Part shown: positions 1-64,000 of the stretch, one piece after another | How the letters are laid out: each line of letters opens with the position of its first letter | Position numbering within the stretch: position 1 is the stretch's first letter | Assembly (NCBI GenBank): GCA_963707365.1 | Contig: CAVPPI010000004.1 | Coordinates: 341,469 to 405,468, forward strand | Direction: 5' to 3' | Length of the DNA stretch: 64,000 bases | Source of the DNA: an uncultured candidate division Zixibacteria bacterium | Lineage (GTDB): Bacteria; Zixibacteria; MSB-5A5; GN15; FEB-12 | Notes under the pieces: generated by a model | Database searches by the model: none | What the model was told of the DNA's origin: nothing | The model's input: only the letters and a program-made list of their open reading frames with translations | Made by a program: the position numbers and the translations under genes

Positions 1-271
1 ATTTGAAAGAGGTACTTTCTTCTTGTTCAAAGACGACGCGCTTGTAAAACTCGCATGTAAAACATCTATGGGAGCAGGTTCCAACGCTGTGCCGTGATGA
101 ACACAGGGAATGCGGTACCATCCAGCATGAGCGGCCGGCTCCGAGTCCCCCGTTGAGTCCGTCGTACTTCATAAACGAAGGGACCGGACATTCTCCCAGG
201 ATGGAGGTCATCAGTCCACCCTTTTCTCTGCCGCAGTTTTTGTACTCCCAGCAGTTTAGCTTTTTGGTCAT
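1..271 (-). CDS. two-CW (Cys-rich) domain protein, N-terminal part; gene runs off the window start
   Basis: Absent from the ORF track because it has no stop in the window. Reverse-strand ATG at 271..269 opens MTKKLNCWEYKNCGREKGG...GRSCWMVPHSLC...CFTCEFYKRV. That gives two C-W dipeptides and eight further Cys in 90 aa, matching my memory of the two-CW domain. It starts 9 nt after the stop of the TPR gene. Confidence 0.55.
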   Translation of the reverse strand, partial: MTKKLNCWEYKNCGREKGGLMTSILGECPVPSFMKYDGLNGGLGAGRSCWMVPHSLCSSRHSVGTCSHRCFTCEFYKRVVFEQEESTSFK

Positions 272-280
272 GTGCGAAAC

Positions 281-1141
281 CTATTGCGATTCCACAATTC
301 TCTGGACGCCACTGAAGCGTTGGTCCTCCTGGAAGCTCTTGATCTGGTCGTCGCTGGCCAATTCTATGAATTTTTCATAGCTTTTTTTGACATTTTTGTC
401 ATCTGCCATTGCCAGGTAAGACAGAACCAGGTACTGATGGACCAGAGGGTTTTCGGAGTCAACCGAGCGGGCGTCCTTAAAGTGCTTGATCGCTTTCTTA
501 TACTGTTGCTGTTTAAACCGTGCTTCGCCGAGGCCATAGTAGCCCTGGTAATTTCTGTTGTCGATACTTACGACCTTGTCATAATCGCCGATCGAGGCCA
601 AGACATCACCGCGTGACAGGTAGAGGTCAGCCCGACCCAGGTAAGCGACAACCGAGTTGCCATCTATGTCAATAGCTGCGTTATAACAGGCTATTGCCTG
701 TCCATGGTCTTTTCGCATGCGATAAATCTCGGCCGCGCGGATATAGTCGTCGTAGGCTTCGCGATACATTTTGAGCGCTGCGTACGCCTGGGCCCGGTAA
801 TGGTGAGCATCGGCATGGCTTGGCCTGCGGTCGATGGTCGCGCCGAAGTCTGCGATGGCAGTGGCGTAGTCGGCGCTTTTGAAGGCGGCTTGTCCCGAGT
901 GAAAGAAATCGTCCTCGCCGTATTGCTCGGCTTTTGCGGCCTGGTTCATCGCGGTCAGTGTCACGGCGAGTTTGTAGTTATCGCCGGCGGCGACGGTAAA
1001 GGAACCTTCAACCGGATTGTATCCATCGCTTTCAATGCGGTAGCGATGCGTTCCGGGCTTTATTTTGCTGTATGTCAGGTTACCGGCGCCAAGCACCGAG
1101 CCGTCCATTTCAAATCGCGCCCCGTCAACATTGGCAGCCAA
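281..1141 (-). CDS. PEGA-like domain plus TPR-repeat protein (probable C-terminal fragment of a longer frameshifted gene)
   Basis: The N-terminus ..VDGARFEMDG..GTHRYRIESDGYNPVEGSFTVAAGDNYKLAVTL looks like a PEGA beta-sandwich. Several 34-aa TPR-like units follow (AxAYxxLxxYxEAxxDYxxA). The frame stays open upstream to 1354 with no start codon (..APVESQKVVVQPEPQDPPPTASKS..KVTL). Confidence 0.75.
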   Translation of the reverse strand: MAANVDGARFEMDGSVLGAGNLTYSKIKPGTHRYRIESDGYNPVEGSFTVAAGDNYKLAVTLTAMNQAAKAEQYGEDDFFHSGQAAFKSADYATAIADFGATIDRRPSHADAHHYRAQAYAALKMYREAYDDYIRAAEIYRMRKDHGQAIACYNAAIDIDGNSVVAYLGRADLYLSRGDVLASIGDYDKVVSIDNRNYQGYYGLGEARFKQQQYKKAIKHFKDARSVDSENPLVHQYLVLSYLAMADDKNVKKSYEKFIELASDDQIKSFQEDQRFSGVQRIVESQ

Positions 1142-1292
1142 TGTTACTTTGCTATAAGTCGCATTCGACGTTTTGGCAGAGGCGGATGATTTTGTCGGAG
1201 TGGGTTTGGCCGATGCGGTGGCCTGACTTTTGGTGGCCGTAGTTTTTGTCTCAGGCGCTGATTTACTTGCCGTCGGTGGCGGATCCTGAGGT

Positions 1293-2273
1293 TCAGGCTG
1301 GACTACTACTTTTTGAGATTCGACCGGTGCCGCTTTTGCTAATCGGTGTATTGTCTACTGGCTGTTCGACTTCTCCCGGTCGTAGGAAGACCATGCGAAC
1401 TTCGCCTTCCGTTATGCTTGCCTGCTCAACCTGTACCAACTCATCGTTCAGCAGATACTCTATCTGATAGGTTCCTACCGGAAGGGCTCCTGCCGAAAAG
1501 ACACCGCGGGCATCAGATTGGAAGGACTCCTGTCTTTCGCGAATCCTGATAGTGGCACCGAGCAGATAGGGTTGATCATACTGGTCGAGCACCACGCCGA
1601 CGAGCTGTCCCTGGCCGGTGCCGGACCCGGATGTAAACATGGCAATCATTATGATCATCAGGACGACGAAAACGACGCCAAAGCCGGAGGCCATGTAGGC
1701 CGGTTTGATCTTCTTCGGTTTTAGTATGTATTCGCGATCATTGACTTTCAGTATATCGTTGGTCATCAGGCTGTGGTTGCCCAGAACATGAACGTAGTTC
1801 CTGTAGTAGTAGGCAATACCGGTTCCCTTTTTCGGGCGATTTTCCTTTTTCGGGGACGGGTGTCCCTCAAAGTCCGGCATCAGGGGTGGCTCTTCGGCGA
1901 CCGGTTCAGGATTGGTGGCGTCCAATATGCTCTTTTGCAGTTCCTTCTTTTCCTTGTCTTTCAGATATGAGGCGGAGCCGTACAAATTCTGCTCAATTTT
2001 TTTGATTTCTTCCGCGGAGAGCTTTTTAACAGAGCCGGCCGTGTCTTCGGGCTCTGCCTGAGCCCCTGCTTGCTCGGCAGGATGAACGTCGTATTGGTTA
2101 TAATCTGCTGTTGGGGGGGGTGGGGGTGCGCTGTCGCCTATGGGCGCGCTAAAGGTGCTCGATCTGCATGGGGCTGCGCGAGTCGAATGCCTCTCTCTTA
2201 GCTTCCTGCCGCATAAGATCGGTAGTGCTCTCGATGCCCAGGTCATCATTGTTACGCCTAATAGGCGCCTCAT
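1293..2273 (-). CDS. single-pass membrane protein with CarboxypepD_reg-like domain (probable middle fragment of a frameshifted gene)
   Basis: TM helix GFGVVFVVLMIIMIAMF, followed by LVGVVLDQYDQPYLLGATIRI..DARGVFSAGALPVGTYQIEY (carboxypeptidase-regulatory-like fold). The first ~45 aa of the listed ORF read like out-of-frame sequence overlapping ORF 2149..2475. Confidence 0.65.
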   Translation of the reverse strand: MRRLLGVTMMTWASRALPILCGRKLRERHSTRAAPCRSSTFSAPIGDSAPPPPPTADYNQYDVHPAEQAGAQAEPEDTAGSVKKLSAEEIKKIEQNLYGSASYLKDKEKKELQKSILDATNPEPVAEEPPLMPDFEGHPSPKKENRPKKGTGIAYYYRNYVHVLGNHSLMTNDILKVNDREYILKPKKIKPAYMASGFGVVFVVLMIIMIAMFTSGSGTGQGQLVGVVLDQYDQPYLLGATIRIRERQESFQSDARGVFSAGALPVGTYQIEYLLNDELVQVEQASITEGEVRMVFLRPGEVEQPVDNTPISKSGTGRISKSSSPA

Positions 2274-2475
2274 CGCGGCCCCCTACAAGCTGCCGACTTT
2301 CATCCGTAGCTTCTGTTACAACGAAATCCATATCGGAACTGTCCATTGGTTGGGGGTCGGCCAAATCGCTTTCCCGAACAATGGGATAACCGCAATGGAT
2401 ACAGGTTGTCGTGTCGCTGGATGGTTGTTCGGCCCGGCAGTTGGAACAAACTGTCAAGGGCAATTCTCCCGTCAA
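2149..2475 (-). CDS. zinc-ribbon domain protein (probable N-terminal fragment of the same gene)
   Basis: CSNC..(14 aa)..CIHC forms a two-CxxC zinc ribbon at the N-terminus, followed by an acidic disordered tail. It faces the promoter region at 2476..2675. Confidence 0.6.
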   Translation of the reverse strand: MTGELPLTVCSNCRAEQPSSDTTTCIHCGYPIVRESDLADPQPMDSSDMDFVVTEATDESRQLVGGRDEAPIRRNNDDLGIESTTDLMRQEAKREAFDSRSPMQIEHL

Positions 2476-2586
2476 AAGTTTATGCTCACTATAGAATAAA
2501 TTATCGACTCAAAGGCACATTTCTTTAGATGATAACCTCAGTCCGGTCGTCTGTTTACGTGAGATAAATTCTATTGAAATAAGCAC

Positions 2587-2616
2587 TTGACAATAGTGTC
2601 GAGTAAACGTTATAAT
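2587..2616 (+). promoter_or_regulatory. sigma-70-type promoter for the 2676 lipoprotein gene
   Basis: TTGACA (2587..2592), an 18-nt spacer, then TATAAT (2611..2616). A GGAGGAGGAAG Shine-Dalgarno lies just upstream of the ATG at 2676. Confidence 0.6.
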
Positions 2617-2675
2617 CAAGCTTCGTAAATCTTGGCTTAAAGTTACACCGGTGGCTCCGGAGGAGGAAGAAATAG

Positions 2676-4031
2676 ATGTTTAAGCACGTTAAGCTACTGT
2701 TTTTCTTAGTCTTACTGTCATTCCCCCTGTCACTTTTCTGGGGATGTGATCAGCCAGAGGATGTTGTCACCCCGCTTACTCAGACCAATATCTGGCTCAG
2801 TCCGGAAAAGTTGCCTGACAACCCCGACGGGATGGTATATGAACTTTGGGTAGCCAATGCCACTGATACACTGTCGATTGAGAAGTTCGGATACGATTTT
2901 TCCAGAAGAAAATTCCTCGATACCGAAGGCAGTGACAGGGCTGATTCCAATCAGTTTTTCCTCAATTATGATTTAATGGATTTTACCGATATCCTGCTTT
3001 CGATTGAACTGAATCCTGATGACAATTCGAATTCACCCGGTCCGATTATGCTCATGGATTACACGTCCTCGCAGACTATCAAGATGAAGTTCCCGAAGAT
3101 GGACTCGCTCTGGGCGGCAACGGTCTGGTACTGCATGGAGTCCGCATCCGACGGAATGGATTCATTGACCGACGGATATTCTATCTGGTTGAGTTCCTAC
3201 AATCAGAACACGAGAGACTGGAACGATACTCTTTCAATTGTCAGTTGGGTTGAGACGCCTGAGGTGTTAACCGAGTATGTCTCGGGTGACACCGTGGAAG
3301 TATTCATCGGAATCGATACTCCCACTATTATCACCAAGGATACGGTCAGGGTATACGGTCTGGATATGTTCACTCAGAGTATTGTCAGGTTTGATTCTCT
3401 TCTTGATACTCTGGTGGACGAGCCTTATATCAACGAGCGTCTCTCCATTGAGTATCAGGTTGTGCCGGGCACCATAACGCATGACAACTTCATACAGAAT
3501 GACGAGGACTTCGGGTTCCCGGTCCTTTCCGAGTATGGTTGGAAGTACAAAGGTTGGGTGGTCTCGCCGCAAATCGACTCCACCGCCGTGACCACAAGAA
3601 TAACCATGCCGGCCTGGGTTCTTATCGGTGACGCCCTTAATGAGACCGAAGGCGCCATGCTTACGACGGGTACTTTTGCCGATGTTCGGCACGCGGATGA
3701 TGCCAACCCGTATGTGATGAGTACGCGCGTACCGACTGTTCCCGGCGAAGATTTTCTGACGAACTTGCCCGGTGGGATATCGGCTGTTAATCTGGTGCCC
3801 AACAATAATGGAAATCCGGGTCGTGTGTTTATCTCTCTGGAACCGGACAACTACAATTGTGACACGACGAATTTCCCGCTCATACCTTTTATAGGTGAGC
3901 TGCCGGAATTCCGTGACTCGGTAACCGCTGATGACAATATCCAGCAGTTCTATCTCAGAGGCTGGATGCAAGACGAGAGCGACCCGTTCACCGGCTTCCC
4001 CTGGATCAAGGTTACCATAGAAAGATTCTAA
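2676..4031 (+). CDS. lipoprotein of unknown function
   Basis: Signal peptide with lipobox (..LSLFWG/C). No enzyme motif recognised. Two modules loosely resemble an anti-sigma-K (RskA) C-terminal domain (VYELWVA...LLSIELNPDDNSNSPGPIM and KYKGWVV...VFISLEPDNYN). Confidence 0.7.
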   Translation: MFKHVKLLFFLVLLSFPLSLFWGCDQPEDVVTPLTQTNIWLSPEKLPDNPDGMVYELWVANATDTLSIEKFGYDFSRRKFLDTEGSDRADSNQFFLNYDLMDFTDILLSIELNPDDNSNSPGPIMLMDYTSSQTIKMKFPKMDSLWAATVWYCMESASDGMDSLTDGYSIWLSSYNQNTRDWNDTLSIVSWVETPEVLTEYVSGDTVEVFIGIDTPTIITKDTVRVYGLDMFTQSIVRFDSLLDTLVDEPYINERLSIEYQVVPGTITHDNFIQNDEDFGFPVLSEYGWKYKGWVVSPQIDSTAVTTRITMPAWVLIGDALNETEGAMLTTGTFADVRHADDANPYVMSTRVPTVPGEDFLTNLPGGISAVNLVPNNNGNPGRVFISLEPDNYNCDTTNFPLIPFIGELPEFRDSVTADDNIQQFYLRGWMQDESDPFTGFPWIKVTIERF

Positions 4032-4053
4032 GCTACTGTTGCTCTAATTTTAG

Positions 4054-4092
4054 AAGGCCGGCGTGTATAAACCACGCCGGCCTTTCTTGTTC
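4054..4092 (+). terminator. rho-independent terminator
   Basis: 12-bp stem AAGGCCGGCGTG (4054..4065) / CACGCCGGCCTT (4073..4084), loop TATAAAC, then a T-rich tail. It lies inside the N-terminal extension of track ORF 4063, which argues for the later start at 4216. Confidence 0.75.
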
Positions 4093-4215
4093 AAAACCGG
4101 GCACCATACTAGTTTTAGCTTGCCAATCGTTGGTGTAAACCATATATTCGAACCAATTTTTGTCGATAGTGGTCGTAACTTATTAACAAATATAGCCTTA
4201 ACGGGAGAATTACGG

Positions 4216-5154
4216 ATGGGAACAGGCTTGATTTCAGCCGTGATCGGTGTAGTAGGACTGGCCTTTGCACTGATTCTGTTCACCTTTATCAAGAATAAGC
4301 CGTCGGGAACCGATCTGATGAAGGAAATTTCAGGGGTCATTCACGATGGCGCCATGGTTTTTCTGAAGCGGGAATACTCAATTCTCGCTATCTTCGTCAT
4401 TCTGGTTTTTGCGCTTCTGGCGTGGAAGATCAGACTTGAGACGGGTTATGCCTTCCTGGGCGGAGCTGCTTGCTCAATGTTGGCCGGCTTTTTCGGGATG
4501 AAGGCAGCGACGCGGGCTAATGTTCGCACTACTGCGGCGGCTAAGGATCTTGGGCAACCTGCGGCTCTCTCAATAGCTTTCAGTGGCGGAGCTGTCATGG
4601 GGATGTCGGTAGCCTCATTGGGTTTGATCGGTGTTGGTGTCGCCTATCACTTTTTCGGTGACAACCCTCTCCATGCCAGTGTCATAAACGGCTTTGCCAT
4701 GGGCGCGTCTTCTATCGCCCTGTTTGCCCGTGTCGGGGGCGGCATTTTTACCAAGGCAGCCGATGTCGGGGCAGATCTGGTGGGTAAAGTTGAAGCGGGA
4801 ATTCCTGAGGATGATCCGAGGAATCCTGCCGTGATTGCCGACAATGTCGGTGATAATGTAGGCGATACTGCGGGTATGGGCGCGGATCTTTTTGAATCAT
4901 ATGTCGGTTCGGTTATCGCGACGATAGCAATAGCGGCTACTTCCAGCGCCATCCCCGATGTAGCCAGAGGGGCTCACATGCAGCTTCCGCTGATGATTGT
5001 CGCTTTCGGGGCAATAGCTTCGATTCTGGGGATTCTTTCGGTGTGGGTGTTTTCGAAGATGAATCCGGCTGCCACTCTTCGCCTTGGTTACTTATGTCGG
5101 CGCGGCTCTCATGCTTGCGGCTTCGTGGGTGATTATCGACAAGTTGGCCCTTGA
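4216..5154 (+). CDS. hppA: K+-dependent-type membrane-bound pyrophosphatase, N-terminal fragment (frame break near 5075..5085)
   Basis: [18 protein letters not shown].., [20 protein letters not shown], and [21 protein letters not shown] are canonical H+/Na+-PPase motifs. The start is moved to ATG 4216 (GGGAGA SD), downstream of the terminator. The tail ..[14 protein letters not shown] is out-of-frame sequence. Confidence 0.9.
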
Positions 5155-6199
5155 CAGAAAGATATTCTGGGCTATTCTGGCCGGTAATCTTGCCGGAATA
5201 GTATTGGGTTTGCTAACTGAATACTACACGGCATCGAAGCCGATCAGGCGGATAGCCGAGGCTTCACTTACGGGCTCAGCTACAAATATCATAGCTGGAC
5301 TGGCCGTAGGCATGCAATCAGTGTTGCTTCCGATTATTGTTATCTGCGGAGCTATCTACACCGGGTATTCATTCGCCGGGCTTTATGGTATCGGCATTGC
5401 CGGTGTCGGAATGCTGGCCACAATAGGCGTTACGATGTCGGTCGATGCTTACGGGCCGATTGCTGATAACGCCGGTGGTATTTCCGAAATGGCTGGTCTG
5501 GGTCCGGATGTTCGGGCTATAACTGACAGGTTGGATTCGCTTGGTAACACCACTGCCGCTATCGGCAAGGGGTTCGCTATCGGTTCGGCAGCTTTAACGG
5601 CGCTGGCATTGTTCTCCGCTTATTCATCTGCCGTCGGGCTGACCGTGATTAGCATTCTTGAGCCGAAAGTCGTGATAGGGTTTTTCATAGGAGGCGTTTT
5701 GCCGTTCTTCGTGGCAGCGCTTACAATGACTGCCGTGGGTAAAGCGGCCCAAAAAATGGTCGAGGAGGTTCGGCGTCAGTTCCGTGAAATCAAGGGTCTC
5801 ATGGAAGGCACGGCAAAACCGGACACCACAAAATGTGTTGATATCGCTACCAAGGGGGCTCTTCAGCAGATGATTGTCCCCGGTTTGACGGCGGTACTGT
5901 CACCGATTATTATCGGTTCTTTGTTGGGCAAAGAAGGTCTTGGCGGAATGCTGGCCGGGGCGACTATGTCGGGTGTCATGCTGGCCCTGATGATGGCCAA
6001 TGCGGGTGGCGCCTGGGATAACGCCAAAAAGTATATTGAAGCGGGCGCTCACGGGGGTAAAGGCTCCGATGCGCACAAGGCCGCCGTTGTGGGTGATACA
6101 GTAGGTGATCCTTTTAAGGATACCTCAGGACCGTCGATGAACATCCTGATTAAGCTTATGGCTATTGTATCGCTGGTGGTTGGGCCGTACTTATTTTAA
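5084..6199 (+). CDS. hppA: membrane-bound pyrophosphatase, C-terminal fragment
   Basis: [51 protein letters not shown] and [22 protein letters not shown] are all present. Ala in GNTTA-A is the residue that marks K+-dependent enzymes (Lys in K+-independent ones). Confidence 0.9.
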
Positions 6200-6221
6200 T
6201 TCGATAGGTTGAGAACTTTTA

Positions 6222-6256
6222 GGGGATATGTCGAGTGATATATCCCCTTTTTTTTC
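6222..6256 (+). terminator. rho-independent terminator after hppA
   Basis: GGGGATAT (6222..6229) / ATATCCCC (6240..6247), followed by a run of eight or more T. Confidence 0.8.
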
Positions 6257-6366
6257 TTCCTATTCGAATAATCTCCTTTATCTTAGGTATTACCTTGCAA
6301 AGAACCAGAGGCAATGAAACTTTTGTAGGGTATCTTCGTTAAATCTAAACATAAGAGGAGGTTGCT

Positions 6367-7086
6367 GTGCACCAGACAAATATGGTGGAGGCTTCTACGT
6401 CTCAACAGAGTGTCAAAAACCTGTCGTTCAAAGGGCTCTGGCAGGTATTCTATCAGCCTTCGGCGTTTTTCGAGCAACTGAAAAATGACCCTAAGATTCT
6501 TGTTCCTTATATAGTGGTTGGCATCTTGCTTCTCGCCTCTTTTTGGCTGATAGCTGATCTCATCGTGCAGGTGCAATTGGATTCGCCTGAGTTGATGGAA
6601 CGAATGCAGGGGCAGGAGGTCACGCCGGGCATACTCAAAGTGATGAAAATCAGTTCCATCGTTTTTCCGACTCTGGCGTTTCTCATCTATCCTTTGGTGG
6701 TCGCCGTGGTGGTGATGATATTCGGCAATTTCGTTATGGCGGGGCAGGCCACATTCAAACAAACGCTTTCGGTGGCGCTCTACGGTACTCTCGTTTTCGT
6801 TGTGGGTATTCTGGTTTTGACTCCAATGATTCTCGCCAAAGGTTCTATAATGGTGTCGTTGTCTCTGGGTGTTCTGGCGGCATCGCAGGGACCTGAGAGC
6901 GTTGTCTATCAGGCATTGTCAAAAATCGGGCTTTTTAACATTTGGGAAATAATCGTTGTAGGTATTGGATTGTCAATAGTATATGGAGTGGCGCGCAACA
7001 AAGGTTACCTGTTGTCTGTCCTATCAATAGGTTTGTTATCTTTGATTAGCGTGCTATGGACATGGCTTTCAAAAGCGGTATTCTAA
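6367..7086 (+). CDS. Yip1-domain integral membrane protein
   Basis: GTG start 6 nt after GGAGG. The N-terminal ..FKGLWQVFYQPSAFFEQLKNDPKILVPYIVV.. is followed by five hydrophobic helices, typical of the bacterial Yip1/DUF1282 topology. Confidence 0.7.
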   Translation: MHQTNMVEASTSQQSVKNLSFKGLWQVFYQPSAFFEQLKNDPKILVPYIVVGILLLASFWLIADLIVQVQLDSPELMERMQGQEVTPGILKVMKISSIVFPTLAFLIYPLVVAVVVMIFGNFVMAGQATFKQTLSVALYGTLVFVVGILVLTPMILAKGSIMVSLSLGVLAASQGPESVVYQALSKIGLFNIWEIIVVGIGLSIVYGVARNKGYLLSVLSIGLLSLISVLWTWLSKAVF

Positions 7087-7098
7087 AGGAGACCTTAG

Positions 7099-8415
7099 AT
7101 GAAATTTGATTTGGGCAAAACGCTGGTTTTTTTAGTGCTTATTACACTTGTAAGTGTGAATGTGGGGGCTCAGGGGAATAAGCTGACTCTGGATGATTGT
7201 ATCGAGATGGCTCTTCAGAACCGGTATTCTATTATTGCAGCACGCGGTTCTGAGGATTTGGCAAAGGCAAACCAAAGGTCGGCACTCGGTGCATTTCTGC
7301 CGAGAGTAAACGCCAGCTACTCGTACTATGAATCGAAGCAGCGTGATCTGAAAACCTGGGTCGAAGGTCAGCCGGAGGTGCAGCAGGCGGATCAGGACGG
7401 AAGCAGTGAGACAATAACCGCGTCAGCGACCATGACTCTTTTTGATCTGGCAAATTTCTTTGACTATGCCAGTGCGCGGGCGAGTAGAGCGCAGGCCAGG
7501 TTGGATGTCATCAATTCAGAGCAGGACCTGATTTATTCGGTCAAGTTGTCGTACTATGCATACCTTGCAAGTGTCGAGAACGTCAAAGTGCAGGAACAGG
7601 CTGTGGCCAGAAGCGAGGAGCAATTGAAACTCATCACTTCGCGCTACGATCTCGGCTCGGCATCAAAGTCTGACGTTTTGAAACAGAAAGTTCAGTATGG
7701 TAATGACAGGCTTGCGCTATTGAGGGCCACGAATTCGGTTGTTACTTCGAAGGCCAGCCTGGCCTTTACAATCGGTTTGGATCCTGCCAGAGAGGTCGAG
7801 TTTTCCGCCGACTATGACGTGCGAGAATATTCCGGGTCAATGGATGAGGCGCTTACCTTTGGGCTTACTCACGAACCGGGACTTCTGGCGACTGAAAAGC
7901 AGCTTGCGGCCGCAAAGCAGGCGGTTCGTTCAGGTTTCTCCAGCTATCTTCCCACCCTCTCCGGTTCAGCTTCGTATTCGATTTCCGAGGGTACTTCGGG
8001 AGACACGCTTCTGTACAACTCTTCATCCAACTCAACGCGCTATGGCGTCACGGCAGCCTGGACCGTATTTGACGGGTTCATCAGGGAAGGTCAGGTTACC
8101 TCGGCGAAAGTGAGTCGCAACAACGCCAGGGCCGCTTTGGCCGATACGCGGAATCTCGTTGTCCAGGAAATCAAGACGGCATATTTTGATTCCGAGCAGC
8201 AGAAACTGGCCAAGGAAGTTGCGAATGAAAATGTCGATGCTGCGAATGAGGATCTTAAGATAACACAGGAGAAATACAATTTAGGGGCGGCCACGATTCT
8301 GGATCTGTTGGATGCTCAGGTGTCGCTGAAACAGGCGCAGGTTTCTTTGATTCAGGCGGATTTTGACCTTAATCTGGCCATTGCGCGGCTTGAAAACGCC
8401 ATGGGCAAGATGTAA
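7099..8415 (+). CDS. TolC-family outer-membrane efflux protein
   Basis: Signal peptide, LTLDDCIEMALQNRYSI opening, duplicated coiled-coil/barrel halves, and a C-terminal ..DLNLAIARLENAMG. Confidence 0.9.
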   Translation: MKFDLGKTLVFLVLITLVSVNVGAQGNKLTLDDCIEMALQNRYSIIAARGSEDLAKANQRSALGAFLPRVNASYSYYESKQRDLKTWVEGQPEVQQADQDGSSETITASATMTLFDLANFFDYASARASRAQARLDVINSEQDLIYSVKLSYYAYLASVENVKVQEQAVARSEEQLKLITSRYDLGSASKSDVLKQKVQYGNDRLALLRATNSVVTSKASLAFTIGLDPAREVEFSADYDVREYSGSMDEALTFGLTHEPGLLATEKQLAAAKQAVRSGFSSYLPTLSGSASYSISEGTSGDTLLYNSSSNSTRYGVTAAWTVFDGFIREGQVTSAKVSRNNARAALADTRNLVVQEIKTAYFDSEQQKLAKEVANENVDAANEDLKITQEKYNLGAATILDLLDAQVSLKQAQVSLIQADFDLNLAIARLENAMGKM

Positions 8416-8460
8416 GCGTAGGCAGTGCCGCTGCGTATAAATATGAAGAGGTGAGATGGA

Positions 8461-9777
8461 ATGTCGAAAAAGAAGCTGCTTATTATAATACTGGTTGTGG
8501 TGGTCGTAGCCGTACTCGTCATCGCCAACTTCGTCGTGAACACCGAGCAGACCACAAGCGTTCAGGCTGAAGAGGCCAAGAAGCGGGAGCTGGTTGAGAA
8601 GGTGTCGGCTTCGGGGAGGATACAGCCACAAACGAAAGTGAATATAACTTCGGAAATCAACGGTGAGATTATCGCCCTTCTGGTTAAAGAGGGGGAAGAG
8701 GTTGATGCCGGAGAGTTGCTCATTGTACTTGATACGGTTCAATTGCGTTCGGATGTCGATCAGGCGAGGTATGCGGTTAGTGAAGTAAGCGCCCGCCTGG
8801 AAGGCGCCAAGGTTGCGCTGGACCAAGCTGAAGAGGAATTCCGGCGCCAGGAGAAGTTGTATCAGGACAAGCTGACATCGGAGACTCAGTACACGAACGC
8901 CAAGTATGCCTATCTTAACGCCAAGTCCACGCATGAGGCCACAAAAGCCTCGGCCAGACAATTCCAATCGAGGTATGAATGGCAACTCGATAATCTCAGC
9001 AAGGCAAAAATCGTTGCCCCGATGTCAGGCATAGTGACCTATCTCGATTGCGAGGTTGGTGAAATCGCGCCGGCCCAGAACGCATACTCGCAGGGCAAAA
9101 CCCTGATGACGATATCGAACCTGAATGTTTTTGAGGTCGAGGTAGAGGTCGACGAAACAGAAATCAACAAGGTAGAGCTAATGCAGGTGGCTGATATCGA
9201 GGTGGATGCTTTTCCTGACACGGTTTTTGACGGCGAAGTGGTAGAGATTGGCAACACCGCCATTGTGACGGGCGTTGGCTCGCAGGATCAATCGACCAAC
9301 TTTTACGTTAAGGTTATCTTCAAAGATCCTAATGTGAGGATCCGTCCGGGTATGTCGGCGACCGTTGATATCATCACCAATCGTCAGGAAGGCGCCCTGA
9401 CAGTCCCGTATAGCGCTATCGTGATGCGTTCTTTTGATGTTGATTCTTTAGAGCGCGTCCGGGATTCCGGGGACTCAGAAAGCAGTGGTTCTGCCGGTTC
9501 CGGTCTGCAGGCTTCAGAGAGCGTAGACAGTAGCGCTGCTGCGATGGCCGACGATGAAGGCAACCGTGAAGACCTGAAGGGTGTTTTCGTGGTGCGGGAT
9601 GGTGTGGCGCGGTTCGTTCGGGTGGAAACAGGTATCGCCGACCAGAAACACATAGAAATAACATTAAACCTGACCGAGGGTGACACTGTTATCTCCGGTC
9701 CATATCGCGTACTCAGAAATGTAAAAGATGGCGATCTCGTGGAAGTGACGAGTAAGCGAGGTACAGAGAGAGAGTAG
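8461..9777 (+). CDS. efflux periplasmic adaptor (HlyD/MacA family)
   Basis: N-terminal TM anchor, lipoyl-like half motifs ([28 protein letters not shown] / [10 protein letters not shown]), and a long coiled-coil hairpin. An unusual Ser/Asp-rich insert sits near the C-terminus. Confidence 0.9.
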
Positions 9778-9779
9778 CC

Positions 9780-10487
9780 ATGCCGTTAATCGAGACCAAA
9801 GACCTTTGGAAGACTTATGAAATGGGCAGCGAAAAGGTGCATGCCCTTCGCGGTGTTTCCATCACTATCGAAAAGGGCGAATATGTTGCCATCATGGGGC
9901 CGTCAGGCTCAGGGAAATCCACCCTGATGAACTTGATCGGATGTCTCGACACTCCGACCCAGGGAGAGTATTTTCTCAATTCAAAGCGTGTCAGTCAGAT
10001 GAACGATGATGAGCTGGCTGCAATTCGCAATCGGGAAATAGGCTTCGTATTTCAGACTTTCAATCTTCTTCCCCGGGCGACAGCACTTCATAACGTTGAA
10101 TTGCCACTTATTTATAATGGAACGTCGGCTCAGGGTAGAAAAGAGATGGCCAATCGAGCGTTGGAGAGAGTAGACCTCGGTGACCGTGTTACGCACAAAC
10201 CGAGCGAACTTTCAGGCGGACAGCGCCAGCGAGTGGCGATTGCCCGCGCCCTGGTGAACGATCCGTCGCTGCTTTTGGCTGACGAGCCGACCGGAAATCT
10301 GGATAGTAAGACATCGGTCGATATCATGAAGTTGATCGATGAGCTGCACCGTCAGGGCAACACTATCATTATCGTCACGCACGAAAAGGACATTGCTCTT
10401 CACGCTCACCGGGTTCTGTCCATCCTGGACGGCCAGATAGCCTCGGATGAACGTGTTGCGGATAGCCAGCGCAACGGTGTGCACTAA
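9780..10487 (+). CDS. ABC transporter ATP-binding protein (MacB/LolD type)
   Basis: Walker [10 protein letters not shown], signature [15 protein letters not shown], Walker [13 protein letters not shown]. Confidence 0.95.
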
Positions 10488-10490
10488 AAT

Positions 10491-11711
10491 ATGATTCTGG
10501 GGTCTATCTTTAAGATTGCCTTTGACGCTCTGAGGGCCAATCGTCTCAGGAGTATCCTGACCCTGCTGGGCGTGATCATCGGCGTAACGTCGGTGATGAC
10601 GATCATCTCTGCCCTTGAGGGAATGAGCAGTTCGATCGAAGCGCAATTCCAGCGGTTGGGCCCGGCGACATTCATTGTTCAACGAATAGCCATTATTACT
10701 TCCGAAGAGATGTTTCTCGAAAAGATCAAACGCAAGCCGATTGACTATGAAGCGGTAGAACTAATAGAAAAAAGCTGTGATCTGGTTGAGAAGATATCGC
10801 CCAGGGCGTTCAGTGAAGCGCGGGTCAAGTACGGCGACCAGTCGCTACGCAATATATTCGTTCTGGGGGCTACCGCAACCTATATCGATATCGTAGATCT
10901 GGAGGTTGAACAGGGGAGGTTCCACTCGTTCGAGGACGATCTCTATCGCCGCCCGGTTGCCTTTATCGGAGATATGATTAGGGAAGAGCTTTTCCCGGGG
11001 CTTGATCCCATCGGCAAAGAGCTAAAAATTGACGGTAACAAGTATACGATAATCGGGTTGGCGAAGCGGATGGGAACGCTTTTTGGAAACAGCCAGGATA
11101 ATTTCGTAGTGATTCCTCTGTCGGTTTACAGTAAACAATTCGGGTTCCCTCGCCGGGGGCTGAGCCTTACGATTAAAGCTAAGTCAGTCGAGTTACTTGA
11201 TGAGGCAATGGACCAGGCGCGGGTTGTGTTGCGAGCGCAACGCCATGTGCCGTTTGATGAGCCGGACGATTTCGATATGGTTACGGCAGACAGCATTCTC
11301 GAATTGTTGAACAGTCTGACGAAGATAATCCGCCTCGGTCTGGTAGGTATTTCGTCTATATCTGTTGTCGTGGGGGGGATCGTTGTGATGAACATAATGA
11401 TGGTTTCAGTTACAGAGCGAACGCGGGAGATCGGTATACGAAAATCGATAGGGGCCAGAAGGCGTCATATCCTGATTCAATTTCTCTTTGAAGCCCTTAT
11501 TCTGACATTGACGGGGGGAATAATCGGTATTATGGCCGGATTCGTAATAGCGAAATCGTTGGTGGCAGCTATAGATATGCAGGTAGATCCGTCGGCGCTT
11601 GCGATTATTGCCGGACTATCAATTTCTACTGGAACGGGCTTGATTTTCGGTATATATCCGGCGATGAAGGCTTCGCGCCTGGACCCCATCAAGGCCCTTA
11701 GCTATGAGTGA
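10491..11711 (+). CDS. ABC transporter permease (MacB/FtsX type)
   Basis: TM1, a large periplasmic domain, then three C-terminal TM helices with VTERTREIGIRKSIGA..; ends ..LDPIKALSYE. Confidence 0.9.
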   Translation: MILGSIFKIAFDALRANRLRSILTLLGVIIGVTSVMTIISALEGMSSSIEAQFQRLGPATFIVQRIAIITSEEMFLEKIKRKPIDYEAVELIEKSCDLVEKISPRAFSEARVKYGDQSLRNIFVLGATATYIDIVDLEVEQGRFHSFEDDLYRRPVAFIGDMIREELFPGLDPIGKELKIDGNKYTIIGLAKRMGTLFGNSQDNFVVIPLSVYSKQFGFPRRGLSLTIKAKSVELLDEAMDQARVVLRAQRHVPFDEPDDFDMVTADSILELLNSLTKIIRLGLVGISSISVVVGGIVVMNIMMVSVTERTREIGIRKSIGARRRHILIQFLFEALILTLTGGIIGIMAGFVIAKSLVAAIDMQVDPSALAIIAGLSISTGTGLIFGIYPAMKASRLDPIKALSYE

Positions 11712-11720
11712 GTATACACC

Positions 11721-12971
11721 ATGATGATGACCTGGGTTGAAGTTAGAGACGGTATTCTCTTAGCCCTTTCGGCAATAAGGGGGAATAAACTACGGGCCGG
11801 GCTTACTATTCTCGGGGTAACAGTCGGGGTGGCCTCTGTGATTGGCATGGCTTCGATTGTAGACGGTCTTGACGGGGCTATGAACGAGGAAATCGATTCG
11901 CTGGGTTCGAATGTTGTCTGGATCATGAGATTTCCGCCGAATACGGACAGGGATCAGCTTACCGACGAGGAACGCAATAGACCGCCCATAACTCAGGGTG
12001 AAGCTCTGGCAATACAGGAGAACTGTACCCTTGTCGATGGTGTATCGCCCCAGAACTACTATTTCCAACCGGGTGGAAACGAGGTAAAGTACGGTAACCG
12101 TAAGTTCAGCCAGCCCAGGTTTTTCGGGACGTGGCCCGATTACGTTGATGTAAACAACAAGAACGTTGTACAGGGGCGATTCCTGAACGATACCGACGAG
12201 CAGTTCCGCCTTATGAATTGCGCTATTGGTCACGATGTTGCCGAGGTACTCTTTGAGGGGGACAATCCGATAGGCAAAGAAATCAGAGTCAATGGAAACA
12301 AGTTTGAGGTTGTCGGGGTGCTGGAGGAGGTTTCCTCCAACTTTGGCAACGATGATTTAAACCGATCAGTAATGATTCCGCTATCAACTTTTGAGAAGAT
12401 TCACCCCTGGGAAGAGGCCCTTTTCCTTGCCGCCAGGGCCGTTTCTTATGAACAGATTGAAGATGCGATGGATGAAATTACCGGTATTTTGAGAAATTAC
12501 CGTAAGGTGCCTTTTGACAAGGGCGACAACTTTGCTCTTTCGACTCAAGACCAGTTCAAGGACATCATTGGCAACATAACCAAGTACTTATATATCGCCA
12601 TGATAGTGATTACATCGGTGGGCCTTATGGTCGGCGGAATCGGGGTGATGAATATAATGCTGGTTTCCGTGACCGAGCGGACACGGGAAATAGGTATTCG
12701 TAAGGCTATTGGAGCCAAACGGTCCAATATAATCCTGCAGTTTTTGACCGAAGCCATGACGTTGTCGGGCACGGGCGGGACGATAGGCGTGCTCCTGGGC
12801 GTGACAGTTGGCCTGGTGGTCAACGGTTTGCTCGGTTTCCCGTTGTCCATTTCATATATCTGGGTGTTCATCGGTTTTATTGTATCAGTTTCGGTGGGAC
12901 TCATTTCCGGCGTCTATCCTGCCGTTAAGGCAGCCTGGCTTGACCCGATAGAAGCCCTCCGATACGAATAA
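11721..12971 (+). CDS. ABC transporter permease (MacB/FtsX type), paralogue of the preceding gene
   Basis: Same architecture as the preceding gene: VTERTREIGIRKAIGA.., ends ..LDPIEALRYE. Confidence 0.9.
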   Translation: MMMTWVEVRDGILLALSAIRGNKLRAGLTILGVTVGVASVIGMASIVDGLDGAMNEEIDSLGSNVVWIMRFPPNTDRDQLTDEERNRPPITQGEALAIQENCTLVDGVSPQNYYFQPGGNEVKYGNRKFSQPRFFGTWPDYVDVNNKNVVQGRFLNDTDEQFRLMNCAIGHDVAEVLFEGDNPIGKEIRVNGNKFEVVGVLEEVSSNFGNDDLNRSVMIPLSTFEKIHPWEEALFLAARAVSYEQIEDAMDEITGILRNYRKVPFDKGDNFALSTQDQFKDIIGNITKYLYIAMIVITSVGLMVGGIGVMNIMLVSVTERTREIGIRKAIGAKRSNIILQFLTEAMTLSGTGGTIGVLLGVTVGLVVNGLLGFPLSISYIWVFIGFIVSVSVGLISGVYPAVKAAWLDPIEALRYE

Positions 12972-13088
12972 TTCCCTGCAAAAATTAGAACATATTTGCG
13001 ATTGAAGCCGTCCCTTTTTATATTGCGCGGTGTCAGAACCGGTTATTAGTTTGGAACAGCTGACTCCCTGCGATGTTTATAATATAGT

Positions 13089-14426
13089 ATGAAGATTATC
13101 CAGATTACATTGTTGATGGTGCTCGTCATTATGTTGGGCACTACAGTCTCTCAGGCACAGCAGGCCTGGGGACTGAATGAAAGGCAGACGCGAGAGGCAT
13201 TGTTTCCGATTGATTATGCCGCTTTCAACTCAGCCGATTCGGGCAAGGTGCGTCTGGAGGTTTATTATCAGTTGTACAACGCGGCCCTGAATTTTTACAG
13301 GTTCGATACGCTTTACGCCGCTGACTATGATCTTTCCATTAACGTCTATGGCTCAGGGGATGAGCTTTTGGATTCCTACTCGCAGAGCAAACGGGTTTTT
13401 GTGGAATCCGATGCCAGGGCCAAGTCCACGCAGGATTACCGTACGAACCAGGTCAATTTCGAATTAGAGCCCGGCAAATACGAGGTCAAATTTGTCCTCA
13501 GTGATCCCAATAGTGATGTCGCCGTTACAAAGGACTTCAAGGTCAAGCTTGAGTACCAGCACGAAAAACACCCCCGGCTTTCGGATGTGCAGTTGGTGCA
13601 GGCAGTCTCGACTGTCGAGGACGACACCACCAAGTTTGACAAGGGTGGCTATACCCTGGTGCCATCCGTTTCTCACAAGTACGGGACATCGGATGCGCTG
13701 ACTCTATACTATTATTTTGAGGTGTATCAGGGCAGAGATGAGGCTGATTCTGTTTTGATTGAAACATCAGTCCGCCATGCCAATAAAGGTATGTTATATC
13801 GGGACTCGCTGACGAGCCCTTTTGTCGATGGTGTGTCCCGGCAGTTTCGTGAGATCTCGGTTGACAAGCTCAGGCCGGGTGAGTTCAAGCTCAGCATTTC
13901 GCTCCGTGGCAAGAGAGACAAAAAGCTCGACGGCAAGACCAAGTACTTCGATCTCGTATGGTCCGAGAGGTCGACGCTTCTTTATGACTATGAATCGATT
14001 ATAAATCAGTTATCGATAATTTCACTGCCCAGCGATCTCGAGGACCTCAAGCAGCAGGAGACTTACGAGGACCGGCTGGCCGCATTTAACCTGTTTTGGG
14101 CCAAGCGTGACCCGACTCCGGGAACTGTGGAGAATGAGACCAAGACGGAATTCTACAGGCGTGTGCAGGTAGCCAATGAAAATTTCTCGTACCTGAGAAA
14201 AGCAGGCTGGAAGACTGACCGGGGCCGAGTCTACATCGTCTATGGCGAACCCGATCAAATCGAAGACTACCCGTTTATGCCAAATGCCTATCCTTACCAG
14301 GAGTGGCATTACTACCGTGAGGCCAAGTATAGAAAATTTGTATTTATAGATGAAACCGGCGACGGTGATTTCAGATTAGTTTACCCTTATGATGGATTAG
14401 GAATTGGACCAGAGGATCGATTTTAG
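13089..14426 (+). CDS. GWxTD domain-containing secreted protein
   Basis: Signal peptide. C-terminal ..FWAKRDP..GWKTDRGRVYIVYGEPDQIE..YQEWHY..FVFIDETGDGDFRLV matches the GWxTD domain. Confidence 0.8.
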   Translation: MKIIQITLLMVLVIMLGTTVSQAQQAWGLNERQTREALFPIDYAAFNSADSGKVRLEVYYQLYNAALNFYRFDTLYAADYDLSINVYGSGDELLDSYSQSKRVFVESDARAKSTQDYRTNQVNFELEPGKYEVKFVLSDPNSDVAVTKDFKVKLEYQHEKHPRLSDVQLVQAVSTVEDDTTKFDKGGYTLVPSVSHKYGTSDALTLYYYFEVYQGRDEADSVLIETSVRHANKGMLYRDSLTSPFVDGVSRQFREISVDKLRPGEFKLSISLRGKRDKKLDGKTKYFDLVWSERSTLLYDYESIINQLSIISLPSDLEDLKQQETYEDRLAAFNLFWAKRDPTPGTVENETKTEFYRRVQVANENFSYLRKAGWKTDRGRVYIVYGEPDQIEDYPFMPNAYPYQEWHYYREAKYRKFVFIDETGDGDFRLVYPYDGLGIGPEDRF

Positions 14427-15872
14427 ATGAAAGCAACTTTGAGTGTGAGCGGGGGCTTTTTGGTCTTCGCTTTGATTTTCAGCTTGATGTTCTTCAGCCA
14501 GGGAGAGACCGCTCAACCGCAGAAAGAACTTGCTGTTTATGCCGGTGCTATTGTCAGCGCCAATCCCGCCTTCGATTCCAAGACTTTGATAGAGTTTCCG
14601 TTTTCGTTGAATCGAAGCGAGTTTTCTTTTCACCCGCCGGATTCCGCCGATGGGAATCTCTACGCCAGAGTATTTGCGCAGGTGGATTTGATCGACACGA
14701 CCGGGTATGCCGTGGATTCGGCCCGAACATACTTTTCCGTAAAAGTAGCATCCCTTGAAGAAGCGAAAGTGAGTGACTATCGCATCTTCAACAAGCTGGC
14801 GCTTATGGCCGCTCCGGGTAAATATTCTGCCAGGGTAACGATCATTGATGCGGTTAGCAAGAGACGGGGCGAATACTTTTTCTCGAGGATCGATGTTAAA
14901 GCTCCGTTTGACGGAAAAATCTCGCTTGGCGGTTTGTGCACGGCGTATGATATCAAGTATGTCGGTGACATGCCCGCCGGACAGCATCCGGCTATGCTTA
15001 AAAACGGTTTTCGGGTTGTTGTGAATCCGGTTTCCATCTTTGCGGATTCGGATACGATTCTATTTGTCTACGGCGAGGTTTACGGACTTGCTTATTCGCC
15101 TGCCGATCCCGGGAACTATCAATTGGCCATTACGGTATTTGACGTTCAAGGGGACTTGTATCGGAGCCTGGGTTCCAAAGTCGGGAAAAAACCAGGCGAA
15201 TCGGCAGTTGTAAAGCAGGGCCTGAATATCAGGGGCTGGAATACGGGTAGTTATCGAATTCAAATAGTCGCGTCGGACCTCGATGCCGGGGGCGCCGACA
15301 CCGCTTATATGGCGTTCCATATAGTGTCGCCTGAGGCGATACTCCAGGCAGCTACCAAGGCGGAAGAGGGCTACTCGGTGACCGATAATTTCACCGTTGA
15401 AGATCATGTCAATATGGTTAGGTACCTGCTTGTTCCCGAGGAACTCGAGGTTCTTAAGTCTCTCTCCGAAGAGGGCAAGATGAACTATCTGGCGCAGTAT
15501 TGGAGAGAGCATGACGTTGACCCGACCACCCCTGAAGTGGAAAACCGAACGGAAATGATGTCAAGGTACCGGTTCGTAAACAAGACTTTTTCCACCGACA
15601 TCAGACGCCTGGATGGGTGGTTTACCGACCGTGGCAGGATATATCTGACATACGGGCCGTGGGATGAAAGAGACGATATCGAAGCTCCGCGGGTGGGTAA
15701 TTCCTATGAGGTGTGGTATTACCGGCAGATAAAGCAGGGTTTGATGTTTATATTCGAGGACTATACGGGCAACGACGATTACCGGTTAGTACACTCCAAC
15801 GTTTTTGGTGAAGTGTATAACCAGGAGTGGCAGGACAAGGTCGATGCCGGCTATATTGATTTACCTGATTGA
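14427..15872 (+). CDS. GWxTD domain-containing secreted protein (paralogue)
   Basis: Its start codon abuts the previous stop. C-terminal ..YWREHD..DGWFTDRGRIYLTYGPWDERDDIE..YEVWYY..FIFEDYTGNDDYRLV. Confidence 0.8.
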   Translation: MKATLSVSGGFLVFALIFSLMFFSQGETAQPQKELAVYAGAIVSANPAFDSKTLIEFPFSLNRSEFSFHPPDSADGNLYARVFAQVDLIDTTGYAVDSARTYFSVKVASLEEAKVSDYRIFNKLALMAAPGKYSARVTIIDAVSKRRGEYFFSRIDVKAPFDGKISLGGLCTAYDIKYVGDMPAGQHPAMLKNGFRVVVNPVSIFADSDTILFVYGEVYGLAYSPADPGNYQLAITVFDVQGDLYRSLGSKVGKKPGESAVVKQGLNIRGWNTGSYRIQIVASDLDAGGADTAYMAFHIVSPEAILQAATKAEEGYSVTDNFTVEDHVNMVRYLLVPEELEVLKSLSEEGKMNYLAQYWREHDVDPTTPEVENRTEMMSRYRFVNKTFSTDIRRLDGWFTDRGRIYLTYGPWDERDDIEAPRVGNSYEVWYYRQIKQGLMFIFEDYTGNDDYRLVHSNVFGEVYNQEWQDKVDAGYIDLPD

Positions 15873-15885
15873 TCAGAAAAGAGCA

Positions 15886-15919
15886 CGAAAAAAGCCGCCA
15901 GTATTGGCGGCTTTTTTTT
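15886..15919. terminator. bidirectional rho-independent terminator between convergent genes
   Basis: An A-run, then GCCGCCA (15894..15900) / TGGCGGC (15905..15911) with loop GTAT, then T8. Confidence 0.8.
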
Positions 15920-15938
15920 GCCATAGAATCTGGTTATA

Positions 15939-16466
15939 TCACGGCTCGTCGGTTTCTTCCCCGGCTTCGGGTTGATTCTGCCCGAGAGCGGGTCGAAGGT
16001 TACGCTTGACAGGCACCGTGAATCGTGTCTGCTCAGGATCATTAAGCGAAAAAGTGAAAGATTTTTCGAACTCCTGACCGAGGGCGTCCTTTTTGAGTTT
16101 CAGCTTCGCCTCTTTGGTTTCGCCGGCAGAAATGGTTTCCGGCATCTCAACTTCAAAATAATCACCGGCAATAGCAATCATCGAAGTGTTCAGCCTCATA
16201 TCCGAGACATTGGTGATTTTGAATACGACCTCGTCACGGACTTTCTGACCGAACTGGGTGAGGTCTATTTTGTAAGGCTTTATGATGATCGGAAAAGTGG
16301 AGTCCGGTCTTTGCACGACGTTACTGATAATCTCCACGCGTTTGCCCTGAGGTCCTTCGTTAGTGATGATTTTGGGGCGTTTGGTAATTACTCTCGTGTA
16401 ACGACCGCTATTGAAAATAATTTCGAGTTTTGTGCTGTCACCGACAGCGATCTCCTGTTTTTCCAA
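15939..16466 (-). CDS. DUF1573-family protein, C-terminal fragment
   Basis: The frame is open upstream to 16496 (..SLAEECTKAPLEKQEIAVGDSTKLEIIFN..). It is collinear with paralogue 16733..17431 after that protein's PCGCS motif. Confidence 0.7.
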   Translation of the reverse strand: MEKQEIAVGDSTKLEIIFNSGRYTRVITKRPKIITNEGPQGKRVEIISNVVQRPDSTFPIIIKPYKIDLTQFGQKVRDEVVFKITNVSDMRLNTSMIAIAGDYFEVEMPETISAGETKEAKLKLKKDALGQEFEKSFTFSLNDPEQTRFTVPVKRNLRPALGQNQPEAGEETDEP

Positions 16467-16485
16467 AGGAGCTTTGGTGCACTCC

Positions 16486-16689
16486 TCAGCCAGGGACTAT
16501 CTTTTCAATTTTCAGCGTGTCATCGCCCTTTGAATAAAGCCAGAATGTGTGGCTGACCTTTGCATTTTGCGGAACGTTCCCGAAGTTAAAGGTCGAATCC
16601 GGTATCTCCATAACGGGACCCGCAAAAACCGCACCTGCTATCAGCGCGAGAATCAAACCCGACATCACAATTCGCACTACAGTTTTCAT
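16486..16689 (-). CDS. DUF1573-family protein, N-terminal fragment (signal peptide plus first strands)
   Basis: MKTVVRIVMSGLILALIAGAVFA signal, then ..FNFGNVPQNAKVSHTFWLYSKGDDTLKIEKIVPG, stopping at a TGA exactly where the family CGCT motif is expected. Confidence 0.7.
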   Translation of the reverse strand: MKTVVRIVMSGLILALIAGAVFAGPVMEIPDSTFNFGNVPQNAKVSHTFWLYSKGDDTLKIEKIVPG

Positions 16690-16732
16690 TTCGCTTTATC
16701 TATCCTTTGTCTCACATTAACAATATATCTTC

Positions 16733-17431
16733 TTAGTAGATTTTTCTCTTTATCGGTATTGTTATACGTGTTTCACGTTGATCGTTCAACAATAATGTTA
16801 TCGATTTATAGAACTCTTTATCGAGATATTCCGGTTTTACTTTAATCGTTCCCCAGGTCGAAGTGCGAGCGCCGACAGAGTCCGGTAGGGTGATGTCACA
16901 TTCGTCGACATTGAAGGACATCGGCGTCACAGAAAAAGTCGTGTCGCTGTGGTTTGTTATTTTGAACCTGAGACTGTCGATGTCGTGATCTTTGAATTTC
17001 GATACGTCCAGCACAAACGGTTTTATTGTAACAGGCCGCGTCGAATCGGGACTTCTGGCGATTGTACCCGTCATATAGACTCTGAGGGGATCCGGTCCGG
17101 CATTGGTGTAGATATACGGGTAACCACCGGACGGTCCGACCCGTTTTTTGACGTCCCAGCAGATGGTAACGAGCATGCTGTCACCGGGAGGTATCCAGTT
17201 TCTCTCCATGGATGCTACACTGCACCCGCACGGGGTCTTGATCTCGTTAATTACGAGGGTGTCCGAACCCGTGGATGTAAACCAGAAACTGTGAGTGACC
17301 ACAGAATACTGGGGTATTGTTCCCATCTCAAATCTGTCGTTTGGTATCTTCAAACCCGGCTGGGCAATCGAACTACCGGATAGTACCAAAGACATCACGG
17401 CTGCAAAGATAAATAGTCTTACCATAGTCAT
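16733..17431 (-). CDS. DUF1573 domain-containing secreted protein
   Basis: Signal peptide, then ..FEMGTIPQYSVVTHSFWFTSTGSDTLVINEIKTPCGCSVA.. (DUF1573 core), plus a second Ig-like half. Confidence 0.75.
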   Translation of the reverse strand: MTMVRLFIFAAVMSLVLSGSSIAQPGLKIPNDRFEMGTIPQYSVVTHSFWFTSTGSDTLVINEIKTPCGCSVASMERNWIPPGDSMLVTICWDVKKRVGPSGGYPYIYTNAGPDPLRVYMTGTIARSPDSTRPVTIKPFVLDVSKFKDHDIDSLRFKITNHSDTTFSVTPMSFNVDECDITLPDSVGARTSTWGTIKVKPEYLDKEFYKSITLLLNDQRETRITIPIKRKIY

Positions 17432-17553
17432 AGAATTATAGTCTTCTCCCTCAATTTGGTTCCGGAAATTGACTCAATATATTAAATATCATTGACTTAG
17501 TCAACACCGATAAAAGCCGGGATTTTTCTATGATTTTGTACGGCGGGTTCAAG

Positions 17554-18867
17554 TTATAGTTGTCCAGCCGAATCAGCGCCGGCAGTGGGCTCGATTCTGT
17601 AAACCGTTCCCATTAAGTCAACTATATAGATATCGCCGCCGGCATCTTCTCCGAACGAGGCGAGGGCCAGCGATCTTATGCCAAGCTTGTCGCTGATTTG
17701 ATCCACCGCGACGCTGTCGCCGGTGAGGCTCATTGACCATATTTGCCCGGAGCAGAAGTCACCGAAAAGATACTCGCCGTACAACCGGGGTATTTTGTTG
17801 CCACGGTATACGTAACCGCCAGTCACGGAGCATGGCGACGACGGGTCGGAATGCAGGTATTCGAATACGGGGTCGGTAAGAGTTCCAGCGGGGTCACAAT
17901 TTTGTGACGGATTAAAGCAGCGGGTGCCTTCTTTCAGGCGCCAGCCATAGTTTTCTCCGCCGGTGCTGGAGGCTGAAGTGAAGTTGATTTCTTCGACCTG
18001 GTTCTGCCCGACATCTGCTATCCACAGATCGCCCGTTTCGCGGTCGAAGCTATATCGCCAGGGGTTTCTCAGTCCAAAGGCCCATATTTCCGGCAAGGTG
18101 TCTTGACTTGCGGCATATGGATTGTTGGCGGGAATGGCATAGGGAGTGGCGGAATCTATGTCGATTCTCAGCATCTTTCCCAGCATAGACCGCGGATTTT
18201 GTGCCCGGTTCTCCGGGTCACCGCCCGAACCGCCATCGCCGAGTCCTATGTACAAATAGCCGTCGGTGGGCCCGAAGGCGAGCATGCCCGCATTGTGATT
18301 GGAGTATGGCTGCGGAACTGTCAGGACTATCGCTTCGCTTGAGACAATTGCCGCTTCCGGATTATCGGAAACTCGGAATCGCGAGATTGTCGTGCTGCCG
18401 GCGAGGTTGGTGTAATTGACGAAAAACAATCCGTTATTCGAGTAATTAGGATGAAAAGCAAGGCCGAGCAAACCTCGCTCACTTGCGGACGAATTGACCC
18501 GATCCGTTATGTCCAGAAACGGCGAGGGCAAAATCTGACCATCGCGAAGAATTTTTATTTTGCCGGATTTCTCGATTATAAAGAGACGCGATGAGTCAGC
18601 GGGGGGAGAGCACACATAAAGAGGCTGTGAGAGTCCGCTCGCTACTACGGTTGCGGTGATCGTTCCAACAGGCGACTCCGTTGGGGATGGGATAGAGCTG
18701 ACATTGGACTTGTTGTCATCGGTTGTACATCCGCTGACGACAACTAACAACAGACTCAGCAGAATCCCGGCTCTGGCGATGTGTTTGAGGGCGGCGCGTG
18801 ACAGATTTGTTCTAGTTATGAAAGGCATACTATCTAAACAAGCAAAAGTGTCGAAAGTTTCCTCCAA
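17554..18867 (-). CDS. PQQ-dependent sugar dehydrogenase (soluble glucose/sorbosone dehydrogenase family), lipoprotein
   Basis: Lipobox VVVSGC. GLLGLAFHPNYSNNGLFFVNYT, HNAGMLAFGPTDGYLYIGLGDGG and RNPWRYSFD are typical beta-propeller GSDH motifs. Confidence 0.85.
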   Translation of the reverse strand: MEETFDTFACLDSMPFITRTNLSRAALKHIARAGILLSLLLVVVSGCTTDDNKSNVSSIPSPTESPVGTITATVVASGLSQPLYVCSPPADSSRLFIIEKSGKIKILRDGQILPSPFLDITDRVNSSASERGLLGLAFHPNYSNNGLFFVNYTNLAGSTTISRFRVSDNPEAAIVSSEAIVLTVPQPYSNHNAGMLAFGPTDGYLYIGLGDGGSGGDPENRAQNPRSMLGKMLRIDIDSATPYAIPANNPYAASQDTLPEIWAFGLRNPWRYSFDRETGDLWIADVGQNQVEEINFTSASSTGGENYGWRLKEGTRCFNPSQNCDPAGTLTDPVFEYLHSDPSSPCSVTGGYVYRGNKIPRLYGEYLFGDFCSGQIWSMSLTGDSVAVDQISDKLGIRSLALASFGEDAGGDIYIVDLMGTVYRIEPTAGADSAGQL

Positions 18868-18934
18868 CAGAACCTCCTCGTGGGTATCGCAAAAAGATTC
18901 AAGAAGTTTTCGTACTGACCTGCCTGGTAGTGCG

Positions 18935-20296
18935 TTAGGCGTCGAATATTTTCCCCGGGTTGAGGATGGAGTTGGGGTCGAACTGGCGTTTGATTTTTCG
19001 CATTAAATCGACCGAGTTGCCGTGCTCCAATTCGAACAGGTTCTTATGGCCGAGGCCAATACCGTGTTCGCCGGAAATAGTGCCCTCAAGCTCGATAGTC
19101 TTTTTGATGATAAGGTCGTTCATAGCGATGGCATTGCTCCACTCCTGAGGATCTTCCTTACGGGCCAGGATGAGTGCATGGAGCAAGCCGAGCCCGACAT
19201 GGCCGAAGGTGTGGACCATTATCCCGTGCTTTTCTGCAAGCTGGTGGCAGTACTCGACCATTTCCGGCAGCTTTGAGATAGGGAAGGCCACATCGTTCCT
19301 CAGGATAGTGTACCCCGGGCGGCGATATTTGATAGCATCGGTAGCGTAGTGACGAATTTCCCACGGTCGCTGACCATCGGACAGTTCCAACGGCTGCCCC
19401 CCCAATTCTTCGCAGATCGATGTTGCCAGTTCATTATTTGACTGCAGAACTGCCTCCGGGCCGTGAAACTCGAGAAACAGCGCCGGGACTTCCTCCAAGC
19501 CGTATTCCTTGAGCATGTTGAGGGCTTCCATAACTTTTCTATCGAGAAATTCGATAGCGGCTATATCGAGTCCGTATTTGCGCATTTCGGAAACGGCTCT
19601 GGCGGCGTTGACTTCGGAGTCGAATTTAAAGGCGTTCTGAAGGCGACCTTCCGGAAGTCCGGCCAGTCGGATCGTTACCGTTGAAATAATCGCGAGCGTA
19701 CCTTCGGAACCCGCGACAAGATCGACGAGATTGTAACCGCTGGAGCGTTTGACCGCCCTGTTGCCGAGTTTCATTATCTCACCGGTCCCGGTTATTATTT
19801 CGAGTTCCAGTACGTATTCTCTGGTTCCACCGTATTTGACCGAATAGATGCCGCTGGCGTTAGTGGCCACCATACCGCCTACCGTTGCGATATCGCCGGA
19901 ACCGCCGGGCGATGGCGGGAAGAACAACCCCTCGCGTTTGAGATATTCGTTGAGATGATCATAGATTATGCCCGGTTGTACTTTGACCTGAAGGTCATCG
20001 GGCCAGAAGTCCAGTATTTCGGTCATGCGGCTGAGATCGAGCACGACACCGTTGGCCGATGGAATGGTAGAGCCTTCGAGAGCACTTCCTGCCCCGCGAG
20101 TTGTAATTGGAACGTTGGCTTCGCAGCAGAGTTTCACCACCCGGCTGATTTCGTCAGCGCTCATGGCCCAGACGATTGCCTGCGGCGTAACACCGTCGAG
20201 CGTCGACTCATCGCGGGAGGCTACCGCGAGCTGGTCGGGATGGGTCGAAAACCTGTCGGCAGGGAACAGGCTTTTCAGTCGGTCAACAAAATCCAT
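18935..20296 (-). CDS. FAD-binding oxidoreductase (GlcD / D-lactate dehydrogenase family)
   Basis: FAD_binding_4 pattern ..ITTRGAGSALEGS..VVLDLSRM..GGMVATNASG.. and a C-terminal ..GTISGEHGIGLGHK..DPNSILNPGKIF. Confidence 0.9.
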   Translation of the reverse strand: MDFVDRLKSLFPADRFSTHPDQLAVASRDESTLDGVTPQAIVWAMSADEISRVVKLCCEANVPITTRGAGSALEGSTIPSANGVVLDLSRMTEILDFWPDDLQVKVQPGIIYDHLNEYLKREGLFFPPSPGGSGDIATVGGMVATNASGIYSVKYGGTREYVLELEIITGTGEIMKLGNRAVKRSSGYNLVDLVAGSEGTLAIISTVTIRLAGLPEGRLQNAFKFDSEVNAARAVSEMRKYGLDIAAIEFLDRKVMEALNMLKEYGLEEVPALFLEFHGPEAVLQSNNELATSICEELGGQPLELSDGQRPWEIRHYATDAIKYRRPGYTILRNDVAFPISKLPEMVEYCHQLAEKHGIMVHTFGHVGLGLLHALILARKEDPQEWSNAIAMNDLIIKKTIELEGTISGEHGIGLGHKNLFELEHGNSVDLMRKIKRQFDPNSILNPGKIFDA

Positions 20297-20307
20297 AGTA
20301 CAGCGGC

Positions 20308-21741
20308 CTAATCGAGGTTTCGCATTGCCCGGAAGAACGGTTCCCAGTCGGCGACTTTTACCGCTTCTTTCTTGAAATTATCTGCGTCCTCGGAGGTAAG
20401 CAATTTTTCATCGACTATTACGACCAGGACATATTCGCCGAACCAGTCATCATACATATACCAGAAACCGTTGTCGCCGGCCTTGGTGCCCCAGCTGTTT
20501 TCCACGCGCCACTTCGATACCGTTCCGGCCGATGTGGTATCGAAGCCGTTTATCACCATGGCATGATTCGGGGAAATCTCTTTAAATGAAATCTTGTCCG
20601 CCTTGGGCAGTTTGAAATCCATACCAAGAGCGGTGCCGTAGTCCAAAATCCCTTCGGCCATTATTGCCGAGTCGCCATAGTTTTGCTGTCCGACATCACA
20701 GGCAAACCAGACAGCCTGGCTGTCGATCAAGGCCTTCTGAGTATACTGCTTCAACTTTTCTGCGGTCAGATTCAGAACGGCGAAGTCAGGGTTTTCGTAA
20801 ACGTTGCGGCTTGCCTCGAGCAGGTATGGCTGGTCGTAATCCAGAGTAGGGTTGTTTACCAGAGCAACGTAATTGGGCAGGCCGTCGGGAAAGAACTCGG
20901 CGAGGAATGATTTGGGAGTATAGTTCTTTTCCACGATTGTCTTCAACGAGTCATCTTTGGCTTCATAGCGAAGCTTAAACTCCTTGGGTGGTTTGCCGTA
21001 GTTGTAGACGAGAAGCTTGTAGATATCAGCCAGCATCTTTTCCTTGGCCTGTCTCAATTGCTTAACGGTTTTGCCGTCCGTGTGCATTTGCCGCAGTTCG
21101 GATGCGTCGTTACGCAGAAGGCTTTTGGCCAGCGAATTAAAGGCTCCGGTAGAAACGGATTGTTTGGTTTCGGGCATAGCCGAGAGCGGGACTATTCCAT
21201 ATTTGTTTACAAGGTCGGTGAAGTAGTGCCACCAGCCACCATCACCTATCATATTGTCGATTTCCATCTGGAGTGACCTGTCGTCGATCGGCCGGTCGCG
21301 CATTTCGATTACGCGTTCCAGGAAGAAATTGGCTTTTTCCAATTTGTCGTAAAACGTGATATACGGTTCGGATAGTTCGAATTTCTCCAAATCAAGCTTT
21401 GCCATGATTGCCGGGGTCAACACATTCACGCCGGCAAACATCCAGCAGCGCCCCGAGCTTTTCTGGTCAACGATGCCTGAACTTTTCAATTTGTGACTGA
21501 AGAGTTTGTCGTGAGCCACCATTTTCTCGCGATTGAGAGCCAGCTCCTTGATGCTGTTGTTGGTGATAGCGTTTATTGTCCGCTGTTGATTACCTTCGGA
21601 ATTGAACTGCTTTTCATATTGCTCAAGCAATGAGCCATCAATGCCGCCGTCTGCGGCCAGGGCATACGGGCAGACCGCGAGGGTCAGGATAAATGTCGCG
21701 ACTAAAGCTTTGCCAATGGTTCTCATCGAATATCCTTTCAT
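20308..21741 (-). CDS. pepC: C1-family cysteine peptidase (aminopeptidase C / bleomycin hydrolase type) with signal peptide
   Basis: Active-site block DQKSSGRCWMFAG, downstream ..NHAMVINGF.. and ..ENSWG.., and N-terminal ..LAVCPYALAADG signal sequence. Confidence 0.85.
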   Translation of the reverse strand: MKGYSMRTIGKALVATFILTLAVCPYALAADGGIDGSLLEQYEKQFNSEGNQQRTINAITNNSIKELALNREKMVAHDKLFSHKLKSSGIVDQKSSGRCWMFAGVNVLTPAIMAKLDLEKFELSEPYITFYDKLEKANFFLERVIEMRDRPIDDRSLQMEIDNMIGDGGWWHYFTDLVNKYGIVPLSAMPETKQSVSTGAFNSLAKSLLRNDASELRQMHTDGKTVKQLRQAKEKMLADIYKLLVYNYGKPPKEFKLRYEAKDDSLKTIVEKNYTPKSFLAEFFPDGLPNYVALVNNPTLDYDQPYLLEASRNVYENPDFAVLNLTAEKLKQYTQKALIDSQAVWFACDVGQQNYGDSAIMAEGILDYGTALGMDFKLPKADKISFKEISPNHAMVINGFDTTSAGTVSKWRVENSWGTKAGDNGFWYMYDDWFGEYVLVVIVDEKLLTSEDADNFKKEAVKVADWEPFFRAMRNLD

Positions 21742-21931
21742 GTAGTTGACCTAAAATACTCTATCCGTCGTAAAAATCAACAAGAGCGTAAGAATTGCCC
21801 CGGTTAAAATTAGGATTTTCCAAAAATAACGCCGTAGGCCGACAAAAAACTTTTCTTTTCTATACAAAATACTCTAAATTACTCACTTCAAAGACAAGGC
21901 ATATGGAAAAACGACGGGAACCCGCGAAAGA

Positions 21932-23365
21932 ATGAGCAAGGAAAAGAAGCATAGAGTCAAGCCGCAACTGTTGAAGGGCTTTCGGGATTACCCCCCGCAG
22001 GAGCAGATAGCCCGCGAGGAGATGATCGGAAAGGTGCGCGAGGTTTTCGAATTGATGGGTTTTCTGCCCCTGCAGACAGCCTCGCTGGAGTTTGCCGAGG
22101 CTCTTCTGGGACCACACTATTCTCAGGATTCTTTGAACGAGCTGTTCGGCTTTACGGGACCGGATGAGGTGGATATGGCCCTGCGCTATGAGTTCACGCT
22201 TTCACTGGCTCGTTATGTGGCTGCCAATCCGGAGTTGCCGCTGCCGTTTCGGAGATATCAGTATGGCAACGTCTGGCGGGTAGATAAACCGGGACCGGGA
22301 CGGTTCCGGGAATTCATGCAGATGGATATCGATATTGTGGGGACTAAAAACCTGCTGGCCGATTCGGAAATCATAGCAGCCATGGTGACGACTTTCGAGC
22401 ACCTCGGGATAAAGAACTTCAAGGTACGGTATTCCACTCGAAAGATTCTTAACGGTCTGATAGAGTTTGTTGGCATTGACCAGGGCAAAGGCCAGGATGT
22501 TATGCGGGTCATAGACAAGCTCGACAAGCAGGGAAGAGAGGCTGTGATTCTGGAATTAGGTCCGGGCAGAATTGACCAGTCGGGCGATAAAATCCCCGGT
22601 CTGGGTCTGGAGAAAGAGCATATCAGTCAGCTCGAACATTTTCTCGATATAGCGCAGACAAAGGGAAGCCCGGTGCTTGATGAAGCTGAGAAGCTTCTTG
22701 GCGACATTGCCAGTTCACAAGAGGGAATCAATGAGTTGCGGCAGATACAGGATTACCTTGGACACATGAAGGTCGATCCGGCAAGAGTAGAAATTGACCT
22801 GACTATCGTTCGCGGGCTGGGTTATTATACCGGTCCGGTTTTTGAAACGAGTTTGCTCGATCTCCCCGAGTTCGGTTCGGTATTTTCGGGCGGGCGGTAC
22901 GATAATCTTGTAGACCGGTTCTCCGGTAAATCGGTGCCGGCCGTGGGATCGTCGATTGGAATCGACCGTCTTCTCGCGGCCCTGATCGAGCTAAAGGCGA
23001 TTAAACTGAAAGATGCAACCTCCCGGGTGTTGGTGACAGTTATGGACAGGGAACGGACCCCGGATTATCTGGACATACTTCGTTTGCTTCGAAGTGAAGG
23101 TATCCCGTCGGAGATTTACTCCGGTGACACCAAGAATCTCACGAAACAAATTCGCTACGGCGACAAAGTCGGTATCCCGTTTGCGGTCATAGCCGGGTCT
23201 GATGAGTTTGAAGCAGGCACGGTGACGGTTAAGAACCTCGAGGCCGGTCGTCAAAAAGCGCTGGAGACATCCGACCGGGAGGAATGGCTGAAGGCCGAAG
23301 AGATTCAGGAAACGATCCCTTATAAAGATCTGGTAGCGTACCTTAAGCAGCATATAGGTATGTAG
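21932..23365 (+). CDS. hisS: histidine--tRNA ligase
   Basis: KGFRDYPP, RFREFMQMDIDIVG (motif 2), GGRYDNLV, and GxGIDRL. Confidence 0.95.
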   Translation: MSKEKKHRVKPQLLKGFRDYPPQEQIAREEMIGKVREVFELMGFLPLQTASLEFAEALLGPHYSQDSLNELFGFTGPDEVDMALRYEFTLSLARYVAANPELPLPFRRYQYGNVWRVDKPGPGRFREFMQMDIDIVGTKNLLADSEIIAAMVTTFEHLGIKNFKVRYSTRKILNGLIEFVGIDQGKGQDVMRVIDKLDKQGREAVILELGPGRIDQSGDKIPGLGLEKEHISQLEHFLDIAQTKGSPVLDEAEKLLGDIASSQEGINELRQIQDYLGHMKVDPARVEIDLTIVRGLGYYTGPVFETSLLDLPEFGSVFSGGRYDNLVDRFSGKSVPAVGSSIGIDRLLAALIELKAIKLKDATSRVLVTVMDRERTPDYLDILRLLRSEGIPSEIYSGDTKNLTKQIRYGDKVGIPFAVIAGSDEFEAGTVTVKNLEAGRQKALETSDREEWLKAEEIQETIPYKDLVAYLKQHIGM

Positions 23366-23433
23366 GCGATTATCTCTTAAGGCATTTTCCGCTAATCGGA
23401 CGGCGGTACAAACTGTATAACAATCTGTAGATT

Positions 23434-24360
23434 ATGTCAGAGAAACACGTATTTGCCGGAATCGATATCGGTGGGACCAACATCAAGTATGGTCTGTTTG
23501 ATTCCGAGGGAAAGGTGCTGTGCAAGGAGCAGCGGCCCACGATGGCGGAGAAAGGCCCGATGCCTCTTATGCATCTGGTTACCAATATCGGTGAGAAGCT
23601 CCTGTATTTTGCGGCCGAGGAAAACCATACGGTGGGTTATATCGGCGTGGGTTCTGCGGGAGCAATTGACCACAAGAAAGGCAAAGTCATCGGGCCAAGT
23701 CCCAATATTGTGGGATGGCAGGGTATGGAGATCGGTCCTATAATGACCGACCGACTCAATCTGCCGGTTTACGTTGACAATGATGTCAACTGTATGGCTT
23801 TAGCAGAGGCTCGCTTCGGAGCCGCTGTTGGAGCAGCCTCAGTTGTCTGCGCTGCCGTAGGTACGGGGGTTGGCGGTGGTCTGATTGTCGACGGTCGATT
23901 GATCCGCGGGGCAACCTCCTCTGCGGGCGAACTGGGACATATGACAATCGACGTTGATGGCCCCAAATGCGCCTGTGGTAATTACGGCTGTGTCGAGGCT
24001 TTCTGTTCGTCACAGGCGATAATTAAGCGGTGTATCGCTAAATTAAAGAACGGGTTAACGCCTATATTTAATGAAGTACTTGAAGGGTCGATTGATAATT
24101 TGAACATAAAGAAGTTGTTCGCTGCGGCTCGCAAGGGAGACGATGCTGCCAATCAGGTTGTTGATGAAACAGCCCGATACCTGGGCGTCGCCCTGGCCGG
24201 CATTGTGAACCTTTTGAATCCCGAGGTCGTAGTGATAGGAGGGGGTATAACCGATGGTGGAGCCGGGTTTGTGACGTCTGTTGCCGATGAGATATCGCAA
24301 GAGAGCGTTTTCCTCGGCAGTCGAAAAACTTGTTGTCGTCAAAGCGGCTCTCGGAAATGA
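23434..24360 (+). CDS. ROK-family sugar kinase (glucokinase-like), C-terminus displaced by a frame break at ~24293..24297
   Basis: GIDIGGTNIKYG, VDNDVNCMALAE, and the zinc motif GHMTIDVDGPKCACGNYGCVEAFCS. The authentic C-terminus RKRAFSSAVEKLVVVKAALGNDAGFMGAGLLGDTKS* reads in the +1 frame and ends at 24406. Confidence 0.85.
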   Translation: MSEKHVFAGIDIGGTNIKYGLFDSEGKVLCKEQRPTMAEKGPMPLMHLVTNIGEKLLYFAAEENHTVGYIGVGSAGAIDHKKGKVIGPSPNIVGWQGMEIGPIMTDRLNLPVYVDNDVNCMALAEARFGAAVGAASVVCAAVGTGVGGGLIVDGRLIRGATSSAGELGHMTIDVDGPKCACGNYGCVEAFCSSQAIIKRCIAKLKNGLTPIFNEVLEGSIDNLNIKKLFAAARKGDDAANQVVDETARYLGVALAGIVNLLNPEVVVIGGGITDGGAGFVTSVADEISQESVFLGSRKTCCRQSGSRK

Positions 24361-24421
24361 CGCCGGCTTTATGGGAGCCGGATTACTTGGAGACACCAAA
24401 AGTTAGGATTGGAAAAACGTA

Positions 24422-24796
24422 ATGTCAGAACAGAAAAAAGTGGGTCCGCTTACTTATAGAATAGCCCTCTGGTATGGGTTCATATTCGCGGCTATTTTCC
24501 TCCTATATGGCGGCGTCAAAATCATTCTGGGGATCCTCGATCGCAACTACGAAGAAATGGCCACCCCCATATTGCTCGCCGTACTCGGACTGATACTGAT
24601 TGCCTTTGCATTTGCCTACAAGGAGCAGAAGGCCTGGGGTTGGTATGGTCTTATCATCATCAATGGCCTGGTTGTAATTTCAGCCGTGCTGGGTATAACG
24701 CGGTACGAGAATATTATTCTCTTGATAGTGTCGGCCGTTGTGTTGTATGCGCTATTCGCTCCGGCCACAAAGCAGTATTTGTTTCGACAGCGCTAA
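24422..24796 (+). CDS. small integral membrane protein, unknown function
   Basis: 124 aa with four hydrophobic helices. No motif recognised. Confidence 0.55.
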   Translation: MSEQKKVGPLTYRIALWYGFIFAAIFLLYGGVKIILGILDRNYEEMATPILLAVLGLILIAFAFAYKEQKAWGWYGLIIINGLVVISAVLGITRYENIILLIVSAVVLYALFAPATKQYLFRQR

Positions 24797-24858
24797 ATTT
24801 GGGTTGACAAAGGTCGATAAGGTCGTAAATTGGCTTCTCAGTCAAATATAATTATCCT

Positions 24859-24931
<73 letters not shown>

Positions 24932-25023
24932 CTTTTTTTTGCCTTTTTTGGCGGCACGCCGGGGAAATCAGTTGTGAATTATATCGAAAATGCGAATATT
25001 CTGTGCGATAACCGGTTTAATAG

Positions 25024-25596
25024 GTGATCCAGTCAGTGAATTGTCTACACACAAAATTCGATGGTGTCTTTATAATAGAACCGCAGGTTTTCACGGATAA
25101 CCGCGGCTTCTTTATGGAATATTATGTCAGGGATAAGTTCCGAAAGCTTGGCATCAAAACAGAGTTCGTTCAGGACAACCACTCGCTGAGTATAAAAAGG
25201 GGCACTGTGAGGGGAATGCATTATCAGATGAATCCTAAAGCTCAGAGCAAGCTGGTCAGGGTTGTCCGGGGTGAGATTGTTAACGTCGTAGTGGACATTC
25301 GAAGGGGCAGCCCTACCTTCGGTCAGTGGTTGAGCGTCGGTCTGTCATCGGAGAACAAACGACAGTTGTTTATCCCCAGGGGTTTTGCCAACGGCTACTG
25401 CACTTTGGCGGAGCAGACCGAAGTCTGCTACAAAGTGGATGAATATTATGCCCCGAATTTTGACAGGGCCTTCAGATGGAACGACTCGCAGGTGGCCATA
25501 GATTGGCCGGTCAACGAGCCGGTCCTTTCCGAGAGGGATCGCAATGCTCCGGCTTTTGCGGATGCAGAGAACAACTTTGAATATGGGGCAGGATGA
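25024..25596 (+). CDS. rfbC: dTDP-4-dehydrorhamnose 3,5-epimerase
   Basis: ..FTDNRGFFMEYY.., ..VRGMHYQ.., ..QSKLVRVVRGEIVNVVVDIR.., ..LFIPRGFANGY.. Confidence 0.92.
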   Translation: MIQSVNCLHTKFDGVFIIEPQVFTDNRGFFMEYYVRDKFRKLGIKTEFVQDNHSLSIKRGTVRGMHYQMNPKAQSKLVRVVRGEIVNVVVDIRRGSPTFGQWLSVGLSSENKRQLFIPRGFANGYCTLAEQTEVCYKVDEYYAPNFDRAFRWNDSQVAIDWPVNEPVLSERDRNAPAFADAENNFEYGAG

Positions 25597-26630
25597 TGGA
25601 GACCGTGCTCGTTACGGGAGCAGGGGGATATATCGGCTCGGTGCTGGTCGGAAAGCTGCTGAACGGCGGCTATCGTGTCAAGGCAGTGGACCGTTACTTT
25701 TTCGGAAAAGACAAACTCAAGCAGCATGAGAATCTCGAAATTATCGTTGAGGACTCCCGTAAGCTCACTGAGAAGCATTTCGAGAACGTTCATCATGTAA
25801 TAGACCTTGTTGCAATCTCCAACGACCCCAGCGCGGAGCTGTTCAGCGAGCAGACCTGGGGCATCAATTACCTCAGCCGGGTCAGCAGTGCCATGCTTGC
25901 GCACAAGGCGGGAGTTCGCAGATACATCCTGCCCTCGAGCGCGAGTATCTATGGCTATCAGGATGAGATTGTCAGCGAAACATCGCCCACCAACCCGCTC
26001 ACCATTTATGCGAAAGCCAATGAGAAGACTGAGCAGGAAGTCCTGGCGTTATCCAACAACGATTTCGTGGTAACGGTGATGAGGCAGGCGACAGTGTTCG
26101 GATACAGCCCGCGCATGCGTTTCGATCTCGCCGTCAACGGAATGACCTATGGATGCTGGAGCACCGGAAAATTGCCGTTGATGCGCGATGGAAGTCAGTA
26201 CCGCCCGATGGTGCACGTGCAGGATACGACCGATGTGATGTTGCTTATGCTTGGCTGTGATGCCTCGCTGGTAAACGGCGAGATATTCAACGTGGGCGGT
26301 GATGAGAACAATTTTCAGATCGAGAAACTCGCCAGACGGGTGGCGGAGACCGTAAAGGAAACAACCGGGCGTGAGGTCGAAATAGAGTGGTACGGTGATC
26401 CGGATTCGCGCAGCTACCGTCTGAGTTTCGAAAAGATCGAAAAGCGTCTCGGATGGAAAGCAAGGGGAACTGTTGAACAGGGAGTTGTCGAGATTGTCGA
26501 TGCTCTTGAGCAGAAGCTGGTCGACAGGACTCCCGACACTATCACGCTGGAGTGGTATAAGAATCTGGTGTACTGGCACAAGATTATTCACGAGGTTGAG
26601 AAGTACGGCGGTATTCTCGACATCGAATAG
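25593..26630 (+). CDS. NAD-dependent epimerase/dehydratase-family (extended SDR) protein
   Basis: Rossmann motif VTGAGGYIGS. It sits where rmlB would be expected but is not a canonical dTDP-glucose 4,6-dehydratase. The active-site stretch reads SSASIYG...YAKAN. Its ATGA overlaps the rfbC stop. Confidence 0.8.
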   Translation: MMETVLVTGAGGYIGSVLVGKLLNGGYRVKAVDRYFFGKDKLKQHENLEIIVEDSRKLTEKHFENVHHVIDLVAISNDPSAELFSEQTWGINYLSRVSSAMLAHKAGVRRYILPSSASIYGYQDEIVSETSPTNPLTIYAKANEKTEQEVLALSNNDFVVTVMRQATVFGYSPRMRFDLAVNGMTYGCWSTGKLPLMRDGSQYRPMVHVQDTTDVMLLMLGCDASLVNGEIFNVGGDENNFQIEKLARRVAETVKETTGREVEIEWYGDPDSRSYRLSFEKIEKRLGWKARGTVEQGVVEIVDALEQKLVDRTPDTITLEWYKNLVYWHKIIHEVEKYGGILDIE

Positions 26631-26638
26631 GTCGTCTT

Positions 26639-27511
26639 ATGAAAGATGTATTGCTGTTGGGGGCAAACGGCCAGCTTGGCCGGGCCATTCAGACAATTTT
26701 TCAACAAGACAAGTTGAGTGTTACGCCAATCACGCGCTCTGAGTTTGATGCTGACACCTCTGATCCGTTCGTCGGCCTTGATGCCCATCGTGAACATCGC
26801 TATCTGATAAACTGTATCGCTTACCACAAAGTTGACCAGTGCGAGGATAACTTTGTCCAGAGCTTCAAAATCAACGCCAATCTGGTGATGAGCCTGGCGA
26901 GGTTCTGCGCTCAAAACGATATGACTTTCGTGCACATCAGCACGGATTATGTCTTTAGCGGCTTTAAGCGTGAGCCGTATGTTGAGACGGACCTGCCTTC
27001 GCCTCTGAATGTTTATGGCGCTTCCAAGCTGGCAGGGGAGAGTCTTGCGGCTGCGTATGCTGACAGATATTTTATCCTGCGGGTTTCGTCGCTGTTCGGT
27101 CACAAAGAGACACCGGACCCCGGTGTCAACTTCGTGGAAAAGATGGTACAAGCTGCTCGCGAGGGTCGGCCACTTAAAGTGATAGACAATCAGGTAATGT
27201 CGCCAACGTATACTCTCGATGTAGCTGCGGCACTGAGTTCGATTATCAAACAGGGAGTCCGCGATTATGGCGTATACCACGCTTGTAACAGCGGCGAATG
27301 CAGCTGGTATGAATATGCAAAAACCATCTTTGAATTGACCGGGCTGAGCAATGACCTGACACCTATATCTTACGACGAGTACCATGCTAAGGCAAGACGG
27401 CCTCAGTTTTGTTCAATGGATAATTCAAAGTTGGCCGGATTTTACAAAATGAGGGCTTGGAGCGAAGCTCTGGCTGATTATCTTAAGGCAAGAGGTTACC
27501 TAAAGGAATAA
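26639..27511 (+). CDS. rfbD: dTDP-4-dehydrorhamnose reductase
   Basis: LLLGANGQLG, ..HISTDYVFSG..PY.E.D.P.PLNVYGASKLAGE.. Confidence 0.92.
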   Translation: MKDVLLLGANGQLGRAIQTIFQQDKLSVTPITRSEFDADTSDPFVGLDAHREHRYLINCIAYHKVDQCEDNFVQSFKINANLVMSLARFCAQNDMTFVHISTDYVFSGFKREPYVETDLPSPLNVYGASKLAGESLAAAYADRYFILRVSSLFGHKETPDPGVNFVEKMVQAAREGRPLKVIDNQVMSPTYTLDVAAALSSIIKQGVRDYGVYHACNSGECSWYEYAKTIFELTGLSNDLTPISYDEYHAKARRPQFCSMDNSKLAGFYKMRAWSEALADYLKARGYLKE

Positions 27512-27516
27512 GCAGT

Positions 27517-28392
27517 ATGTCTTCGGTTGTTAAAAAGGGCATCATTCTGGCCGGCGGGCTTGGCAGTCGCCTTTATCCGGCGAGTGCAGCCGTCAGTAAA
27601 CAACTTCTGGCGGTTTATGACAAGCCGATGATATACTACCCTCTGGCAGTGCTGATGGATCTCGGTATCTCGGATATTCTTATTATCGTGAATGCCGGCG
27701 ATGCTCACCGATTCGAGCTTCTTCTGGACAAAGGGGAGAGGCTGGGAATCAATATCCGATTTGCTCTTGAAGAACACCCGCGAGGTATTGCCAACGCCTT
27801 TATCATAGCCAAAGACTTCATCGGTGATGACAATGTTGCCCTGATACTGGGCGACAATATTTATGGTGACACCAGCGAGATTCGGACCGCCGTGCGCGAT
27901 TTCCACAGTGGCGCCCTGATTTTTGGTGTTCCGGTTGATAATCCCGAGGAATATGGTGTCGCTGAGGTTACATCTGATGGTCAGGTTTTATCGATTGAGG
28001 AGAAGCCGCAGAAGCCAAAATCCTCGATAGCAGTGACAGGGCTGTATATTTACGATTCCGCTGTTGTCGGGATAGCGCAGGGCCTGAAGCCATCTGCGAG
28101 GGGGGAGCTGGAGATTACCGATGTCAACACCGAATACCTTAAGCGTAGGCAACTTCGGCTTGCTAATCTGGGCGATGGTGTTATCTGGTTCGATGCCGGG
28201 ACGGCGACGAGCATGATACGGGCCGGCAGCGTTATAGCTGTACGCGAGCAGTCTATTGGCAGAAAGATTGGCTGTGTTGAGGAAATCGCTCTGACGAGAG
28301 GCTATATCAGTTCTGCTCAGCTCTCCGACTTACTTGAGGGGATGCCGGAATCCGACTACAAGGCCTACTTGAGCGCGCTGATCAGCGGTTAG
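27517..28392 (+). CDS. rfbA: glucose-1-phosphate thymidylyltransferase
   Basis: KGIILAGGLGSRLYP..SKQLLAVYDKPMIYYPL.., ..LILGDNI.. Confidence 0.95.
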   Translation: MSSVVKKGIILAGGLGSRLYPASAAVSKQLLAVYDKPMIYYPLAVLMDLGISDILIIVNAGDAHRFELLLDKGERLGINIRFALEEHPRGIANAFIIAKDFIGDDNVALILGDNIYGDTSEIRTAVRDFHSGALIFGVPVDNPEEYGVAEVTSDGQVLSIEEKPQKPKSSIAVTGLYIYDSAVVGIAQGLKPSARGELEITDVNTEYLKRRQLRLANLGDGVIWFDAGTATSMIRAGSVIAVREQSIGRKIGCVEEIALTRGYISSAQLSDLLEGMPESDYKAYLSALISG

Positions 28393-28509
28393 CCTGTATA
28401 ATTCTTAATCTAATCTCATCTTAGCATCAAAATTTCGATTGATTTTTCGATATTGATTATATATTATGGCCAGACCTGTTATCACAGGTTCACATATATT
28501 GTCGAAGTT

Positions 28510-28591
28510 GGTGGGGTTCCCGAGCGGCCAAAGGGAGCAGACTGTAAATCTGCCGGCGAAGCCTTCGGAGGTTCGAATCCTCCCCCCACCA
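28510..28591 (+). tRNA. tRNA-Tyr (GTA)
   Basis: Acceptor GGTGGGG/CCCCACC, anticodon loop CTGTAAA, long variable arm, T-arm GGAGG-TTCGAAT-CCTCC. Confidence 0.95.
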
Positions 28592-28616
28592 CTTTTTTTG
28601 TGCGTTCTCCTTCAAG

Positions 28617-29279
28617 CTAATTGAAAAGTGGATTCACATAAAGCGATAGTCTAATTCCAACTCCGTCATTGTTGTTATCACCTTCGAAGTTGATAAAGGA
28701 GCTGTTTGTAACGGACAAAGTATAAGCCCCGTGGTCGACATTATTACCACCAGGATAGTATGTCAGTTCAATGCCGGGGGTGAAAAGAATTCCTCTATCC
28801 AGTCCATCCAATCTCACAAAGAAGTAATCCGTGTTCGTCCTCAGTCCGATTGAAAACTGTGGGCTTAACTTATATTTTATGGAACTGTTTGGTGAAAATA
28901 GAATGAAGTCAATTGTACCGGGGTCATAAACAAATGACTCAGTTCGATCCGGACAGAATATCTTCTGAATCCCAAGTCGAATCAGCAGTACGGATAGATT
29001 AACCGGCGTCTGAAAACTGTATCGCCAGGTATCTTTTGGGTCCCGTTTTACAAGAGAATTCGGAAAGAATGAGAAGCCGTGCTCCAATTTGTCGTTGTGC
29101 GAATGATTGACGACATTAAAAGACAGATTGAATATTTGGGAAGTGTTGTTATACATATACCCGATGTCAATTACTAATCGACTTTTCTCACTATCAAAAG
29201 TATAGGATGAATCGGATTCTCCCTTTGCTGCCAGGGAAAGCCCCAGTATGATTATTGTAACAAGCAATGTTCTTTTCAT
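28617..29279 (-). CDS. putative outer-membrane beta-barrel protein, unknown function (low G+C)
   Basis: Start moved to MKRTLLVTIIILGLSLAAKG (ATG 29279). The sequence alternates Tyr/Gly-rich strands and ends ..GIRLSLYVNPLFN. It is visibly more AT-rich than its neighbours. Confidence 0.6.
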   Translation of the reverse strand: MKRTLLVTIIILGLSLAAKGESDSSYTFDSEKSRLVIDIGYMYNNTSQIFNLSFNVVNHSHNDKLEHGFSFFPNSLVKRDPKDTWRYSFQTPVNLSVLLIRLGIQKIFCPDRTESFVYDPGTIDFILFSPNSSIKYKLSPQFSIGLRTNTDYFFVRLDGLDRGILFTPGIELTYYPGGNNVDHGAYTLSVTNSSFINFEGDNNNDGVGIRLSLYVNPLFN

Positions 29280-29524
29280 TAAATTGAGCCTCCCCGTGGT
29301 TCGAATCGAGTTACGGCAGTATACATAATTTTGTGAAATCAGGAAAGCTTTCTGTAATTCGGTTCTCCATGTAGTTGATACTCGGTAGGGGAAATTCATC
29401 CAATGCCTGTTTGGCAAGACTGCCCGGGGCGAATATCGTTCGCTTCCAGCAAATCGACTTGCCTTGAGGAGCAAAATCGAGTAGCTTTTGGCCAAAATCC
29501 AACGTCCCGGCATCCGGAGGAACT

Positions 29525-31093
29525 ATGCCAGCGAAACGCCTTGCTATAGCCGTCGTTAATTTCGTCTGTTCACTTCTCATATTGTCACTTGCTTCGAACG
29601 CAACAGAACTTTCACCCACTATCGAAAAGGCCGTTGAATCCGCCGGCGACAACCGTGCTGAACTTGAGTCCGTATTAAACCACTACGAGAGTGATACGGA
29701 AGAATACAAAGCCGCTCAGTATTTGATAGAAAACATGGATGGGCACTGCTACGTCACTTACAAGCTCATCGATACGGCGGGAACGGAAGTCGATTTCAAT
29801 GTTCTGGATTACCCCGACTATGATTCACTGGAGGCAGCCGTCAGGGTAATCGAACAGGCTCGCGGCGAACTCGATTATGAGCGAAAAGACAAATTCGATG
29901 ACATCCAGACAGTCACCGCAGATTTCCTCATCAATCAGATAGATTTTGCCTTTCGTGCCTGGCGCGAGAAACCGTGGGCCGCGGGCCTATCGTATCAGGA
30001 GTTCTGCGATTATGTTCTCCCGTATCGCGGCAGCAATGAGCCGCTTGAACCCTGGCGCGAGTATTTCTGGAATCGATACGAGGGAATCGAGGACAGCATG
30101 GCCGATCCCACCAGCATTGTCGAGGCGGCTCGAATAATCAATGACGATGTTCGTTCATGGTTCAAGTTTGATCCTCGATATTACTATCATCCGACCGATC
30201 AGGGGCTATCGGAGATGCTTGAGAATAAGATGGGGCGGTGCGAGGACATGACCAATATCACGATATACGCCCTCCGGGCCAATGGCCTGGCTGTCACCAG
30301 CGATTACACGCCGTACTGGGCCAACTCCGGCAACAACCATGCCTGGAATGCTATCCTGACAGACGGTGGAAAAGTGATTCCGTTTATGGGGGCGGAGGCC
30401 AATCCCGGCGAGTATCAGCTTGCCAACAAACTTGCCAAAGTATATCGCAAGACGTTCGCGGCGCAGGCCAACAATCTGGTGTTCCAGCCGAAAAAGCAGG
30501 AAGAAGTTCCGCGATGGCTGGCGGGAAAGAATTATGCCGATGTGACAGCGGACTATACGGAAGTCTTCGATGTCAGGTTCGAATTGGAAAAGGAAGTCCC
30601 TGACTCGGTTGATATCGCTTATCTGTGCGTCTTCAATTCCGGCGAGTGGAAGGCAATCCACTGGGGACGTATTGAAGACCATGCCGCCGTGTTTACCGAT
30701 ATGGGGTCCGATATAGCATATCTCCCGGCACTGTATCTGAACGAAGAGATAGTGCCGTTCGGTCCGCCGTTTATTCTCGAAAAAGGCACCGGTAATATGA
30801 GACTGCTCGCATCGGGCGAATCTGCTACTACAGTGAAACTAACCTCGACCACTGAGCGTAAACAGGAAATCTCAACCGATGGAATAGCTAAGTCCAGTCT
30901 GACTCCGGACGCGAGTTATGAACTCTTTGTGTGGAACGAGGGTTGGCAGTCTCTGGGTGAGAGCGTTGCAGGGGCCGAGCCTCTGAAATTCGATGGTGTT
31001 CCGTCAGGATGTTTGTACTGGTTGGTGGCGGATGACTCCGACAGGGAAGAGCGTATTTTTACGGTTGAGAATGGTTCTCAAGTGTGGTGGTAG
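29525..31093 (+). CDS. transglutaminase-like superfamily protein, secreted
   Basis: Signal peptide. The core is ..MGRCEDMTNITIYALRANGLAV..NHAWNA.., a Cys/His transglutaminase-fold catalytic pattern. Confidence 0.8.
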   Translation: MPAKRLAIAVVNFVCSLLILSLASNATELSPTIEKAVESAGDNRAELESVLNHYESDTEEYKAAQYLIENMDGHCYVTYKLIDTAGTEVDFNVLDYPDYDSLEAAVRVIEQARGELDYERKDKFDDIQTVTADFLINQIDFAFRAWREKPWAAGLSYQEFCDYVLPYRGSNEPLEPWREYFWNRYEGIEDSMADPTSIVEAARIINDDVRSWFKFDPRYYYHPTDQGLSEMLENKMGRCEDMTNITIYALRANGLAVTSDYTPYWANSGNNHAWNAILTDGGKVIPFMGAEANPGEYQLANKLAKVYRKTFAAQANNLVFQPKKQEEVPRWLAGKNYADVTADYTEVFDVRFELEKEVPDSVDIAYLCVFNSGEWKAIHWGRIEDHAAVFTDMGSDIAYLPALYLNEEIVPFGPPFILEKGTGNMRLLASGESATTVKLTSTTERKQEISTDGIAKSSLTPDASYELFVWNEGWQSLGESVAGAEPLKFDGVPSGCLYWLVADDSDREERIFTVENGSQVWW

Positions 31094-31119
31094 GGTAACA
31101 GATTCCGAAGCAAGAATAA

Positions 31120-32493
31120 ATGACTGAACCGATAGAAAAGCAGCGCAAGGACTACACCGAAGGTTCAATCCTGACTTCCATCATGAAGATGGGCCTTCCA
31201 TCGATGTTCGGCTTTCTCAGCCAGAACATATATTCTCTTGTTGATACCTACTGGGTCTCCCGCTTGCCGGAGAAAGAAGCCGGTGTAGCGGCAGTTACTT
31301 TCTTCGCTACTATTCTGTGGGTGTTTTTCTCTTTTAATCAGCTTGTCGGACCGGGGTCGGTGGCGATCATATCACGTCGTTATGGTGAGAAGGACTATGA
31401 CAACACCGAGAAAGCAATCAAGGAGACGCTTTTCCTGAAGCTGTTTTTCGGGGTGTTGTTCGGTGTTGTCGGCTATTTCTTCGTCGACAAGATGCTTTTG
31501 TTGATGGGGGCTGAGGGACAGGCGTTGACCGAGGGAATCGCCTACGGTCAAGTCATGTTTGTCGGTATGGCGATAATGTTTGCGACTTATTCCATATATA
31601 CCGCCATGCGGGGAGTGGCCAATCCCCATATGGCGATGTACCTGATGTTAGCTTCGAATTTAATGAACATGATCCTCGACCCGATTCTAATGTTCGGCTA
31701 TTTTGGTCTTCCGGCTATGGGAATTCGCGGCGCTGCCGTAGCCTCGGTAGGAAGCTATGCTATCACTCTCGCCGTAGGGCTGCTTTTCTTCTATGGTGAC
31801 TTTACAAACGTAAAGCTCCATCTGAAAGGGAAAGTGGGTATGTCCGTAGCCTCAATGTGGAAGATGGTCAGGATAGGTGTTCCTGCGTGGCTGGGGGATA
31901 TGTCGTTTTCGGGGGCGCGCCTGATCATTACTCCTATGATAGCCGCCTTCGGTACGAATGTCGTCGCTGCTTATGGAGTAGGAAACCAGGTTTCGCATTT
32001 TGGCATAATGGTTCTGGTCGGAATCGGATTGGGGTTATCATCGCTGATTGGTCATAATCTCGGCGGCAAAAAGTTCGACAGAGCCAAGAAAACCGCAGAT
32101 CAGGCTATTTTGATCGGAATCGGAATTATGACGTTTTTTGGTGTCGTAACTTTCTTATTTGCCGGTCACATAATGAAGATGTTTTTCGACAATGCCGAGA
32201 CCATTGCCTACGGCGTTACCATGCTCAAGATATTAGCGCTTTGCTTCCCGTTTTTGGGGGTTTACATGATGGTGTCTGAAATTCACATGGGCGTCGGATT
32301 GAACTCTCCGGCGATGGTGGTGAATATCGTTCATTCCTGGGGGCTTGAAGTCTTGCCGATACTGGTGCTCACGCAGTTTCTGGGCTTCAATCAAGACGCA
32401 ATATGGTGGACAATTACCGGCGCCGGGGTATTGGCATCGATGGGCTTCTACATTTACTACCGGCGAGGCCGTTGGCTGACGGTTGAGGTTTGA
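31120..32493 (+). CDS. MATE-family efflux transporter
   Basis: 457 aa, 12 predicted TM helices, N-terminal ..GSILTSIMKMGLPSMFGFLSQNIYSLVDTYWVSRL.. typical of MATE. Confidence 0.9.
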   Translation: MTEPIEKQRKDYTEGSILTSIMKMGLPSMFGFLSQNIYSLVDTYWVSRLPEKEAGVAAVTFFATILWVFFSFNQLVGPGSVAIISRRYGEKDYDNTEKAIKETLFLKLFFGVLFGVVGYFFVDKMLLLMGAEGQALTEGIAYGQVMFVGMAIMFATYSIYTAMRGVANPHMAMYLMLASNLMNMILDPILMFGYFGLPAMGIRGAAVASVGSYAITLAVGLLFFYGDFTNVKLHLKGKVGMSVASMWKMVRIGVPAWLGDMSFSGARLIITPMIAAFGTNVVAAYGVGNQVSHFGIMVLVGIGLGLSSLIGHNLGGKKFDRAKKTADQAILIGIGIMTFFGVVTFLFAGHIMKMFFDNAETIAYGVTMLKILALCFPFLGVYMMVSEIHMGVGLNSPAMVVNIVHSWGLEVLPILVLTQFLGFNQDAIWWTITGAGVLASMGFYIYYRRGRWLTVEV

Positions 32494-32666
32494 CGGCGCT
32501 CTGGTCGGCGAAACTTCTTGACAATCCTCGAATTATCCGTTATTTAAGAGAAACAGTTATCAGGGCATTGTGTACCTGTCAGGTCTTCTGCGTGTGCTAT
32601 AAGCAGGCGCAGATATCTTATGTCATTCTCGGGAATGGGGTTTGCGAAAGGGGCGTCGGTTTCGTC

Positions 32667-34472
32667 ATGTCCGATAAAACAACAAGGTCCGACAATTTCG
32701 ACCTACCCGGTGGTAAGAATAGTAAGAATCAATCCCGCTCATCAGCGAAATCTGACAGTTCCTCATCAGACGTGCCTCTGGAGACGCTAAAATCCCAACA
32801 TCAGTTATTCCGCCTGGCTCTCGAATCGTTGCCTCACCCCTTCTGTCTGATTGATGCCGGCGACTTCTCTGTCAAGCTGGCTAACTCCGCGGCCGGTTTT
32901 GACATCGGAACTCGCAAATGTTACTCGGTGCTTCATGGCACGGAGAAACCGTGCGGAATGCTCGGTGAGCCCTGTCCGGTCGAAATAATAAGAAATACCA
33001 AGATGCCTGCGGTAGTCGAGCACATTCATCCCAACGAAAACGGGGAACCTCGCTACTTTGAAGTTCACGGCTATCCGGTCTTTGATGCTCATGGCGAAGT
33101 GGAGAGTATCATAGAATTTTCGCTTGATGTTACTCAGCGCCGTCAAACCGAAAACGCTTTGAGGGAATCGGAGGCAAAGTGGCGTTCGGTGGTGGAAAAT
33201 GCGCCGGACACTATCGTTGCTGTTGATATCGAGGGTAAGGTTCTTTTCTCTAATCGGAATCATCCTTGTGGCGGATCAGGCCTGGTTGATGGTGATTTGT
33301 GTCTTGACCACTTTGTCCCGGTTGAGCATCGCGAGATGGTCGCACGGATGGTAGCAGAAGTCTTTAAGACAGGTGAGCCTGCCAGCTTTGAGATATCATC
33401 GGTCAGGGAAGACGGTAGCCTGCGATGGTGCTCGACCAGATTGGGCCCGGTGTTCTATGATGAAAAGGTTTTTGCTGTCATATTAATGGCCAGAGACACC
33501 ACTGATCGCAAGGTGGCGGAGGAGGAGCTCATAGAGACTCAAGCCGATCTTGAGAGTCGAGTGGAAGAGCGCACGGCCGCTCTGGCTGAAATCAACGACG
33601 TACTTCGACATGAAATCAGGGAGAGGCGGCACGCCGAAGCAGCCCTGCGGGACTCGGAGGAACTTCACCGGGTAATTCTCGAGCATATTTCCGATGCCCT
33701 GTTTATCACGGATGAAAAGGGCGACTTCACATATATCAGCCCTATTGCCGGCGACATTTTCGGCTACACCCTTGATGAGCTACATCGATTGAAAAATATC
33801 CGTCGCATACTTGGTCATGACACTTTCGACGACGATGAACTGGCAAGACAAGGGGAAATGCAGAATATCCGAAAGAACGTGACCGACAAAGAAGGCCGCG
33901 AGTTGACCCTTCTTATCAATGTAAAGAGGACATTGATCGGCAATGGTACGATTCTGTATGCCTGCCGGGATATCTCCCGTCTCATTAGAGCCGAGAAGGC
34001 TCTGCATACCGTGAACGAAGAGTTACGGATAGAGCGCGAGTCACTGCGGCAGAAGAATGCCGCCTTAAAAGAGATCCTTGGTCAGATAGAACAGGAAAAA
34101 AAGAGGGTGGCCTCGCAGATTCATTTGAATATCAACAGGGTGGCTATTCCTATTCTCAATACTCTTGAACGAAAAGTATCATCCGACGGGGAATACTTCA
34201 TCACGCTGCTTAGAAGCTCCTTGTCTGAGATGACATCTCCTTTTATAAGTCGCCTGGAAAAGGACTTCTCCAATCTGACCCCCCGTGAACTGGAAATTTG
34301 TCACATGGTCAAGAACGGGTTTACCAGCAAGCAGATTTCGGCTGCGTTGAACAATTCTGTGGAGACAGTTCTGAAGCAGCGAAAGACTATTCGAAGGAAA
34401 CTTCAGATTACAAACAAGAAAGTCAACCTGGTTACATACCTTAAGTCATTGGAACAGAGCGTCATAGAATAA
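32667..34472 (+). CDS. PAS-domain sensor / LuxR-family (GerE HTH) transcriptional regulator
   Basis: Start moved to ATG 32667 because the upstream part of the track ORF overlaps the MATE gene and looks non-coding. It has PAS S-box-like segments (..ESEAKWRSVVENAPDTIVAVD.., ..SEELHRVILEHISDALFITD..), a coiled coil, and a C-terminal LTPRELEICHMVKNGFTSKQISAALNNSVETVLKQRKTIRRKL. Confidence 0.85.
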   Translation: MSDKTTRSDNFDLPGGKNSKNQSRSSAKSDSSSSDVPLETLKSQHQLFRLALESLPHPFCLIDAGDFSVKLANSAAGFDIGTRKCYSVLHGTEKPCGMLGEPCPVEIIRNTKMPAVVEHIHPNENGEPRYFEVHGYPVFDAHGEVESIIEFSLDVTQRRQTENALRESEAKWRSVVENAPDTIVAVDIEGKVLFSNRNHPCGGSGLVDGDLCLDHFVPVEHREMVARMVAEVFKTGEPASFEISSVREDGSLRWCSTRLGPVFYDEKVFAVILMARDTTDRKVAEEELIETQADLESRVEERTAALAEINDVLRHEIRERRHAEAALRDSEELHRVILEHISDALFITDEKGDFTYISPIAGDIFGYTLDELHRLKNIRRILGHDTFDDDELARQGEMQNIRKNVTDKEGRELTLLINVKRTLIGNGTILYACRDISRLIRAEKALHTVNEELRIERESLRQKNAALKEILGQIEQEKKRVASQIHLNINRVAIPILNTLERKVSSDGEYFITLLRSSLSEMTSPFISRLEKDFSNLTPRELEICHMVKNGFTSKQISAALNNSVETVLKQRKTIRRKLQITNKKVNLVTYLKSLEQSVIE

Positions 34473-34599
34473 AGGGCTGGTGGTTCTTGGGTGGAATCAG
34501 GGCAGAAAAGAACGCTATTTATTAGTGGGTATAATGCGTACCCAGTACGGGCCCAATAAAGCCCTCTTGATTAAAACCGGAAGAAGCAGATAATTATAT

Positions 34600-34992
34600 T
34601 AAAAGAGGAGAGGAGCGGTCCTATAAGTTGGGTTGAATCCGCACGAAATTTGTTGAGGATGGAGACTAAGCACTCACGGATATTGTGCTGATCCCGAACG
34701 AACAACAGCCGGGCCTTAAAACGGCGAGAAAGTCTGAAAAGACTTCCCGTCGCAGGGTACCCGCAACTAAGTAAAGCCAAAGGGGGTTGGAACAAGCCGG
34801 GAGTGAGGACGTGAGCCTTTGGGGGCGCAGGGATGCTCAGTCCTCCTCCCGTAATAGAAACTCCAACAGCTGCCATACATTTACCACGACCGGCCAAAGG
34901 GTAAATCGGAGTTCCCGATGGTCGGCCAATCGTGTACCAGAAGCACCTGAACTTTCAGTAAGGCGAACCTTAAAACCGAAGGAGTTTAGCCT
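34600..34992 (+). other. candidate structured RNA / long 5' leader of the ECF sigma gene (unclassified)
   Basis: No credible ORF in any frame. Helices read off the plus strand: 34730..34735/34740..34745 closing a GAAA tetraloop; a 17-bp irregular hairpin 34798..34851; 34786..34791/34862..34867 enclosing that hairpin; 34887..34891/34920..34924 plus 34905..34909/34915..34919. Confidence 0.35.
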
Positions 34993-35700
34993 ATGAGTCG
35001 GGCTCTGGAAAGCGATAATAGGATTACCCCAAGCTCATCTCTCAAGAAACCAATCAACCCAGCCAGGAAGGCATCGTGGCGAGTTCGGTCCAAGTCGGTT
35101 TCACCGGATCCGGCAGACACACATGATGACTCCAGGGCCAAACGACTGGTTTGGGAAATCCAGCAGGGAAACCAGCAGGCGTTTGCTGAATTGGTCGATC
35201 GCTACAACCGTCAGGTCGCGGCGCTCGCCTACAAGATGGTCGGCAATTACGACGAAGCCGCGGATATTGCCCAGATGGTTTTCGTGAAGATGTATCAAAA
35301 CGTCTGGCGTTACGACGACAGCAAGAAATTTTACAGTTGGCTATATCGTATCACCGTGAATGCTTCCATTGACTATATGCGCAAGCACAAACGTCACCGT
35401 CACGAGCCGCTGGAGGATTTCCATGAATCGGTGGAGACAACGCAGGAAGATCCGGAGGAGTCGTTTCGCCGTGGGCAGATTGCCGATTATTTGGTGAACG
35501 CAGCGGATGCTCTCAACGACAAGCAACGCTCGGTGTTTGTACTGCGTGACCTGGAGGGTTGCGAAATTGATGAGGTTGCGAATTCCCTGAATGTATCAGA
35601 AGCAACGGTACGGTGGTATTTACATCGGGCCAGAGTGAAAATCCGCAAGGAACTCCGGCGCGAATGTCCCCAATTACTCAGTTTTCTTGGCATAATTTAG
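34993..35700 (+). CDS. RNA polymerase sigma factor, ECF (sigma-70 group 4) family
   Basis: Region 2 ..AFAELVDRYNRQVAALAYKMVGNYDEAADIAQMVFVKMYQN..FYSWLYRITVNASIDYMRK.. and region 4 ..LNDKQRSVFVLRDLEGCEIDEVANSLNVSEATVRWYLHRARVKIRKEL. There is a ~50-aa basic/Ser-rich N-terminal extension. AAGGAG SD lies 8 nt upstream. Confidence 0.9.
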   Translation: MSRALESDNRITPSSSLKKPINPARKASWRVRSKSVSPDPADTHDDSRAKRLVWEIQQGNQQAFAELVDRYNRQVAALAYKMVGNYDEAADIAQMVFVKMYQNVWRYDDSKKFYSWLYRITVNASIDYMRKHKRHRHEPLEDFHESVETTQEDPEESFRRGQIADYLVNAADALNDKQRSVFVLRDLEGCEIDEVANSLNVSEATVRWYLHRARVKIRKELRRECPQLLSFLGII

Positions 35701-35833
35701 AAGCACGACGTATTAGATCCCCCTGTAAAATGTAGCACCTTTTCTTACCGGCATACCTAAGCCAGCCTTGGGGAGACGGCGAAGCAGATCGGATAGTTGC
35801 CACGCGACAGCTTTGTGCTATTACATATTCAGA

Positions 35834-35872
35834 GTGCTGGAGAGTCTGTCATCTCTCCGGCACTTTTGTTTG
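35834..35872 (+). terminator. rho-independent terminator after the sigma gene
   Basis: 11-bp stem GTGCTGGAGAG (35834..35844) / CTCTCCGGCAC (35853..35863), then TTTTGTTTG. Confidence 0.8.
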
Positions 35873-35939
35873 CGGATTGTCTGAATAGCCCAACTTTCTT
35901 CTCGGTATTTAATAGAAATTAGAGTATCTTGACGGACCT

Positions 35940-37124
35940 ATGGCACTCGGCATCAAGAAAGTCTCCGTTTTTACAGTCACCTTCTCAGCGGTATCAGTCT
36001 ATATAGGTTTCTATGCCTGGCGGGTGATGTTCAACAATTTCGCTGTCGAGGTGTTTGAAGCATCTCCTACCGATGTCGGCGTTATTCAGGCCGCGCGTGA
36101 AATACCGGGGCTTTTGGCTTTTGGTGTCGGCGCCCTCGCTGTCTATTTCACTGAATCGAAAATTGCTGCTATTTCTATCGTGACTATCGGGCTGGGCTTG
36201 CTCCTGTGCGGACTTGCGCCCACGCTGGTAGTGCTTGGTTTGGCCACAGTTCTAATGTCTTTTGGATTTCACTATTTTGAACCGATGAATTCATCGCAAC
36301 TGCTAACTCTCTCAAAATCCGAGGAACTGGGGAGAGTGCAAGGGAAGCTGCTTTCGTTTGAAGCCATGGCCGGTCTTGTCGGCGCCGGGTTGGTTCTTCT
36401 GCTGACTTTCTTTCTGGACTTCAGGGTTACATTCTACCTGATAGGCGGATTGGTGATAGCGATCGGGCTGTACCTGACGCTCGCTCTGCCATCAAATCGC
36501 GGAAAGACCGAGCAGCGCAAGGTACGGATCAAGAAGAAATATTGGCTGTATTATACGCTCTCGTTTCTCAGGGGGTGCCGGCGACACATCTTCACGACGT
36601 TTGCTATATTTCTGCTTGTTAAGAATCACGGACTGAACATAACGGTAATCTCCACGCTGATGTTAGCCACCGCGGGTCTGACGATCTTCACTAACCGTAT
36701 TTTGGGCCATCTTTCCGACAGAATAGGGGAGAGGGCCGTGCTGGCGGGGTGTTCGTTTTTGCTGGTATTTATATTTACAGGATATGCTTATGTGACTTTC
36801 CTGCCGGTGCTGATAGCCTTCTATATCATCGACAATGTTCTGTTTGGTTCATCGATTGCGCTCAAGTCTTACCTGAAAAAGATTTCGACGCCCGAGGATT
36901 TAACCAATTGTCTGTCGTTTGGTATGACAGCGAACCATATCACGGCGGTTGTGATTCCTGTTGTAGGCGGTGTGCTCTGGGCTACGTTTGGGCACGAGGT
37001 TACTTTTATCGCCGGTGCGGCTATTGTATTTGTGGACCTGCTGTTTGCTCTGAAGGTGCCGCGGAACGGGAAGATTGTGGAATTCCAGGCGTCAGCAACT
37101 GTCAGCAACGAGACATCAGGCTGA
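35940..37124 (+). CDS. MFS transporter
   Basis: 394 aa, ~12 TM helices in two six-helix halves separated by a basic loop (..NRGKTEQRKVRIKKKYW..). Confidence 0.8.
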   Translation: MALGIKKVSVFTVTFSAVSVYIGFYAWRVMFNNFAVEVFEASPTDVGVIQAAREIPGLLAFGVGALAVYFTESKIAAISIVTIGLGLLLCGLAPTLVVLGLATVLMSFGFHYFEPMNSSQLLTLSKSEELGRVQGKLLSFEAMAGLVGAGLVLLLTFFLDFRVTFYLIGGLVIAIGLYLTLALPSNRGKTEQRKVRIKKKYWLYYTLSFLRGCRRHIFTTFAIFLLVKNHGLNITVISTLMLATAGLTIFTNRILGHLSDRIGERAVLAGCSFLLVFIFTGYAYVTFLPVLIAFYIIDNVLFGSSIALKSYLKKISTPEDLTNCLSFGMTANHITAVVIPVVGGVLWATFGHEVTFIAGAAIVFVDLLFALKVPRNGKIVEFQASATVSNETSG

Positions 37125-37175
37125 ACGCCTTCATGGTCCCTTGATTCTCGCTGCCTTATCTCGTATACTCCCACC

Positions 37176-37625
37176 ATGCCGGAAAAACCTTTAGTTTCAC
37201 TACGCGAAATAACGGAAGATACGGTCAATAGTATTCTGGCCCTTGAGGTGGCTGACAATCAAAAGGGTTTTGTGGCCACTAACGCCAAATCGTTGGCCCA
37301 GGCGCATTTCTCAAATAATGCCTGGTATCGCGGCATCTACGCCGATGACACTCCGGTCGGTTTCGTGATGCTCTATGTAGATACCGATAAGCGCGATTAC
37401 TTTCTATGGCGGTTCATGATCGATAAAAACCATCAGAAGAAAGATTACGGTCTTTGCGCTATGAAGCTGGTTATTGATTTCGTCCGGTCCCTTCCCGGGG
37501 CGACGGAGTTTGGCCTGAGTTTTGTGCCAGGGAATGGCGATCCATCGGGGTTTTACGCCAAGCTGGGTTTTGTCGAAACCGATGAGTGGGAGGGCGGCGA
37601 AAAGGTCATGCGATTGAACCTGTGA
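37176..37625 (+). CDS. GNAT-family N-acetyltransferase
   Basis: 149 aa. ..WRFMIDKNHQKKDYGLCAMKLVIDF.. (acetyl-CoA motif A region) and ..FYAKLGFVETDE.. Confidence 0.8.
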   Translation: MPEKPLVSLREITEDTVNSILALEVADNQKGFVATNAKSLAQAHFSNNAWYRGIYADDTPVGFVMLYVDTDKRDYFLWRFMIDKNHQKKDYGLCAMKLVIDFVRSLPGATEFGLSFVPGNGDPSGFYAKLGFVETDEWEGGEKVMRLNL

Positions 37626-37755
37626 GTCGCCTATCCGGAGATAGCCGGAATCGTTTTTCGGCCATGAAACAATCTGATATCCCCGCCGTAAGGTAGATGT
37701 TAATCAGCTTATATTAATCGTCTTCAACGGGTCCATCTAAAGCAGGGAAGGTACT

Positions 37756-40152
37756 ATGAAAGCGACAATACTCATTGTCATATTACTAATGCTCTCCACG
37801 GTTGCGGTGGCCGCGGACAGTAGTACTGGTGAAGGTCATATCAAGGGCCGTATCGAAGGTGTGATTGTCAATCAAAATGGCGCCCGACCGTTGGTTGGGG
37901 CGACGGTCTACCTGGTCGACAGGTTTGGCGGAGCGATTGCCGATGATGAGGGTCATTTTGTCATCAACAATCTTAGTCCCGGGACTTATGCTCTGCGTAT
38001 CAGCCACCTCGGTTTTGAGCCGTACCAGCTCGATAGCATCGTAGTAACCGGTGATGCGGCGGTGCAAGTTGAGATTGAGCTTGTGGAAAAGGCATATGAT
38101 ATCAAAGGCATCACTGTCACACCGGGCCGATTCTCTATCATGGGTACGGAATCGGCGGCCAGTCAGAGCCTTACGCGGAGGGAGTTGGAAACGACTCCTC
38201 AAGTAGGGGAAGATATATACCGCGCAGTAAGTCGTCTGCCCGGCGTGACGGCCGAGGATTTCTCCTCGCGCTTTTATGTGCGGGGGGGCGAATACGAGGA
38301 GGTGTTGGTCACCCTCGACGGGGTGCAGCTTTACGAGCCGTTTCATTTGAAGGAATTCAAAGGCGGCCTGTTCAGCGCTGTCGATGGCGCTGCCATTGAG
38401 AGTATTGAACTCATGACGGGCGGCTTTACCGCGCAGTATGGCGATCGGGCAAGTGGCGTCTTCAACATCACCAGCCATCACCCTCCCACCGGCAAGAGAA
38501 AAGTGTCAGCGGCAGTGAGTTTTATGAACGCCCGCGTTATGACCGAGGGCACCTTCGCCGAAAACCGCGGTTCGTGGATGGTATCGGGGCGAAGGGGTTA
38601 CCTCGATGTGCTTCTAAAAATAGCCGGCGAGGGGGAGAAACTGCGTCCGACTTACTACGATCTGATGGGAAAGGTCCAGTATCAGCTCAGCAACAAACAG
38701 ATTCTTTCGGCGCATGTGTTCCACGCCGGTGATCGTTTCAAAGTTATCGACAACGACGACAACGATGCTGATACGATTATCACATCGTACGACAATTCTT
38801 ATGCCTGGTTCAATCTCAAATCGCAGATGCATCAGCGACTCATGGGTCAGACCGTGCTGTCCGTTGGCGTGGTGAAACACAACCGCTACGGCTTTTCATA
38901 CTGGCGAAGTCAGCAGATTGAGGATGCCAGGGTCGACGACGGTCAGGAGTTTACTGTTCTGGGGGGGAAGTCGGACTGGGAGTTAGAGATTACGGATAAG
39001 CAGTTGATTCGGATGGGATTTGAAGCGCGGGCTTTGTCGGCCGACTACAATTACTTTGGCACCGATCAATTCTACTACTTCGGTGATGACGGCGTGGTCG
39101 AGTTGGACCGCATCGATACTATCAGTTACAGTCTGGAACCATCGGGTAACCAGATAGGCGCCTACGTGTCCTATCGAACGCAGGTCGGACCGCGGCTGAC
39201 TGTGGAATTCGGTGAACGTTTTGACCGTCACTCATATACCGGCGACGAGCATTTCTCGCCGCGCTTGAATTTCGCCTATCAAGTCGATGAATCCACAACC
39301 CTTCGCGCCGGCTGGGGTTATTTTTACCAGGCTCAGAGAATCGATGAGTTGTTGGTGGGGGACAACATGACGGAGTTCATGCCGGCGGAGAGGGCCGAAC
39401 ACAAAACTGTAGGTCTTGAGCACGATTTCGGCACCGGTGTGCGTATGCGCATAGAAGCATACCATAAGAAATATACCGACCTTAGACCCGAAGCGCGCAA
39501 TACTTTCGATGCCCTGAATGTCTTCCCGGAGTTTGAGGATGATCGCATTATTGTCTATCGTGACCACGCGACAGCCAAAGGTCTGGAGGTCTTCCTTAAA
39601 CGCGAGACGGGTAGCAAGTTTACCTGGTGGGCCAGCTACGCGTACGCGAAGGTCGAGGATAGCATTTCTCGCATCTTATATCGCAAAGTCTCCGGTCCCG
39701 ACGGTCTTGAGGTCACTTACAACGACAACTACCCCAATCCCCACGACCAGAGGCATACCGTATATCTGGATATGAGTTACAGGCCTACACTAAAATGGCA
39801 ATTCAACCTTGCCTGGAGCTATCACAGCGGATGGCCCTACACTGGCGTCTTTCTGGCTTCAGGCATTAACGAAAACGGTGATCCGGTCGTCTGGCTGAAC
39901 CAGGACGAATTGCTGGCGGAAAATTACCCGGACTACAACCGGATCGATTTTCGCATTAACCGATACTTCGACATCTGGGGCGGGCGTCTGACAGCCTTCC
40001 TTGAGTTGATCAATGTTCTGGGGAACGACAATGTTCGGGGATACGATTACGATATCCTATCGGGGCCCAGCGGACTGTATATCGAGCAGGACCCCGAAAA
40101 CGCTTTTGGAACGCTTCCCGTACTCGGGGTGAGTTTCAGTCTGAACATGTAG
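37756..40152 (+). CDS. TonB-dependent receptor with N-terminal CarboxypepD_reg domain
   Basis: Signal peptide. ..GATVYLVDRFGGAIADDEGHFVINNLSPGTYALRISHLGFEP.., a plug domain (..RAVSRLPGVTAE..RGGEYEEVLVTLDGVQLYEPFH..), and a ~550-aa barrel. Confidence 0.9.
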   Translation: MKATILIVILLMLSTVAVAADSSTGEGHIKGRIEGVIVNQNGARPLVGATVYLVDRFGGAIADDEGHFVINNLSPGTYALRISHLGFEPYQLDSIVVTGDAAVQVEIELVEKAYDIKGITVTPGRFSIMGTESAASQSLTRRELETTPQVGEDIYRAVSRLPGVTAEDFSSRFYVRGGEYEEVLVTLDGVQLYEPFHLKEFKGGLFSAVDGAAIESIELMTGGFTAQYGDRASGVFNITSHHPPTGKRKVSAAVSFMNARVMTEGTFAENRGSWMVSGRRGYLDVLLKIAGEGEKLRPTYYDLMGKVQYQLSNKQILSAHVFHAGDRFKVIDNDDNDADTIITSYDNSYAWFNLKSQMHQRLMGQTVLSVGVVKHNRYGFSYWRSQQIEDARVDDGQEFTVLGGKSDWELEITDKQLIRMGFEARALSADYNYFGTDQFYYFGDDGVVELDRIDTISYSLEPSGNQIGAYVSYRTQVGPRLTVEFGERFDRHSYTGDEHFSPRLNFAYQVDESTTLRAGWGYFYQAQRIDELLVGDNMTEFMPAERAEHKTVGLEHDFGTGVRMRIEAYHKKYTDLRPEARNTFDALNVFPEFEDDRIIVYRDHATAKGLEVFLKRETGSKFTWWASYAYAKVEDSISRILYRKVSGPDGLEVTYNDNYPNPHDQRHTVYLDMSYRPTLKWQFNLAWSYHSGWPYTGVFLASGINENGDPVVWLNQDELLAENYPDYNRIDFRINRYFDIWGGRLTAFLELINVLGNDNVRGYDYDILSGPSGLYIEQDPENAFGTLPVLGVSFSLNM

Positions 40153-40419
40153 AGTCTTCACGCGGCGGGAGTCGTGCCCGGCTCCTGCCGTCCGTAGTCA
40201 CCATACTGCTCATTTTTCGAACACCTCATTGTCTGCCGATTCTCTGCACGGCAAATACTCATATGTGACACATTGGCCGACTCCCGGTTCCGGGTTCTTT
40301 CCCGGCGTAAGGTTATGGTATGGATGTGGTTGCAATCGTAGGGCGGTTTTGTCCATAGTCGGCGCGGCTTTTGCATTGACATCTCTGGAAGCAAAGTCTT
40401 TTGCCCAACGGAGAATACT

Positions 40420-41121
40420 ATGAAAAAAACAATTATCTTCTTCGCCCTGGTGACTATCACAGTCGTGATTTTACTGGTTGGCTGTGAGAAGGAAAAGATC
40501 GTGGAATCGACGGAATATATCCGCGAGGTTGAGTTTCAAACGGACACCGTCTTTCGAGTGGATACCGTTATCGATTCTGACGGAAGCCCCGTGCAGACAA
40601 TCGACACCGTTCTGATACAGGATACTGTTGAGGTATCGGACACGGTGACTGTGACCGAGACGGACTACATCTACGATACCACCATGATCTACGATACGGT
40701 GACAGTGCAGAACAATTATTACGACACTGTCGTGGTAACGGACACCGTGGAGACACTTCGATGCTACGCAAATGAATATTTCGCGTTTGCGGCGATGCAG
40801 AATTACTGCGATCCTCTGGTAATTCAGTTTATTAATCAGGAGTTCGGTTACACCGATGGATGGATCTACTATTTATCGATGTTCCAGAGCGACGTAGCTG
40901 TGGTGTCGTCCAATGTCTATGACATCTACGGTTATTGTGACTACTGGACACCTGACTGGTCCGGTTACTATCCGCTGGAATATTACTGGCGTCTGACGTT
41001 CACCGGCGGCGACCCGACAGATTTGGCCAACTGGCAGATGGCTGAACCGCCGACAATGGCAGCCAGCCGTACACCCGGCATCAAACTTGTCCCGTCTGAT
41101 GCACGAGTTAAATTGCGCTAA
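40420..41121 (+). CDS. lipoprotein of unknown function with D-T-V repeat region
   Basis: Lipobox LLVGC. Nine D-T-[VT] triplets occur within ~75 aa (..TDTVFRVDTVIDS..TIDTVLIQDTVEVSDTVTVTETDYIYDTTMIYDTVTVQNNYYDTVVVTDTVE..), followed by an aromatic-rich C-terminal half. Confidence 0.65.
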   Translation: MKKTIIFFALVTITVVILLVGCEKEKIVESTEYIREVEFQTDTVFRVDTVIDSDGSPVQTIDTVLIQDTVEVSDTVTVTETDYIYDTTMIYDTVTVQNNYYDTVVVTDTVETLRCYANEYFAFAAMQNYCDPLVIQFINQEFGYTDGWIYYLSMFQSDVAVVSSNVYDIYGYCDYWTPDWSGYYPLEYYWRLTFTGGDPTDLANWQMAEPPTMAASRTPGIKLVPSDARVKLR

Positions 41122-41280
41122 GCACGTCATCCGACGTGGCCTGATTGTCCTGATTCGAATCATTCGGGGGGCGTTTGCCGCCCCCCGACTAATATCCCAA
41201 CCAATTCTCATTCAACCCTTTGTGTATACCGGAGTACATTCCCCGCGGCCGCCCGGGTTATCGTCGGTTTCTCCACATCA

Positions 41281-41302
41281 ATGTATACATTATTGTATAC
41301 AT
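41281..41302. promoter_or_regulatory. tandem palindromic boxes (candidate operator)
   Basis: ATGTATACAT (41281..41290) and TGTATACA (41294..41301), with starts 12 bp apart, ~150 bp upstream of the decahaem cytochrome start. Confidence 0.3.
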
Positions 41303-41451
41303 TGTGGCGATATTGGACCGCCGTGGTCATAAATTATGAGTTTTGTCCTTTTTGTTGTTGACATCGAAATGTGTTTTAGCCTTTTTTGTAACCAAAGATA
41401 TTATTTGGCTAATGCTGAGGAAACGTGTGTCTATCGAATTGGGGGTGATGC

Positions 41452-41760
41452 ATGGCGCCGTATATATCAGTGGCTCGTAAATGTGCCCTGTCTCTAATAG
41501 TCGTCTCCTGTTATTTCTTAATCTTCTGTTCCGCGTCGTATGCGGACCTGCCTGATGTGGCCGATGAAGATTGTGCCGCATGTCATGAAGATTTCGACAG
41601 GAAATTAACCTCAACCGCCCACAGGCTTTCCTCAACTATAGATAAACCTTCTATGGCAGTTGCTTGCGTGTCCTGTCACGAGGGCTCAACAGCACACCTG
41701 GACGATCCCGGCACGTGGGACAATCGGCAATCCGGCGGTAATGGAACCGGTCGGCGTTGA
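41452..41760 (+). CDS. MtrA/DmsE-like decahaem c-type cytochrome, N-terminal fragment (frame break ~41700..41757)
   Basis: Signal peptide (..CSASYA/DL) and haem motifs CAACH and CVSCH. The tail ..WDNRQSGGNGTGRR is out of frame. Confidence 0.8.
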   Translation: MAPYISVARKCALSLIVVSCYFLIFCSASYADLPDVADEDCAACHEDFDRKLTSTAHRLSSTIDKPSMAVACVSCHEGSTAHLDDPGTWDNRQSGGNGTGRR

Positions 41761-42394
41761 GAAGGTGTGTACGGGCTGCCACGAAGCACATCTGCAGGCC
41801 CATACGGCCGGGTTTGACCCGCATGTCGGGTTGGATCTATCGTGTACTTCGTGTCACTCAATCCATGGAGGAAGTCGCAATCTCCTCATCGATGAGGCCG
41901 GTGGTTTTTGCGGAACATGCCATGTGGCCGTAGTTAATGAGTTCCGAAAGAGATCAAACCATCCGTTGACCGGCCAGAACGTGGGTTGTATCGACTGCCA
42001 TAGCTTTTCTGCGAGCAGTGAGCCCGATTACGGACACGGCAGCAATGCCACTTGTTTCAATTGTCACCCGCTGGAGAGTGGTCCGTTTCTCTTTGAACAT
42101 GAAGCTGCCAACTCGTTTACGCCCGAAGGCGGCGGGTGCGTGGCCTGTCATTCGCCTCATGGTAGCTCGAATGAACGTCTCCTCAATCAACCCGACAATC
42201 GCCTGTGTCTTCAGTGTCATGGGGCACCGCCCGGTCACCTGACGGCGCACGATGGCGACCTGGCTGGCTATGCTTGTATGGACTGCCACAGCGATGTACA
42301 TGGATCATATGATAATCTCTATCTGCTTGATCCGCAGCTTGGCAGCAAACTCGGAAGCGGTCCGGATGGTTGCTTCTGCCATTACTACCGGTAG
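41660..42394 (+). CDS. MtrA/DmsE-like decahaem c-type cytochrome, C-terminal fragment
   Basis: Eight CXXCH motifs (CTGCH, CTSCH, CGTCH, CIDCH, CFNCH, CVACH, CLQCH, CMDCH). Blocks such as ..KRSNHPL..CIDCH and GPFLFEH are collinear with MtrA as I recall it. Confidence 0.8.
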   Translation: MLACPVTRAQQHTWTIPARGTIGNPAVMEPVGVEKVCTGCHEAHLQAHTAGFDPHVGLDLSCTSCHSIHGGSRNLLIDEAGGFCGTCHVAVVNEFRKRSNHPLTGQNVGCIDCHSFSASSEPDYGHGSNATCFNCHPLESGPFLFEHEAANSFTPEGGGCVACHSPHGSSNERLLNQPDNRLCLQCHGAPPGHLTAHDGDLAGYACMDCHSDVHGSYDNLYLLDPQLGSKLGSGPDGCFCHYYR

Positions 42395-42409
42395 GAAGGT
42401 GGCTAATAT

Positions 42410-43981
42410 ATGAAGAAACACTACCATAGGATTCTTGTCGCCGCAGTGGCCGTTGTGTTTGCGCTTTCGGGTGCGGCCGGTGCTCAGAACGGCGAGTACG
42501 ATGGAACCATCAAGGCCGGATACGTTTTTGTGGACACTGAAGGCAACAAAGGTGTCAACCAGAATACATTTAATCTCTACCAGGGTCTTGATCTGTCCCT
42601 GGAACGCTTCTCATACCGTTTCGACAACGGCCTGAATCTCGCCGCCAATATTCAGAATGTGGCCCAGCGAAGTCGCAACCTGGCTCTCAGTGCTACGAAA
42701 TCAGGTCAGTGGGGAGTAGGGTTCAACCACAACGGCTACCGGCGACCGTACGATTTCAACGGTGATATCGAAACGAAGCGTTATCGTAGTAATGGTCAGT
42801 TGTGGTGGCGGGCCACACCGTGGGCCAAGTTCTATGGAGGACTTGGTGTGCTCAAGAAAAGTGGCGATATGCTAAACCTGTTTGAGCCGGAAATGGACGC
42901 TTCCGCCAACGGGATTGATTACTCGTTATGGTCTTATCACGGCGGTGTGACCGTTCAACGAGACCGCAAGGTCGCGCAGGTAGAATTTCGGCGTTCGACG
43001 TTCACCGACGAAATCGATTTCAATAACGATCGCTCGACTGTGCGTTTCCGGGCTTCAGGTTCAATGCCCATCCCGGACTACGAGGACCTGACAGTCAACG
43101 CCGGTTACCAGTTTTATCGTAATGCCTTCGAAAGACGCATCGATACGCTCAAGGCTCACACGTTCTGGGGGGGAGCTCGCTTTGCCAACCGTGATGGATA
43201 CCTGGTTCGTTACAGCTTCATCTTTGACCGGGCCAGACGCACCGGCGATCTCACCGATGCCGACAACATCACGCACGCCGTTTATATCGGTAAAAGTTGG
43301 TTGCGAAAGGGCGGTGTGACAGTCGGATACCGGTATCGGATGAACGATGATGCTCTCGATGAACTTACCGGTAACGGTTATTTCGTTACGGCCTGGTTGC
43401 GGCCGGTTGAGGATTTCAGTCTAAAGGCAGGCTATGGCTCCGATGAAATGGACGTTGATGCGGGCCGGACGCTAACGGGCAAGACCGAACGAAGTCGTGG
43501 CTGGGTATCAGCGCGCTATCTTTCGGAATATGGATGGGTACGCGTCAAAGTACAGAATCGACAGACGGATAACGAGGATATCGGCAGTTCGGCTGATTTC
43601 ACCCGGTTCGCAACCGACCTGTCGGTGGAATTGTCCAAGTACGGAACGGCGACCGGATCTTATTCATACGGCACAGGCGAGTACAAAAACAGCGCCGGTG
43701 AATTCGAATATAATGAACATATAATAAATGGAGATATAACCTCAAAAGAATATCGCAATTTCACATTCGGGTTCGGCGGCATGTATCTTCGCAGCCAGCG
43801 AGATCTGAACGTTGAGAGTTTCTCGGTTCGATTCTCCGGTCGGTACCGGTTTGAAAGCGGACTGGGACTCGAATTCGAATATAGTTCGCACAACTTCGAT
43901 AATCTCGATGATGCTTCGCCCATATACAGCGAATACTACACCGACAATGTCGTGCGAATCGGTCTCTCTTATGATTTGTAA
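42410..43981 (+). CDS. outer-membrane beta-barrel protein (putative porin partner of the decahaem cytochrome)
   Basis: Signal peptide ..LSGAAGA/QN and no Cys. Repeated amphipathic strands (VTVGYRYRM, YFVTAWLRP, GWVRVKVQN, FTFGFGGMYLRS, FSVRFSGRYRF, VVRIGLSYDL-end). It is positioned between two multihaem cytochrome genes. Confidence 0.6.
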   Translation: MKKHYHRILVAAVAVVFALSGAAGAQNGEYDGTIKAGYVFVDTEGNKGVNQNTFNLYQGLDLSLERFSYRFDNGLNLAANIQNVAQRSRNLALSATKSGQWGVGFNHNGYRRPYDFNGDIETKRYRSNGQLWWRATPWAKFYGGLGVLKKSGDMLNLFEPEMDASANGIDYSLWSYHGGVTVQRDRKVAQVEFRRSTFTDEIDFNNDRSTVRFRASGSMPIPDYEDLTVNAGYQFYRNAFERRIDTLKAHTFWGGARFANRDGYLVRYSFIFDRARRTGDLTDADNITHAVYIGKSWLRKGGVTVGYRYRMNDDALDELTGNGYFVTAWLRPVEDFSLKAGYGSDEMDVDAGRTLTGKTERSRGWVSARYLSEYGWVRVKVQNRQTDNEDIGSSADFTRFATDLSVELSKYGTATGSYSYGTGEYKNSAGEFEYNEHIINGDITSKEYRNFTFGFGGMYLRSQRDLNVESFSVRFSGRYRFESGLGLEFEYSSHNFDNLDDASPIYSEYYTDNVVRIGLSYDL

Positions 43982-44022
43982 TCAAAAAGTGGTGGCTATA
44001 CTGTTGAAAACAAGGAGGAAAG

Positions 44023-44121
44023 ATGGATAAACTCAAGTATGTAGCGATTGGCCTGGCGTTGCTGCTGTTGGTCCTGGTCGGTTGTGAACGGGAGATATCG
44101 AGCGGAACGTCCAAACGGTAG
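44023..44121 (+). CDS. lipoprotein signal-peptide fragment of the downstream cytochrome gene
   Basis: MDKLKYVAIGLALLLLVLVGCEREISSGTSKR*, with lipobox LVGC. The downstream cytochrome frame is open from 44088, so a single indel near 44088..44105 joins the two. Confidence 0.6.
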   Translation: MDKLKYVAIGLALLLLVLVGCEREISSGTSKR

Positions 44122-44144
44122 ACAACGGTAGCGACGATTGTCTG

Positions 44145-45074
44145 GTGTGTCACAGTGGTTATCTTGATCAGGCGCAGGGCGAATGGGCTAACTCTATTCA
44201 TGCGTCCGGCAACTATATCGATTACACTAACCGGGGCGGCTCCGACTGCACCAAATGTCACAATGAGGAAGGTTACCTGTCTTTCCTGGAGACCGGCACA
44301 CTTCCCGATGTGCCGTTTGAGAGTGTTAGTGCCATTGGATGTTTCACCTGCCACAATCCGCATGAGACAGGTACGTTGGAGCTGAGGCAGACGGAGGCTG
44401 TGATGCTGATTGACGGAGTCATGTTTGACCACGGCACCGCTAACCAGTGTGCTGCCTGTCATCAATCGCGGTATGACCCGGCTGATATTGTGGCCGATAT
44501 TTCAGTCAACAATCGCTTTGGACCTCATCACGGTAATCAGGGTGATATGATTCAGGGGACTAATGGATACGAGTTCCCCGGCGAGAGTTATGAATTTCCG
44601 CTTTCACCTCACGCTAATCAAGTGACCAATGCGTGTATCGGATGCCACATGGGTGATCCGCAAACACACGTTGGCTATAAGCTGGGCGGGCATTCGTTCA
44701 ATATGACGATTGAAGGTTCGGACGAAACGCTCGTGGATATATGCGCCGCGAGCAGCTGTCACGGCGAAGATGTTGAGGAATACGATTTCCTGGCCGACGA
44801 GGACTATGACCTCGACGGTGAGATCGAGGGATACCAGACTGAAATTCTGGGTATGCTCGATTCGCTGGCGATATTACTTGAAGGTCAGGGAGTACTGGAG
44901 GACGGCACCCCGGTTTCCACCACCATTGCCGATCCTCATGTGGCCGGGGCGCTCTACAACTGGGTGTTTGTCGAGGAAGATCGGTCTGAGGGCATTCACA
45001 ATTTCAACTATGCCCGGAGTCTTCTGGAAGCCTCGATTGATTATGTTTCGAATTTGCCTGTTAATGGCACGTAG
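44145..45074 (+). CDS. multihaem c-type cytochrome (5 CXXCH plus one CX4CH-like site), probable surface lipoprotein
   Basis: CLVCH (straddling the listed GTG start), CTKCH, CFTCH, CAACH, CIGCH, and CAASSCH at 44742..44762. C-terminal ..SEGIHNFNYARSLLEA.. is of a type seen in many multihaem cytochromes. Confidence 0.8.
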   Translation: MCHSGYLDQAQGEWANSIHASGNYIDYTNRGGSDCTKCHNEEGYLSFLETGTLPDVPFESVSAIGCFTCHNPHETGTLELRQTEAVMLIDGVMFDHGTANQCAACHQSRYDPADIVADISVNNRFGPHHGNQGDMIQGTNGYEFPGESYEFPLSPHANQVTNACIGCHMGDPQTHVGYKLGGHSFNMTIEGSDETLVDICAASSCHGEDVEEYDFLADEDYDLDGEIEGYQTEILGMLDSLAILLEGQGVLEDGTPVSTTIADPHVAGALYNWVFVEEDRSEGIHNFNYARSLLEASIDYVSNLPVNGT

Positions 45075-45098
45075 GCCATTGAACACGATATACGTATC

Positions 45099-45128
45099 AA
45101 GCCCCTTCTGTGCGGAAGGGGCTTTTTT
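45099..45128 (+). terminator. rho-independent terminator after the cytochrome cluster
   Basis: AAGCCCCTT (45099..45107) / AAGGGGCTT (45116..45124), running into T6. Confidence 0.8.
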
Positions 45129-45245
45129 GTTGGTCCTAACAGTCCTGTGTCTGCGCGTGCAGCCATGCTGGCACGAGAAATTGTAGTTGCGTATCTTGCT
45201 ATCGCTGTATAAATTACCCGCGCTAACCAGATCAGACAACGTCTG

Positions 45246-45334
45246 TGCCGGAGTGGTGGAATTGGTAGACACCAGGGACTTAAAATCCCTTGCTCCGTAA
45301 GGGGCGTGCCGGTTCGAGTCCGGCCTCCGGCACC
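45246..45334 (+). tRNA. tRNA-Leu (TAA)
   Basis: Acceptor GCCGGAG/CTCCGGC, anticodon stem AGGGA/TCCCT with loop CTTAAAA, long variable arm, T-arm GCCGG-TTCGAGT-CCGGC. The 3' CCA is encoded. Confidence 0.95.
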
Positions 45335-45442
45335 AACTATGTTGGTTTTTCCAACGACGATTCCCTAATAGACCGAATATTGAGCAACTGAGACGACTAC
45401 GTATTAAGTCAGTATTGTATTCGATTAAGCCGACACAGTCGG

Positions 45443-46897
45443 TTAAGACTCAAGTAGAGCGGAATCTGACCCCAGAAACCAGGAAATCCAGCGCTGAACA
45501 TCGTTGCGTCTGACCTCTGATCGAAGCATCCGCATGCGATTCTGGCGCTCCTCCGGACTCATGATGTAAGCAGCATAGATGGCATCGGCCGTGCCCTCAA
45601 GATCGTACGGATTGACCATCAAAGCCCCTTTTGACAACTGCTCCGCTGCGCCGGCGAATTCTGATAAAATCAGCACGCCATTGTTTTCGATCGAACTGGC
45701 GCAGTATTCTTTGGCCACCAGATTCATACCGTCGCGCAAGGGAGTTATAAGAGCAATCTCGCAGGCCCGATAGTAGCCGAGCAACTGTGTGCGGTCCAGT
45801 TCCCGGAACATATAGTGGATAGGGACCCAGCCATGCTGGGAAAAGCGGCCGTTGATACCTCCGGCCAGTCCATCGAGATATTCCTTGAGATCGCGGTACT
45901 CCGGTACTTTGGTTCGACTCGGGACAACGATTTGAACCAGCGATACGTTTTGGTGAAGCTCCGGATACTTCTCCAGCGCGCGCTCGAAAGCCAGAAATCT
46001 ATCGGGAATGCCTTTGGTGTAATCGAGGCGGTCCAGTCCCAGAATGAGTTTGCGGCTGGGTAGATTCTCGTGCACAAACCAGGCGGAGTCGGCCACTTCC
46101 GCAGACCGGGCGTGGTCGTTGAATTCGTTAAAATCGATACTGATAGGGTAGGTGCCGAGTTTTATGGTGCGGCCTTCGAGCTTGATTTCGGTCTGGTAGC
46201 GGTAACCCCGGACAGATGCCTCAGGGATCAGCGCTTTGACGCACTGGACGAAATTCCGTCGGTCGTGGTTGGTTTGAAAGCCGAGATGGTCATATTTCAA
46301 CAGTGCCTGGATAATCTCTGTCCTCCACGGCATTCGTCTGAGGAGATCACACGATGGGAAGGGGATGTGCAGGAAGAAATTCAGTTCAACACTGACGCTC
46401 ATCTCACGCAGATAGTGAGCGACCAACATCAGTTGGTAGTCGTGTATCCATACGAAATGTTCGGGTGCTGCATGTTTGGCAATCTCAGTGGCAAATCTCT
46501 CGTTGACGGTGTTGTAGACATCCCAATTCCCAGCATCGAAAGTAGCATAACCTATCAGATCATGAAACAGCGGCCAGATAGTCTGATTTGAAAAGCCGCG
46601 GTAGTACTTCTCGATTTCCTCATCACTGATTAAGACTGGCTTTAATTCGTATCCTTGCTCCTGGCTGTGCGTTTCAAGAAGCGGTACCACTGGAGCTTCC
46701 GGTCCACAACCCGGCCAGCCCATCCATGTGCCGTGATTGGCTTTCATCAGGGGGGCAAGTGCTGTGATCAGTCCGCCGGAACTGGCGTTTACCTTCCAGT
46801 GACCATCTATCTGGTCTACGATGATAGGTAGACGGTTGGAGACGATGAATAATTTTCTTTCCGGCTGTTGCAATTGAACCTCCTGAATTTGGGTCAC
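45443..46897 (-). CDS. otsA: alpha,alpha-trehalose-phosphate synthase (GT20)
   Basis: ..[24 protein letters not shown].., ..[11 protein letters not shown].., ..[12 protein letters not shown].., ..[14 protein letters not shown].. Confidence 0.93.
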
Positions 46898-46995
46898 GCA
46901 GCAACTAATTGTGGATTACTATGCGAGATGCTTTGCAAGTCCTGACCTGTCTATGATACGTATTTTTTAAGGGAAACGCAAACGCTCTGACACGT

Positions 46996-47769
46996 CTAAG
47001 GCCAGCGCTGAAGAAATTCACTCAGTTCATCAGGTGGATGTAGCCACAGGTCAGCCGCGGTGGGGCGTAGCTCAGGACGTACTAAGACACTGAGGCCATG
47101 TTTCTTAAGAGTGCCAAAGGCATCTTCATCGGTAAGGTCATCGCCGAGGTAAGCTCTTGGCGTTGCGTCGTCGGTCTGTTCGATAAGATTCATTACGGGT
47201 ATCGATTTATTAGTGCCGGCCACGCGAATTTCGATGCCACCATCAAAACTATGTAGCTCAAGGCCGGAACTCTCAATCCCCGGCTGCCATCGGTCGAGAA
47301 CGGTACTGCGGATTGTTTCAGCCTTGTCCTGCGGAAGACCTCTCCAATGAAAAGCGGCTCCCGACGGTTTAAATTCACAAAGGTCCACCAGGCTGTTGGC
47401 GCTTATCCACGAATACAGCTCGCTCAGTCTTTCGCTTACAATATCGGGCAGCGGCGCTACGGAGTGTTCACCTTCGGGAGTCAAACGTTCCAGGCCATGG
47501 CAACCCCACAGTTCGGGTAAGCGGTCGAATTCAAGCAGATTTTTGAGGCTGTCGATTGACCGTCCGCTGATTATGACCACTCGCGTTTTCTCGCTGCTGA
47601 AAAGGCGCTCCAGCACCGGGGTAATTTCGGGATAGGGGAAAGCACGATCTCGCTCTGTGGTAAACGGCGACAGAGTTCCATCATAGTCAAGCATCAGTAG
47701 TGGTTTATCAGAAGTCGCGAGGCTGCGATAGAATGAATCGAGCGGAAAGTCGGTGTTCAAAAGTTTCAT
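46996..47769 (-). CDS. otsB: trehalose-phosphatase (HAD)
   Basis: LMLDYDGTLSPF (HAD motif I), ..VVIISGRS.., ..GDDLTDEDAF.. Confidence 0.9.
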   Translation of the reverse strand: MKLLNTDFPLDSFYRSLATSDKPLLMLDYDGTLSPFTTERDRAFPYPEITPVLERLFSSEKTRVVIISGRSIDSLKNLLEFDRLPELWGCHGLERLTPEGEHSVAPLPDIVSERLSELYSWISANSLVDLCEFKPSGAAFHWRGLPQDKAETIRSTVLDRWQPGIESSGLELHSFDGGIEIRVAGTNKSIPVMNLIEQTDDATPRAYLGDDLTDEDAFGTLKKHGLSVLVRPELRPTAADLWLHPPDELSEFLQRWP

Positions 47770-47778
47770 CGTATACTA

Positions 47779-49020
47779 TTAAACGCGTATAAGCGTATTC
47801 TCCAAGCCAACCCTGAAGCCGAGCATCAAAGTCAGATATTCCCTGAGGTGTCTTGTCAGCAGGAAATTATCTCGGACGAACTGCTTTGCTGTGGTTCCGA
47901 TTGTCACCATACGTTCGGGTTGTCTGAGCAATTCGCGGATGCGCAAGGCTGCTCCTTCGGGTGAATCGACAGTATAGCCGGTATGATGATTGTGTATTTG
48001 CAGACGAATACCGCCAACGTTACCGCCAATGACAGGTTTGCTTTTCCACATGGCCTCGGTGACAGTCAGGCCGAATCCCTCTTGCAACGATTTTTGTATT
48101 ACTATTGTGGATGCTCTCTGGAGAGCATTTATCGTTCGATGGGCATCGCTGGGAAGCTGTAATACGAAGATCCTGTCATTTCCTTGAGCGAATTCCATCA
48201 CTTCCCGATAGACGGCATCACCTTCGGGGTCATCGCTCGCTCCGCCCCCGGCGAGAACGAGTTGGGCATCCACGGCTCCGTTGAGAAGGTTGAAAGCCTC
48301 GATAACTCCAACCGGATCTTTGAAACGGTCAAAGCGCGAAATCTGTGTGAGAATCGGTATTTTCGATGACAGTCCGAATTCTTTAACGGTCTTATCTACC
48401 TCCCGCTGGGGCAGATCACGATTCTTTTCGCTCAGGGGATCGATACTCGGTGCGATTATGAACTGTGGATGGGGGAGACTTTGCGCAAAAATCGGCATCG
48501 AGAAAATGCTGGCATCGAAGCCATCGACCTTTGTCTTGAGATAACTCCACACTTTTCGGTATGGATGACTGACATCGATGTGACATCTCCATATCCATTT
48601 GCCTTTGCGGTTGGGGCAGAGGTCGAGCAAGTGCGCCGGTTGCGGGTCGTGTATGAATACAAAGTCAGCCTCTTCGAGGATAGGTCGCAGGCGCTCAGCA
48701 TTAGCCGCAACAGTCTCTTCGTAGGTTTTTATCATAGATGGTGTGAGTGCTACGTGGTTGCCCTGAAGGCCGTTGTGGAAAGCTTTGGTGACGTTGAAAT
48801 ATTCATCGTGTCCGTCGACGACCTCCCATGATGCGTTCAGTCCGAGGTCATTCATGAGCGGAATCAGCCAGTGCAGGATTTCCGCAACCCCTCCGCCGGC
48901 TTTTGTGGAGTTTACATGCACCACGCTGGCCCCGGCGAGATTGTTTGCCAGTTGTTTTAACTGCGAGACAGCTACCGCGCCGGCAACTGGTTCGTATGTA
49001 TCGAGTGATCTGCCGTTCAT
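47779..49020 (-). CDS. treT: trehalose glycosyltransferring synthase-like GT4 glycosyltransferase
   Basis: Collinear with archaeal TreT as I recall it: VHVNSTKAGGGVAEILHWLIPL..FNVTKAFHNGLQGN, WIWRCHID, PSIDPLSEKN, ITQISRFDRFKDP, LQEGFGLTVTEAMWKSKPVIGGNVGGIRLQI. Confidence 0.8.
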   Translation of the reverse strand: MNGRSLDTYEPVAGAVAVSQLKQLANNLAGASVVHVNSTKAGGGVAEILHWLIPLMNDLGLNASWEVVDGHDEYFNVTKAFHNGLQGNHVALTPSMIKTYEETVAANAERLRPILEEADFVFIHDPQPAHLLDLCPNRKGKWIWRCHIDVSHPYRKVWSYLKTKVDGFDASIFSMPIFAQSLPHPQFIIAPSIDPLSEKNRDLPQREVDKTVKEFGLSSKIPILTQISRFDRFKDPVGVIEAFNLLNGAVDAQLVLAGGGASDDPEGDAVYREVMEFAQGNDRIFVLQLPSDAHRTINALQRASTIVIQKSLQEGFGLTVTEAMWKSKPVIGGNVGGIRLQIHNHHTGYTVDSPEGAALRIRELLRQPERMVTIGTTAKQFVRDNFLLTRHLREYLTLMLGFRVGLENTLIRV

Positions 49021-49700
49021 GCTTGAGCCTTTTCCGCGATGGGCTTGACCGCGTTGATGAGACTGTTTTTAAGTTCCGGCAATGTCAGGTAATAGAAATC
49101 TATATTCTTGAAAGTCTCGATAAGTTCTTCACAACCCTTTCCAAATCCCTGACACCAGGCGGTGAAGTCATCCACTCTGTTCGCGGTGCGTCGTCTTGCC
49201 TCGATAAAGTGATAATATATCGAACTCCAGCTCATCTTCGGAAGAACCTCAGCCAGCTCGGCAGGATTCTGAAGCACAATACCGCTGCTGAAAACAACTG
49301 TGGCTGCCCGCATGAAGACGAAATCGTCTCCTTTGGGGACCGAGGGGATATACGGCAGTTCGCTCAAGCGGTCATCGATAATTTCAACCACGGTTTCCCG
49401 CAAACGCTCAAATGATTCGAATTTGTACGGGTTCAGTATTCCCAGTCGTTCGGCGAGTACGCGGTCTCTTAGAAATCTGGCCGACCAGACGGCAAAGTCG
49501 TTTCGGAACTCGGGGTCATCGAAAGACGGGCGAACGAGCGTTTCACTGAAGTGGTGAAACAGGCAATCTTCCGGGCAAACCGCGATTCTTTCGCGTAGCT
49601 CGCGCAGGTTAACGGCGGTGTCGACTCCGCCCATTCTGGTAATCAGCGTGCAGTCTTTGACTTCAAAGGGCATATTAATTTTCTCGGTAGGCATGCTCAT
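49017..49700 (-). CDS. conserved hypothetical protein with an internal two-fold repeat, translationally coupled to treT
   Basis: Its stop overlaps the treT start by 4 nt. Two ~95-aa modules align: ..NLRELRERIAVCPEDCLFHHFSE..NDFAVWSARF.. with ..NPAELAEVLPKMSWSSIYYHFIE..DDFTAWCQGF.. Confidence 0.65.
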   Translation of the reverse strand: MSMPTEKINMPFEVKDCTLITRMGGVDTAVNLRELRERIAVCPEDCLFHHFSETLVRPSFDDPEFRNDFAVWSARFLRDRVLAERLGILNPYKFESFERLRETVVEIIDDRLSELPYIPSVPKGDDFVFMRAATVVFSSGIVLQNPAELAEVLPKMSWSSIYYHFIEARRRTANRVDDFTAWCQGFGKGCEELIETFKNIDFYYLTLPELKNSLINAVKPIAEKAQA

Positions 49701-49902
49701 ATCTTTAGAAATTACTCCATTTCAAGGGAAATCCTGCGCTTTGTTGCGTATTATATGGCCTGAGGCGACACACGCAACCGATAAACCCTACTTTTACAAC
49801 AACGTTTTCTAAATTACGTTTCAAATTGCCGGCATTTTTTTCGATTGCGGGAATTTGTTTTTTTGCTTTTATTCCGAGCGCTCAGGACATTGGAAATTTA
49901 AA

Positions 49903-49975
49903 GCCACCGTAGCTCAGATGGTAGAGCAGCTGATTCGTAATCAGCAGGTCAGCGGTTCGATCCCGCTCGGTGGCT
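49903..49975 (+). tRNA. tRNA-Thr (CGT)
   Basis: Acceptor GCCACCG/CGGTGGC, anticodon stem GCTGA/TCAGC with loop TTCGTAA, T-arm AGCGG-TTCGATC-CCGCT. Confidence 0.95.
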
Positions 49976-50075
49976 CTTTTTATGGTCTGCTTTGCCGCGA
50001 ATGAATTCCTTGCGCAATCGGTAAAAAAGGTTAAATTATGGCGCATTTTAACCATAAACGAGCATTGAGGATACT

Positions 50076-51488
50076 ATGAAACTGGAAGCACTGAAAAAGC
50101 TGGCCAAAGATAACAAGATAGAATTCATTGACCTGAAGTTCGTTGACCTGCCCGGTTTGTGGCATCATATCACGATACCTGTCTCAGCGTTAACCGAGTC
50201 TTTGTTTACCACCGGGGTAGGGGTCGATGGCTCTTCACTCCCGGGATATTCATCGATTGAGCGAGGCGACATGATCGCTATGCCGGTTGGCGATACGGTC
50301 TTTATCGATCCGTTTTATGAAAAGCCGACCCTGTCTTTCATCTGTGATATTATGGATTCACGGGGCAAGATAGAACCATACTCGCGCAATCCCCGCCGGG
50401 TTGCCGCTGATGCTGAGAAGTATCTGAAAAAGGTCAAGCCGGGCACACATGCTGTTATCGGCCCTGAGTTTGAGTTCTACCTGTTCACCAAAGTCAATTT
50501 CTATCAGGGACCGGATCAGGCGTTTTATTATCTGGACTCCGAAGAGGCCGAATGGAACGCCGCGCAGGACGAAGAGAACCTCGGTTTTAAGATTCCTTAC
50601 AAAAGGGGTTACCATGCTGCTCCGCCGATGGACCGCAGTTTCAATCTTCGTTCCGAGATGTCATCGCTTCTGTCCCGGGTTGGTATTGAACTGAAATACC
50701 ATCATCACGAGGTTGGCTCGGCCGGACAGCATGAGATTGAAATCAAATTCGCTCCGCTACTGAAAATGGCCGACCAGAGCATGCTGGTTAAGTATTTTAT
50801 CAAGAATCACGCGTTCCGCAACAAGATGTCGGCTACTTTCATGCCCAAGCCGTTATTTAACGAGCCGGGTTCGGGGCTGCACGTTCACCAGTATCTGGCC
50901 GACAGTAAAGGCTCACTTTTCTATGATGCCAAGGGGCCGGCGCGTTTTTCCAAGATCGGCCTGTATTACATGGGCGGCATCCTGAAGCACGTAGATTCCC
51001 TGCTGGCTTTCACGAATCCATCCACGAATTCTTTCAAACGGCTCGTTCCGGGATTTGAAGCTCCCGTGGCGGGGACCTATTCGGTCGGAAACCGCACAGC
51101 CTGCATTAGAATTCCCGGTTACCAGCGCGATCCGAAAACTATGCGCTTTGAGTTCCGTCCTCCCGATGGCACCATGAACCCGTACCTGTCTTATGCGGCG
51201 ATGTTGATGGCGGGAATCGATGGTATCAAAAACAAGATTGATCCCGGTACGCCGCTTGACAAGAATCTTGACAAATTGCCCGAAGACGAATTGGCGAAGA
51301 TACATCTGCTGCCGACCTCGCTCAACAAAGCCCTCAATGCGCTGGAGGCGGACCATGATTATTTGCTTGCCTCGGGCGTTTTCACAGAAGATCTGCTCGA
51401 AAGCTGGATAAAGATCAAGAGAAACGAGGTGACCCAAATTCGAGTCAGACCGACGCCTTACGAATTCCAGATGTACTACGATATCTAA
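50076..51488 (+). CDS. glnA: glutamine synthetase, type I
   Basis: ..FVDLPGLWHHITIP.., ..HHHEVGSAGQHEI.., ..MPKPLFNEPGSGLHVHQ.., ..NSFKRLVPGFEAP.. Confidence 0.95.
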   Translation: MKLEALKKLAKDNKIEFIDLKFVDLPGLWHHITIPVSALTESLFTTGVGVDGSSLPGYSSIERGDMIAMPVGDTVFIDPFYEKPTLSFICDIMDSRGKIEPYSRNPRRVAADAEKYLKKVKPGTHAVIGPEFEFYLFTKVNFYQGPDQAFYYLDSEEAEWNAAQDEENLGFKIPYKRGYHAAPPMDRSFNLRSEMSSLLSRVGIELKYHHHEVGSAGQHEIEIKFAPLLKMADQSMLVKYFIKNHAFRNKMSATFMPKPLFNEPGSGLHVHQYLADSKGSLFYDAKGPARFSKIGLYYMGGILKHVDSLLAFTNPSTNSFKRLVPGFEAPVAGTYSVGNRTACIRIPGYQRDPKTMRFEFRPPDGTMNPYLSYAAMLMAGIDGIKNKIDPGTPLDKNLDKLPEDELAKIHLLPTSLNKALNALEADHDYLLASGVFTEDLLESWIKIKRNEVTQIRVRPTPYEFQMYYDI

Positions 51489-51513
51489 ACTTCTTTTAAA
51501 ATATCGCATATTT

Positions 51514-51550
51514 GGGCCTTTTGGATTTTCGCCAAAAGGCCCTTGTTATT
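51514..51550 (+). terminator. rho-independent terminator after glnA
   Basis: GGGCCTTTTGG (51514..51524) / CCAAAAGGCCC (51532..51542), then TTGTTATT. Confidence 0.8.
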
Positions 51551-51803
51551 GCTAACGCACTACTTGACAAAGGATTACGAAGCGAGGCGGCCCGGGGCGC
51601 GATGCGGGTCCGGGATCATTTTTTGTAAGTTTGTTACCAATAAAGTAAACAGGCGTTACGTACTTATTTGTTGATAGGTCATAGTACCTGCTTTTGACCG
51701 CTTTTTTAGAACTGACAGCTTTCGGAGCACCTCAAGCGCTGGTAGGGCAGCGCGAACCGAGATTGTAGTAATTTCAGGCTAGCGCATTTCGAGAGGAGTT
51801 CCG

Positions 51804-52367
51804 ATGATACCATTCTTCAAGTATATCACAGCAGCATCAATAATGGTCGCTTTTCTCAATCTGGCGGGTTGCTATGATGAAGAGCAAATCATAGACCCCG
51901 TCATAACGGACTTCGATTTTAGCACCCCGTCGATAGAGAACGTGTACCCGGCAGATGGTGCAACCAATGTCAACCGCAAGGGAGAGTTGGGTGTCAAATT
52001 CGACCGGGCGATGGATACTGCCTCGGTTAACGCCGGCCTACGGGTCGCGGGTGGCTCGGCCATGCTGGCGTGGATGGATTCTTTGATGCATGGGCAGGAT
52101 TCCGCAAGCGGAATGGGGGGAGGAAATATGGGGAACCCGCCTGACGATAAAATGATGAACTGGATTGACAGTGTTGGTTATACCGGCGAGATTCACTGGA
52201 ACGCTGCCATGGACAGTTGTGCTTTCGATCCCGATTCTATTTTACTCCCAAATGCCAGCCATGTAATTCTTCTAACCGGCGACATTCGGGCGGCGGAAGG
52301 AAGCACCCTGGACATGGACGGGTTCGAGTATAGTTCTTACATGTCTTTCTTTACGACCGGGCCGTAA
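51804..52367 (+). CDS. lipoprotein with SbsA-type Ig-like domain, unknown function
   Basis: Lipobox LNLAGC. ..IENVYPADGATNVNRKGELGVKFDRAMDTASV.. is the usual opening of Big_5/SbsA Ig-like domains. Confidence 0.6.
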   Translation: MIPFFKYITAASIMVAFLNLAGCYDEEQIIDPVITDFDFSTPSIENVYPADGATNVNRKGELGVKFDRAMDTASVNAGLRVAGGSAMLAWMDSLMHGQDSASGMGGGNMGNPPDDKMMNWIDSVGYTGEIHWNAAMDSCAFDPDSILLPNASHVILLTGDIRAAEGSTLDMDGFEYSSYMSFFTTGP

Positions 52368-52599
52368 GCCGGGCGGTGCTCGAAATGTACGACACGACTG
52401 CTTTGAGTTTGGTCCCGTTGCGGCTTCTCTAAGCAGGCCACTCGAGACAAAACCATTCTTTTTCTCCAGCCGTATTTTGTCATAGTACATTCGCATACAA
52501 CTGATCCCTTTTTCGATTGTTTTTTCAGTGTCAGCTTGCTATAATCTGTGTGGAATGATTTCGATCAAAGAGTGCCAATAGAGTCGTAAAGAGCAGATT

Positions 52600-53838
52600 T
52601 TGAATAACCAGAGAAAGGATGATAAAGTAATGGTCGTGGGACAAAACGACAAGACACAGGTCGAGCAGTGGAAAATCGCCCCACACGTGGTTAAGTTGGA
52701 ATCCTCGATTATTCGAGAAATTCTAAAAATATCCTCACAGCCGGGCGTGATTTCATTTGCCGGAGGATTACCCGCCCCGGAGTTGTTCCCTATGGAGGAC
52801 CTCAGACAGGCCATGGACGAGGTAGTCCGCAAACACGGTGCCCCTGCCTTTCAGTATACGCTGTCTCGCGGAGTTCCGCAGCTCAGAGAGCTGCTGGCCA
52901 AAAGAGCGGTAGAACGAGGCACTTCGTGCGATGTAGATAATATCCTTGTTACTGCCGGAGCGCAGCAGGCAATAGAACTCGTCGCCAGGGCCTTTGTTGA
53001 CCGCGGAGATTACATCATCACGGAATATCCTACTTATGTCGGCGCTCTTCAGGCTTTCAACTATTATCAGGCTCGCTATGCTACGGTCGATATGGATGAC
53101 GAGGGGATGATAATCGAACAGGCTGAAGAAAAGATTATCAAATACAAACCGAAGCTTATCTACACGGTCTCGAATTTTCAGAATCCTACCGGAATTACGA
53201 TGTCCAAAAGTCGTCGCGAGAAGCTGATAGAGCTTGGGATGCGCTATAACATACCGATTGTCGATGACAATCCGTACGGTGATATTCGTTTCGCCGGGGA
53301 AAGAGTCCCCACGCTTAAATCGATCGGTGGGGACCAGGTGATAGCGCTTAGATCCTTTTCGAAAATCGTTGCTCCCGGACTCAGGTTGGGTTGGATGAAC
53401 GGTCCGAAAGCGATCATGGGACACTTCGAGAAGGTAAAGCAGTGTACCGACCTCCACACCAACACGCTCTGCCAGTATATGATGTACGAGTTTATCTCGG
53501 CCGGTAAATTGGAGCCGCATATAGCAAAGATTGTGGCGGACTACCGCGGTAAGCGCGATGTAATGCTGAAGACAATGCGTGAGACATTCCCGGATGGAAT
53601 AAAATGGACCGAGCCGGAGGGTGGTCTTTTCCTCTGGGTCGAGCTTCCAAAGCACATGTCGGCCAAGGACCTTCTGCCAAAGGCCGTTGAGATGAAAGTC
53701 GCTTACGTGTATGGCTCGCCATTCTATCCCGATGGCGGTGGTCAAAATACGATGAGGTTAAACTTCTCCAATGCTTCTCACGAGAACATCGTCGAGGGTA
53801 TCACACGATTGGCGAAGTTGCTCAAGGATAATATTTAA
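52600..53838 (+). CDS. PLP-dependent aminotransferase (class I/II, ARO8/LysN-like)
   Basis: ..SIIREILK..ISFAGGLPAPELFP.., ..NFQNPTG.., and the PLP-lysine block SFSKIVAPGLRLGWM. An alternative ATG start is at 52630. Confidence 0.88.
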   Translation: MNNQRKDDKVMVVGQNDKTQVEQWKIAPHVVKLESSIIREILKISSQPGVISFAGGLPAPELFPMEDLRQAMDEVVRKHGAPAFQYTLSRGVPQLRELLAKRAVERGTSCDVDNILVTAGAQQAIELVARAFVDRGDYIITEYPTYVGALQAFNYYQARYATVDMDDEGMIIEQAEEKIIKYKPKLIYTVSNFQNPTGITMSKSRREKLIELGMRYNIPIVDDNPYGDIRFAGERVPTLKSIGGDQVIALRSFSKIVAPGLRLGWMNGPKAIMGHFEKVKQCTDLHTNTLCQYMMYEFISAGKLEPHIAKIVADYRGKRDVMLKTMRETFPDGIKWTEPEGGLFLWVELPKHMSAKDLLPKAVEMKVAYVYGSPFYPDGGGQNTMRLNFSNASHENIVEGITRLAKLLKDNI

Positions 53839-53867
53839 CGGAGCGTTTCGGCTCTGCGCGAGATCAT

Positions 53868-53892
53868 AAAAGCCCGCTCTGCGGGCTTTTTT
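53868..53892 (+). terminator. rho-independent terminator after the aminotransferase gene
   Basis: AAAGCCCGC / GCGGGCTTT with loop TCT, followed by a T-run. Confidence 0.75.
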
Positions 53893-53931
53893 AAATTGCT
53901 TAATAAGGCAGGAGAGCGTTTAGTAGTCTCT

Positions 53932-54777
53932 ATGCAAATACAATATGATAAATACCACGCTCTGCAAAACGACTTTATCGTTATAGAGCAAAATAAGACG
54001 AAGCTCACAAGGCGACAGTTGCCGAAGCTGACAAGGGCTATGTGTCAGCGCCGGACCGGTGTCGGCGCTGATGGCGTTCTCTTGCTTTCTAAAGCCGATG
54101 GCGTCAGTTTCAAGGTTGACCTTTACAATGCCGATGGTGGCTGGGCTGAAAAGTCCGGCAATGGTCTGAGGATAGCAGGGGTTCACGCGTTTCTTAAGCA
54201 GAGGTCGGGCAAGAAGCGGAGTTTTCTGTTTCGCACCGGCGCCGGCATAGACCGCGTAGAGATTGGCCGAAAGAGTCGCAAAGGTTACACAGTCACAGTT
54301 GAGCTTCGACAGCCGGAGTTCGAGGCATCCAAAGTGCCCGTAAAAACCAGACAGCAATTTATGATTAATTCGCCGCTCACAGTCGGCTCGGTCAAACTGC
54401 CTGTCACTTGTCTGTCTGTAGGGAATCCGCATACGGTCCTGTTCGTTGACAATTTCGATTTCGACTGGCACGCTCTCGGCGCCGATCTTGAATTTCACAA
54501 AGCATTTCCCAATCGCACCAACGTGGAGTTTGTCAAAGTACTCTCCAGTCGCAAGGTGCGAGTTTGCGATTGGGAGCGGGGAGCCGGGGCTACCGGATCA
54601 TCCGGTACCGGGGCAGCGGCATCGGTATGCGCCGGCGTTATGCTTGGCATTCTCGATCGAAGGTGCGAGGTCGAGTTTGAGACCGGCTCACTCCGCGTCC
54701 ACTGGATTGAAAAAACCGGCACTATTGAACTTACCGGACCCGTTGAGCATGTGACGCGAGGGACTTTCGAACTATAA
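53932..54777 (+). CDS. diaminopimelate epimerase-fold (DapF family) protein with Ser at both catalytic Cys positions
   Basis: HALQNDFIVIE, ..YNADGGWAEKSGNG.., ..LSVGNPHTVLFV.., ..WERGAGATGSSGTGAAA.. are collinear with E. coli DapF. Start placed at ATG 53932, because the TTG at 53896 abuts the upstream terminator. Confidence 0.8.
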   Translation: MQIQYDKYHALQNDFIVIEQNKTKLTRRQLPKLTRAMCQRRTGVGADGVLLLSKADGVSFKVDLYNADGGWAEKSGNGLRIAGVHAFLKQRSGKKRSFLFRTGAGIDRVEIGRKSRKGYTVTVELRQPEFEASKVPVKTRQQFMINSPLTVGSVKLPVTCLSVGNPHTVLFVDNFDFDWHALGADLEFHKAFPNRTNVEFVKVLSSRKVRVCDWERGAGATGSSGTGAAASVCAGVMLGILDRRCEVEFETGSLRVHWIEKTGTIELTGPVEHVTRGTFEL

Positions 54778-54778
54778 A

Positions 54779-56104
54779 ATGACAACTTCGACCTCATCAC
54801 CGCCGCAACAACCGGGCGGGCAGTCATTCTTTGGCGCTATCAAGGCAGGCGCTGTTGAATACCTGTCTCACATAAAGCTATTTTCCCGCAACGCCCGTTT
54901 GTATCTGCTCGGCTCTTTTTTGATGGGAGTCAATTTCCACGTTTTTCAACTGTTGCTCAACCTGTATCTCAAGGAACTTGGCTTCAATGAAGGGCAGATT
55001 GGTTATGTCGTTTCTTCGCGAGCTATAGGGATGACACTGATAGCCATCCCGGCTGCTATACTGATGAGCCGGGTGAGGTTGAAACCACTGCTGTTGGTAA
55101 GTTGTGTTCTGTTCGCGGGCTTCAGTTTCTTCATCGCTACCTACCAGACTTTCATCTTGCTGGTAGGGTTCTCGATCCTCAGTGGCATGGCTTTTTCATT
55201 TTATCGTGTGGCTGCCGCACCGTTTTATATGCGGAATTCCACGCCTATAGAACGCACTCACCTGTTTTCGTTTTCATTCGGTATGATGCTGCTTGCCGGG
55301 ATGGCGGGTTCGATAGGTTCGGGCAAAATGGTTATGATTCTTAGCGATGTCACCGGCGACATTATTCTCGGCTATCAGATAACTCTCTATATCGGTATCG
55401 CTGCGGCTCTACTGGCTCTGATACCGTTTTTTCTCATAAAGTCTTCGAGGCCTTCCGCTGAGGAAAACAAAATCTACGTTTCGTGGAGTCAGTTGAAAGA
55501 GCGCGGGACGTTTTATTTCAAAATCACAATCTGCAATTTTATCATTGGAGCCGGGGCCGGGCTGATTATCCCATTTCTAAATCTCTATTTCAGGGATCGC
55601 TTCAATCTGGCGCCGGACACTATCGGCCTATACTACTTCGTGGTACAGCTTTCGATGTTGATCGGGTCGCTGTCGGGCCCACTGCTCGTAAAACGTTTCG
55701 GTCTGGTCAGGACAGTTGTTATCACACAGATTGTGTCCATACCGTTCATGGTGATTCTCTCTTATAGCTACTTTTTGCCGCTGGCCTTTGTGGCTTTTGT
55801 GTTCAGGGGAGGACTCATGAATCTGGGCATACCGATAGTCACGAATTTCGGAATGGAAATGTCACAGAAGAAGGAACAGGGGCTGGTCAATGCCCTGCTT
55901 CAGGTTGCCTGGACATCATCGTGGATGATATCTGCCGCTATCGGAGGCAGTCTGATAGAAACTTATGGCTACACCGTTACGATGAATATAACCATCGTGC
56001 TTTACGTTATATCGACTATCCTGTTTTTCAGCTTCTTCCGTAACTCCGAAGCAAAGGGCGATAGCGCTGTGGGATGGGTACTGGCCCGCGATAATGCCTC
56101 ATAG
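54779..56104 (+). CDS. MFS transporter
   Basis: 441 aa with 12 hydrophobic helices in a 6+6 arrangement. Confidence 0.8.
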   Translation: MTTSTSSPPQQPGGQSFFGAIKAGAVEYLSHIKLFSRNARLYLLGSFLMGVNFHVFQLLLNLYLKELGFNEGQIGYVVSSRAIGMTLIAIPAAILMSRVRLKPLLLVSCVLFAGFSFFIATYQTFILLVGFSILSGMAFSFYRVAAAPFYMRNSTPIERTHLFSFSFGMMLLAGMAGSIGSGKMVMILSDVTGDIILGYQITLYIGIAAALLALIPFFLIKSSRPSAEENKIYVSWSQLKERGTFYFKITICNFIIGAGAGLIIPFLNLYFRDRFNLAPDTIGLYYFVVQLSMLIGSLSGPLLVKRFGLVRTVVITQIVSIPFMVILSYSYFLPLAFVAFVFRGGLMNLGIPIVTNFGMEMSQKKEQGLVNALLQVAWTSSWMISAAIGGSLIETYGYTVTMNITIVLYVISTILFFSFFRNSEAKGDSAVGWVLARDNAS

Positions 56105-56218
56105 ACCCGCACAAAGCGATTAATCGGACTGAACTTGCTGATAATTCTGGACTTGACGGATAAAACTGTTATTTTTAGCCTTCTTGGTGATTTGATTTAA
56201 GCTTCAATGATATAGCGA

Positions 56219-58030
56219 ATGAGCAAGAATAAATACAAAGAGAAGTTTGCCATTGCCACCAGTGAGGCATTTCGGAAGGAATATCCCGAGAAGTATGCTG
56301 AACTGGGGGAGCAGAGTGTTTTTAGCTGGGATTTCATCTATAACAATCTGGAAAAGCCCAAAGACCCGACCATGGGGCGTTTTGCCCTTCCGGTTTTCAA
56401 ATACGCCGGTTCTCTGAAAGACAAGCCGCAGCATATAGCCGCCCAAATAGCAGAGTCGGCCAACAAGATTCTCGAGAGCACCGGAGACGGTGGCATTGTA
56501 ACGACGTTGGCCACGGGTGGGTTTATCAATGCCAGAACCGATTTCGCCCTTGAAGGCGGCGAGACTCTTCGCAATGTAATCAATCAGGATACGGCTTATG
56601 GCTCGTCAGATGACGGTCAGGGTCGCACAGTGCTCGTGGAGTACTGCTCGGCCAATATAGCTAAGCCGTTTGGTATTGGCCACTTACGTACGACTATCTT
56701 AGGCAATGCTTTAAGGCGAATATTTCTGAAGCTGGGCTATGATGCGGTCGGAATTAACTATGTTGGTGACTGGGGCACTCAGTTCGGCAAAATGATTGTA
56801 GCATACCAGAAGTGGGGCGGGGATCTGCAGGAGGGGCAAGAAACCGTTTCCGATCTGCTTGGTCTGTACGTTCGGTTTCACGAGGAAGAACAAACGGATA
56901 CATCACTTAATGACGCTGCACGGGAAGCATTCAAGAATCTTGAACAAGGCAAGCCGGAAGAAACGGCTCTGTGGGAGCGGTTCAGGCAGGTTTCCCTTGC
57001 GGAATGGCAGCGCGTGTTTGACATAATGGGGATAGAATTCGACTGGACGACCGGTGAGGCCTTTCTCAACGATAAGATTGAACCGGTTATACAGCGTCTT
57101 CGCACTGCCGGCCTGACATCGATCTCCGATGGGGCACTCATTGTCGATTTGCACGACCCACAGCTACCGCCGTGTTTGTTGCGTAAAGCTGATGGGGCTA
57201 CACTGTATGCCACCAGAGATATTGCAGGATTGCTGTATCGTGCGGGTAAATATGATTTTCAGGAAGCTCTCTATGTTGTAGCTTCGGCTCAGTCGGACCA
57301 TTTCAAACAAGTCTTCAAGGTTGTCGAGATGCTCGAACAGGCTGAAGATGTGCCGGAGACGGAGCGCGTATCTCCGCGGGCAAAACATGTTGATTTCGGC
57401 TGGGTGAAGTTTGGCGATAAGACCATGTCAACCCGGCGCGGCAATATCGTTCTTCTTGAGGATGTGGTAAACCAGGCTGTTGAGCTGGCCCGCAGGAAGA
57501 TAGCGGAGAAAAATCCGGACCTGAAAAATATCGACGAAACAGCAATGATGATCGGCGTGGGTGCTGTGATTTTCTCGCAGCTTTCCGTCAGACGCCAGAA
57601 GGATGTCAATTTCGATTGGGACGAGGTCCTCAGTTTTGAGGGGGAGACCGGCCCTTATCTTCAATACACCCACGCGCGTCTGTGTTCATTGATGCGAAAT
57701 TACTCCGGTGAAATAGTTGCCGAAGTAAATGTCAGGTTACTTGATAACGAAGAAGAGAAGAGGGTCGTGGAGCTTGTCGCGGATTTTCCGGATGCTGTCA
57801 GGGATTCGGCCAGAAACTACGAACCCAACTTCATTTCGACTCATCTGTTGAAACTGGCCGGCGCCTTCAACAAGGTGTACCAGCGTAAAGATGAGGCCGG
57901 GAAAATAGACAAGATAATTTCGGATAATGCCGACCTGACAGCGGCCAGGATGGCTCTGGTCAAATCGGTTCAGCTCGTTATCAGGGAAGGTCTTTACCTG
58001 TTAGGGCTGAAAGCTCCCGAAGAGATGTAG
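56219..58030 (+). CDS. argS: arginine--tRNA ligase
   Basis: ..VEYCSANIAKPFGIGHLRTTILGNAL.. (HIGH region), ..DWGTQFG.., ..MSTRRG.. (KMSK-like), and a C-terminal ..GLKAPEEM. Confidence 0.93.
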   Translation: MSKNKYKEKFAIATSEAFRKEYPEKYAELGEQSVFSWDFIYNNLEKPKDPTMGRFALPVFKYAGSLKDKPQHIAAQIAESANKILESTGDGGIVTTLATGGFINARTDFALEGGETLRNVINQDTAYGSSDDGQGRTVLVEYCSANIAKPFGIGHLRTTILGNALRRIFLKLGYDAVGINYVGDWGTQFGKMIVAYQKWGGDLQEGQETVSDLLGLYVRFHEEEQTDTSLNDAAREAFKNLEQGKPEETALWERFRQVSLAEWQRVFDIMGIEFDWTTGEAFLNDKIEPVIQRLRTAGLTSISDGALIVDLHDPQLPPCLLRKADGATLYATRDIAGLLYRAGKYDFQEALYVVASAQSDHFKQVFKVVEMLEQAEDVPETERVSPRAKHVDFGWVKFGDKTMSTRRGNIVLLEDVVNQAVELARRKIAEKNPDLKNIDETAMMIGVGAVIFSQLSVRRQKDVNFDWDEVLSFEGETGPYLQYTHARLCSLMRNYSGEIVAEVNVRLLDNEEEKRVVELVADFPDAVRDSARNYEPNFISTHLLKLAGAFNKVYQRKDEAGKIDKIISDNADLTAARMALVKSVQLVIREGLYLLGLKAPEEM

Positions 58031-58155
58031 GTCCACAACGTGAGAATAATCGCTTGCGCGGGAATCAGACAGAAAATACCTTACGTTTTTGCGCAGAGAA
58101 GCGCGAAGAATAGGACCCCGGTATTCAAGGCCACGATGCCCACGGAGACTTTCTA

Positions 58156-59169
58156 ATGTTAGTTGTGATGGAAAAGAATGCTACCGACCAGATGGTGGCT
58201 AAAGTATGTATCGTTATCGAATCAATGGGATTGGTGGCGCACCCGATTCCCGGCGCTCAGCGGACGGTGGTCGGGGTTACCGGCAACAAATCCAAGGTCG
58301 ATGCCGACAAGATCTTTGCGCAACCGGGTGTAAAAGACATAATCCATGTCACCCCGCCGTTCAAGCTGGTCAGCCGCGACCACAAACCCGAAACAACCGT
58401 AGTAGAGATCGATGGCGTTCGTATCGGCGGCAAGGAATGCGTCATGATGGCCGGTCCCTGCTCGGTGGAAACCCGTGAACAGTGCCTTGCGATTGCTGAA
58501 GTGGTTTCGAAGGCGGGAGCGAAGGTTTTTCGGGGTGGCGCCTTCAAACCCAGAACATCTCCGTATAGTTTTCAGGGACTGGGGGAGGATGGTCTGAAGA
58601 TTCTGCGTGAAGTTAAGCAGAAATACGGACTGCTCATTGCCACCGAGGCGCTCGACACCGAGACGCTTGACATGGTTGCCGAGTATGCTGATATCATACA
58701 GATTGGCGCGCGTAACATGCAGAATTTCTCGTTGCTGCGCAAAGCAGGACGTTCGCAGAAGCCGGTGTTGCTCAAACGGGGAATGTCGGCTACGTTGGAA
58801 GAGTTTCTCATGGCGGCCGAATATATACTGGCTGAGGGCAACCCTAACGTGATTCTCTGCGAACGCGGCGTGCGGATATCCGCCGATCGCGCCAGAAATA
58901 CGCTCGATCTTTCTGCGATTCCCTTTGTAAAACGGACGAGCCACCTGCCGATTATCGCCGATCCCAGTCACGGGACCGGGCGCAAAGACTATGTCATCCC
59001 GCTCTCTCGGGCGGCGGTGGCGGTTGGGGCCGATGGATTACTGGTTGAAGTCCATAACGATCCGGCCAATGCTCTTTCCGACGGAGCTCAGGCAATTACA
59101 CCGGATATGTTCGGCGACCTCATGGACCAGGTAAAGGCAATTGCGGCTGTACTCGACAGGACCTTTTGA
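58156..59169 (+). CDS. aroF: 3-deoxy-7-phosphoheptulonate (DAHP) synthase, type I-beta with N-terminal regulatory domain
   Basis: An N-terminal ~65-aa ferredoxin/ACT-like domain (MLVVMEKNATDQMVAKV..) as in Thermotoga-type enzymes, then ..MAGPCSVE..GGAFKPRTSPYSFQG.. Confidence 0.9.
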   Translation: MLVVMEKNATDQMVAKVCIVIESMGLVAHPIPGAQRTVVGVTGNKSKVDADKIFAQPGVKDIIHVTPPFKLVSRDHKPETTVVEIDGVRIGGKECVMMAGPCSVETREQCLAIAEVVSKAGAKVFRGGAFKPRTSPYSFQGLGEDGLKILREVKQKYGLLIATEALDTETLDMVAEYADIIQIGARNMQNFSLLRKAGRSQKPVLLKRGMSATLEEFLMAAEYILAEGNPNVILCERGVRISADRARNTLDLSAIPFVKRTSHLPIIADPSHGTGRKDYVIPLSRAAVAVGADGLLVEVHNDPANALSDGAQAITPDMFGDLMDQVKAIAAVLDRTF

Positions 59170-60512
59170 TGCCCAGAGAGCTTCACCCGACAAAAAAATA
59201 TGGCGGCACGATAACTGTTCCCGGCGACAAGTCTATAGGTCATCGTGCGGCGCTTTTTTCGATTCTATCCAAAGGCGAAATTACAGTTGTCAATTTCCCG
59301 CGCAATGCCGATTGTCTCAAGTCTCTTGCCGCAGCTGAAGCTTTTGGTGTTACGGTTAGCGAGCAGGGTGGGTCTTTGAGGCTTACGCCACCGGAGAAAC
59401 CCTGTGTTGCGCCGGATGCAATCATCGACTGCGGCAATTCTGCGACTACGGCGCGCCTTCTGGCCGGTATCATAGCCGGGTCGGAAATGACTGTGACTCT
59501 TGCCGGCGATGAATCATTGTCCAAACGGCCAATGGCCAGAGTAATCGAACCTCTCACAGCTATGGGTGCCGAGTTTTTCGCTCAGGACAATAAACTTCCG
59601 GTAAAAATAAGCGGCAAGAAACTGCTTCCGTTCGAATATCAGATGCCGCTGCCATCGGCGCAGGTGAAATCCGCTATTTTGCTTGCCGGACTGGCCTCAT
59701 CTTGCTCGATTGTTGTGCGTGAAGAATTTGTCACGCGCGACCACACGGAGATAATGCTGACGGAAATTGGCGAGGGAGTCACCAGAAGAGAAATCAAGCC
59801 GGTTATGGTTCAGGACGAGGTTGATCCGAGGAAGAAGAAAATGCAGATGCCCGAGCCTTTCAAGAACGAAATCAGCATCAATTCTCAGGCGCGAATAAAC
59901 GGCGGCATAATAGACATTCCCGGAGATTTCTCAACGGCAGCCTTTTTCATGGCCGGTGCGGCGATATCCAAAAAGACAATCACAATAGAAAACGTGGGGC
60001 TCAATGCCACACGCTCCGGATTTCTGGATTATTTGAGGGCTATTGGCTGCAAAGTCGAAATTACCGACAGAAGTACGGTTTCCGGCGAGCCCAGAGGAAA
60101 CGTTACGGTAACCGGAGGCGACCTCAAATCGAGAAAAATCTCCGGTGAGTCGACTGCTGAACTCATCGATGAAATTCCGGCGGTCGCTATAGTCGCTGCG
60201 TTCGCGAGCGGTACGACGGTGATTCGCGATGCGGCCGAGCTGCGCGTCAAGGAATCCGATCGACTTGAAGCCATAGCCGAGAATCTGAAGCTTATGGGAG
60301 TCAAGTGCGGGGTGCTTGAGGACGGTCTGGCCATTGAAGGCGGAAGAGAACTTACCGGCGCCGACTTCAAATCGTATGGAGACCATCGAATTGCGATGGC
60401 GTTCTCCGTTGCTTCGCTGTTTCTGGTCGGTCCGTCGAGTATCGATGACCCCGACATCGTTGAAGTCTCCTGTCCCGGCTTCTATAGCTTGCTGGAAAAA
60501 GTAACGGCATGA
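59166..60512 (+). CDS. aroA: 3-phosphoshikimate 1-carboxyvinyltransferase (EPSP synthase)
   Basis: ..VPGDKSIGHRA.., ..CGNSATTARLL.., ..LRVKESDRL.., ..YGDHRIAMAF.. Its ATGA overlaps the aroF stop. Confidence 0.93.
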   Translation: MMPRELHPTKKYGGTITVPGDKSIGHRAALFSILSKGEITVVNFPRNADCLKSLAAAEAFGVTVSEQGGSLRLTPPEKPCVAPDAIIDCGNSATTARLLAGIIAGSEMTVTLAGDESLSKRPMARVIEPLTAMGAEFFAQDNKLPVKISGKKLLPFEYQMPLPSAQVKSAILLAGLASSCSIVVREEFVTRDHTEIMLTEIGEGVTRREIKPVMVQDEVDPRKKKMQMPEPFKNEISINSQARINGGIIDIPGDFSTAAFFMAGAAISKKTITIENVGLNATRSGFLDYLRAIGCKVEITDRSTVSGEPRGNVTVTGGDLKSRKISGESTAELIDEIPAVAIVAAFASGTTVIRDAAELRVKESDRLEAIAENLKLMGVKCGVLEDGLAIEGGRELTGADFKSYGDHRIAMAFSVASLFLVGPSSIDDPDIVEVSCPGFYSLLEKVTA

Positions 60513-61351
60513 AAGAGAAGTATATGTTCGGAGTGGTAGGCTATAACATAGCCTATTCTCTCTCGCCACAGATTTTCAAGGCGATTTCTAAAATCACAGG
60601 GATACCGGGCGCTTTCAAATCGCACGATATCACACCAGCTCGATTTGACATAGATTTCCCTGATGTTATCAAAAGCGGCATTGACGGTTTTTCGGTAACC
60701 ATACCGTTTAAGAACAGGGTGATAGAATATATAGACGAGATCGATGCCTCGGCGGCGGCCGTTGGGGCTGTCAATTCGGTAGGCATAAAAAACGGAAGAG
60801 TGTTTGGTTATAACACCGACAGCCATGGCTTCTCTCTGCCCTTGCGAGCGCACGCTGACAAGCTGCGCAATGGAACTGCTCTCGTATTTGGTGCGGGAGG
60901 GGCGGCTAAGGCTGTGGTTCACTGTCTGGCTACGCAATTTCAGATGAAGCGCATATGTGTTTTTGCCCGCAACGCGGACAGGCTGAAACATTTCAAACAG
61001 TGTGTCGAAAGTCGGATTGATGGTCTCAGGCTCGAAACAGAGTGTATCGATGGGTACAATCCTGCCGCCCTTGAGTCATACGATATTGTCATCAACTGTA
61101 CACCTCTGGGCGGATGGAACCATCCCGACGAATCGCCATTGCCGGAGACCTTCGCCTGGTGTGAGGGGGCGATATATTACGACCTCTCGTACAACGAGAA
61201 CCACAGAATCGTTCGGACAGCATCCGGGAATTCTTTAACGGCCTACGATGGTTCCATAATGTTGGTCGGACAGGCTCTCTGGTCGCTTGAACTCTGGACG
61301 GGTATACAGGTGGAATTTGAGCCCGTCTATAGAGAAGTGTTTCATCGTTAA
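60509..61351 (+). CDS. aroE: shikimate dehydrogenase
   Basis: ..GYNIAYSLSPQIF.., ..FSVTIPFK.., ..GAVNSV.., ..GYNTD.., ..GAGGAAKAV.. It overlaps the aroA stop by 4 nt. Confidence 0.9.
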   Translation: MKEKYMFGVVGYNIAYSLSPQIFKAISKITGIPGAFKSHDITPARFDIDFPDVIKSGIDGFSVTIPFKNRVIEYIDEIDASAAAVGAVNSVGIKNGRVFGYNTDSHGFSLPLRAHADKLRNGTALVFGAGGAAKAVVHCLATQFQMKRICVFARNADRLKHFKQCVESRIDGLRLETECIDGYNPAALESYDIVINCTPLGGWNHPDESPLPETFAWCEGAIYYDLSYNENHRIVRTASGNSLTAYDGSIMLVGQALWSLELWTGIQVEFEPVYREVFHR

Positions 61352-61365
61352 CGAACGGGGGACTG

Positions 61366-61944
61366 ATGCACAGGGCCGGTAACATATTTCTCGTCGGCTT
61401 TTCCGGTTCGGGTAAATCGACTATCGGGCGCAAGCTGGCTCGAAAACTCAATGTGCAGTTTTATGATACAGATGAAATAATCGAGCAAGCCGCCGGGAAA
61501 AGCATCCCGCGCATATTCAGCGAAGACGGGGAAGATGCCTTTCGCCATCTTGAACAACAGGCCATAGAGGGAATTGTCAGACGACGGTTGCACAGCAAGG
61601 TTATCGCTCTCGGGGGTGGTGCTTACCAGAACAAGCTTACACGGAATCTTCTTAACGAATACGGGGTCGTTGTATACTTGAGTTGTTCACAGGAGGAGTT
61701 GCTCAGGCGAATCAGCACGTTGCCGGACCGTCCCAAACTTCATGGGCTGTCGGCGGATGCCTCCAAAACGAGTAAGGCCGTTCTCAGGGAACGGATGAAA
61801 TCTCTGCTGGGGAAACGTATCAAACACTACCGGGCAGCTCATCTCACGTTTTCGACGAGTGGCAAAGACGCAGATAAGTCGGCTGTCCAGCTAAGAGCAA
61901 GGTTAGCGCACTATTATGCCCGAAGTAAAAGTAAATCCGGGTAA
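61366..61944 (+). CDS. aroK: shikimate kinase
   Basis: P-loop GFSGSGKSTIGRKLA, ..FYDTDEIIE.., ..FRHLEQQA.. Confidence 0.88.
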   Translation: MHRAGNIFLVGFSGSGKSTIGRKLARKLNVQFYDTDEIIEQAAGKSIPRIFSEDGEDAFRHLEQQAIEGIVRRRLHSKVIALGGGAYQNKLTRNLLNEYGVVVYLSCSQEELLRRISTLPDRPKLHGLSADASKTSKAVLRERMKSLLGKRIKHYRAAHLTFSTSGKDADKSAVQLRARLAHYYARSKSKSG

Positions 61945-63028
61945 ACGAAGCTATCCGATTGTCATCGGGTCACAGATTGACGCCAAACTGCCGACGAGGC
62001 TACGCAGGCTTGTCGGTGGCGGACGACTGTTTGTATTCTACGATGCCAACTTCTACGCGCTTCACGGAGCCAAGCTACAAAAATCGTTAGCCAAGACTTT
62101 CACTACAGTCGAATTCGTGCTTCCATCGGGGGAGCGGTACAAATCGCAAAGGCACCTCGGCAGGATTCATGACTTCCTGCTTTCCGAAAAGATATCCCGC
62201 ACCGACTTCATCCTGGCGTGCGGGGGAGGGGTGACCAGCGACCTGGTCGGCTTTGCAGCCTCGTCTACTCTGCGGGGCATACGGTGGGGTGTTGTTTCAA
62301 CGACGCTTTTGGGAATGGTCGACGCTGCCATAGGCGGAAAGACGGGTATCAATCATGTGATGGGAAAGAATCTGATAGGCGCCTACTGGCAACCATCTAT
62401 TGTATGGTGCGATACGACCTATCTGATGACTCTGACTGAGCGGGAGATAGTCTGCGGACTTGGTGAGGTGCTCAAATACGGCGGACTTCTGGGCAAACCA
62501 ATGCTCGACTTGCTACACGATTATAGAAATAGCGGTGACAGCTACAATCAGAAGCGACTGCAGCGGATAATCTCCCTTTCGGCGAAGTACAAGGCGCAAA
62601 TTGTCTCTGCTGATGAGACCGAGAAGGGAAAGAGGATGGTTCTCAATTTTGGCCATACATTTTCGCACGCTATAGAGTCAGCGATTGGATTCGGAAAGCT
62701 GACCCATGGAGAGGCGCTAATTATTGGTCTGAAAGCCGCTATAGAACTGAGCAAGCGGGTGTACTCAGGCCAGATAAAGGCGTTGGTCAGGTATGATGAA
62801 ATCGTTACGGATTTTCTTCACTCTGTAAGACGCCGTAAAATAGCAGCCGACGACGTAATGCTGGCTATGCAAATTGATAAAAAACGTCGCGGGCACGCTG
62901 CAAAATTCATCTTGCTTGAGAAACCGGGAAGGCCTATCATTGCGGAAGGAATAAACAGGGATCTGGTAAATAAATCACTGATATCAGCTCTTGAGGTTTA
63001 CAGGCTTTTCGGAGGACGCAATGCCTAA
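61916..63028 (+). CDS. aroB: 3-dehydroquinate synthase
   Basis: ..GERYKS.., ..GGGVTSDLVGFAAS.., ..VDAAIGGKTGIN.., ..LNFGHTFSHAIE.. It overlaps aroK by 29 nt. Confidence 0.92.
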   Translation: MPEVKVNPGKRSYPIVIGSQIDAKLPTRLRRLVGGGRLFVFYDANFYALHGAKLQKSLAKTFTTVEFVLPSGERYKSQRHLGRIHDFLLSEKISRTDFILACGGGVTSDLVGFAASSTLRGIRWGVVSTTLLGMVDAAIGGKTGINHVMGKNLIGAYWQPSIVWCDTTYLMTLTEREIVCGLGEVLKYGGLLGKPMLDLLHDYRNSGDSYNQKRLQRIISLSAKYKAQIVSADETEKGKRMVLNFGHTFSHAIESAIGFGKLTHGEALIIGLKAAIELSKRVYSGQIKALVRYDEIVTDFLHSVRRRKIAADDVMLAMQIDKKRRGHAAKFILLEKPGRPIIAEGINRDLVNKSLISALEVYRLFGGRNA

Positions 63029-63461
63029 AATTCTTGTGGTTAACGGGCCGAATTTGAATCTACTGGGAAAAAGAGAGCCGGAGATATATGGTTCCCGCAG
63101 CCTTGAAGACCTCAACGAGAAGCTGGCAATGTTGGCTGCCGACCTCAAGGTTGAACTGGATTTCTTTCAATCCAATTCCGAATCGGAACTTATAGATTTT
63201 ATACATAGCAAGGGCTTCAACGCCGATGGTATGATCATCAACCCCGGGGCATTCAGCCATTATAGCCTCGCCTTGCGCGATGCTATCGCTGCGGTTGGTA
63301 TCGACACAATCGAAGTCCATTTGTCCAATATTTACAGTCGGGAAGAGTTTCGTCAGAAATCGGTAATTGCACCGGTCTGTATAGGTCATTTAGCCGGTTT
63401 CGGATTTTACGGCTATGCTATGGCTCTGTCCTTTTTTAGTGACCTGTCGAAAGGGGAATAG
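63021..63461 (+). CDS. aroQ: type II 3-dehydroquinate dehydratase
   Basis: MPKILVVNGPNLNLLGKREPEIYG.., ..INPGAFSHYS.., ..EVHLSNIYSREEFR.. Start moved to ATG 63021 (GGAGGA SD at 63011). Confidence 0.92.
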   Translation: MPKILVVNGPNLNLLGKREPEIYGSRSLEDLNEKLAMLAADLKVELDFFQSNSESELIDFIHSKGFNADGMIINPGAFSHYSLALRDAIAAVGIDTIEVHLSNIYSREEFRQKSVIAPVCIGHLAGFGFYGYAMALSFFSDLSKGE

Positions 63462-63464
63462 ACC

Positions 63465-64000
63465 ATGAGAACAATACGGTTTTTCGTTATAGCTGTTTGT
63501 ATCGGCCTTGTCAGCCTGGCTTCGTGTACTCAGGAGCCGTTGACAGAAGAGACGCTGGTGACAACACTGGATTCGCTTGAGCATAAGTTCGAATGGCTCG
63601 ATTATCGAATGGCGCTCGCCATGTGGGAGTTGTATACAACCGGAGAGTCTGATTCGCTGCAGTATTATCAGGATATCTACGGAACCGTTGTCTCTGATCC
63701 CGAGGTTTATCAGCAACTCAGCGCCGGTGGCGCTCTTTTGAGCGATGAGCTCGATCAGAGAAGGCGGGATGTTCTATTTGGTCTGGTTCTGACAGGCAAG
63801 GTAGAGACCGACCGCGATATCAATCTGTTGCGGGACTCGCTGGGAGTGATCCACGTCAATCACCGGGCGGAGTTTGAGGGTTCGGAGCGAAGCGCCAGTT
63901 ACCTGTACAATACATATCGTAGCGACCCCGGTCGGACGCGTCGTGAGCTTGCTTACCGGGCATGGTGCTCTGTTGGCGACGAATTGGACGAGCCGCTCGG
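63465..64000 (+). CDS. lipoprotein, N-terminal part; possibly an M2 (ACE-like) metallopeptidase; runs off the window end
   Basis: Absent from the ORF track because it has no stop in the window. ATG 63465 opens MRTIRFFVIAVCIGLVSLASC (lipobox). ..ALAMWELYTTGE.. and ..RRELAYRAWCSVGDEL.. resemble the N-terminal helices of M2 peptidases. The catalytic region is outside the window. Confidence 0.4.
   Translation, partial: MRTIRFFVIAVCIGLVSLASCTQEPLTEETLVTTLDSLEHKFEWLDYRMALAMWELYTTGESDSLQYYQDIYGTVVSDPEVYQQLSAGGALLSDELDQRRRDVLFGLVLTGKVETDRDINLLRDSLGVIHVNHRAEFEGSERSASYLYNTYRSDPGRTRRELAYRAWCSVGDELDEPL

What the first reader, a model, noticed from the sequence alone, without database searches (positions are those of the whole stretch)
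34473..34992. 520-nt non-coding gap packed with nested helices upstream of an ECF sigma gene
Seen in sequence: this is the largest gene-free stretch in the window, and all three forward frames hit stops within ~30 codons. On the plus strand I can pair the following by hand. (a) 34730..34735 AAGTCT with 34740..34745 AGACTT, closing a GAAA tetraloop and extended by ACGG 34721..34724 / CCGT 34747..34750. (b) GGGAG-t-GAGGAC 34799..34810 with GTCCTCCTCCC 34840..34850, continuing into TGAGC 34812..34816 / GCTCA 34835..34839, about 17 bp in all. (c) GTTGGA 34786..34791 with TCCAAC 34862..34867, enclosing (b). (d) CGACC 34887..34891 / GGTCG 34920..34924 enclosing ATCGG 34905..34909 / CCGAT 34915..34919. 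GCCAAAGGG occurs twice (34776..34784 and 34893..34901). A purine tract GAGGAGAGGAG (34605..34615) could compete with 34799..34810 for the pyrimidine strand 34840..34850. Inference: this is a structured RNA, either a long cis-regulatory leader of the sigma gene or an independent ncRNA. I could not place it in any class I know.
Basis: partly seen in the sequence, partly recalled or inferred. Interest (0 to 1): 0.65.

Follow-up and report, generated by a model that had tools for sequence, protein, structure and literature searches.

The report
Structured leader RNA of ECF sigma
The 520-base gap is the promoter plus a roughly 390-base structured leader of a sigma-factor mRNA, conserved in one group of uncultured Zixibacteria and matching no catalogued RNA family; part of it pairs with the first codons of the gene and probably keeps it untranslated until some unknown signal arrives.

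Summary
Eleven orthologous loci (Zixibacteria MAGs and metagenome contigs, about 7 lineages) keep the same 420-640 nt gap between a PAS-LuxR regulator and an ECF sigma gene.

- **Upstream quarter, DNA signals:** a palindrome and a conserved TTGATT-N16/17-GATAAT promoter. I infer a transcription start near 34601.
- **Hairpin (b), 34798-34851:** well supported. 19 pairs, 93.6% paired, 6 pairs with compensatory changes, 0 of 500 shuffles as good.
- **Other reader features:** helices (c) and (d) recur as lineage-specific helices at the same positions. Hairpin (a) and the repeated 9-mer are not conserved.
- **New element:** an invariant block, CCAGAAGCACCUGAAC (34937-34952), is more conserved than any part of the sigma ORF. 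It pairs with codons 2-6 (34998-35008) and encloses the SD and AUG. Two pairs show compensatory changes, and folding predicts the helix in 9 of 11 sequences.

No Rfam family matches, there is no conserved ORF, and there is no terminator inside the leader.

My best reading is a cis-acting translational-control leader that works like the rpoS leader, with an unknown trigger. It is a new RNA family working by a known principle, with narrow distribution.

The parts
32490..34472 (+). Upstream neighbour: a PAS-PAS-LuxR(GerE) transcription regulator. Its position next to the sigma gene is conserved, so it is the candidate activator of the leader promoter.
   Evidence: Pfam and NCBIfam hits. A PAS/GerE gene lies upstream of the leader in L052 and L055.
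34527..34543 (.). Palindrome GGGTAT-N5-(A)TACCC centred about 66 bp upstream of the inferred start. Probably a DNA binding site for a dimeric regulator.
   Evidence: Conserved in 10 loci. The 5' arm degenerates in L001/L050 with no compensating change in the 3' arm, which fits a DNA site rather than an RNA helix. It is the only close match in the 64 kb window.
34567..34594 (+). Sigma-70-type promoter: -35 TTGATT (34567-72), a 16-nt spacer, -10 GATAAT (34589-94). The inferred transcription start is near 34601.
   Evidence: Consensus scan hit. The same hexamers with a 16-17 nt spacer of variable sequence occur in 9 of 10 orthologous loci, and the scan flags them in L053 and L001. The start site itself is inferred, not mapped.
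34601..34664 (+). Conserved 5' segment of the leader: the purine tract (window GAGGAGAGGAG 34605-15; consensus AAGACAAGAGAGGUC) and GAGGAUGGAG (34655-64). It appears to be single-stranded.
   Evidence: Sequence blocks are conserved. Pairing with the P1 3' strand is no better within a species than across species.
34665..34775 (+).
   Evidence: About 0-25 nt in L052/L053/L055/L056 and up to about 175 nt in L003, with no alignable sequence. The hairpin is present in the window's MFE fold.
34782..34798 (+). Conserved 5' flank of P1, GGGGGUUGGAACAAGCC. Positions 34786-91 form helix (c)/P0 with 34862-67.
   Evidence: GAACAAGCCGGGAG is identical in 8 of 11 sequences. The closing helix is kept in L049 (GUUGG/CCAAC). 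Other lineages have different closing helices, such as L003 AACAGCC/GGCUGUU.
34798..34851 (+).
   Evidence: It folds in all 11 sequences at -24.6 to -35.6 kcal/mol. 19 pairs, 93.6% of cells paired, 6 pairs with changes on both sides, 0/500 shuffles as high, and slid controls at 40-56%. The covariance model scores 68-99 bits on the + strand against 12-18 on the - strand.
34852..34884 (+). Joining region J, including the 3' arm of helix (c) at 34862-67. In most relatives it reads AAGGAGAACCUUUGA...AGCC.
   Evidence: Pairing of J with the P1 loop (AACCUU/AAGGUU) is possible, but one-sided changes break it.
34885..34934 (+). The outer stem is CACGA 34885-89 / UCGUG 34930-34.
   Evidence: Seen in the MFE folds. 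Every lineage has a hairpin of different sequence at this position, for example 18 bp in L003 and UAGCGCC/GGCGCUA in L053.
34937..34952 (+). Block C, CCAGAAGCACCUGAAC: the invariant leader element and 5' strand of the helix that occludes the start region.
   Evidence: CAGAAGCACCTG is identical in all 11 sequences. The longest invariant run anywhere in the sigma ORF is 6 nt. The block pairs with 34998-35008.
34980..34995 (+). Shine-Dalgarno AGGAG (34980-84) and start codon ATG (34993-95). Both lie inside the loop closed by block C.
   Evidence: The SD is conserved at -12 or -11 in all 11 sequences, as is the N-terminus MSQAL/MSRAL.
34998..35008 (+). Codons 2-6 of the sigma ORF (UCGGGCUCUGG): the 3' strand of the occluding helix.
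   Evidence: 11 pairs, 93.4% of cells paired, C-G to U-A in L052/L056, A-U to G-C in L003, U-A to U.G in 3 sequences. Pair probabilities reach 0.9-1.0 for one or both halves of the helix in full-leader ensembles for 9 of 11 sequences. Duplex energy is -9.6 to -14.8 kcal/mol, in the best 0-12% of 217 control windows of the same ORF.
34993..35700 (+). ECF sigma factor gene (235 aa). It has a basic extension of about 45 aa at the N-terminus and no anti-sigma gene next to it.
   Evidence: The next gene is an MFS transporter in the window, L049 and L054.

Best explanation
The gap is the control region of a monocistronic ECF sigma-factor mRNA.

**DNA-level part (about 34527-34594).** This stretch holds a palindrome and a sigma-70-type promoter. 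The palindrome is probably bound by the adjacent PAS-LuxR regulator. Transcription would start near 34601 and give a 5' leader of about 390 nt.

**The leader, in order:**
- a conserved, apparently unstructured purine-rich 5' segment
- a lineage-variable insert
- a core made of the covarying hairpin P1 with a G-rich loop, a closing helix and the variable hairpin P3
- the invariant 16-nt block C

**Proposed mechanism.** Block C pairs with codons 2-6 of the sigma ORF. This closes a stem around the Shine-Dalgarno sequence and the AUG. Nucleotides +5 to +15 lie inside the footprint of an initiating ribosome, so this should hold the mRNA in a poorly translated state. I propose that the sigma factor, which has no anti-sigma partner, is gated at translation. 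A factor that captures block C, or that refolds the upstream conserved core, would open the start region. That factor could be a small RNA, a protein or a small ligand. The rpoS leader is opened by small RNAs in this way.

**Shown:** conservation, covariation of P1 and of the block C helix, thermodynamic preference, strand specificity, and absence from Rfam.

**Inferred:** the start site, the repressive effect on translation, and the existence and nature of the trigger.
For: **Conservation**
- Orthologous loci keep the gap, with nhmmer E-values of 2e-32 to 4e-8.
- The promoter hexamers are conserved while the spacer varies.
- Block C has a 12-nt run identical in all 11 sequences. ORF DNA identity is only 61-74%, and its longest invariant run is 6 nt.

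**Structure**
- P1 has 6 covarying pairs and 0/500 shuffles as good. Changes to G.U occur that would be A.C mismatches on the other strand, and the covariance model scores far higher on the + strand.
- The helix between block C and codons 2-6 is 93.4% paired, has 2 pairs with double changes and 3 U.G cells, and slid controls give 10-48%.
- That helix is the local MFE in 9 of 11 sequences. At least one half of the helix has ensemble probability around 0.9-1.0 in 9 of 11 sequences.
- Its duplex energy ranks in the top few percent of control windows.

**Leader rather than separate gene**
- No terminator-like site lies inside the leader.
- Hairpin plus T-run terminators follow the sigma ORF in relatives.
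- There is no conserved ORF.
- The element occurs once per locus, always with this gene.
Against: - There are no transcript data, so the start site and co-transcription are inferred.
- Only about 7 independent lineages from one clade are available.
- The block C helix was found by inspecting these same sequences, which inflates the comparison with slid controls.
- In L054, L001/L050 and L003 the helix uses a shifted register. In L003 and L054 the ensemble does not favour it.
- Conservation of the ORF strand could partly reflect the conserved peptide MSQAL.
- RNAalifold prefers a different local pairing, SD GGAGUC with GGCUCU of the ORF. Block C could therefore be an activator rather than a repressor.
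- The conserved 5' segment, the flank, J and the G-rich loop have no demonstrated partner.
- No complementary small RNA exists in the 64 kb window.
Confidence: 0.6

Rival explanations
1. A riboswitch-like sensor. [quoted passage not shown] Binding would decide whether block C is free to close the start region. This is a special case of the leader model in which the trigger is a ligand.
For: The pattern is that of an aptamer: highly conserved unpaired nucleotides flank helices that covary or vary freely in sequence and length. Translation-level control is implied by the block C helix. The neighbouring genes are transporters: an MFS resembling siderophore exporters, and a TonB-dependent receptor.
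Against: No mutually exclusive alternative pairing passed a test. Loop against block C gives a mean z of only -1.1. J against the loop is broken by one-sided changes. The 5' tract against the P1 strand shows no own-versus-cross difference. The element is found in front of a single gene family in a single clade, whereas riboswitches usually control several genes of a pathway. There is no ligand candidate.
Confidence: 0.15
2. DNA-level signals only. The conserved blocks would be promoters and protein-binding sites, with block C as an operator or promoter element and the P1 flank GGAACA as an ECF -35 box. The helices would be incidental.
For: The upstream quarter clearly looks like DNA signals. 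The window has GGAAC-N16-CGT at 34789-34812, the classic ECF promoter geometry. Paralogous sigma genes carry GGGAAC-N17-GTT motifs.
Against: - Compensatory and G.U-preserving changes in P1 and in the block C helix are RNA signatures, and they are strand-specific.
- The CGT is already lost in the closest relative L049, and the spacing does not fit in the others.
- A promoter with block C as its -35 box would start transcription inside the conserved SD.
- The two arms of the block C helix are 43-58 nt apart with variable spacing, which is not the geometry of a dimer site.
Confidence: 0.1
3. An independent small RNA gene, transcribed from the conserved promoter and acting in trans, that merely lies upstream of the sigma gene.
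For: There is a conserved promoter and a conserved structured core. Many purine-rich GGA/GGAG motifs are present and could titrate an RNA-binding protein.
Against: No terminator-like hairpin with a T-run lies before the ORF, although such terminators occur after the ORF in relatives. The most conserved block pairs with the downstream ORF and covaries with it. The element always accompanies this gene.
Confidence: 0.07
4. An RNA thermometer. The imperfect helix around the start region would melt on temperature upshift and turn on a stress sigma factor, as in rpoH.
For: The start region is enclosed by an imperfect helix with bulges.
Against: The predicted pairing probability of +5..+15 with block C stays at 0.85 or higher up to 65 C in the window, L049, L052 and L055, and it changes little in the others. 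A thermometer would not need 300 nt of additional conserved leader.
Confidence: 0.05

Closest known systems
rpoS mRNA leader of Escherichia coli (from my own knowledge, not tested here)
   Same: It is a long 5' leader on a sigma-factor mRNA. An upstream leader segment pairs with the translation initiation region and keeps it closed. Regulation is expected from whatever releases that segment.
   Different: There is no sequence or family relationship. Here the partner is codons 2-6 rather than the SD/AUG itself. The activators are unknown: no Hfq-dependent small RNA has been identified. The gene is an ECF sigma in Zixibacteria, and the leader carries an extra conserved core (P1, P3).
rpoH (sigma-32) mRNA thermosensor (from my own knowledge)
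   Same: In both, the nucleotides of a sigma-factor mRNA just downstream of the AUG are held in base pairs that limit initiation.
   Different: In rpoH the partner lies inside the coding region and the structure melts at heat-shock temperatures. Here the partner is in the 5' UTR, and predicted melting is above 55-65 C.
Translational riboswitches (aptamer plus an expression platform that sequesters the RBS)
   Same: Both have conserved unpaired nucleotides around covarying or variable helices, upstream of a start region that can be closed by a leader segment.
   Different: There is no ligand, no demonstrated alternative pairing, and no match to any of the 4227 Rfam families. The element sits in front of a single gene family.
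Leaders of the paralogous short ECF sigma genes in the same genomes (L004-L008, L057, L058)
   Same: Same sigma family (59-70% identity) and the same genomes.
   Different: Their leaders are short (about 220-300 nt gaps). They carry GGGAAC-N17-GTT ECF-type promoter motifs and have none of the blocks, P1 or block C.

Membership tests
Any Rfam 15 family (4227 covariance models) | Score at or above the family's gathering threshold | tested here: not met
   The whole window matches only 4 tRNAs. For 34300-35200 at E <= 10 there are only two chance-level hits of 11 bits against thresholds of 38-40.
rpoS-type inhibitory leader (functional class) | A leader segment base-pairs with the translation initiation region | tested here: met
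   Block C 34937-52 pairs with 34998-35008: 93.4% paired, 2 covarying pairs, MFE in 9/11, duplex rank in the top few percent.
rpoS-type inhibitory leader (functional class) | A long 5' UTR transcribed as part of the sigma mRNA | tested here: inconclusive
   There is a conserved -35/-10 about 390 nt upstream and no terminator in between, but no transcript mapping.
rpoS-type inhibitory leader (functional class) | Opened by trans-acting small RNAs with Hfq | not testable with these tools
   No complement of block C beyond chance in the 64 kb window. The rest of the genome was not available.
Riboswitch | Conserved core with covarying helices and conserved unpaired nucleotides | tested here: met
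Riboswitch | Mutually exclusive alternative pairings linking the sensor to the start region | tested here: inconclusive
   Loop against block C is complementary in all sequences but not better than shuffled loops, except in L003. Pairing of J with the loop is not supported.
Riboswitch | Specific ligand binding | not testable with these tools
   Needs in-line probing or an equivalent assay.
RNA thermometer | The helix at the start region melts in the physiological temperature range | tested here: not met
   Predicted pairing stays at 0.85 or higher at 65 C in 4 of 8 sequences and is nearly flat in the rest. This is a prediction only.
Transcription attenuator / intrinsic terminator | G+C-rich hairpin followed by a U-run inside the leader | tested here: not met
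   0 terminator-like sites in 34300-35200. P1 is followed by A-rich sequence, not U-rich.
Sigma-70-type promoter | -35 and -10 hexamers 16-18 bp apart, conserved across orthologues while the spacer varies | tested here: met
   TTGAT(T/A)-N16/17-GATAAT in 9 of 10 loci. L003 deviates.
Autoregulated ECF promoter inside the leader | GGAAC-N16/17-CGT/GTT conserved across orthologues | tested here: not met
   Present only in the window (34789-34812). It is lost in L049, and the spacing does not fit in the others.
Small protein gene | An ORF conserved in frame and in sequence across relatives | tested here: not met
   No Pfam hit. The minus-strand ORFs of the window and L001 are not similar, E = 0.5. 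Indels of 1-2 nt occur inside the conserved blocks.

The most novel reading that the evidence does not exclude
The leader is a new class of RNA sensor that takes the place of an anti-sigma factor. Its conserved core (G-rich P1 loop, flank, J, P3) would bind a metabolite, metal or dedicated protein directly, and so decide whether block C locks the first codons of the ECF sigma mRNA. The signal might relate to the neighbouring MFS exporter and TonB-receptor genes. As far as my literature searches show, that would be the first riboswitch-like gate on an ECF sigma factor.
Probability: 0.18. Interest if true: 0.75.

Novelty: new variant of a known kind. Interest (0 to 1): 0.5.

Why it matters
ECF sigma factors are normally held in check by anti-sigma proteins. 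This one has none beside it. Instead it carries a leader whose most conserved 12 nucleotides are better preserved than any part of the protein-coding sequence.

If the model is right, a whole branch of an uncultured phylum controls a stress or uptake regulon by RNA structure at the translation step. It would also give a compact, testable element: a 16-nt block set against 11 nt of ORF.

The finding adds a candidate family to the catalogue of structured bacterial leaders from a phylum with almost no RNA annotation. Its reach is limited by narrow distribution and the missing trigger.

Tried and rejected
1. **Rfam**, at gathering thresholds and at E <= 10: nothing.
2. **Metagenome scan** with AGCCGGGAG-N(125-155)-CAGAAGCACCTG: 31 hits. 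All are chance matches inside unrelated sequence with no flanking similarity.
3. **Viral-contig scan** with block C: 14 hits, none with P1.
own-species and cross-species duplex energies are equal, so I reject it as evidence, though not as a possibility.
5. **Kissing interaction between the P1 loop and block C:** complementary in every sequence but no better than shuffled G-rich loops (mean z -1.1). Only L003 stands out.
6. **Pseudoknot J AACCUU with loop AAGGUU:** 6 bp in four sequences, but loop changes are not compensated.
7. **Structure in the 5' conserved segment:** no consensus and no consistent fold.
8. **uORF or leader peptide at GAGGAUGG, or after AAGGAG:** the start codon is lost in L003 and L049, and the frames are not kept (read).
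9. **Block C as a sigma-54 or ECF promoter element:** the geometry is incompatible with the conserved SD, and the required GG/GC positions are absent (read).
10. **Thermometer:** the helix is predicted stable to above 55-65 C.
11. **Fur box at GATAAT:** only a half-site match by eye, so I did not pursue it.
12. **More orthologues:** the look-ups by protein are exhausted (12 of 12). Two contigs could not be fetched because the sample files are too large.

Full report
**Setting**

The window comes from a Zixibacteria-like genome. The sigma protein's best relatives are in Candidatus Zixiibacteriota MAG chromosomes. The gap 34473-34992 lies between a PAS-PAS-LuxR(GerE) regulator (32490-34472) and an ECF sigma gene (34993-35700). 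An MFS transporter, a GNAT acetyltransferase and a TonB-dependent receptor follow, all on the + strand. No anti-sigma gene is adjacent. In the relatives L049 and L054 the MFS gene follows the sigma gene after only 120-130 nt.

**Checking the observation**

Every helix, the repeated 9-mer and the purine tract are at the coordinates given. Helices (a) to (d) appear in the minimum-free-energy fold of the + strand. Several points need correction:
- The energy of the whole gap is only modestly better than shuffles, z = -2.2 on + and -1.96 on -.
- The forward frames are less closed than stated. Open runs reach 40, 39 and 72 codons, and a 127-codon run lies on the minus strand.
- These ORFs have no Pfam match, and the minus-strand ORFs of the window and L001 are unrelated. 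Nothing points to a protein.
- The gap is third in a crude ORF map. The two larger stretches are, respectively, covered by a 363-aa ORF and occupied only by ORFs of about 100 aa.

**Relatives**

I assembled eleven distinct leaders, about seven lineages, plus near-duplicates L051 and L073.
- A scan of one genome per species with the sigma protein gave three Zixibacteria chromosomes with the same gap: L001, L002, L003.
- Look-ups of close homologues added L049, L050, L052-L056 and L073.
- nhmmer with the window's gap finds all of them, at E from 2e-32 to 4e-8.
- Where the contig reaches far enough and Pfam hits are on record, the upstream gene is again a PAS/GerE regulator.
- More distant sigma paralogues in the same genomes are about 210 aa and lack the N-terminal extension; two of them (L057, L058) lie next to a P-type ATPase. 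Their leaders are short and unrelated, with GGGAAC-N17-GTT motifs.
- A metagenome scan and a viral-contig scan with DNA patterns returned only chance matches.

**Anatomy from the alignment**

1. *Promoter region, 34527-34594.* It contains a palindrome GGGTAT-N5-ATACCC, a C-run/AT/C-run segment, and TTGAT(T/A)-N16/17-GATAAT. The hexamers are kept in 9 of 10 loci while the spacer sequence varies. The consensus scan flags the site in the window, L053 and L001. The 5' arm of the palindrome degenerates in L001/L050 without compensation, as expected for a DNA site. I infer a start near 34601 and a leader of about 390 nt.
2. *Conserved 5' segment.* It holds the purine tract and GAGGAUGGAG, with no consistent fold.
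3. *Variable segment.* Its length runs from about 0 to 175 nt, and it contains hairpin (a).
5. *Block C,* CCAGAAGCACCUGAAC.
6. *Start region.* The SD and AUG, with a conserved N-terminus MSQAL.

**P1 is a real RNA hairpin**

- It folds in all 11 sequences at -24.6 to -35.6 kcal/mol.
- On a MAFFT alignment with my 19-pair structure, 93.6% of cells pair.
- 6 pairs have changes on both sides (15 cells), and 20 further pair types occur.
- None of 500 shuffles reaches the observed values, and slid controls give 40-56%.
- Several changes go to G.U, which would be A.C on the other strand.
- The covariance model scores 68-99 bits on + against 12-18 on -.
- Helix (c) is kept in L049. Other lineages replace it with different closing helices. 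This is suggestive, but the helices cannot be aligned.

**Block C and the start of the ORF**

The 12-nt run CAGAAGCACCTG is identical in all 11 sequences. The sigma ORFs are 61-74% identical to the window, and their longest invariant run is 6 nt.

A scan for complementary stretches showed that block C pairs with ORF nucleotides +5 to +15. In the window these are CCAGA/UCUGG, G-C and CCUGA/UCGGG. The counts on alignment A5 are:
- 11 pairs, 93.4% of cells paired
- C-G to U-A in L052/L056
- A-U to G-C in L003
- U-A to U.G in three sequences
- slid controls at 10-48%

Local folding gives this helix as the minimum-energy structure in 9 of 11 sequences. In full-leader ensembles the pairs of at least one half of the helix have probabilities around 0.9-1.0 in 9 of 11 sequences. 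The duplex energy is -9.6 to -14.8 kcal/mol, and 0-27 of 217 control windows from the same ORF do as well, typically 1-4.

The caveats are:
- I derived the helix from these same sequences.
- L001/L050, L054 and L003 use shifted registers.
- The ORF strand is also constrained by the peptide.
- RNAalifold prefers a small hairpin in which the SD pairs with GGCUCU. The sign of regulation is therefore not settled.

**What did not hold up**

- The G-rich loop of P1 can pair with block C in every sequence, but no better than shuffled loops, except in L003.
- A pseudoknot between J and the loop is not compensated.
- The helix is predicted to persist above 55-65 C, which argues against a thermometer.
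- No terminator-like site lies in the leader, while hairpin plus T-run terminators follow the ORF in relatives. That argues against a separate small RNA or an attenuator.
- The GGAAC-N16-CGT motif in the window's P1 flank is not conserved, even in L049.

**Interpretation**

The best-supported reading is a cis-acting leader that controls translation of a sigma factor lacking an anti-sigma partner. Transcription would be driven from a conserved promoter, probably under the neighbouring PAS-LuxR regulator. It works like the rpoS leader, a comparison drawn from my own knowledge and not tested here. It is not a member of any described family, and two literature searches found no precedent for a structured leader on an ECF sigma gene.

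The function of the conserved core upstream of block C is unknown. It is the natural place for a sensor, whether for a ligand, a protein or a small RNA.

I rate the finding as a new RNA family using a known principle. The structural evidence is solid. There is no experimental support, and the distribution is narrow.

Noticed in passing
window 35839-35872: A hairpin GGAGAG-N8-CTCTCC followed by GGCACTTTTGTTTG lies just after the sigma ORF. Clearer hairpin plus T-run terminators sit at the same place in L053, L056, L001 and L054. The sigma gene therefore looks monocistronic. The scan tool did not flag them because of its limits on loop length and tail position.
   Followed up: partly
window 35925-35942; also L002, L003, L053, L054, L056 just upstream of the MFS start: A conserved motif (C)TTATCTTTAGCGGAYYATGGC sits directly against the MFS start codon, with no Shine-Dalgarno sequence. 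It resembles the Bacteroidetes -7 promoter box TAnnTTTG (from my own knowledge), which would imply a leaderless or very short-leader mRNA.
   Followed up: no
L004-L008, about 60-90 nt upstream of the paralogous short sigma genes: GGGAAC-N17-GTT motifs are shared by the paralogues' leaders. They are probably autoregulated ECF promoters, and they would define the promoter specificity of this sigma family.
   Followed up: no
window 34993-35130: The orthologues of this sigma carry a basic, Ser/Lys/Arg-rich N-terminal extension of about 45 residues that begins MSQAL. It is absent from the paralogues of about 210 aa. Only its first five residues are conserved, and these are the codons that pair with block C.
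   Followed up: partly
window 35940-40152: The MFS transporter weakly resembles the siderophore exporters EntS and MxcK. A GNAT acetyltransferase and a TonB-dependent receptor with a CarboxypepD_reg domain follow it. This may be an iron or siderophore regulon of the sigma factor.
   Followed up: no
window 41122-41659: A second ORF-poor stretch of 538 nt, containing only overlapping ORFs of about 100 aa on both strands. I did not examine it further.
   Followed up: no
window 24859-24931, 28510-28591, 45247-45332, 49903-49975: Four tRNA genes. These are the only Rfam matches in the window.
   Followed up: no
window 34552-34566 and homologues: A conserved segment of C-run, ATAAT, C-run (consensus GGCCCCnATAATGCCCCC) lies between the palindrome and the -35 box. 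It contains a perfect TATAAT in four relatives but has no conserved -35 partner. It could be an UP-like element, a second operator or a second promoter.
   Followed up: partly

What the first reader, a model, noticed from the sequence alone, without database searches (positions are those of the whole stretch)
41452..45074. Compact three-gene porin-cytochrome module: MtrA-like decahaem, Cys-free 523-aa barrel, small lipoprotein cytochrome
Seen in sequence: joining the overlapping ORFs 41452..41760 and 41660..42394 gives a ~314-aa Sec-signal protein with exactly ten CXXCH motifs (CAACH, CVSCH, CTGCH, CTSCH, CGTCH, CIDCH, CFNCH, CVACH, CLQCH, CMDCH). From my memory of Shewanella MtrA, the inter-haem blocks are collinear (..KRS[SN]HPL..C[SI]DCH; GP[KF]L[WF]EH; C[LQ]QCH; terminal C..CHS.VHGS). 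Sixteen nt downstream is a 523-aa protein with a signal peptide, no cysteine, and amphipathic strands running to the C-terminus (..VVRIGLSYDL). Forty-two nt further is a lipobox protein (LLVLVGC) with CLVCH, CTKCH, CFTCH, CAACH, CIGCH and a CX4CH-like CAASSCH (44742..44762), closed by a strong terminator. Established knowledge: a periplasmic decahaem, a porin and a surface lipoprotein cytochrome form the architecture of Mtr/Pio/Mto/Pcc extracellular-electron-transfer conduits. Inference: this locus is such a conduit, but with A-B-C gene order. The barrel is well below the ~650-800 aa I recall for MtrB/PioB/MtoB, and the outer cytochrome has 5-6 haems instead of 10. I cannot map that combination to a described subtype. 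The direction of electron flow (metal reduction or Fe(II) oxidation) is open. A TonB-dependent receptor and an unknown lipoprotein lie directly upstream.
Basis: partly seen in the sequence, partly recalled or inferred. Interest (0 to 1): 0.8.

Follow-up and report, generated by a model that had tools for sequence, protein, structure and literature searches.

The report
Compact Zixibacterial outer-membrane electron conduit
This is a three-gene operon for a wire of haem proteins that carries electrons across the bacterial outer membrane: a known kind of system, here in a compact, previously undescribed version. Two of its three genes carry single frame errors in this assembly.

Summary
Window 41452-45074 (+) holds one operon. 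Gene A is an MtrA-like multihaem cytochrome, gene B a 523-aa Cys-free barrel, and gene C a lipoprotein cytochrome with 5 CXXCH plus a CX4CH.

The A-B-C trio is intact and syntenic in all 22 complete related loci, mostly labelled Zixibacteria. The barrel is not too small: it models as 26 strands with short loops, and its best PDB match is MtrB (6R2Q_B, E=3e-16).

- C is not MtrC/OmcA-like. Its closest solved relative by sequence and by fold is OcwA, the surface reductase of Gram-positive Thermincola (NrfA lineage).
- All 101 members of the A subfamily carry a C-terminal C-x(1/2/4)-CH tail that canonical MtrA lacks. This is probably an 11th haem at the outward end.
- The frame breaks are an extra A at 41713 and two extra bases at 44104-44105. 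An H+-PPase gene in the window is also split, and the repaired proteins keep every family-invariant residue. I favour assembly error, unproven.

MtrAB homologues in Zixibacteria were reported in 2013, so this is a new variant of a known kind. The direction of electron flow and the surface location of C remain inferred.

The parts
41357..41362 (+). Promoter -35-like TTGACA preceded by a T-run, about 90 nt upstream of gene A
   Evidence: TTnTTGTTGAC is the only long invariant block in an alignment of the upstream regions of six related loci. The upstream lipoprotein gene ends in its own GC-rich hairpin. Promoter function is inferred.
41452..41712 (+). Gene A, first part: Sec signal peptide and haem motifs 1-2 (CAACH, CVSCH)
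   Evidence: The start and signal peptide match the closest relative L025.
41713..41713 (+). Extra base (A) that breaks the frame of gene A
   Evidence: DNA alignment with L025 and L001: CCCGGC[A]CGTGGG against CCCGGC-CGCGGG. Removing it restores DDPGRGTIGNP, as in relatives.
41714..42394 (+). Gene A, second part: haem motifs 3-10 and the C-terminal tail
   Evidence: TIGR03508 (DmsE decahaem family) scores 155 bits over model positions 3-256 of 258. MtrA (6R2Q_A) matches at E=2e-25, residues 35-286 against 62-324.
42371..42382 (+). CFCH: contracted C-x-CH motif in the conserved C-terminal tail of A, a probable 11th haem site
   Evidence: In the 101 subfamily members the site is CXCH in 80, CX4CH in 20 and CXXCH in 1. 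Of the 19 listed proteins outside the subfamily, 17 end a few residues after the last VHGS and have no such tail; the other two are 16-haem proteins with a different extension.
42410..43981 (+). Gene B: 523-aa Cys-free outer-membrane beta-barrel, a compact MtrB-like sheath
   Evidence: The AF2 model has pLDDT 87.6 and 26 strands. The top Foldseek PDB hit is 6R2Q_B (MtrB), E=3e-16, TM 0.78. The family is a tight ~520-aa group.
44023..44103 (+). Gene C, first part: lipoprotein signal peptide with lipobox LVG|C (Cys21 at 44083-44085)
   Evidence: The lipobox and the following (E/D)R(E/K)(I/V) are conserved in 21 relatives.
44104..44105 (+). Two extra bases that break the frame of gene C
   Evidence: DNA alignment: TCGAGC[GG]AACGTC against TCGGGC--AACGTT in L025 and L001.
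44106..45074 (+). Gene C, second part: five CXXCH plus CAASSCH (44742-44762), and a C-terminal three-helix bundle with the GIHNFNY motif
   Evidence: The CX4CH column aligns with a canonical CXXCH in L013, L014 and L018. A profile of the family hits OcwA (6I5B) at E=8.7e-7, then NrfA. The top Foldseek hit is OcwA at E=2.4e-5.
45099..45124 (+). Intrinsic terminator closing the operon
   Evidence: 11-bp stem with 6 GC pairs and a T-tract. No comparable hairpin lies at either intergenic junction.

Best explanation
The locus is a self-contained operon: promoter, A, B, C, terminator. It encodes a trans-outer-membrane electron conduit built on an MtrAB-type core.

Protein A is exported to the periplasm, matured into a multihaem wire and threaded through protein B. 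B is a 26-strand barrel with the cross-section of MtrB but with all loops trimmed to 14 residues or fewer. It insulates the haem chain as it crosses the outer membrane.

The C-terminal, outward end of A carries an extra C-x-CH site that most likely holds an 11th haem.

Protein C is a lipid-anchored hexahaem cytochrome of the OcwA/NrfA lineage. It most likely sits on the cell surface at the mouth of the barrel. There it takes electrons from the last haem of A and passes them to extracellular acceptors such as Fe(III)/Mn(IV) minerals, humics or partner cells. The chain could also run in reverse.

Shown: the homology of A to MtrA, the fold and strand count of B, the relation of C to OcwA/NrfA, the lipobox, the strict A-B-C co-occurrence, and operon structure as far as close spacing, ribosome-binding sites and a single terminator show it.

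Inferred: complex formation, haem occupancy of the CXCH and CX4CH sites, surface exposure of C, and the direction and substrate of electron flow.

In this assembly A and C each carry one frame-breaking indel. I judge these more likely assembly errors than real inactivation.
For: A:
- TIGR03508 matches over its full length at 155 bits.
- MtrA (6R2Q_A) matches at E=2e-25, with the haem motifs in the aligned span (residues 35-286) collinear.

B:
- The model has pLDDT 87.6 and 26 strands. Strands 2-4 are short, as described for the N-terminal strands of MtrB (PMC7198977).
- MtrB is the top PDB fold match, seven orders of magnitude ahead of the 22-strand TonB-dependent receptors.
- 9 of 36 family members touch PF11854, and one (P0229) passes its gathering score.

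C:
- The lipobox is conserved and six haem sites are conserved. The CX4CH column is a CXXCH in three relatives.
- OcwA is the best hit both by sequence profile and by fold.

Synteny: A-B-C occurs in 22 of 22 complete loci, in otherwise unrelated neighbourhoods.

Operon: the gaps are 15 nt and 41 nt, ribosome-binding sites precede B and C, and one strong terminator closes the unit. A -35 box is conserved upstream.

Tail of A: C-x(1/2/4)-CH is present in 101 of 101 subfamily members. The 17 canonical decahaem hits below the score gap have no tail. The subfamily has 12 conserved non-motif His, enough for 11 bis-His haems.

Frame breaks are not locus-specific decay: an H+-PPase gene in the window is also split. 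The repaired A, B and C keep 60/60, 32/33 and 54/54 of the positions invariant in relatives.
Against: - No experiment exists on any member of this family. No complex was modelled.
- The window's B has no Pfam or NCBIfam hit at all. An exhaustive profile search did not list a canonical 650+ aa MtrB among the best 150 of 171 hits. The link of B to MtrB therefore rests on a predicted fold plus marginal HMM hits in relatives.
- A scores below the TIGR03508 cutoff (155 against 192.2).
- The residue after the lipid-modified Cys of C is Glu or Asp. In E. coli that would mean inner-membrane retention, and the rule is untested in this phylum.
- The N-terminal third of the C model has low confidence.
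- Two of the three detectable frameshifts in 64 kb fall inside this 3.6-kb locus, and neither lies in a homopolymer. G7 runs elsewhere are read in frame. Real inactivation therefore cannot be dismissed.
Confidence: 0.72

Rival explanations
1. Same conduit, opposite physiological direction. It takes electrons up from Fe(II), reduced minerals or a syntrophic partner, as in MtoAB/PioAB, with C as the extracellular oxidase.
For: The direction of MtrAB-type cores cannot be read from sequence, and MtoA/PioA do not form a separate clade (PMC8805035, read). Castelle et al. suggested iron oxidation for the Zixibacterium RBG-1 (PMC3903129).
Against: The characterised MtoAB and PioAB modules lack a dedicated outer lipoprotein cytochrome. 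The closest solved relatives of C (OcwA, and the S-layer undecahaem 6QVM) are terminal reductases of metal reducers (PMC6703420). Neither point is decisive.
Confidence: 0.3
2. C is not a surface protein. It is a periplasm-facing lipoprotein, anchored to the inner membrane or to the inner leaflet of the outer membrane, that feeds electrons into the periplasmic end of A. The A-B pair alone would then contact the outside, as in MtoAB/PioAB.
For: The residue after the lipid-modified Cys is Glu or Asp throughout the family, which is the E. coli inner-membrane retention signal (my own knowledge). NrfA, a relative of C, is periplasmic. B has no long external loops to hold a partner.
Against: The upstream, unrelated lipoprotein also starts CE, so an acidic residue after the Cys may simply be common in this organism. 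Known periplasmic relays to MtrA-type proteins are soluble. The nearest solved homologues of C are cell-surface proteins. The extra haem site of A lies at its outward end, where a partner would be expected (PMC7198977).
Confidence: 0.25
3. C is primarily a catalytic extracellular reductase for a soluble substrate such as nitrite, hydroxylamine or a similar small oxyanion. The A-B core would supply it with electrons in the way DmsEF supplies DmsAB.
For: Haems 2-6 of C align with OcwA haems 5-9, which superimpose on the NrfA core (PMC6703420). A pairwise alignment places the conserved GPHH of C on the only HH doublet of that OcwA segment. This is probably the HH 380/381 pocket over the open-coordination haem 5 (PMC6703420). 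OcwA reduces nitrite and hydroxylamine slowly.
Against: C has no CXXCK motif. Six non-motif His are invariant in C, enough to make all six haems bis-His with no open site. The numbering offset used to equate the HH doublets is inferred, not checked. The nitrite turnover of OcwA is very low (PMC6703420).
Confidence: 0.12
4. In this particular genome the locus is a recently decayed pseudo-operon. Both cytochrome genes are truly frameshifted and no conduit is made.
For: The truncated ORFs are in the public record of the 1,048,606-bp source contig (P0311 at 244 aa, P0042 at 309 aa). Two of the three detectable frameshifts in 64 kb lie in this 3.6-kb locus, roughly p=0.01 if placed at random. Neither is a homopolymer slip, while G7 runs are read correctly.
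Against: A housekeeping H+-PPase gene is also split. There are no stop codons or further indels. All haem motifs and 60/60 and 54/54 of the family-invariant positions are retained in A and C. All 22 relatives are intact. A megabase-scale MAG contig suggests long-read assembly, where residual indels are the typical error (my inference).
Confidence: 0.3

Closest known systems
MtrCAB of Shewanella (structure 6R2Q)
   Same: A periplasm-to-surface multihaem cytochrome with ten collinear CXXCH motifs sits inside a 26-strand barrel with short N-terminal strands. A lipoprotein cytochrome is the third component. MtrA and MtrB are the best solved matches of A and B.
   Different: The barrel is 523 aa against 649 residues in the solved chain, and every loop is 14 residues or shorter. 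Gene order is A-B-C, not C-A-B. The outer cytochrome has 6 haems and an OcwA/NrfA-type fold, not the MtrC/OmcA fold. A has an extra C-terminal C-x-CH tail. A and B both fall below the curated family cutoffs.
MtoAB / PioAB Fe(II)-oxidation modules, and the MtrAB homologues reported in Zixibacteria RBG-1 (PMC3903129)
   Same: An MtrA-like cytochrome next to an MtrB-like barrel, without an MtrC/OmcA homologue. The phylum is the same as in the 2013 report.
   Different: Here a lipoprotein hexahaem cytochrome is an obligatory third gene. The 2013 paper reported no homologues of known extracellular cytochromes. I could not verify whether the RBG-1 cluster belongs to this compact family; RBG-1 did not appear among the 21 species loci.
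Geobacter porin-cytochrome conduits (OmaB-OmbB-OmcB, ExtABCD, ExtEFG; PMC6148476)
   Same: The same three-part logic. They include small penta-haem outer-membrane lipoprotein cytochromes (ExtC, ExtF) encoded next to the porin gene.
   Different: Their periplasmic cytochromes are octa- or dodecahaem and not MtrA-like. Their porins are predicted to have 18-21 membrane strands. No sequence relation to B or C was seen in the NCBIfam or Pfam scans. A scores only 136 bits against a cutoff of 325 on the GSU2203 decahaem model.
OcwA of Thermincola potens (6I5B) and the S-layer undecahaem of Carboxydothermus ferrireducens (6QVM); more distantly NrfA
   Same: Haem motifs 2-6 of C, several distal His and the C-terminal three-helix bundle (G-x-H-N motif) align with OcwA haems 5-9, which correspond to the NrfA core. 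OcwA is a cell-surface terminal reductase.
   Different: OcwA has nine haems, belongs to a Gram-positive cell wall, and is neither a lipoprotein nor porin-associated. C lacks the c554-like N-terminal module and instead has one extra N-terminal haem. Its last motif is CX4CH. It has no CXXCK.
Contracted CXCH haem-binding motif (tetrahaem cytochrome of Kuenenia stuttgartiensis; Ferousi et al. 2019, listed as ref. 4 of PMC11492766; details from my memory, paper not held)
   Same: A natural C-x-CH site that binds haem covalently. This gives a precedent for the CFCH of A.
   Different: That protein is a small periplasmic tetrahaem of anammox bacteria. Here the motif sits at the extreme C-terminus of an MtrA-like wire and alternates with CX4CH and CXXCH among homologues.

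Membership tests
DmsE/MtrA decahaem family (TIGR03508) | Ten CXXCH motifs in a protein of about 300-350 aa with a signal peptide | tested here: met
   313 aa after repair, ten CXXCH, Sec signal peptide.
DmsE/MtrA decahaem family (TIGR03508) | Full-length collinear match to the family model and to solved MtrA | tested here: met
   Model positions 3-256 of 258. 6R2Q_A at E=2e-25 over residues 35-286 against 62-324.
DmsE/MtrA decahaem family (TIGR03508) | Score at or above the curated cutoff (192.2 bits) | tested here: not met
   155 bits. In the homologue search a score gap separates this subfamily (at least 44% identity, 180 bits) from canonical members (37% identity or less, 95 bits).
DmsE/MtrA decahaem family (TIGR03508) | Protein ends a few residues after the tenth haem motif (VHGS) | tested here: not met
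   A has a ~28-residue conserved tail with C-x-CH. The 17 canonical decahaem hits have none.
MtrB/PioB outer-membrane barrel (PF11854, TIGR03509) | Significant match to the family HMM | tested here: not met
   The window protein has no hit even at E<=10. Among relatives, 9 of 36 hit PF11854 weakly, one more distant member (P0229) passes gathering at 27.8 against 23 bits, and 1 of 36 touches TIGR03509 at E=1.7e-3.
MtrB/PioB outer-membrane barrel (PF11854, TIGR03509) | 26-strand antiparallel barrel wide enough to sheath a decahaem | tested here: met
   The AF2 model has 26 strands at pLDDT 87.6. The top fold match is MtrB, E=3e-16, TM 0.78.
MtrB/PioB outer-membrane barrel (PF11854, TIGR03509) | Encoded directly next to an MtrA-like cytochrome gene | tested here: met
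   15 nt downstream of A in the window, and adjacent in all related loci.
MtrB/PioB outer-membrane barrel (PF11854, TIGR03509) | Size of about 650-850 aa with long extracellular loops | tested here: not met
   523 aa. The full-length relatives among the 150 listed of 171 clusters are 504-557 aa. The longest loop is 14 residues.
OmcA/MtrC outer decahaem cytochromes (TIGR03507, PF22113) | Match to the family models, and the MtrC fold | tested here: not met
   TIGR03507 scores 21.7 bits against a cutoff of 209. PF22113 scores 31.6 bits, but only over a 50-residue haem-motif stretch. No MtrC, OmcA or UndA chain is among the Foldseek PDB hits.
OmcA/MtrC outer decahaem cytochromes (TIGR03507, PF22113) | Lipoprotein signal peptide | tested here: met
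   The lipobox L-x-G-C is conserved in 22 of 22 sequences.
OcwA / NrfA lineage of multihaem cytochromes | NrfA-type pentahaem core motifs in order, followed by a C-terminal three-helix bundle with the G-x-H-N motif | tested here: met
   The family profile hits 6I5B_A at E=8.7e-7 with five motifs aligned, then NrfA at about 1e-3. Foldseek puts OcwA first, then 6QVM, then NrfA. The model shows three long C-terminal helices.
OcwA / NrfA lineage of multihaem cytochromes | Open-coordination (catalytic) haem: CXXCK in NrfA, His-His distal pocket in OcwA | tested here: inconclusive
   No CXXCK. The conserved GPHH aligns with the HH doublet of OcwA. But six invariant non-motif His could ligate all six haems.
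OcwA / NrfA lineage of multihaem cytochromes | Haem number (9 in OcwA, 5 in NrfA) | tested here: not met
   Six sites: 5 CXXCH plus CX4CH.
Porin-cytochrome conduit (functional class) | The three proteins form a complex that spans the outer membrane and transfers electrons | not testable with these tools
   This needs multimer modelling with haems, purification, or genetics. Only co-occurrence and component homology were shown.

The most novel reading that the evidence does not exclude
Zixibacteria and their relatives use a distinct, streamlined class of outer-membrane conduit. An undecahaem MtrA-like wire has an 11th haem bound by a contracted C-x-CH motif at the outer mouth of a minimal 26-strand barrel. 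That haem plugs directly into an OcwA-type hexahaem lipoprotein. This would mean that the 'Gram-positive' OcwA/NrfA type of surface reductase and the 'Gram-negative' MtrAB core were combined into one machine. C might also keep a substrate-binding haem, making the module an extracellular catalytic reductase and not only a mineral contact.
Probability: 0.3. Interest if true: 0.7.

Novelty: new variant of a known kind. Interest (0 to 1): 0.55.

Why it matters
Zixibacteria are widespread in sediments and aquifers, and none is well studied in culture. Their role in iron and manganese cycling has been inferred from 'mtrAB' hits alone.

This analysis defines the actual module: a conserved three-gene unit whose barrel escapes the standard MtrB models in most members, so marker-gene surveys will under-count it. 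Its outer cytochrome is of a type so far tied to Gram-positive metal reducers.

The compact barrel is about 125 residues shorter than solved MtrB. Together with the possible 11th haem, this makes it an attractive minimal scaffold for structural work and for engineering electron conduits.

If the C-x-CH site does bind haem, it would be a second natural context for the contracted motif, in a protein family of wide environmental distribution.

Tried and rejected
- Exact look-up of the window's barrel protein in the contig index found nothing, although the identical protein is in the protein collection from a 1,048,606-bp contig. The source record could not be read.
- A profile of the barrel family against PDB sequences gave no hit at E<=10. 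Only the fold comparison links it to MtrB.
- An exhaustive profile search of 1.84 billion representatives did not reach canonical MtrB/PioB among its best 150 hits, so no sequence bridge was obtained beyond marginal Pfam hits.
It was repeated with proteins from a homologue search.
- No model coordinates are accessible, so the lumen diameter and the haem pockets could not be measured.
- The upstream 233-aa lipoprotein and the TonB receptor were considered as parts of the module and rejected. They are conserved only in the closest relatives, and a hairpin plus a conserved promoter box separate them from gene A.
- A genomic-island origin was considered because of the tRNA-Leu just downstream and the variable neighbourhoods. 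No GC anomaly or flanking repeats were found in this window.
- Programmed frameshifting was rejected: no relative has the frame breaks.
- A palindrome at 41275-41296 is not conserved in relatives.
- Literature searches found no description of this compact barrel, of an OcwA-like partner for MtrAB, or of C-x-CH in MtrA-like proteins. The library is incomplete, so prior description cannot be excluded.

Full report
**What is in the sequence**

Between 41452 and 45074 on the + strand lie three closely spaced genes.

Gene A reads from 41452 in one frame to 41712 and continues from 41714 in the next frame to the stop at 42394.

Gene B (42410-43981) starts 15 nt after the stop of A, behind a GGAAGGTGG ribosome-binding site. 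It encodes 523 aa with a signal peptide and no cysteine.

Gene C starts at 44023, 41 nt after the stop of B, behind AAGGAGG. It has the lipobox LLVLVG|C and shifts frame after 44103. The rest, to 45074, carries CLVCH, CTKCH, CFTCH, CAACH and CIGCH, plus CAASSCH at 44742-44762.

A strong terminator follows at 45099-45124, and no comparable hairpin lies at either intergenic junction.

**The frame breaks**

I aligned the DNA with the closest relative (L025, whose barrel is 81% identical) and with L001.
- In A the window has one extra A at 41713: CCCGGC[A]CGTGGG.
- In C the window has two extra bases at 44104-44105: TCGAGC[GG]AACGTC.

Removing them restores DDPGRGTIGNP in A and, in C, EREISSNVQ, collinear with the EREISGNV of relatives.

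Points favouring assembly error:
- The truncated ORFs are present as such in the public record of a 1,048,606-bp contig (P0311, P0042).
- A third frameshift splits an H+-pyrophosphatase gene at about 5084-5154. The two ORFs cover Pfam PF03030 positions 1-265 and 281-645. The breaks are therefore not specific to this locus.
- The repaired A, B and C keep 60/60, 32/33 and 54/54 of the positions that are invariant among their relatives. Apart from the two indels there is no sign of decay.

Points favouring real inactivation:
- Two of the three detectable breaks lie in 3.6 of 64 kb.
- Neither is a homopolymer slip, whereas G7 runs in B and in the TonB receptor gene are read in frame.

I put assembly error at about 70% and recent real inactivation at about 30%. 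Only the reads can decide.

**Relatives and synteny**

The barrel has 41 close homologues in the large protein collection. Nearly all are 506-534 aa, apart from a few truncated entries and one of 572 aa, and those that carry a name are from Zixibacteria or related uncultured lineages.

I examined the DNA of 25 related loci (three of them duplicates of others) on long contigs, including several closed MAG chromosomes. In every locus where the contig allows (22 of 22) the order is the same:
- a ten-CXXCH protein of about 305-325 aa;
- a barrel of about 520 aa;
- a lipoprotein cytochrome of 344-390 aa.

The flanking genes differ from locus to locus. The upstream 233-aa lipoprotein and the TonB receptor recur only in the closest relatives. 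Six related loci share an invariant T-rich TTGAC box about 90 nt upstream of A, at window 41357-41362. The upstream lipoprotein gene ends in its own GC-rich hairpin. The unit is thus a self-contained three-gene operon.

**Protein A**

A matches the DmsE/MtrA decahaem model TIGR03508 over positions 3-256 of 258, at 155 bits. This is below the curated cutoff of 192.2.

It aligns with solved MtrA (6R2Q_A) at E=2e-25, with the motifs collinear.

In a homologue search, about 100 proteins of at least 44% identity form a block that is sharply separated from canonical DmsE/MtrA proteins (37% identity or less, 95 bits).

Every one of the 101 members of that block has a conserved C-terminal tail, LLDPxLGxK...C-x-CH. 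Canonical MtrA ends a few residues after the last VHGS and has no such tail. The Cys-Cys-His element takes three forms:
- CXCH in 80 members, including the window's CFCH at 42371-42382;
- CX4CH in 20 members;
- canonical CXXCH in one member.

Interchange of these three spacings at a single site points to haem attachment. CX4CH is an accepted haem motif. A contracted one-residue-spacer motif has been reported in an anammox tetrahaem cytochrome; that paper is listed as reference 4 of PMC11492766 (which writes the motif as CXCK), and the C-x-CH form and other details are from my memory because the paper is not held.

The subfamily also has 12 conserved non-motif histidines, enough for eleven bis-His haems.

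In the MtrCAB structure, haem A10, the last in the sequence, lies at the interface with MtrC on the outer side (PMC7198977). By homology the extra site would therefore sit at the outward end of the wire.

I conclude that A is probably an undecahaem. This is inferred, not shown.

**Protein B**

The window protein hits no Pfam or NCBIfam model, and a family profile finds nothing among PDB sequences.

With a 36-sequence alignment, AlphaFold2 gives a confident model (pLDDT 87.6) with 26 beta-strands. Strands 2-4 are short and no loop is longer than 14 residues.

Foldseek against the PDB puts MtrB (6R2Q_B) first at E=3e-16 and TM 0.78. That is seven orders of magnitude ahead of the 22-strand TonB-dependent transporters. 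Solved MtrB also has 26 strands with shorter N-terminal strands (PMC7198977).

At sequence level:
- nine of 36 relatives touch PF11854 weakly;
- one more distant member passes its gathering score;
- one touches TIGR03509;
- an exhaustive profile search of 1.84 billion representatives finds 171 clusters; the full-length ones among the 150 listed are 504-557 aa, with no canonical 650+ aa MtrB.

B therefore belongs to a distinct, length-constrained family at the edge of the MtrB/PioB superfamily: the same barrel with trimmed loops.

**Protein C**

All relatives keep the lipobox and six haem sites. The CX4CH column is a canonical CXXCH in L013, L014 and L018, which supports a sixth haem.

C is not an MtrC:
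- TIGR03507 gives 21.7 bits against a cutoff of 209;
- the PF22113 hit covers only a 50-residue motif stretch;
- no MtrC, OmcA or UndA chain appears in the fold search.

Instead, a family profile hits OcwA of Thermincola potens (6I5B) at E=8.7e-7, with five haem motifs and the C-terminal helices aligned, followed by NrfA. A model of C (pLDDT 80, weaker in the N-terminal third) has OcwA as top fold match. Next come the S-layer undecahaem of Carboxydothermus (6QVM) and then NrfA.

OcwA is the cell-surface terminal reductase of a Gram-positive metal reducer, and its haems 5-9 superimpose on the NrfA core (PMC6703420). Haems 2-6 of C correspond to these.

The conserved GPHH of C aligns with the HH doublet of that OcwA segment, probably the distal pocket of its open-coordination haem 5. 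But six invariant non-motif His could make all six haems of C bis-His. Whether C has a substrate-binding haem stays open.

**How it most likely works**

A is exported, matured and inserted into B. B insulates the haem chain across the outer membrane. C is lipid-anchored and most likely sits at the outer mouth. It takes electrons from the last haem of A, possibly the extra C-terminal one, and passes them to minerals or other external acceptors.

The reverse direction is equally possible on sequence grounds. MtrAB-type cores do not sort by direction in phylogenies (PMC8805035).

The main uncertainty about topology is the Glu or Asp after the lipid-modified Cys. In E. coli this signals inner-membrane retention (my own knowledge). 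The unrelated upstream lipoprotein has the same feature, so it may be uninformative here.

**Comparison with what is known**

MtrA and MtrB homologues in Zixibacteria were reported in 2013. That paper noted explicitly that homologues of known extracellular cytochromes were lacking (PMC3903129). Later surveys repeat 'mtrAB' for the phylum (PMC9769843, PMC7005843).

Small penta-haem lipoprotein outer cytochromes exist in the Geobacter ExtABCD and ExtEFG conduits (PMC6148476).

I found no description of the following in the searchable literature, which is incomplete:
- the compact 26-strand barrel family;
- the fixed OcwA/NrfA-type hexahaem partner;
- the C-x(1/2/4)-CH tail of the cytochrome.

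I therefore class the locus as a new variant of a known kind, of moderate interest (0.55). The general function was predictable and partly published. The architecture, however, is a distinct and testable hybrid of components previously associated with Gram-negative and Gram-positive electron transfer.

Noticed in passing
window 4063-6199 (+): An H+-translocating pyrophosphatase gene is split into two overlapping ORFs in different frames (4063-5154 and 5084-6199). They cover Pfam PF03030 positions 1-265 and 281-645. This is a third frameshift in the window, in a housekeeping gene.
   Followed up: partly
window 45247-45335 (+): A tRNA-Leu(taa) gene lies about 120 nt after the operon terminator. 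The A-B-C module sits in different neighbourhoods in different genomes, which could suggest mobility. No GC anomaly or flanking repeats were found here.
   Followed up: partly
window 40420-41121 (+): A 233-aa lipoprotein of unknown function has the lipobox LVGC-E, a Thr/Val/Asp-rich repetitive N-terminal half and a Cys-containing C-terminal domain. It is conserved directly upstream of the module only in the closest relatives (L001, L002/L006, L005). It has a weak NCBIfam hit to BamJ (E=0.012).
   Followed up: partly
L011 9916-12900 (-), L023 1151-4003 (+), L015 4857-6380 (+), L024 752-2308 (+), L017 1330-2643 (-): In several related loci further large multihaem cytochromes lie next to the A-B-C module: proteins with 21 and 19 CXXCH, proteins of about 510 aa with 6 CXXCH plus a CX3CH, and a 9-haem protein. 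These may be additional periplasmic or extracellular partners. None is present in the window.
   Followed up: no
alignment A1 members (relatives of window 42410-43981); gene A at window 41452-42394: One barrel relative gives a weak hit (E=2.4e-5) to NCBIfam NF041027, the 'GSU2204 family CXXCH-containing (seleno)protein'. A scores 136 bits on the model of the adjacent Geobacter gene family GSU2203 (decahaem). The Geobacter GSU2203-2204 pair may be a distant cousin of this module.
   Followed up: no
window 28617-29513 (-) and 28400-29460: This stretch of about 1 kb next to tRNA-Tyr (28510-28592) has only a 297-aa ORF with atypical codon usage and no Pfam hit.
   Followed up: no
window 45443-49700 (-): A trehalose gene cluster lies on the opposite strand just downstream: OtsA-like GT20, trehalose phosphatase, TreT-type trehalose synthase and DUF5752. 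It is unrelated to the conduit.
   Followed up: no

What the first reader, a model, noticed from the sequence alone, without database searches (positions are those of the whole stretch)
53932..54777. DapF homologue in which both catalytic cysteines read as serine
Seen in sequence: aligned by eye to E. coli DapF, ..FNADGSEVAQCGNG.. corresponds to ..YNADGGWAEKSGNG.., and ..ERGAGETQACGSGA.. corresponds to ..ERGAGATGSSGTGA... Codon 54154..54156 is TCC and codon 54601..54603 is TCC, each one base from TGC. The rest of the fold signature is intact (NDF.V.., SVGNPH.V.FV, ERGAG). Established knowledge: DapF epimerises LL- to meso-DAP with a Cys/Cys two-base mechanism, and single Cys-to-Ser mutants are essentially inactive as epimerases. 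Inference: three readings are possible. The protein may be a non-epimerase member of the fold (a different chemistry or a binding protein), a Ser-utilising variant, or the product of two coincidental base errors. It follows an ARO8/LysN-type aminotransferase but is separated from it by a terminator.
Basis: partly seen in the sequence, partly recalled or inferred. Interest (0 to 1): 0.6.

Follow-up and report, generated by a model that had tools for sequence, protein, structure and literature searches.

The report
Cysteine-free diaminopimelate epimerase orthologue (Ser/Ser)
This gene is the Zixibacteria version of the cell-wall/lysine enzyme DapF in which both catalytic cysteines are conserved serines; that is not a sequencing error, and it makes directly testable whether this enzyme class can work without thiols.

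Summary
ORF 53932..54777 (+, 281 aa) is a full-length DapF homologue: TIGR00652 220 bits against a cut-off of 115, and an AF2 model with TM 0.92 to solved DapF. TCC (Ser) codons sit at both catalytic Cys positions.

Sequencing error is excluded. All 120 closest database homologues (53-100% identity) are Ser/Ser, with varied Ser codons (TCN and AGC) and dN/dS of 0.09-0.19.

All ten DAP-contact residues are kept. Some Zixibacteria carry a Cys/Ser DapF at the same aminotransferase-dapF-argS position, and one MAG carries Ser/Cys. No Cys/Cys form appeared within that radiation.

Ser/Ser also occurs in separate clades (Acidobacteria, Eisenbacteria). Every Ser/Ser clade has lost the conserved methionines around the active site. 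The Zixibacteria clade has gained Lys74 and Asp/Glu213.

In relatives the gene overlaps trpE inside an AT-dapF-trpEGD-MFS-trpCFBA operon.

Best reading (about 0.45): a still-working, thiol-free DAP epimerase. Main rival: a repurposed DAP-binding protein or other chemistry. I could not check for a second dapF, ddh or dapF2 elsewhere in the genome. I found no paper describing natural Ser/Ser DapF.

The parts
53932..54777 (+). DapF-family ORF, 281 aa, Ser/Ser at the two catalytic positions
   Evidence: ORF and sequence. Pfam PF01678 x2. TIGR00652 220.5 bits against cut-off 114.65. AF2 pLDDT 96 and TM 0.92 to DapF 9mro_A. The ATG at 53932 matches the N-termini of homologues (MxIxFxKYHAL).
54154..54156 (+). 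TCC = Ser75, aligned to catalytic Cys73 of E. coli DapF
   Evidence: Invariant Ser in the clade. Sits just before helix 76-89 in the model.
54601..54603 (+). TCC = Ser224, aligned to catalytic Cys217
   Evidence: 120/120 Ser. Sits just before helix 225-237.
54151..54153 (+). AAG = Lys74, replacing the Met that precedes the catalytic Cys in 83% of Cys/Cys DapFs
   Evidence: Lys in 98% of the Zixibacteria Ser/Ser clade; Met in 100% of the Cys/Ser clade.
54568..54570 (+). GAT = Asp213 (E. coli position 206), two residues before substrate-binding Glu215 in the same predicted strand (residues 208-215)
   Evidence: Asp/Glu in 92% of the Ser/Ser clade, against Val/Thr in 95% of Cys/Cys DapFs and Ser in 88% of the Cys/Ser clade. 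The strand assignment is from the AF2 model. That the side chain points the same way as Glu215 is an inference; 3D proximity was not measured.
52600..53838 (+). Class I aminotransferase of the LysN / KAT-II / ARO8 type, always directly upstream of this dapF lineage
   Evidence: Pfam and NCBIfam. Closest PDB chains are 1x0m/3aov (PH0207), 1wst and 2egy (LysN). Synteny holds in L002-L004, L006, L007, L009-L011, L019, L022, L023, L025 and L026.
53868..53893 (+). Intrinsic-terminator-like hairpin plus U-run between the aminotransferase and dapF
   Evidence: Sequence. Fold -29.2 kcal/mol, z = -4.1. The consensus scanner missed it because the A/U flanks extend the stem.
54779..56104 (+). MFS transporter starting 1 nt after the dapF stop. 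Its orthologues sit inside the trp operon in relatives.
   Evidence: 46-63% identical orthologues in L001-L012 and L019; L026 carries an MFS gene in the same place.
56219..58030 (+). Arginyl-tRNA synthetase, a conserved downstream neighbour
   Evidence: Synteny (Arg_tRNA_synt domains in L022).
58156..63461 (+). Shikimate-pathway operon: DAHP synthase, EPSP synthase, shikimate dehydrogenase, shikimate kinase, DHQ synthase, DHQase II
   Evidence: Pfam.

Best explanation
The gene is the Zixibacteria orthologue of dapF. It most likely still interconverts LL- and meso-diaminopimelate, with the thiol/thiolate pair replaced by two serine hydroxyls in a remodelled active site.

Shown here:
- The fold and the whole DAP-binding pocket are intact.
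- Ser is invariant at both positions and under purifying selection.
- The change happened in place, through a Cys/Ser stage that survives in other Zixibacteria.
- The methionines that surround each catalytic Cys in canonical DapF are lost together with that Cys.
- New ionisable residues (Lys74, Asp/Glu213, Tyr8, Asp63) are fixed in this clade.

Inferred:
- After domain closure around DAP, Ser75 and Ser224, each at the N-terminus of a helix, act as proton acceptor and donor at C-alpha.
- They are helped by a proton relay through Glu215/His167 and the newly gained Asp/Glu213 and Lys74.
- The enzyme is probably slower than thiol enzymes, but it cannot be shut off by disulfide formation or by thiol-reactive agents.
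- The Cys/Ser stage would work in the biosynthetic LL-to-meso direction, with Cys as base and Ser as proton donor.
For: Family membership: Pfam; TIGR00652 above cut-off; model TM 0.92 to ligand-bound DapF.

Pocket: N11, N64, G74, N75, N157, N190, E208, R209, G218 and S/T219 (E. coli numbering) are 95-100% conserved in every Ser/Ser clade. Alanine substitutions of the side-chain contacts in this set abolish activity in C. glutamicum DapF (PMC5296763).

Serine invariance: with synonymous and TCN/AGC codon variation. dN/dS is 0.09-0.19.

Positional orthology and Cys/Ser or Ser/Cys intermediates.

No Cys/Cys in the Zixibacteria radiation: a search with the Cys/Ser form found 35 Cys/Ser clusters, then only Cys/Cys DapFs at 44-49% identity; those that carry a name are Bacillota or Margulisiibacteriota.

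Independent origins: monophyly of all Ser/Ser was recovered in 0 of 100 bootstraps.

Context of other Ser/Ser clades: next to LdcA plus a Mur ligase, or next to a PG-binding protein.

Co-variation of Met and ionisable residues.

Biosynthetic operon context.

Against: - No cofactor-independent amino-acid epimerase with Ser on both faces is described in the papers I could search.
- Laboratory Cys-to-Ser mutants of DapF-fold racemases are described as hindered or slowed.
- A Ser hydroxyl is a far weaker acid than a thiol, so forming the alkoxide needs help that I could only propose, not show. No coordinates were available to measure distances.
- I could not see the rest of the genome, so a second DapF, a meso-DAP dehydrogenase or a PLP-type DapF2 may do the real work.
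- No dap or lys gene lies in the 64 kb window.
- In this clade the gene travels with trp/aro genes rather than lysine genes.
- The Ser/Ser clade is more diverged from canonical DapF than the Cys/Ser clade is: TIGR00652 184-220 bits against 280, and 326 for a Cys/Cys form.
Confidence: 0.45

Rival explanations
1. Repurposed DapF. The protein still binds DAP or a very close analogue but no longer epimerises it. It would act as a ligand-binding or regulatory protein, or catalyse a different or one-way reaction, while meso-DAP is made by another enzyme encoded elsewhere.
For: - Both canonical bases are gone.
- Evolution is accelerated relative to the Cys/Ser and Cys/Cys forms.
- In the related proline racemase superfamily, Ser/Thr pairs mark dehydratases rather than racemases.
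- Non-homologous DAP epimerases exist (DapF2).
- E. coli DapF has a non-catalytic partner role with RppH (papers listed).
Against: - A non-catalytic binder would not be expected to hold Ser absolutely invariant at both positions in several independent clades.
- Cys reappears at site 2 in one lineage, which fits interchangeable acid/base residues.
- Every substrate contact, including those of the reacting centre, is kept.
- No Cys/Cys DapF was seen in the Zixibacteria radiation.
Confidence: 0.3
2. A new activity in aromatic amino-acid or tryptophan metabolism. Together with the LysN/KAT-II-type aminotransferase and the MFS transporter, the DapF-fold protein would act on a chorismate- or tryptophan-related compound rather than on DAP.
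For: - In L002, L019 and L026 the gene overlaps the trpE start, within a tightly packed AT-dapF-trpEGD-MFS-trpCFBA operon. L001, L003 and L006 also carry trpE directly after dapF.
- In the window it lies next to argS and a complete shikimate operon.
- PhzF, of the same fold, acts on a chorismate-derived amine (one search lists PhzF structures at TM about 0.75).
Against: - All ten residues that bind the two amino-acid ends of DAP are unchanged.
- There is no PhzF Pfam hit for this protein.
- The Cys/Ser positional orthologues lack the trp genes and the MFS.
- Ser/Ser clades in other phyla have no aromatic context.
- Mixed amino-acid supra-operons are known (own knowledge: B. subtilis aro-trp-hisC-tyrA).
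Confidence: 0.1
3. Artefact: two coincidental base-calling errors turned TGC into TCC.
For: Each codon is one base from TGC. The assembly has at least one apparent frameshift elsewhere, in the H+-PPase gene.
Against: 120/120 independent homologues from many assemblies are Ser/Ser. Ser codons differ between genomes. Dozens of co-varying substitutions accompany the change.
Confidence: 0.01

Closest known systems
Canonical diaminopimelate epimerase DapF (TIGR00652; e.g. E. coli, H. influenzae, Anabaena 9MRO, Arabidopsis 3EJX)
   Same: Same two-domain pseudo-symmetric fold (TM 0.92) at 30-40% identity. The DAP recognition and carboxylate-binding residues are identical. The catalytic positions sit at helix N-termini.
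   Different: Both catalytic Cys are Ser. The second-shell Cys79 and Cys222 and the conserved Met6, Met60, Met72, Met118, Met155 and Met260 are replaced. New Lys74, Asp/Glu213, Tyr8 and His85 are present.
Natural Cys/Ser DapF of other Zixibacteria (P0128/NIP44679.1 clade) and Ser/Cys DapFs (MAG Gpa_37; cluster P0137, one member of which is named Actinomycetia)
   Same: The Zixibacteria forms (Cys/Ser clade, Ser/Cys of Gpa_37) sit at the same aminotransferase-dapF-argS position; the context of cluster P0137 was not examined. All share the same pocket and are plausibly evolutionary intermediates.
   Different: They keep one thiol, together with the Met residues around it. None has been characterised either.
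Ser-containing members of the proline racemase superfamily: 4-hydroxyproline 2-epimerase B9JQV3 (Ser93/Cys236) and t3Hyp dehydratase B9K4G4 (Ser90/Thr256), PMC4113996
   Same: DapF-like fold. A natural catalytic Ser replaces a Cys base in a C-alpha proton abstraction.
   Different: A different family (about 14% identity, TM about 0.7) with different substrates. No epimerase there has Ser on both faces; the Ser/Thr enzyme is a dehydratase.
Laboratory C73S and C217S mutants of H. influenzae DapF (PDB 2Q9H, 2Q9J)
   Same: The same single substitutions; structurally similar to the model (TM 0.81-0.83).
   Different: These are single mutants in an otherwise thiol-adapted active site, described as catalytically hindered. 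The natural proteins carry many compensating changes.
E. coli L-Asp/Glu racemase EcL-DER (Thr/Cys), as summarised in PMC8142540
   Same: A cofactor-independent racemase in which a hydroxyl residue replaces one Cys, giving one-way L-to-D conversion. It is a model for the Cys/Ser stage.
   Different: A different fold (Asp/Glu racemase superfamily), and one Cys is retained.

Membership tests
DapF, diaminopimelate epimerase (TIGR00652 / PF01678) | Two DAP_epimerase domains forming the pseudo-symmetric two-domain fold | tested here: met
   Pfam PF01678, two stretches, 139.9 bits. AF2 pLDDT 96 and TM 0.92 to 9mro_A.
DapF, diaminopimelate epimerase (TIGR00652 / PF01678) | Score above the curated equivalog cut-off | tested here: met
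   220.5 bits against 114.65. This is lower than Cys/Ser (280) and Cys/Cys (326) relatives.
DapF, diaminopimelate epimerase (TIGR00652 / PF01678) | DAP-binding residues (Cg N15, N74, G84, N85, N159, N194, E212, R213, G222, T223 = Ec N11, N64, G74, N75, N157, N190, E208, R209, G218, S/T219) | tested here: met
   N13, N66, G76, N77, N165, N197, E215, R216, G225 and T226 are present. They are 99-100% conserved in the clade. The residue list comes from PMC5296763.
DapF, diaminopimelate epimerase (TIGR00652 / PF01678) | Catalytic thiol pair Cys73/Cys217 | tested here: not met
   Ser75 (TCC) and Ser224 (TCC). Ser is invariant in the clade.
DapF, diaminopimelate epimerase (TIGR00652 / PF01678) | LL-DAP to meso-DAP epimerase activity | not testable with these tools
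   Needs an enzyme assay or complementation.
DapF, diaminopimelate epimerase (TIGR00652 / PF01678) | Is the organism's (only) dapF, within a DAP/lysine pathway | tested here: inconclusive
   There is no second DapF homologue in the 64 kb window or in any fetched locus, and no Cys/Cys DapF in the Zixibacteria radiation.
Bifunctional DapF/glutamate racemase (NF038284, Chlamydia type) | Score above the curated cut-off | tested here: not met
   65.4 bits against 350.
PhzF-type isomerases (PF02567) | PhzF profile match | tested here: not met
   No PF02567 hit. PhzF structures match only at TM 0.73-0.77 and 12-14% identity.
O-ureidoserine racemase DcsC | Close sequence relationship to the characterised enzyme | tested here: not met
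   7vdy_A scores 84 bits (E 9e-23), against 173 bits for DapF 9mro; 27% identity.
Proline racemase superfamily (Ser-containing 4HypE / t3HypD) | Membership of PF05544, with prolyl-nitrogen-binding Asp/His | tested here: not met
   No PF05544 hit; about 14% identity to PRS structures. Used only as a mechanistic precedent.

The most novel reading that the evidence does not exclude
Ser/Ser DapFs are real, thiol-independent DAP epimerases. That would make them the first cofactor-independent amino-acid epimerases with no cysteine at all. They would have evolved convergently in Zixibacteria, Acidobacteria and other uncultured phyla through Cys/Ser intermediates. In Zixibacteria the alkoxide would be generated by newly recruited helpers (Lys74, Asp/Glu213). 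The product would be an enzyme immune to disulfide shut-off, oxidants and thiol-directed inhibitors such as aziridino-DAP.
Probability: 0.4. Interest if true: 0.85.

Novelty: new variant of a known kind. Interest (0 to 1): 0.65.

Why it matters
The DapF-fold racemases are the textbook case of a thiol/thiolate pair removing a very non-acidic C-alpha proton. DapF is also an antibacterial target, attacked with thiol-alkylating substrate analogues.

A large, conserved, convergently evolved set of natural DapF orthologues without either cysteine but with an untouched DAP pocket leaves two possibilities:
- The chemistry can be done with hydroxyls. This would change the mechanistic picture, offer oxidation-proof biocatalysts, and predict natural resistance to aziDAP-type inhibitors.
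- Whole phyla (Zixibacteria, many Acidobacteria) make meso-DAP by some other, unidentified route while keeping a DAP-binding pseudo-enzyme.

Either outcome is informative, and one expression-and-assay experiment decides it.

The paired loss of conserved methionines with each catalytic Cys also points to a second-shell feature of canonical DapF that none of the papers I read mentions.

Annotation pipelines currently name all these proteins 'diaminopimelate epimerase' without a caveat.

Tried and rejected
1. Sequencing error: rejected on conservation, codon diversity and dN/dS.

2. Search for a second, canonical dapF in the same genome.
- tblastn of E. coli DapF against the window and all 28 fetched loci found only the known copies.
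- The exact-match look-up of the window protein found no record.
- The sole-copy question therefore stays open.

3. Neighbourhoods of Ser/Ser genes were searched for dapA, dapB, dapL or lysA. None was found in L001-L028. The contexts were trp/aro (clade 1), LdcA plus a Mur ligase or PG_binding_1 (clade 2), or uninformative.

4. Literature on natural Ser/Ser or Cys-less DapF: nothing relevant. I could not retrieve the kinetic values for the C73S and C217S mutants.

5. Idea that the upstream aminotransferase is a DapL-type LL-DAP aminotransferase: it scores far below the DapL cut-offs (98 against 507 bits). Its closest solved relatives are LysN/KAT-II-type enzymes. The idea is kept only as a speculation.

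6. Idea of a relocated catalytic Cys in this clade: the only clade-specific new Cys (Cys245) lies four residues from Phe249 (E. coli position 242) in the same predicted strand, and no partner Cys appears in the N-domain. Rejected for Zixibacteria, but it looks plausible for the Pyrinomonadaceae clade.

7. 3D distances between the serines and the new ionisable residues could not be measured, because the tools return no model coordinates.

8. The consensus terminator scan missed the hairpin. Folding confirmed it.
Full report
**1. The observation**

The + strand ORF 53932..54777 encodes 281 aa. Codon 54154-54156 is TCC (Ser75) and codon 54601-54603 is TCC (Ser224). Both are in frame, and each is one transversion from TGC.

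Alignment with E. coli DapF puts Ser75 under Cys73 and Ser224 under Cys217. HMMER alignments to solved DapFs agree.

The protein has two Pfam DAP_epimerase domains. It passes NCBI's DapF equivalog model TIGR00652 at 220.5 bits against a cut-off of 114.65. Its closest solved relative is the Anabaena DapF 9MRO (E 1e-49).

An AlphaFold2 model built on 89 homologues has pLDDT 96 and pTM 0.92. It superposes on ligand-bound DapF structures with TM 0.92 (9mro) and 0.89 (3ejx). In the model each serine sits immediately before a helix (76-89 and 225-237), as the catalytic cysteines do in DapF.

The upstream gene (52600..53838) is a class I aminotransferase. Its closest solved relatives are Pyrococcus PH0207 (KAT-II-like), Thermococcus MsAT and Thermus LysN. 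A hairpin plus U-run lies at 53868-53893 between the two genes (fold -29.2 kcal/mol, z = -4.1).

**2. Not an error, and not rare**

The 120 best hits among 5.8 billion proteins (53-100% identity, mostly named Zixibacteria) all have Ser at site 2 (GSSGTG). All 110 whose first motif matched have Ser at site 1 (WAEKSGNG).

In 13 genome loci the two serines are encoded by TCC, TCG, TCT, TCA or AGC. Pairwise dN/dS among close orthologues is 0.09-0.19.

An exhaustive HMMER search of 1.84 billion cluster representatives shows the pattern is much wider. Among the 150 nearest 50%-identity clusters:
- 106 are Cys/Cys
- 32 are Ser/Ser
- 4 are Ser/Cys
- 2 are Cys/Ser

All keep the DAP-contact residues.

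Named Ser/Ser members come from Acidobacteria (Pyrinomonadaceae, OLB17), Eisenbacteria, Terriglobia and MAGs labelled Ignavibacteriales. The 120 best relatives of the acidobacterial protein P0163 are all Ser/Ser.

**3. It is the positional orthologue of dapF**

In Zixibacteria and related MAGs the order aminotransferase - dapF - (...) - MFS - argS - aro genes is conserved.

Other Zixibacteria MAGs (GCA_012974705.1, GCA_011774175.1, a JGI contig) carry at the same aminotransferase-dapF-argS position a Cys/Ser DapF (EMCGNG ... ASGTGA).

A search with that protein found 35 clusters (48-100% identity), all Cys/Ser. After them came only Cys/Cys DapFs at 44-49% identity; those that carry a name are Bacillota or Margulisiibacteriota. 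No Cys/Cys protein was seen inside the Zixibacteria radiation.

One MAG inside the Ser/Ser clade (Gpa_37, L004 and L005) is Ser/Cys (TCC/TGC).

I built neighbour-joining trees with the catalytic and co-varying columns masked. The Zixibacteria Ser/Ser and Cys/Ser groups join in the observed tree, with weak support (28/100). All Ser/Ser sequences never form one group (0/100).

So Ser/Ser arose more than once, and in Zixibacteria it arose in place from a dapF that had already lost Cys217.

**4. What changed and what did not**

C. glutamicum DapF contacts DAP through ten residues. Alanine substitution of the eight that were mutated (seven of the ten, plus N15) nearly abolishes activity (PMC5296763). 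Their equivalents here are N13, N66, G76, N77, N165, N197, E215, R216, G225 and T226. These are 95-100% conserved in every Ser/Ser clade.

In contrast, sulfur is stripped from the catalytic core:
- Mean internal Met count is 8.0 in Cys/Cys DapFs and 9.3 in Zixibacteria Cys/Ser.
- It is 4.0, 4.1, 4.4 and 2.4 in the four Ser/Ser groups.
- Met6, Met60 and Met72 (E. coli numbering; 66-92% Met in Cys/Cys) are 100% Met in the Cys/Ser clade, which keeps Cys73. They are lost in all Ser/Ser clades.
- Met118, Met155, Met260, Cys222 and Leu242 already erode in the Cys/Ser clade, which has lost Cys217.
- In the Zixibacteria Ser/Ser clade the helix residues Cys79 and Cys222 become Ile and Ala.

New ionisable residues are fixed in that clade:
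- Lys74 (98%)
- Asp/Glu213 (92%), two residues before Glu215 in the same predicted strand
- Tyr8 (97%)
- His85 (90%)
- Asp/Glu63 (90%)

This looks like a co-ordinated rebuilding of the catalytic surroundings, not decay.

**5. Genomic context**

In the window the dapF stop is 1 nt from the start of an MFS transporter gene (54779..56104). Next come argS and a complete shikimate operon. No dap or lys gene lies in the 64 kb.

In deeper members of the clade (L002, L019, L026; 40-56% identity) the gene overlaps the trpE start, within a packed AT-dapF-trpE-trpG-trpD-MFS-trpC-trpF-trpB-trpA operon. L001, L003 and L006 also have trpE directly after dapF. The aminotransferase-dapF pair is the constant core. 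The Cys/Ser lineages lack both the trp genes and the MFS.

Ser/Ser genes of other clades sit next to an LD-carboxypeptidase (Peptidase_S66) plus a Mur ligase, next to a PG_binding_1 protein, or in uninformative places.

The context is that of housekeeping biosynthesis. It neither proves nor excludes a role in lysine and peptidoglycan synthesis.

**6. Mechanism**

Papers in the library describe Cys-to-Ser mutants of DapF-fold racemases as catalytically hindered. They also show that canonical DapF is shut off by a disulfide between the two catalytic Cys under oxidation.

Against the view that Ser cannot do the job, the eLife 2014 study of the proline racemase superfamily solved two relevant structures. 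One is a natural 4-hydroxyproline 2-epimerase with Ser93/Cys236 as the two bases. The other is a dehydratase with Ser90/Thr256. EcL-DER (Thr/Cys) is a one-way racemase.

My best reading (0.45) is that the Zixibacteria protein is still a DAP epimerase. Ser75 and Ser224 would serve as the proton shuttles, assisted by Glu215/His167 and the new Lys74 and Asp/Glu213.

The Cys/Ser forms would be the intermediate that works in the LL-to-meso direction. The arguments are:
- absolute invariance of Ser in independent clades
- reappearance of Cys at one site
- the intact reacting-centre pocket
- purifying selection
- in-place descent from dapF

The assisting roles of the new residues are inference. No coordinates were available to measure distances.

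**7. Rivals**

- A repurposed DAP-binding or otherwise acting protein, with meso-DAP made by an unseen Ddh, DapF2 or second DapF (0.30). I could not inspect the rest of any genome, so this remains serious.
- A new role in tryptophan or aromatic metabolism with the aminotransferase and the MFS, suggested by the trp operon embedding (0.10). The unchanged DAP contacts and the trp-free contexts of the Cys/Ser and other Ser/Ser clades argue against it.
- Sequencing error (about 0.01), refuted.

**8. Known or new**

Seven literature searches found nothing on natural Ser/Ser, Cys/Ser or Cys-less DapF. Sources simply name these proteins 'diaminopimelate epimerase'.

By sequence, fold and pocket it belongs to the DapF family, but it fails the family's defining catalytic feature. 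I therefore file it as a new variant of a known kind. The interest score is 0.65. The finding is surprising for the enzymology of cofactor-independent racemases and is decidable by one assay. It is tempered by the Ser/Cys precedent in a sister superfamily and by the unresolved question of a second route to meso-DAP.

Noticed in passing
window 4063..6199 (+): The membrane H+-pyrophosphatase gene is split into two overlapping ORFs in different frames: 4063..5154 matches Pfam H_PPase positions 1-265, and 5084..6199 matches positions 281-645. The shift lies near 5066-5095, with no long homopolymer there. It could be an assembly indel, a pseudogene or a real frameshift.
   Followed up: partly
L014-L017 (gene at 10001-10882 in L014); protein cluster P0163 and its 119 best relatives: The Pyrinomonadaceae (Acidobacteria) Ser/Ser DapF clade has two new, invariant cysteines at E. 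coli positions 60 (Met in 92% of canonical DapFs) and 220 (Gly in 100%), one per domain. His159 is replaced by Val. This looks like the catalytic thiol pair having moved to neighbouring positions rather than being lost.
   Followed up: partly
alignment of about 490 DapF homologues; window residues Tyr8, Val62, Lys74, Leu125, Val163, Leu267: Conserved methionines of canonical DapF co-vary with the catalytic Cys of their own half. Met6, Met60 and Met72 stay at 100% where Cys73 stays and vanish where it is Ser. Met118, Met155 and Met260 erode where Cys217 is Ser. Met content halves in every Ser/Ser clade. None of the papers I read mentions this second-shell feature.
   Followed up: partly
L002 8640..18594; L019 5696..14837; L026 4735..12855: An MFS transporter (46-61% identical to the window's 54779..56104 in L002 and L019) is embedded between trpD and trpC, in a tightly overlapping AT-dapF-trpEGD-MFS-trpCFBA operon. 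A transporter inside a trp biosynthetic operon is unusual. Its substrate is unknown.
   Followed up: partly
window 52600..53838 and orthologues in L002-L026: A LysN/KAT-II/ARO8-type aminotransferase is always immediately upstream of this dapF lineage (0-150 nt away, zero spacing in L026). It could be the aromatic aminotransferase of the aro/trp cluster. More speculatively, it could be a non-DapL-type LL-DAP aminotransferase forming a two-step module with DapF. It scores far below the DapL cut-offs.
   Followed up: partly
L004 5955..6797 and L005 208..1050: Two contigs of the same MAG (Gpa_37) each carry the dapF-MFS-argS locus. Their DapFs are 79% identical and both are Ser/Cys. The MAG probably mixes two related populations.
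   Followed up: no
protein cluster P0137 (19 members; one named Actinomycetia); also P0134, P0180, P0185: Natural Ser/Cys DapFs are scattered among Cys/Cys lineages outside Zixibacteria. The P0137 cluster is seen on many contigs, so it is not a one-off error.
   Followed up: no
L018 12113..14485: In a 1.19 Mb contig of an unnamed bacterium (ENA sample ERZ25067264), a Ser/Ser dapF lies two genes upstream of an LD-carboxypeptidase (Peptidase_S66) and a Mur-ligase gene. This pair is typical of peptidoglycan peptide recycling.
   Followed up: no
window 41660..49700: Multihaem c-type cytochromes (41660..42394, 44145..45074, MtrC/NrfB-like motifs) lie next to a trehalose cluster: GT20 OtsA 45443..46897, trehalose phosphatase 46996..47769, TreT-like 47779..49020, DUF5752 49017..49700.
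   Followed up: no
window 13089..17431 versus L022 928..4589 and L025 1..3267: The pair of GWxTD-domain genes plus a DUF1573 gene lies only 4-5 kb upstream of the aminotransferase-dapF pair in Cys/Ser Zixibacteria. In this window it lies about 35 kb upstream, so a large block (about 17.5-52.5 kb) has been inserted or rearranged here.
   Followed up: no
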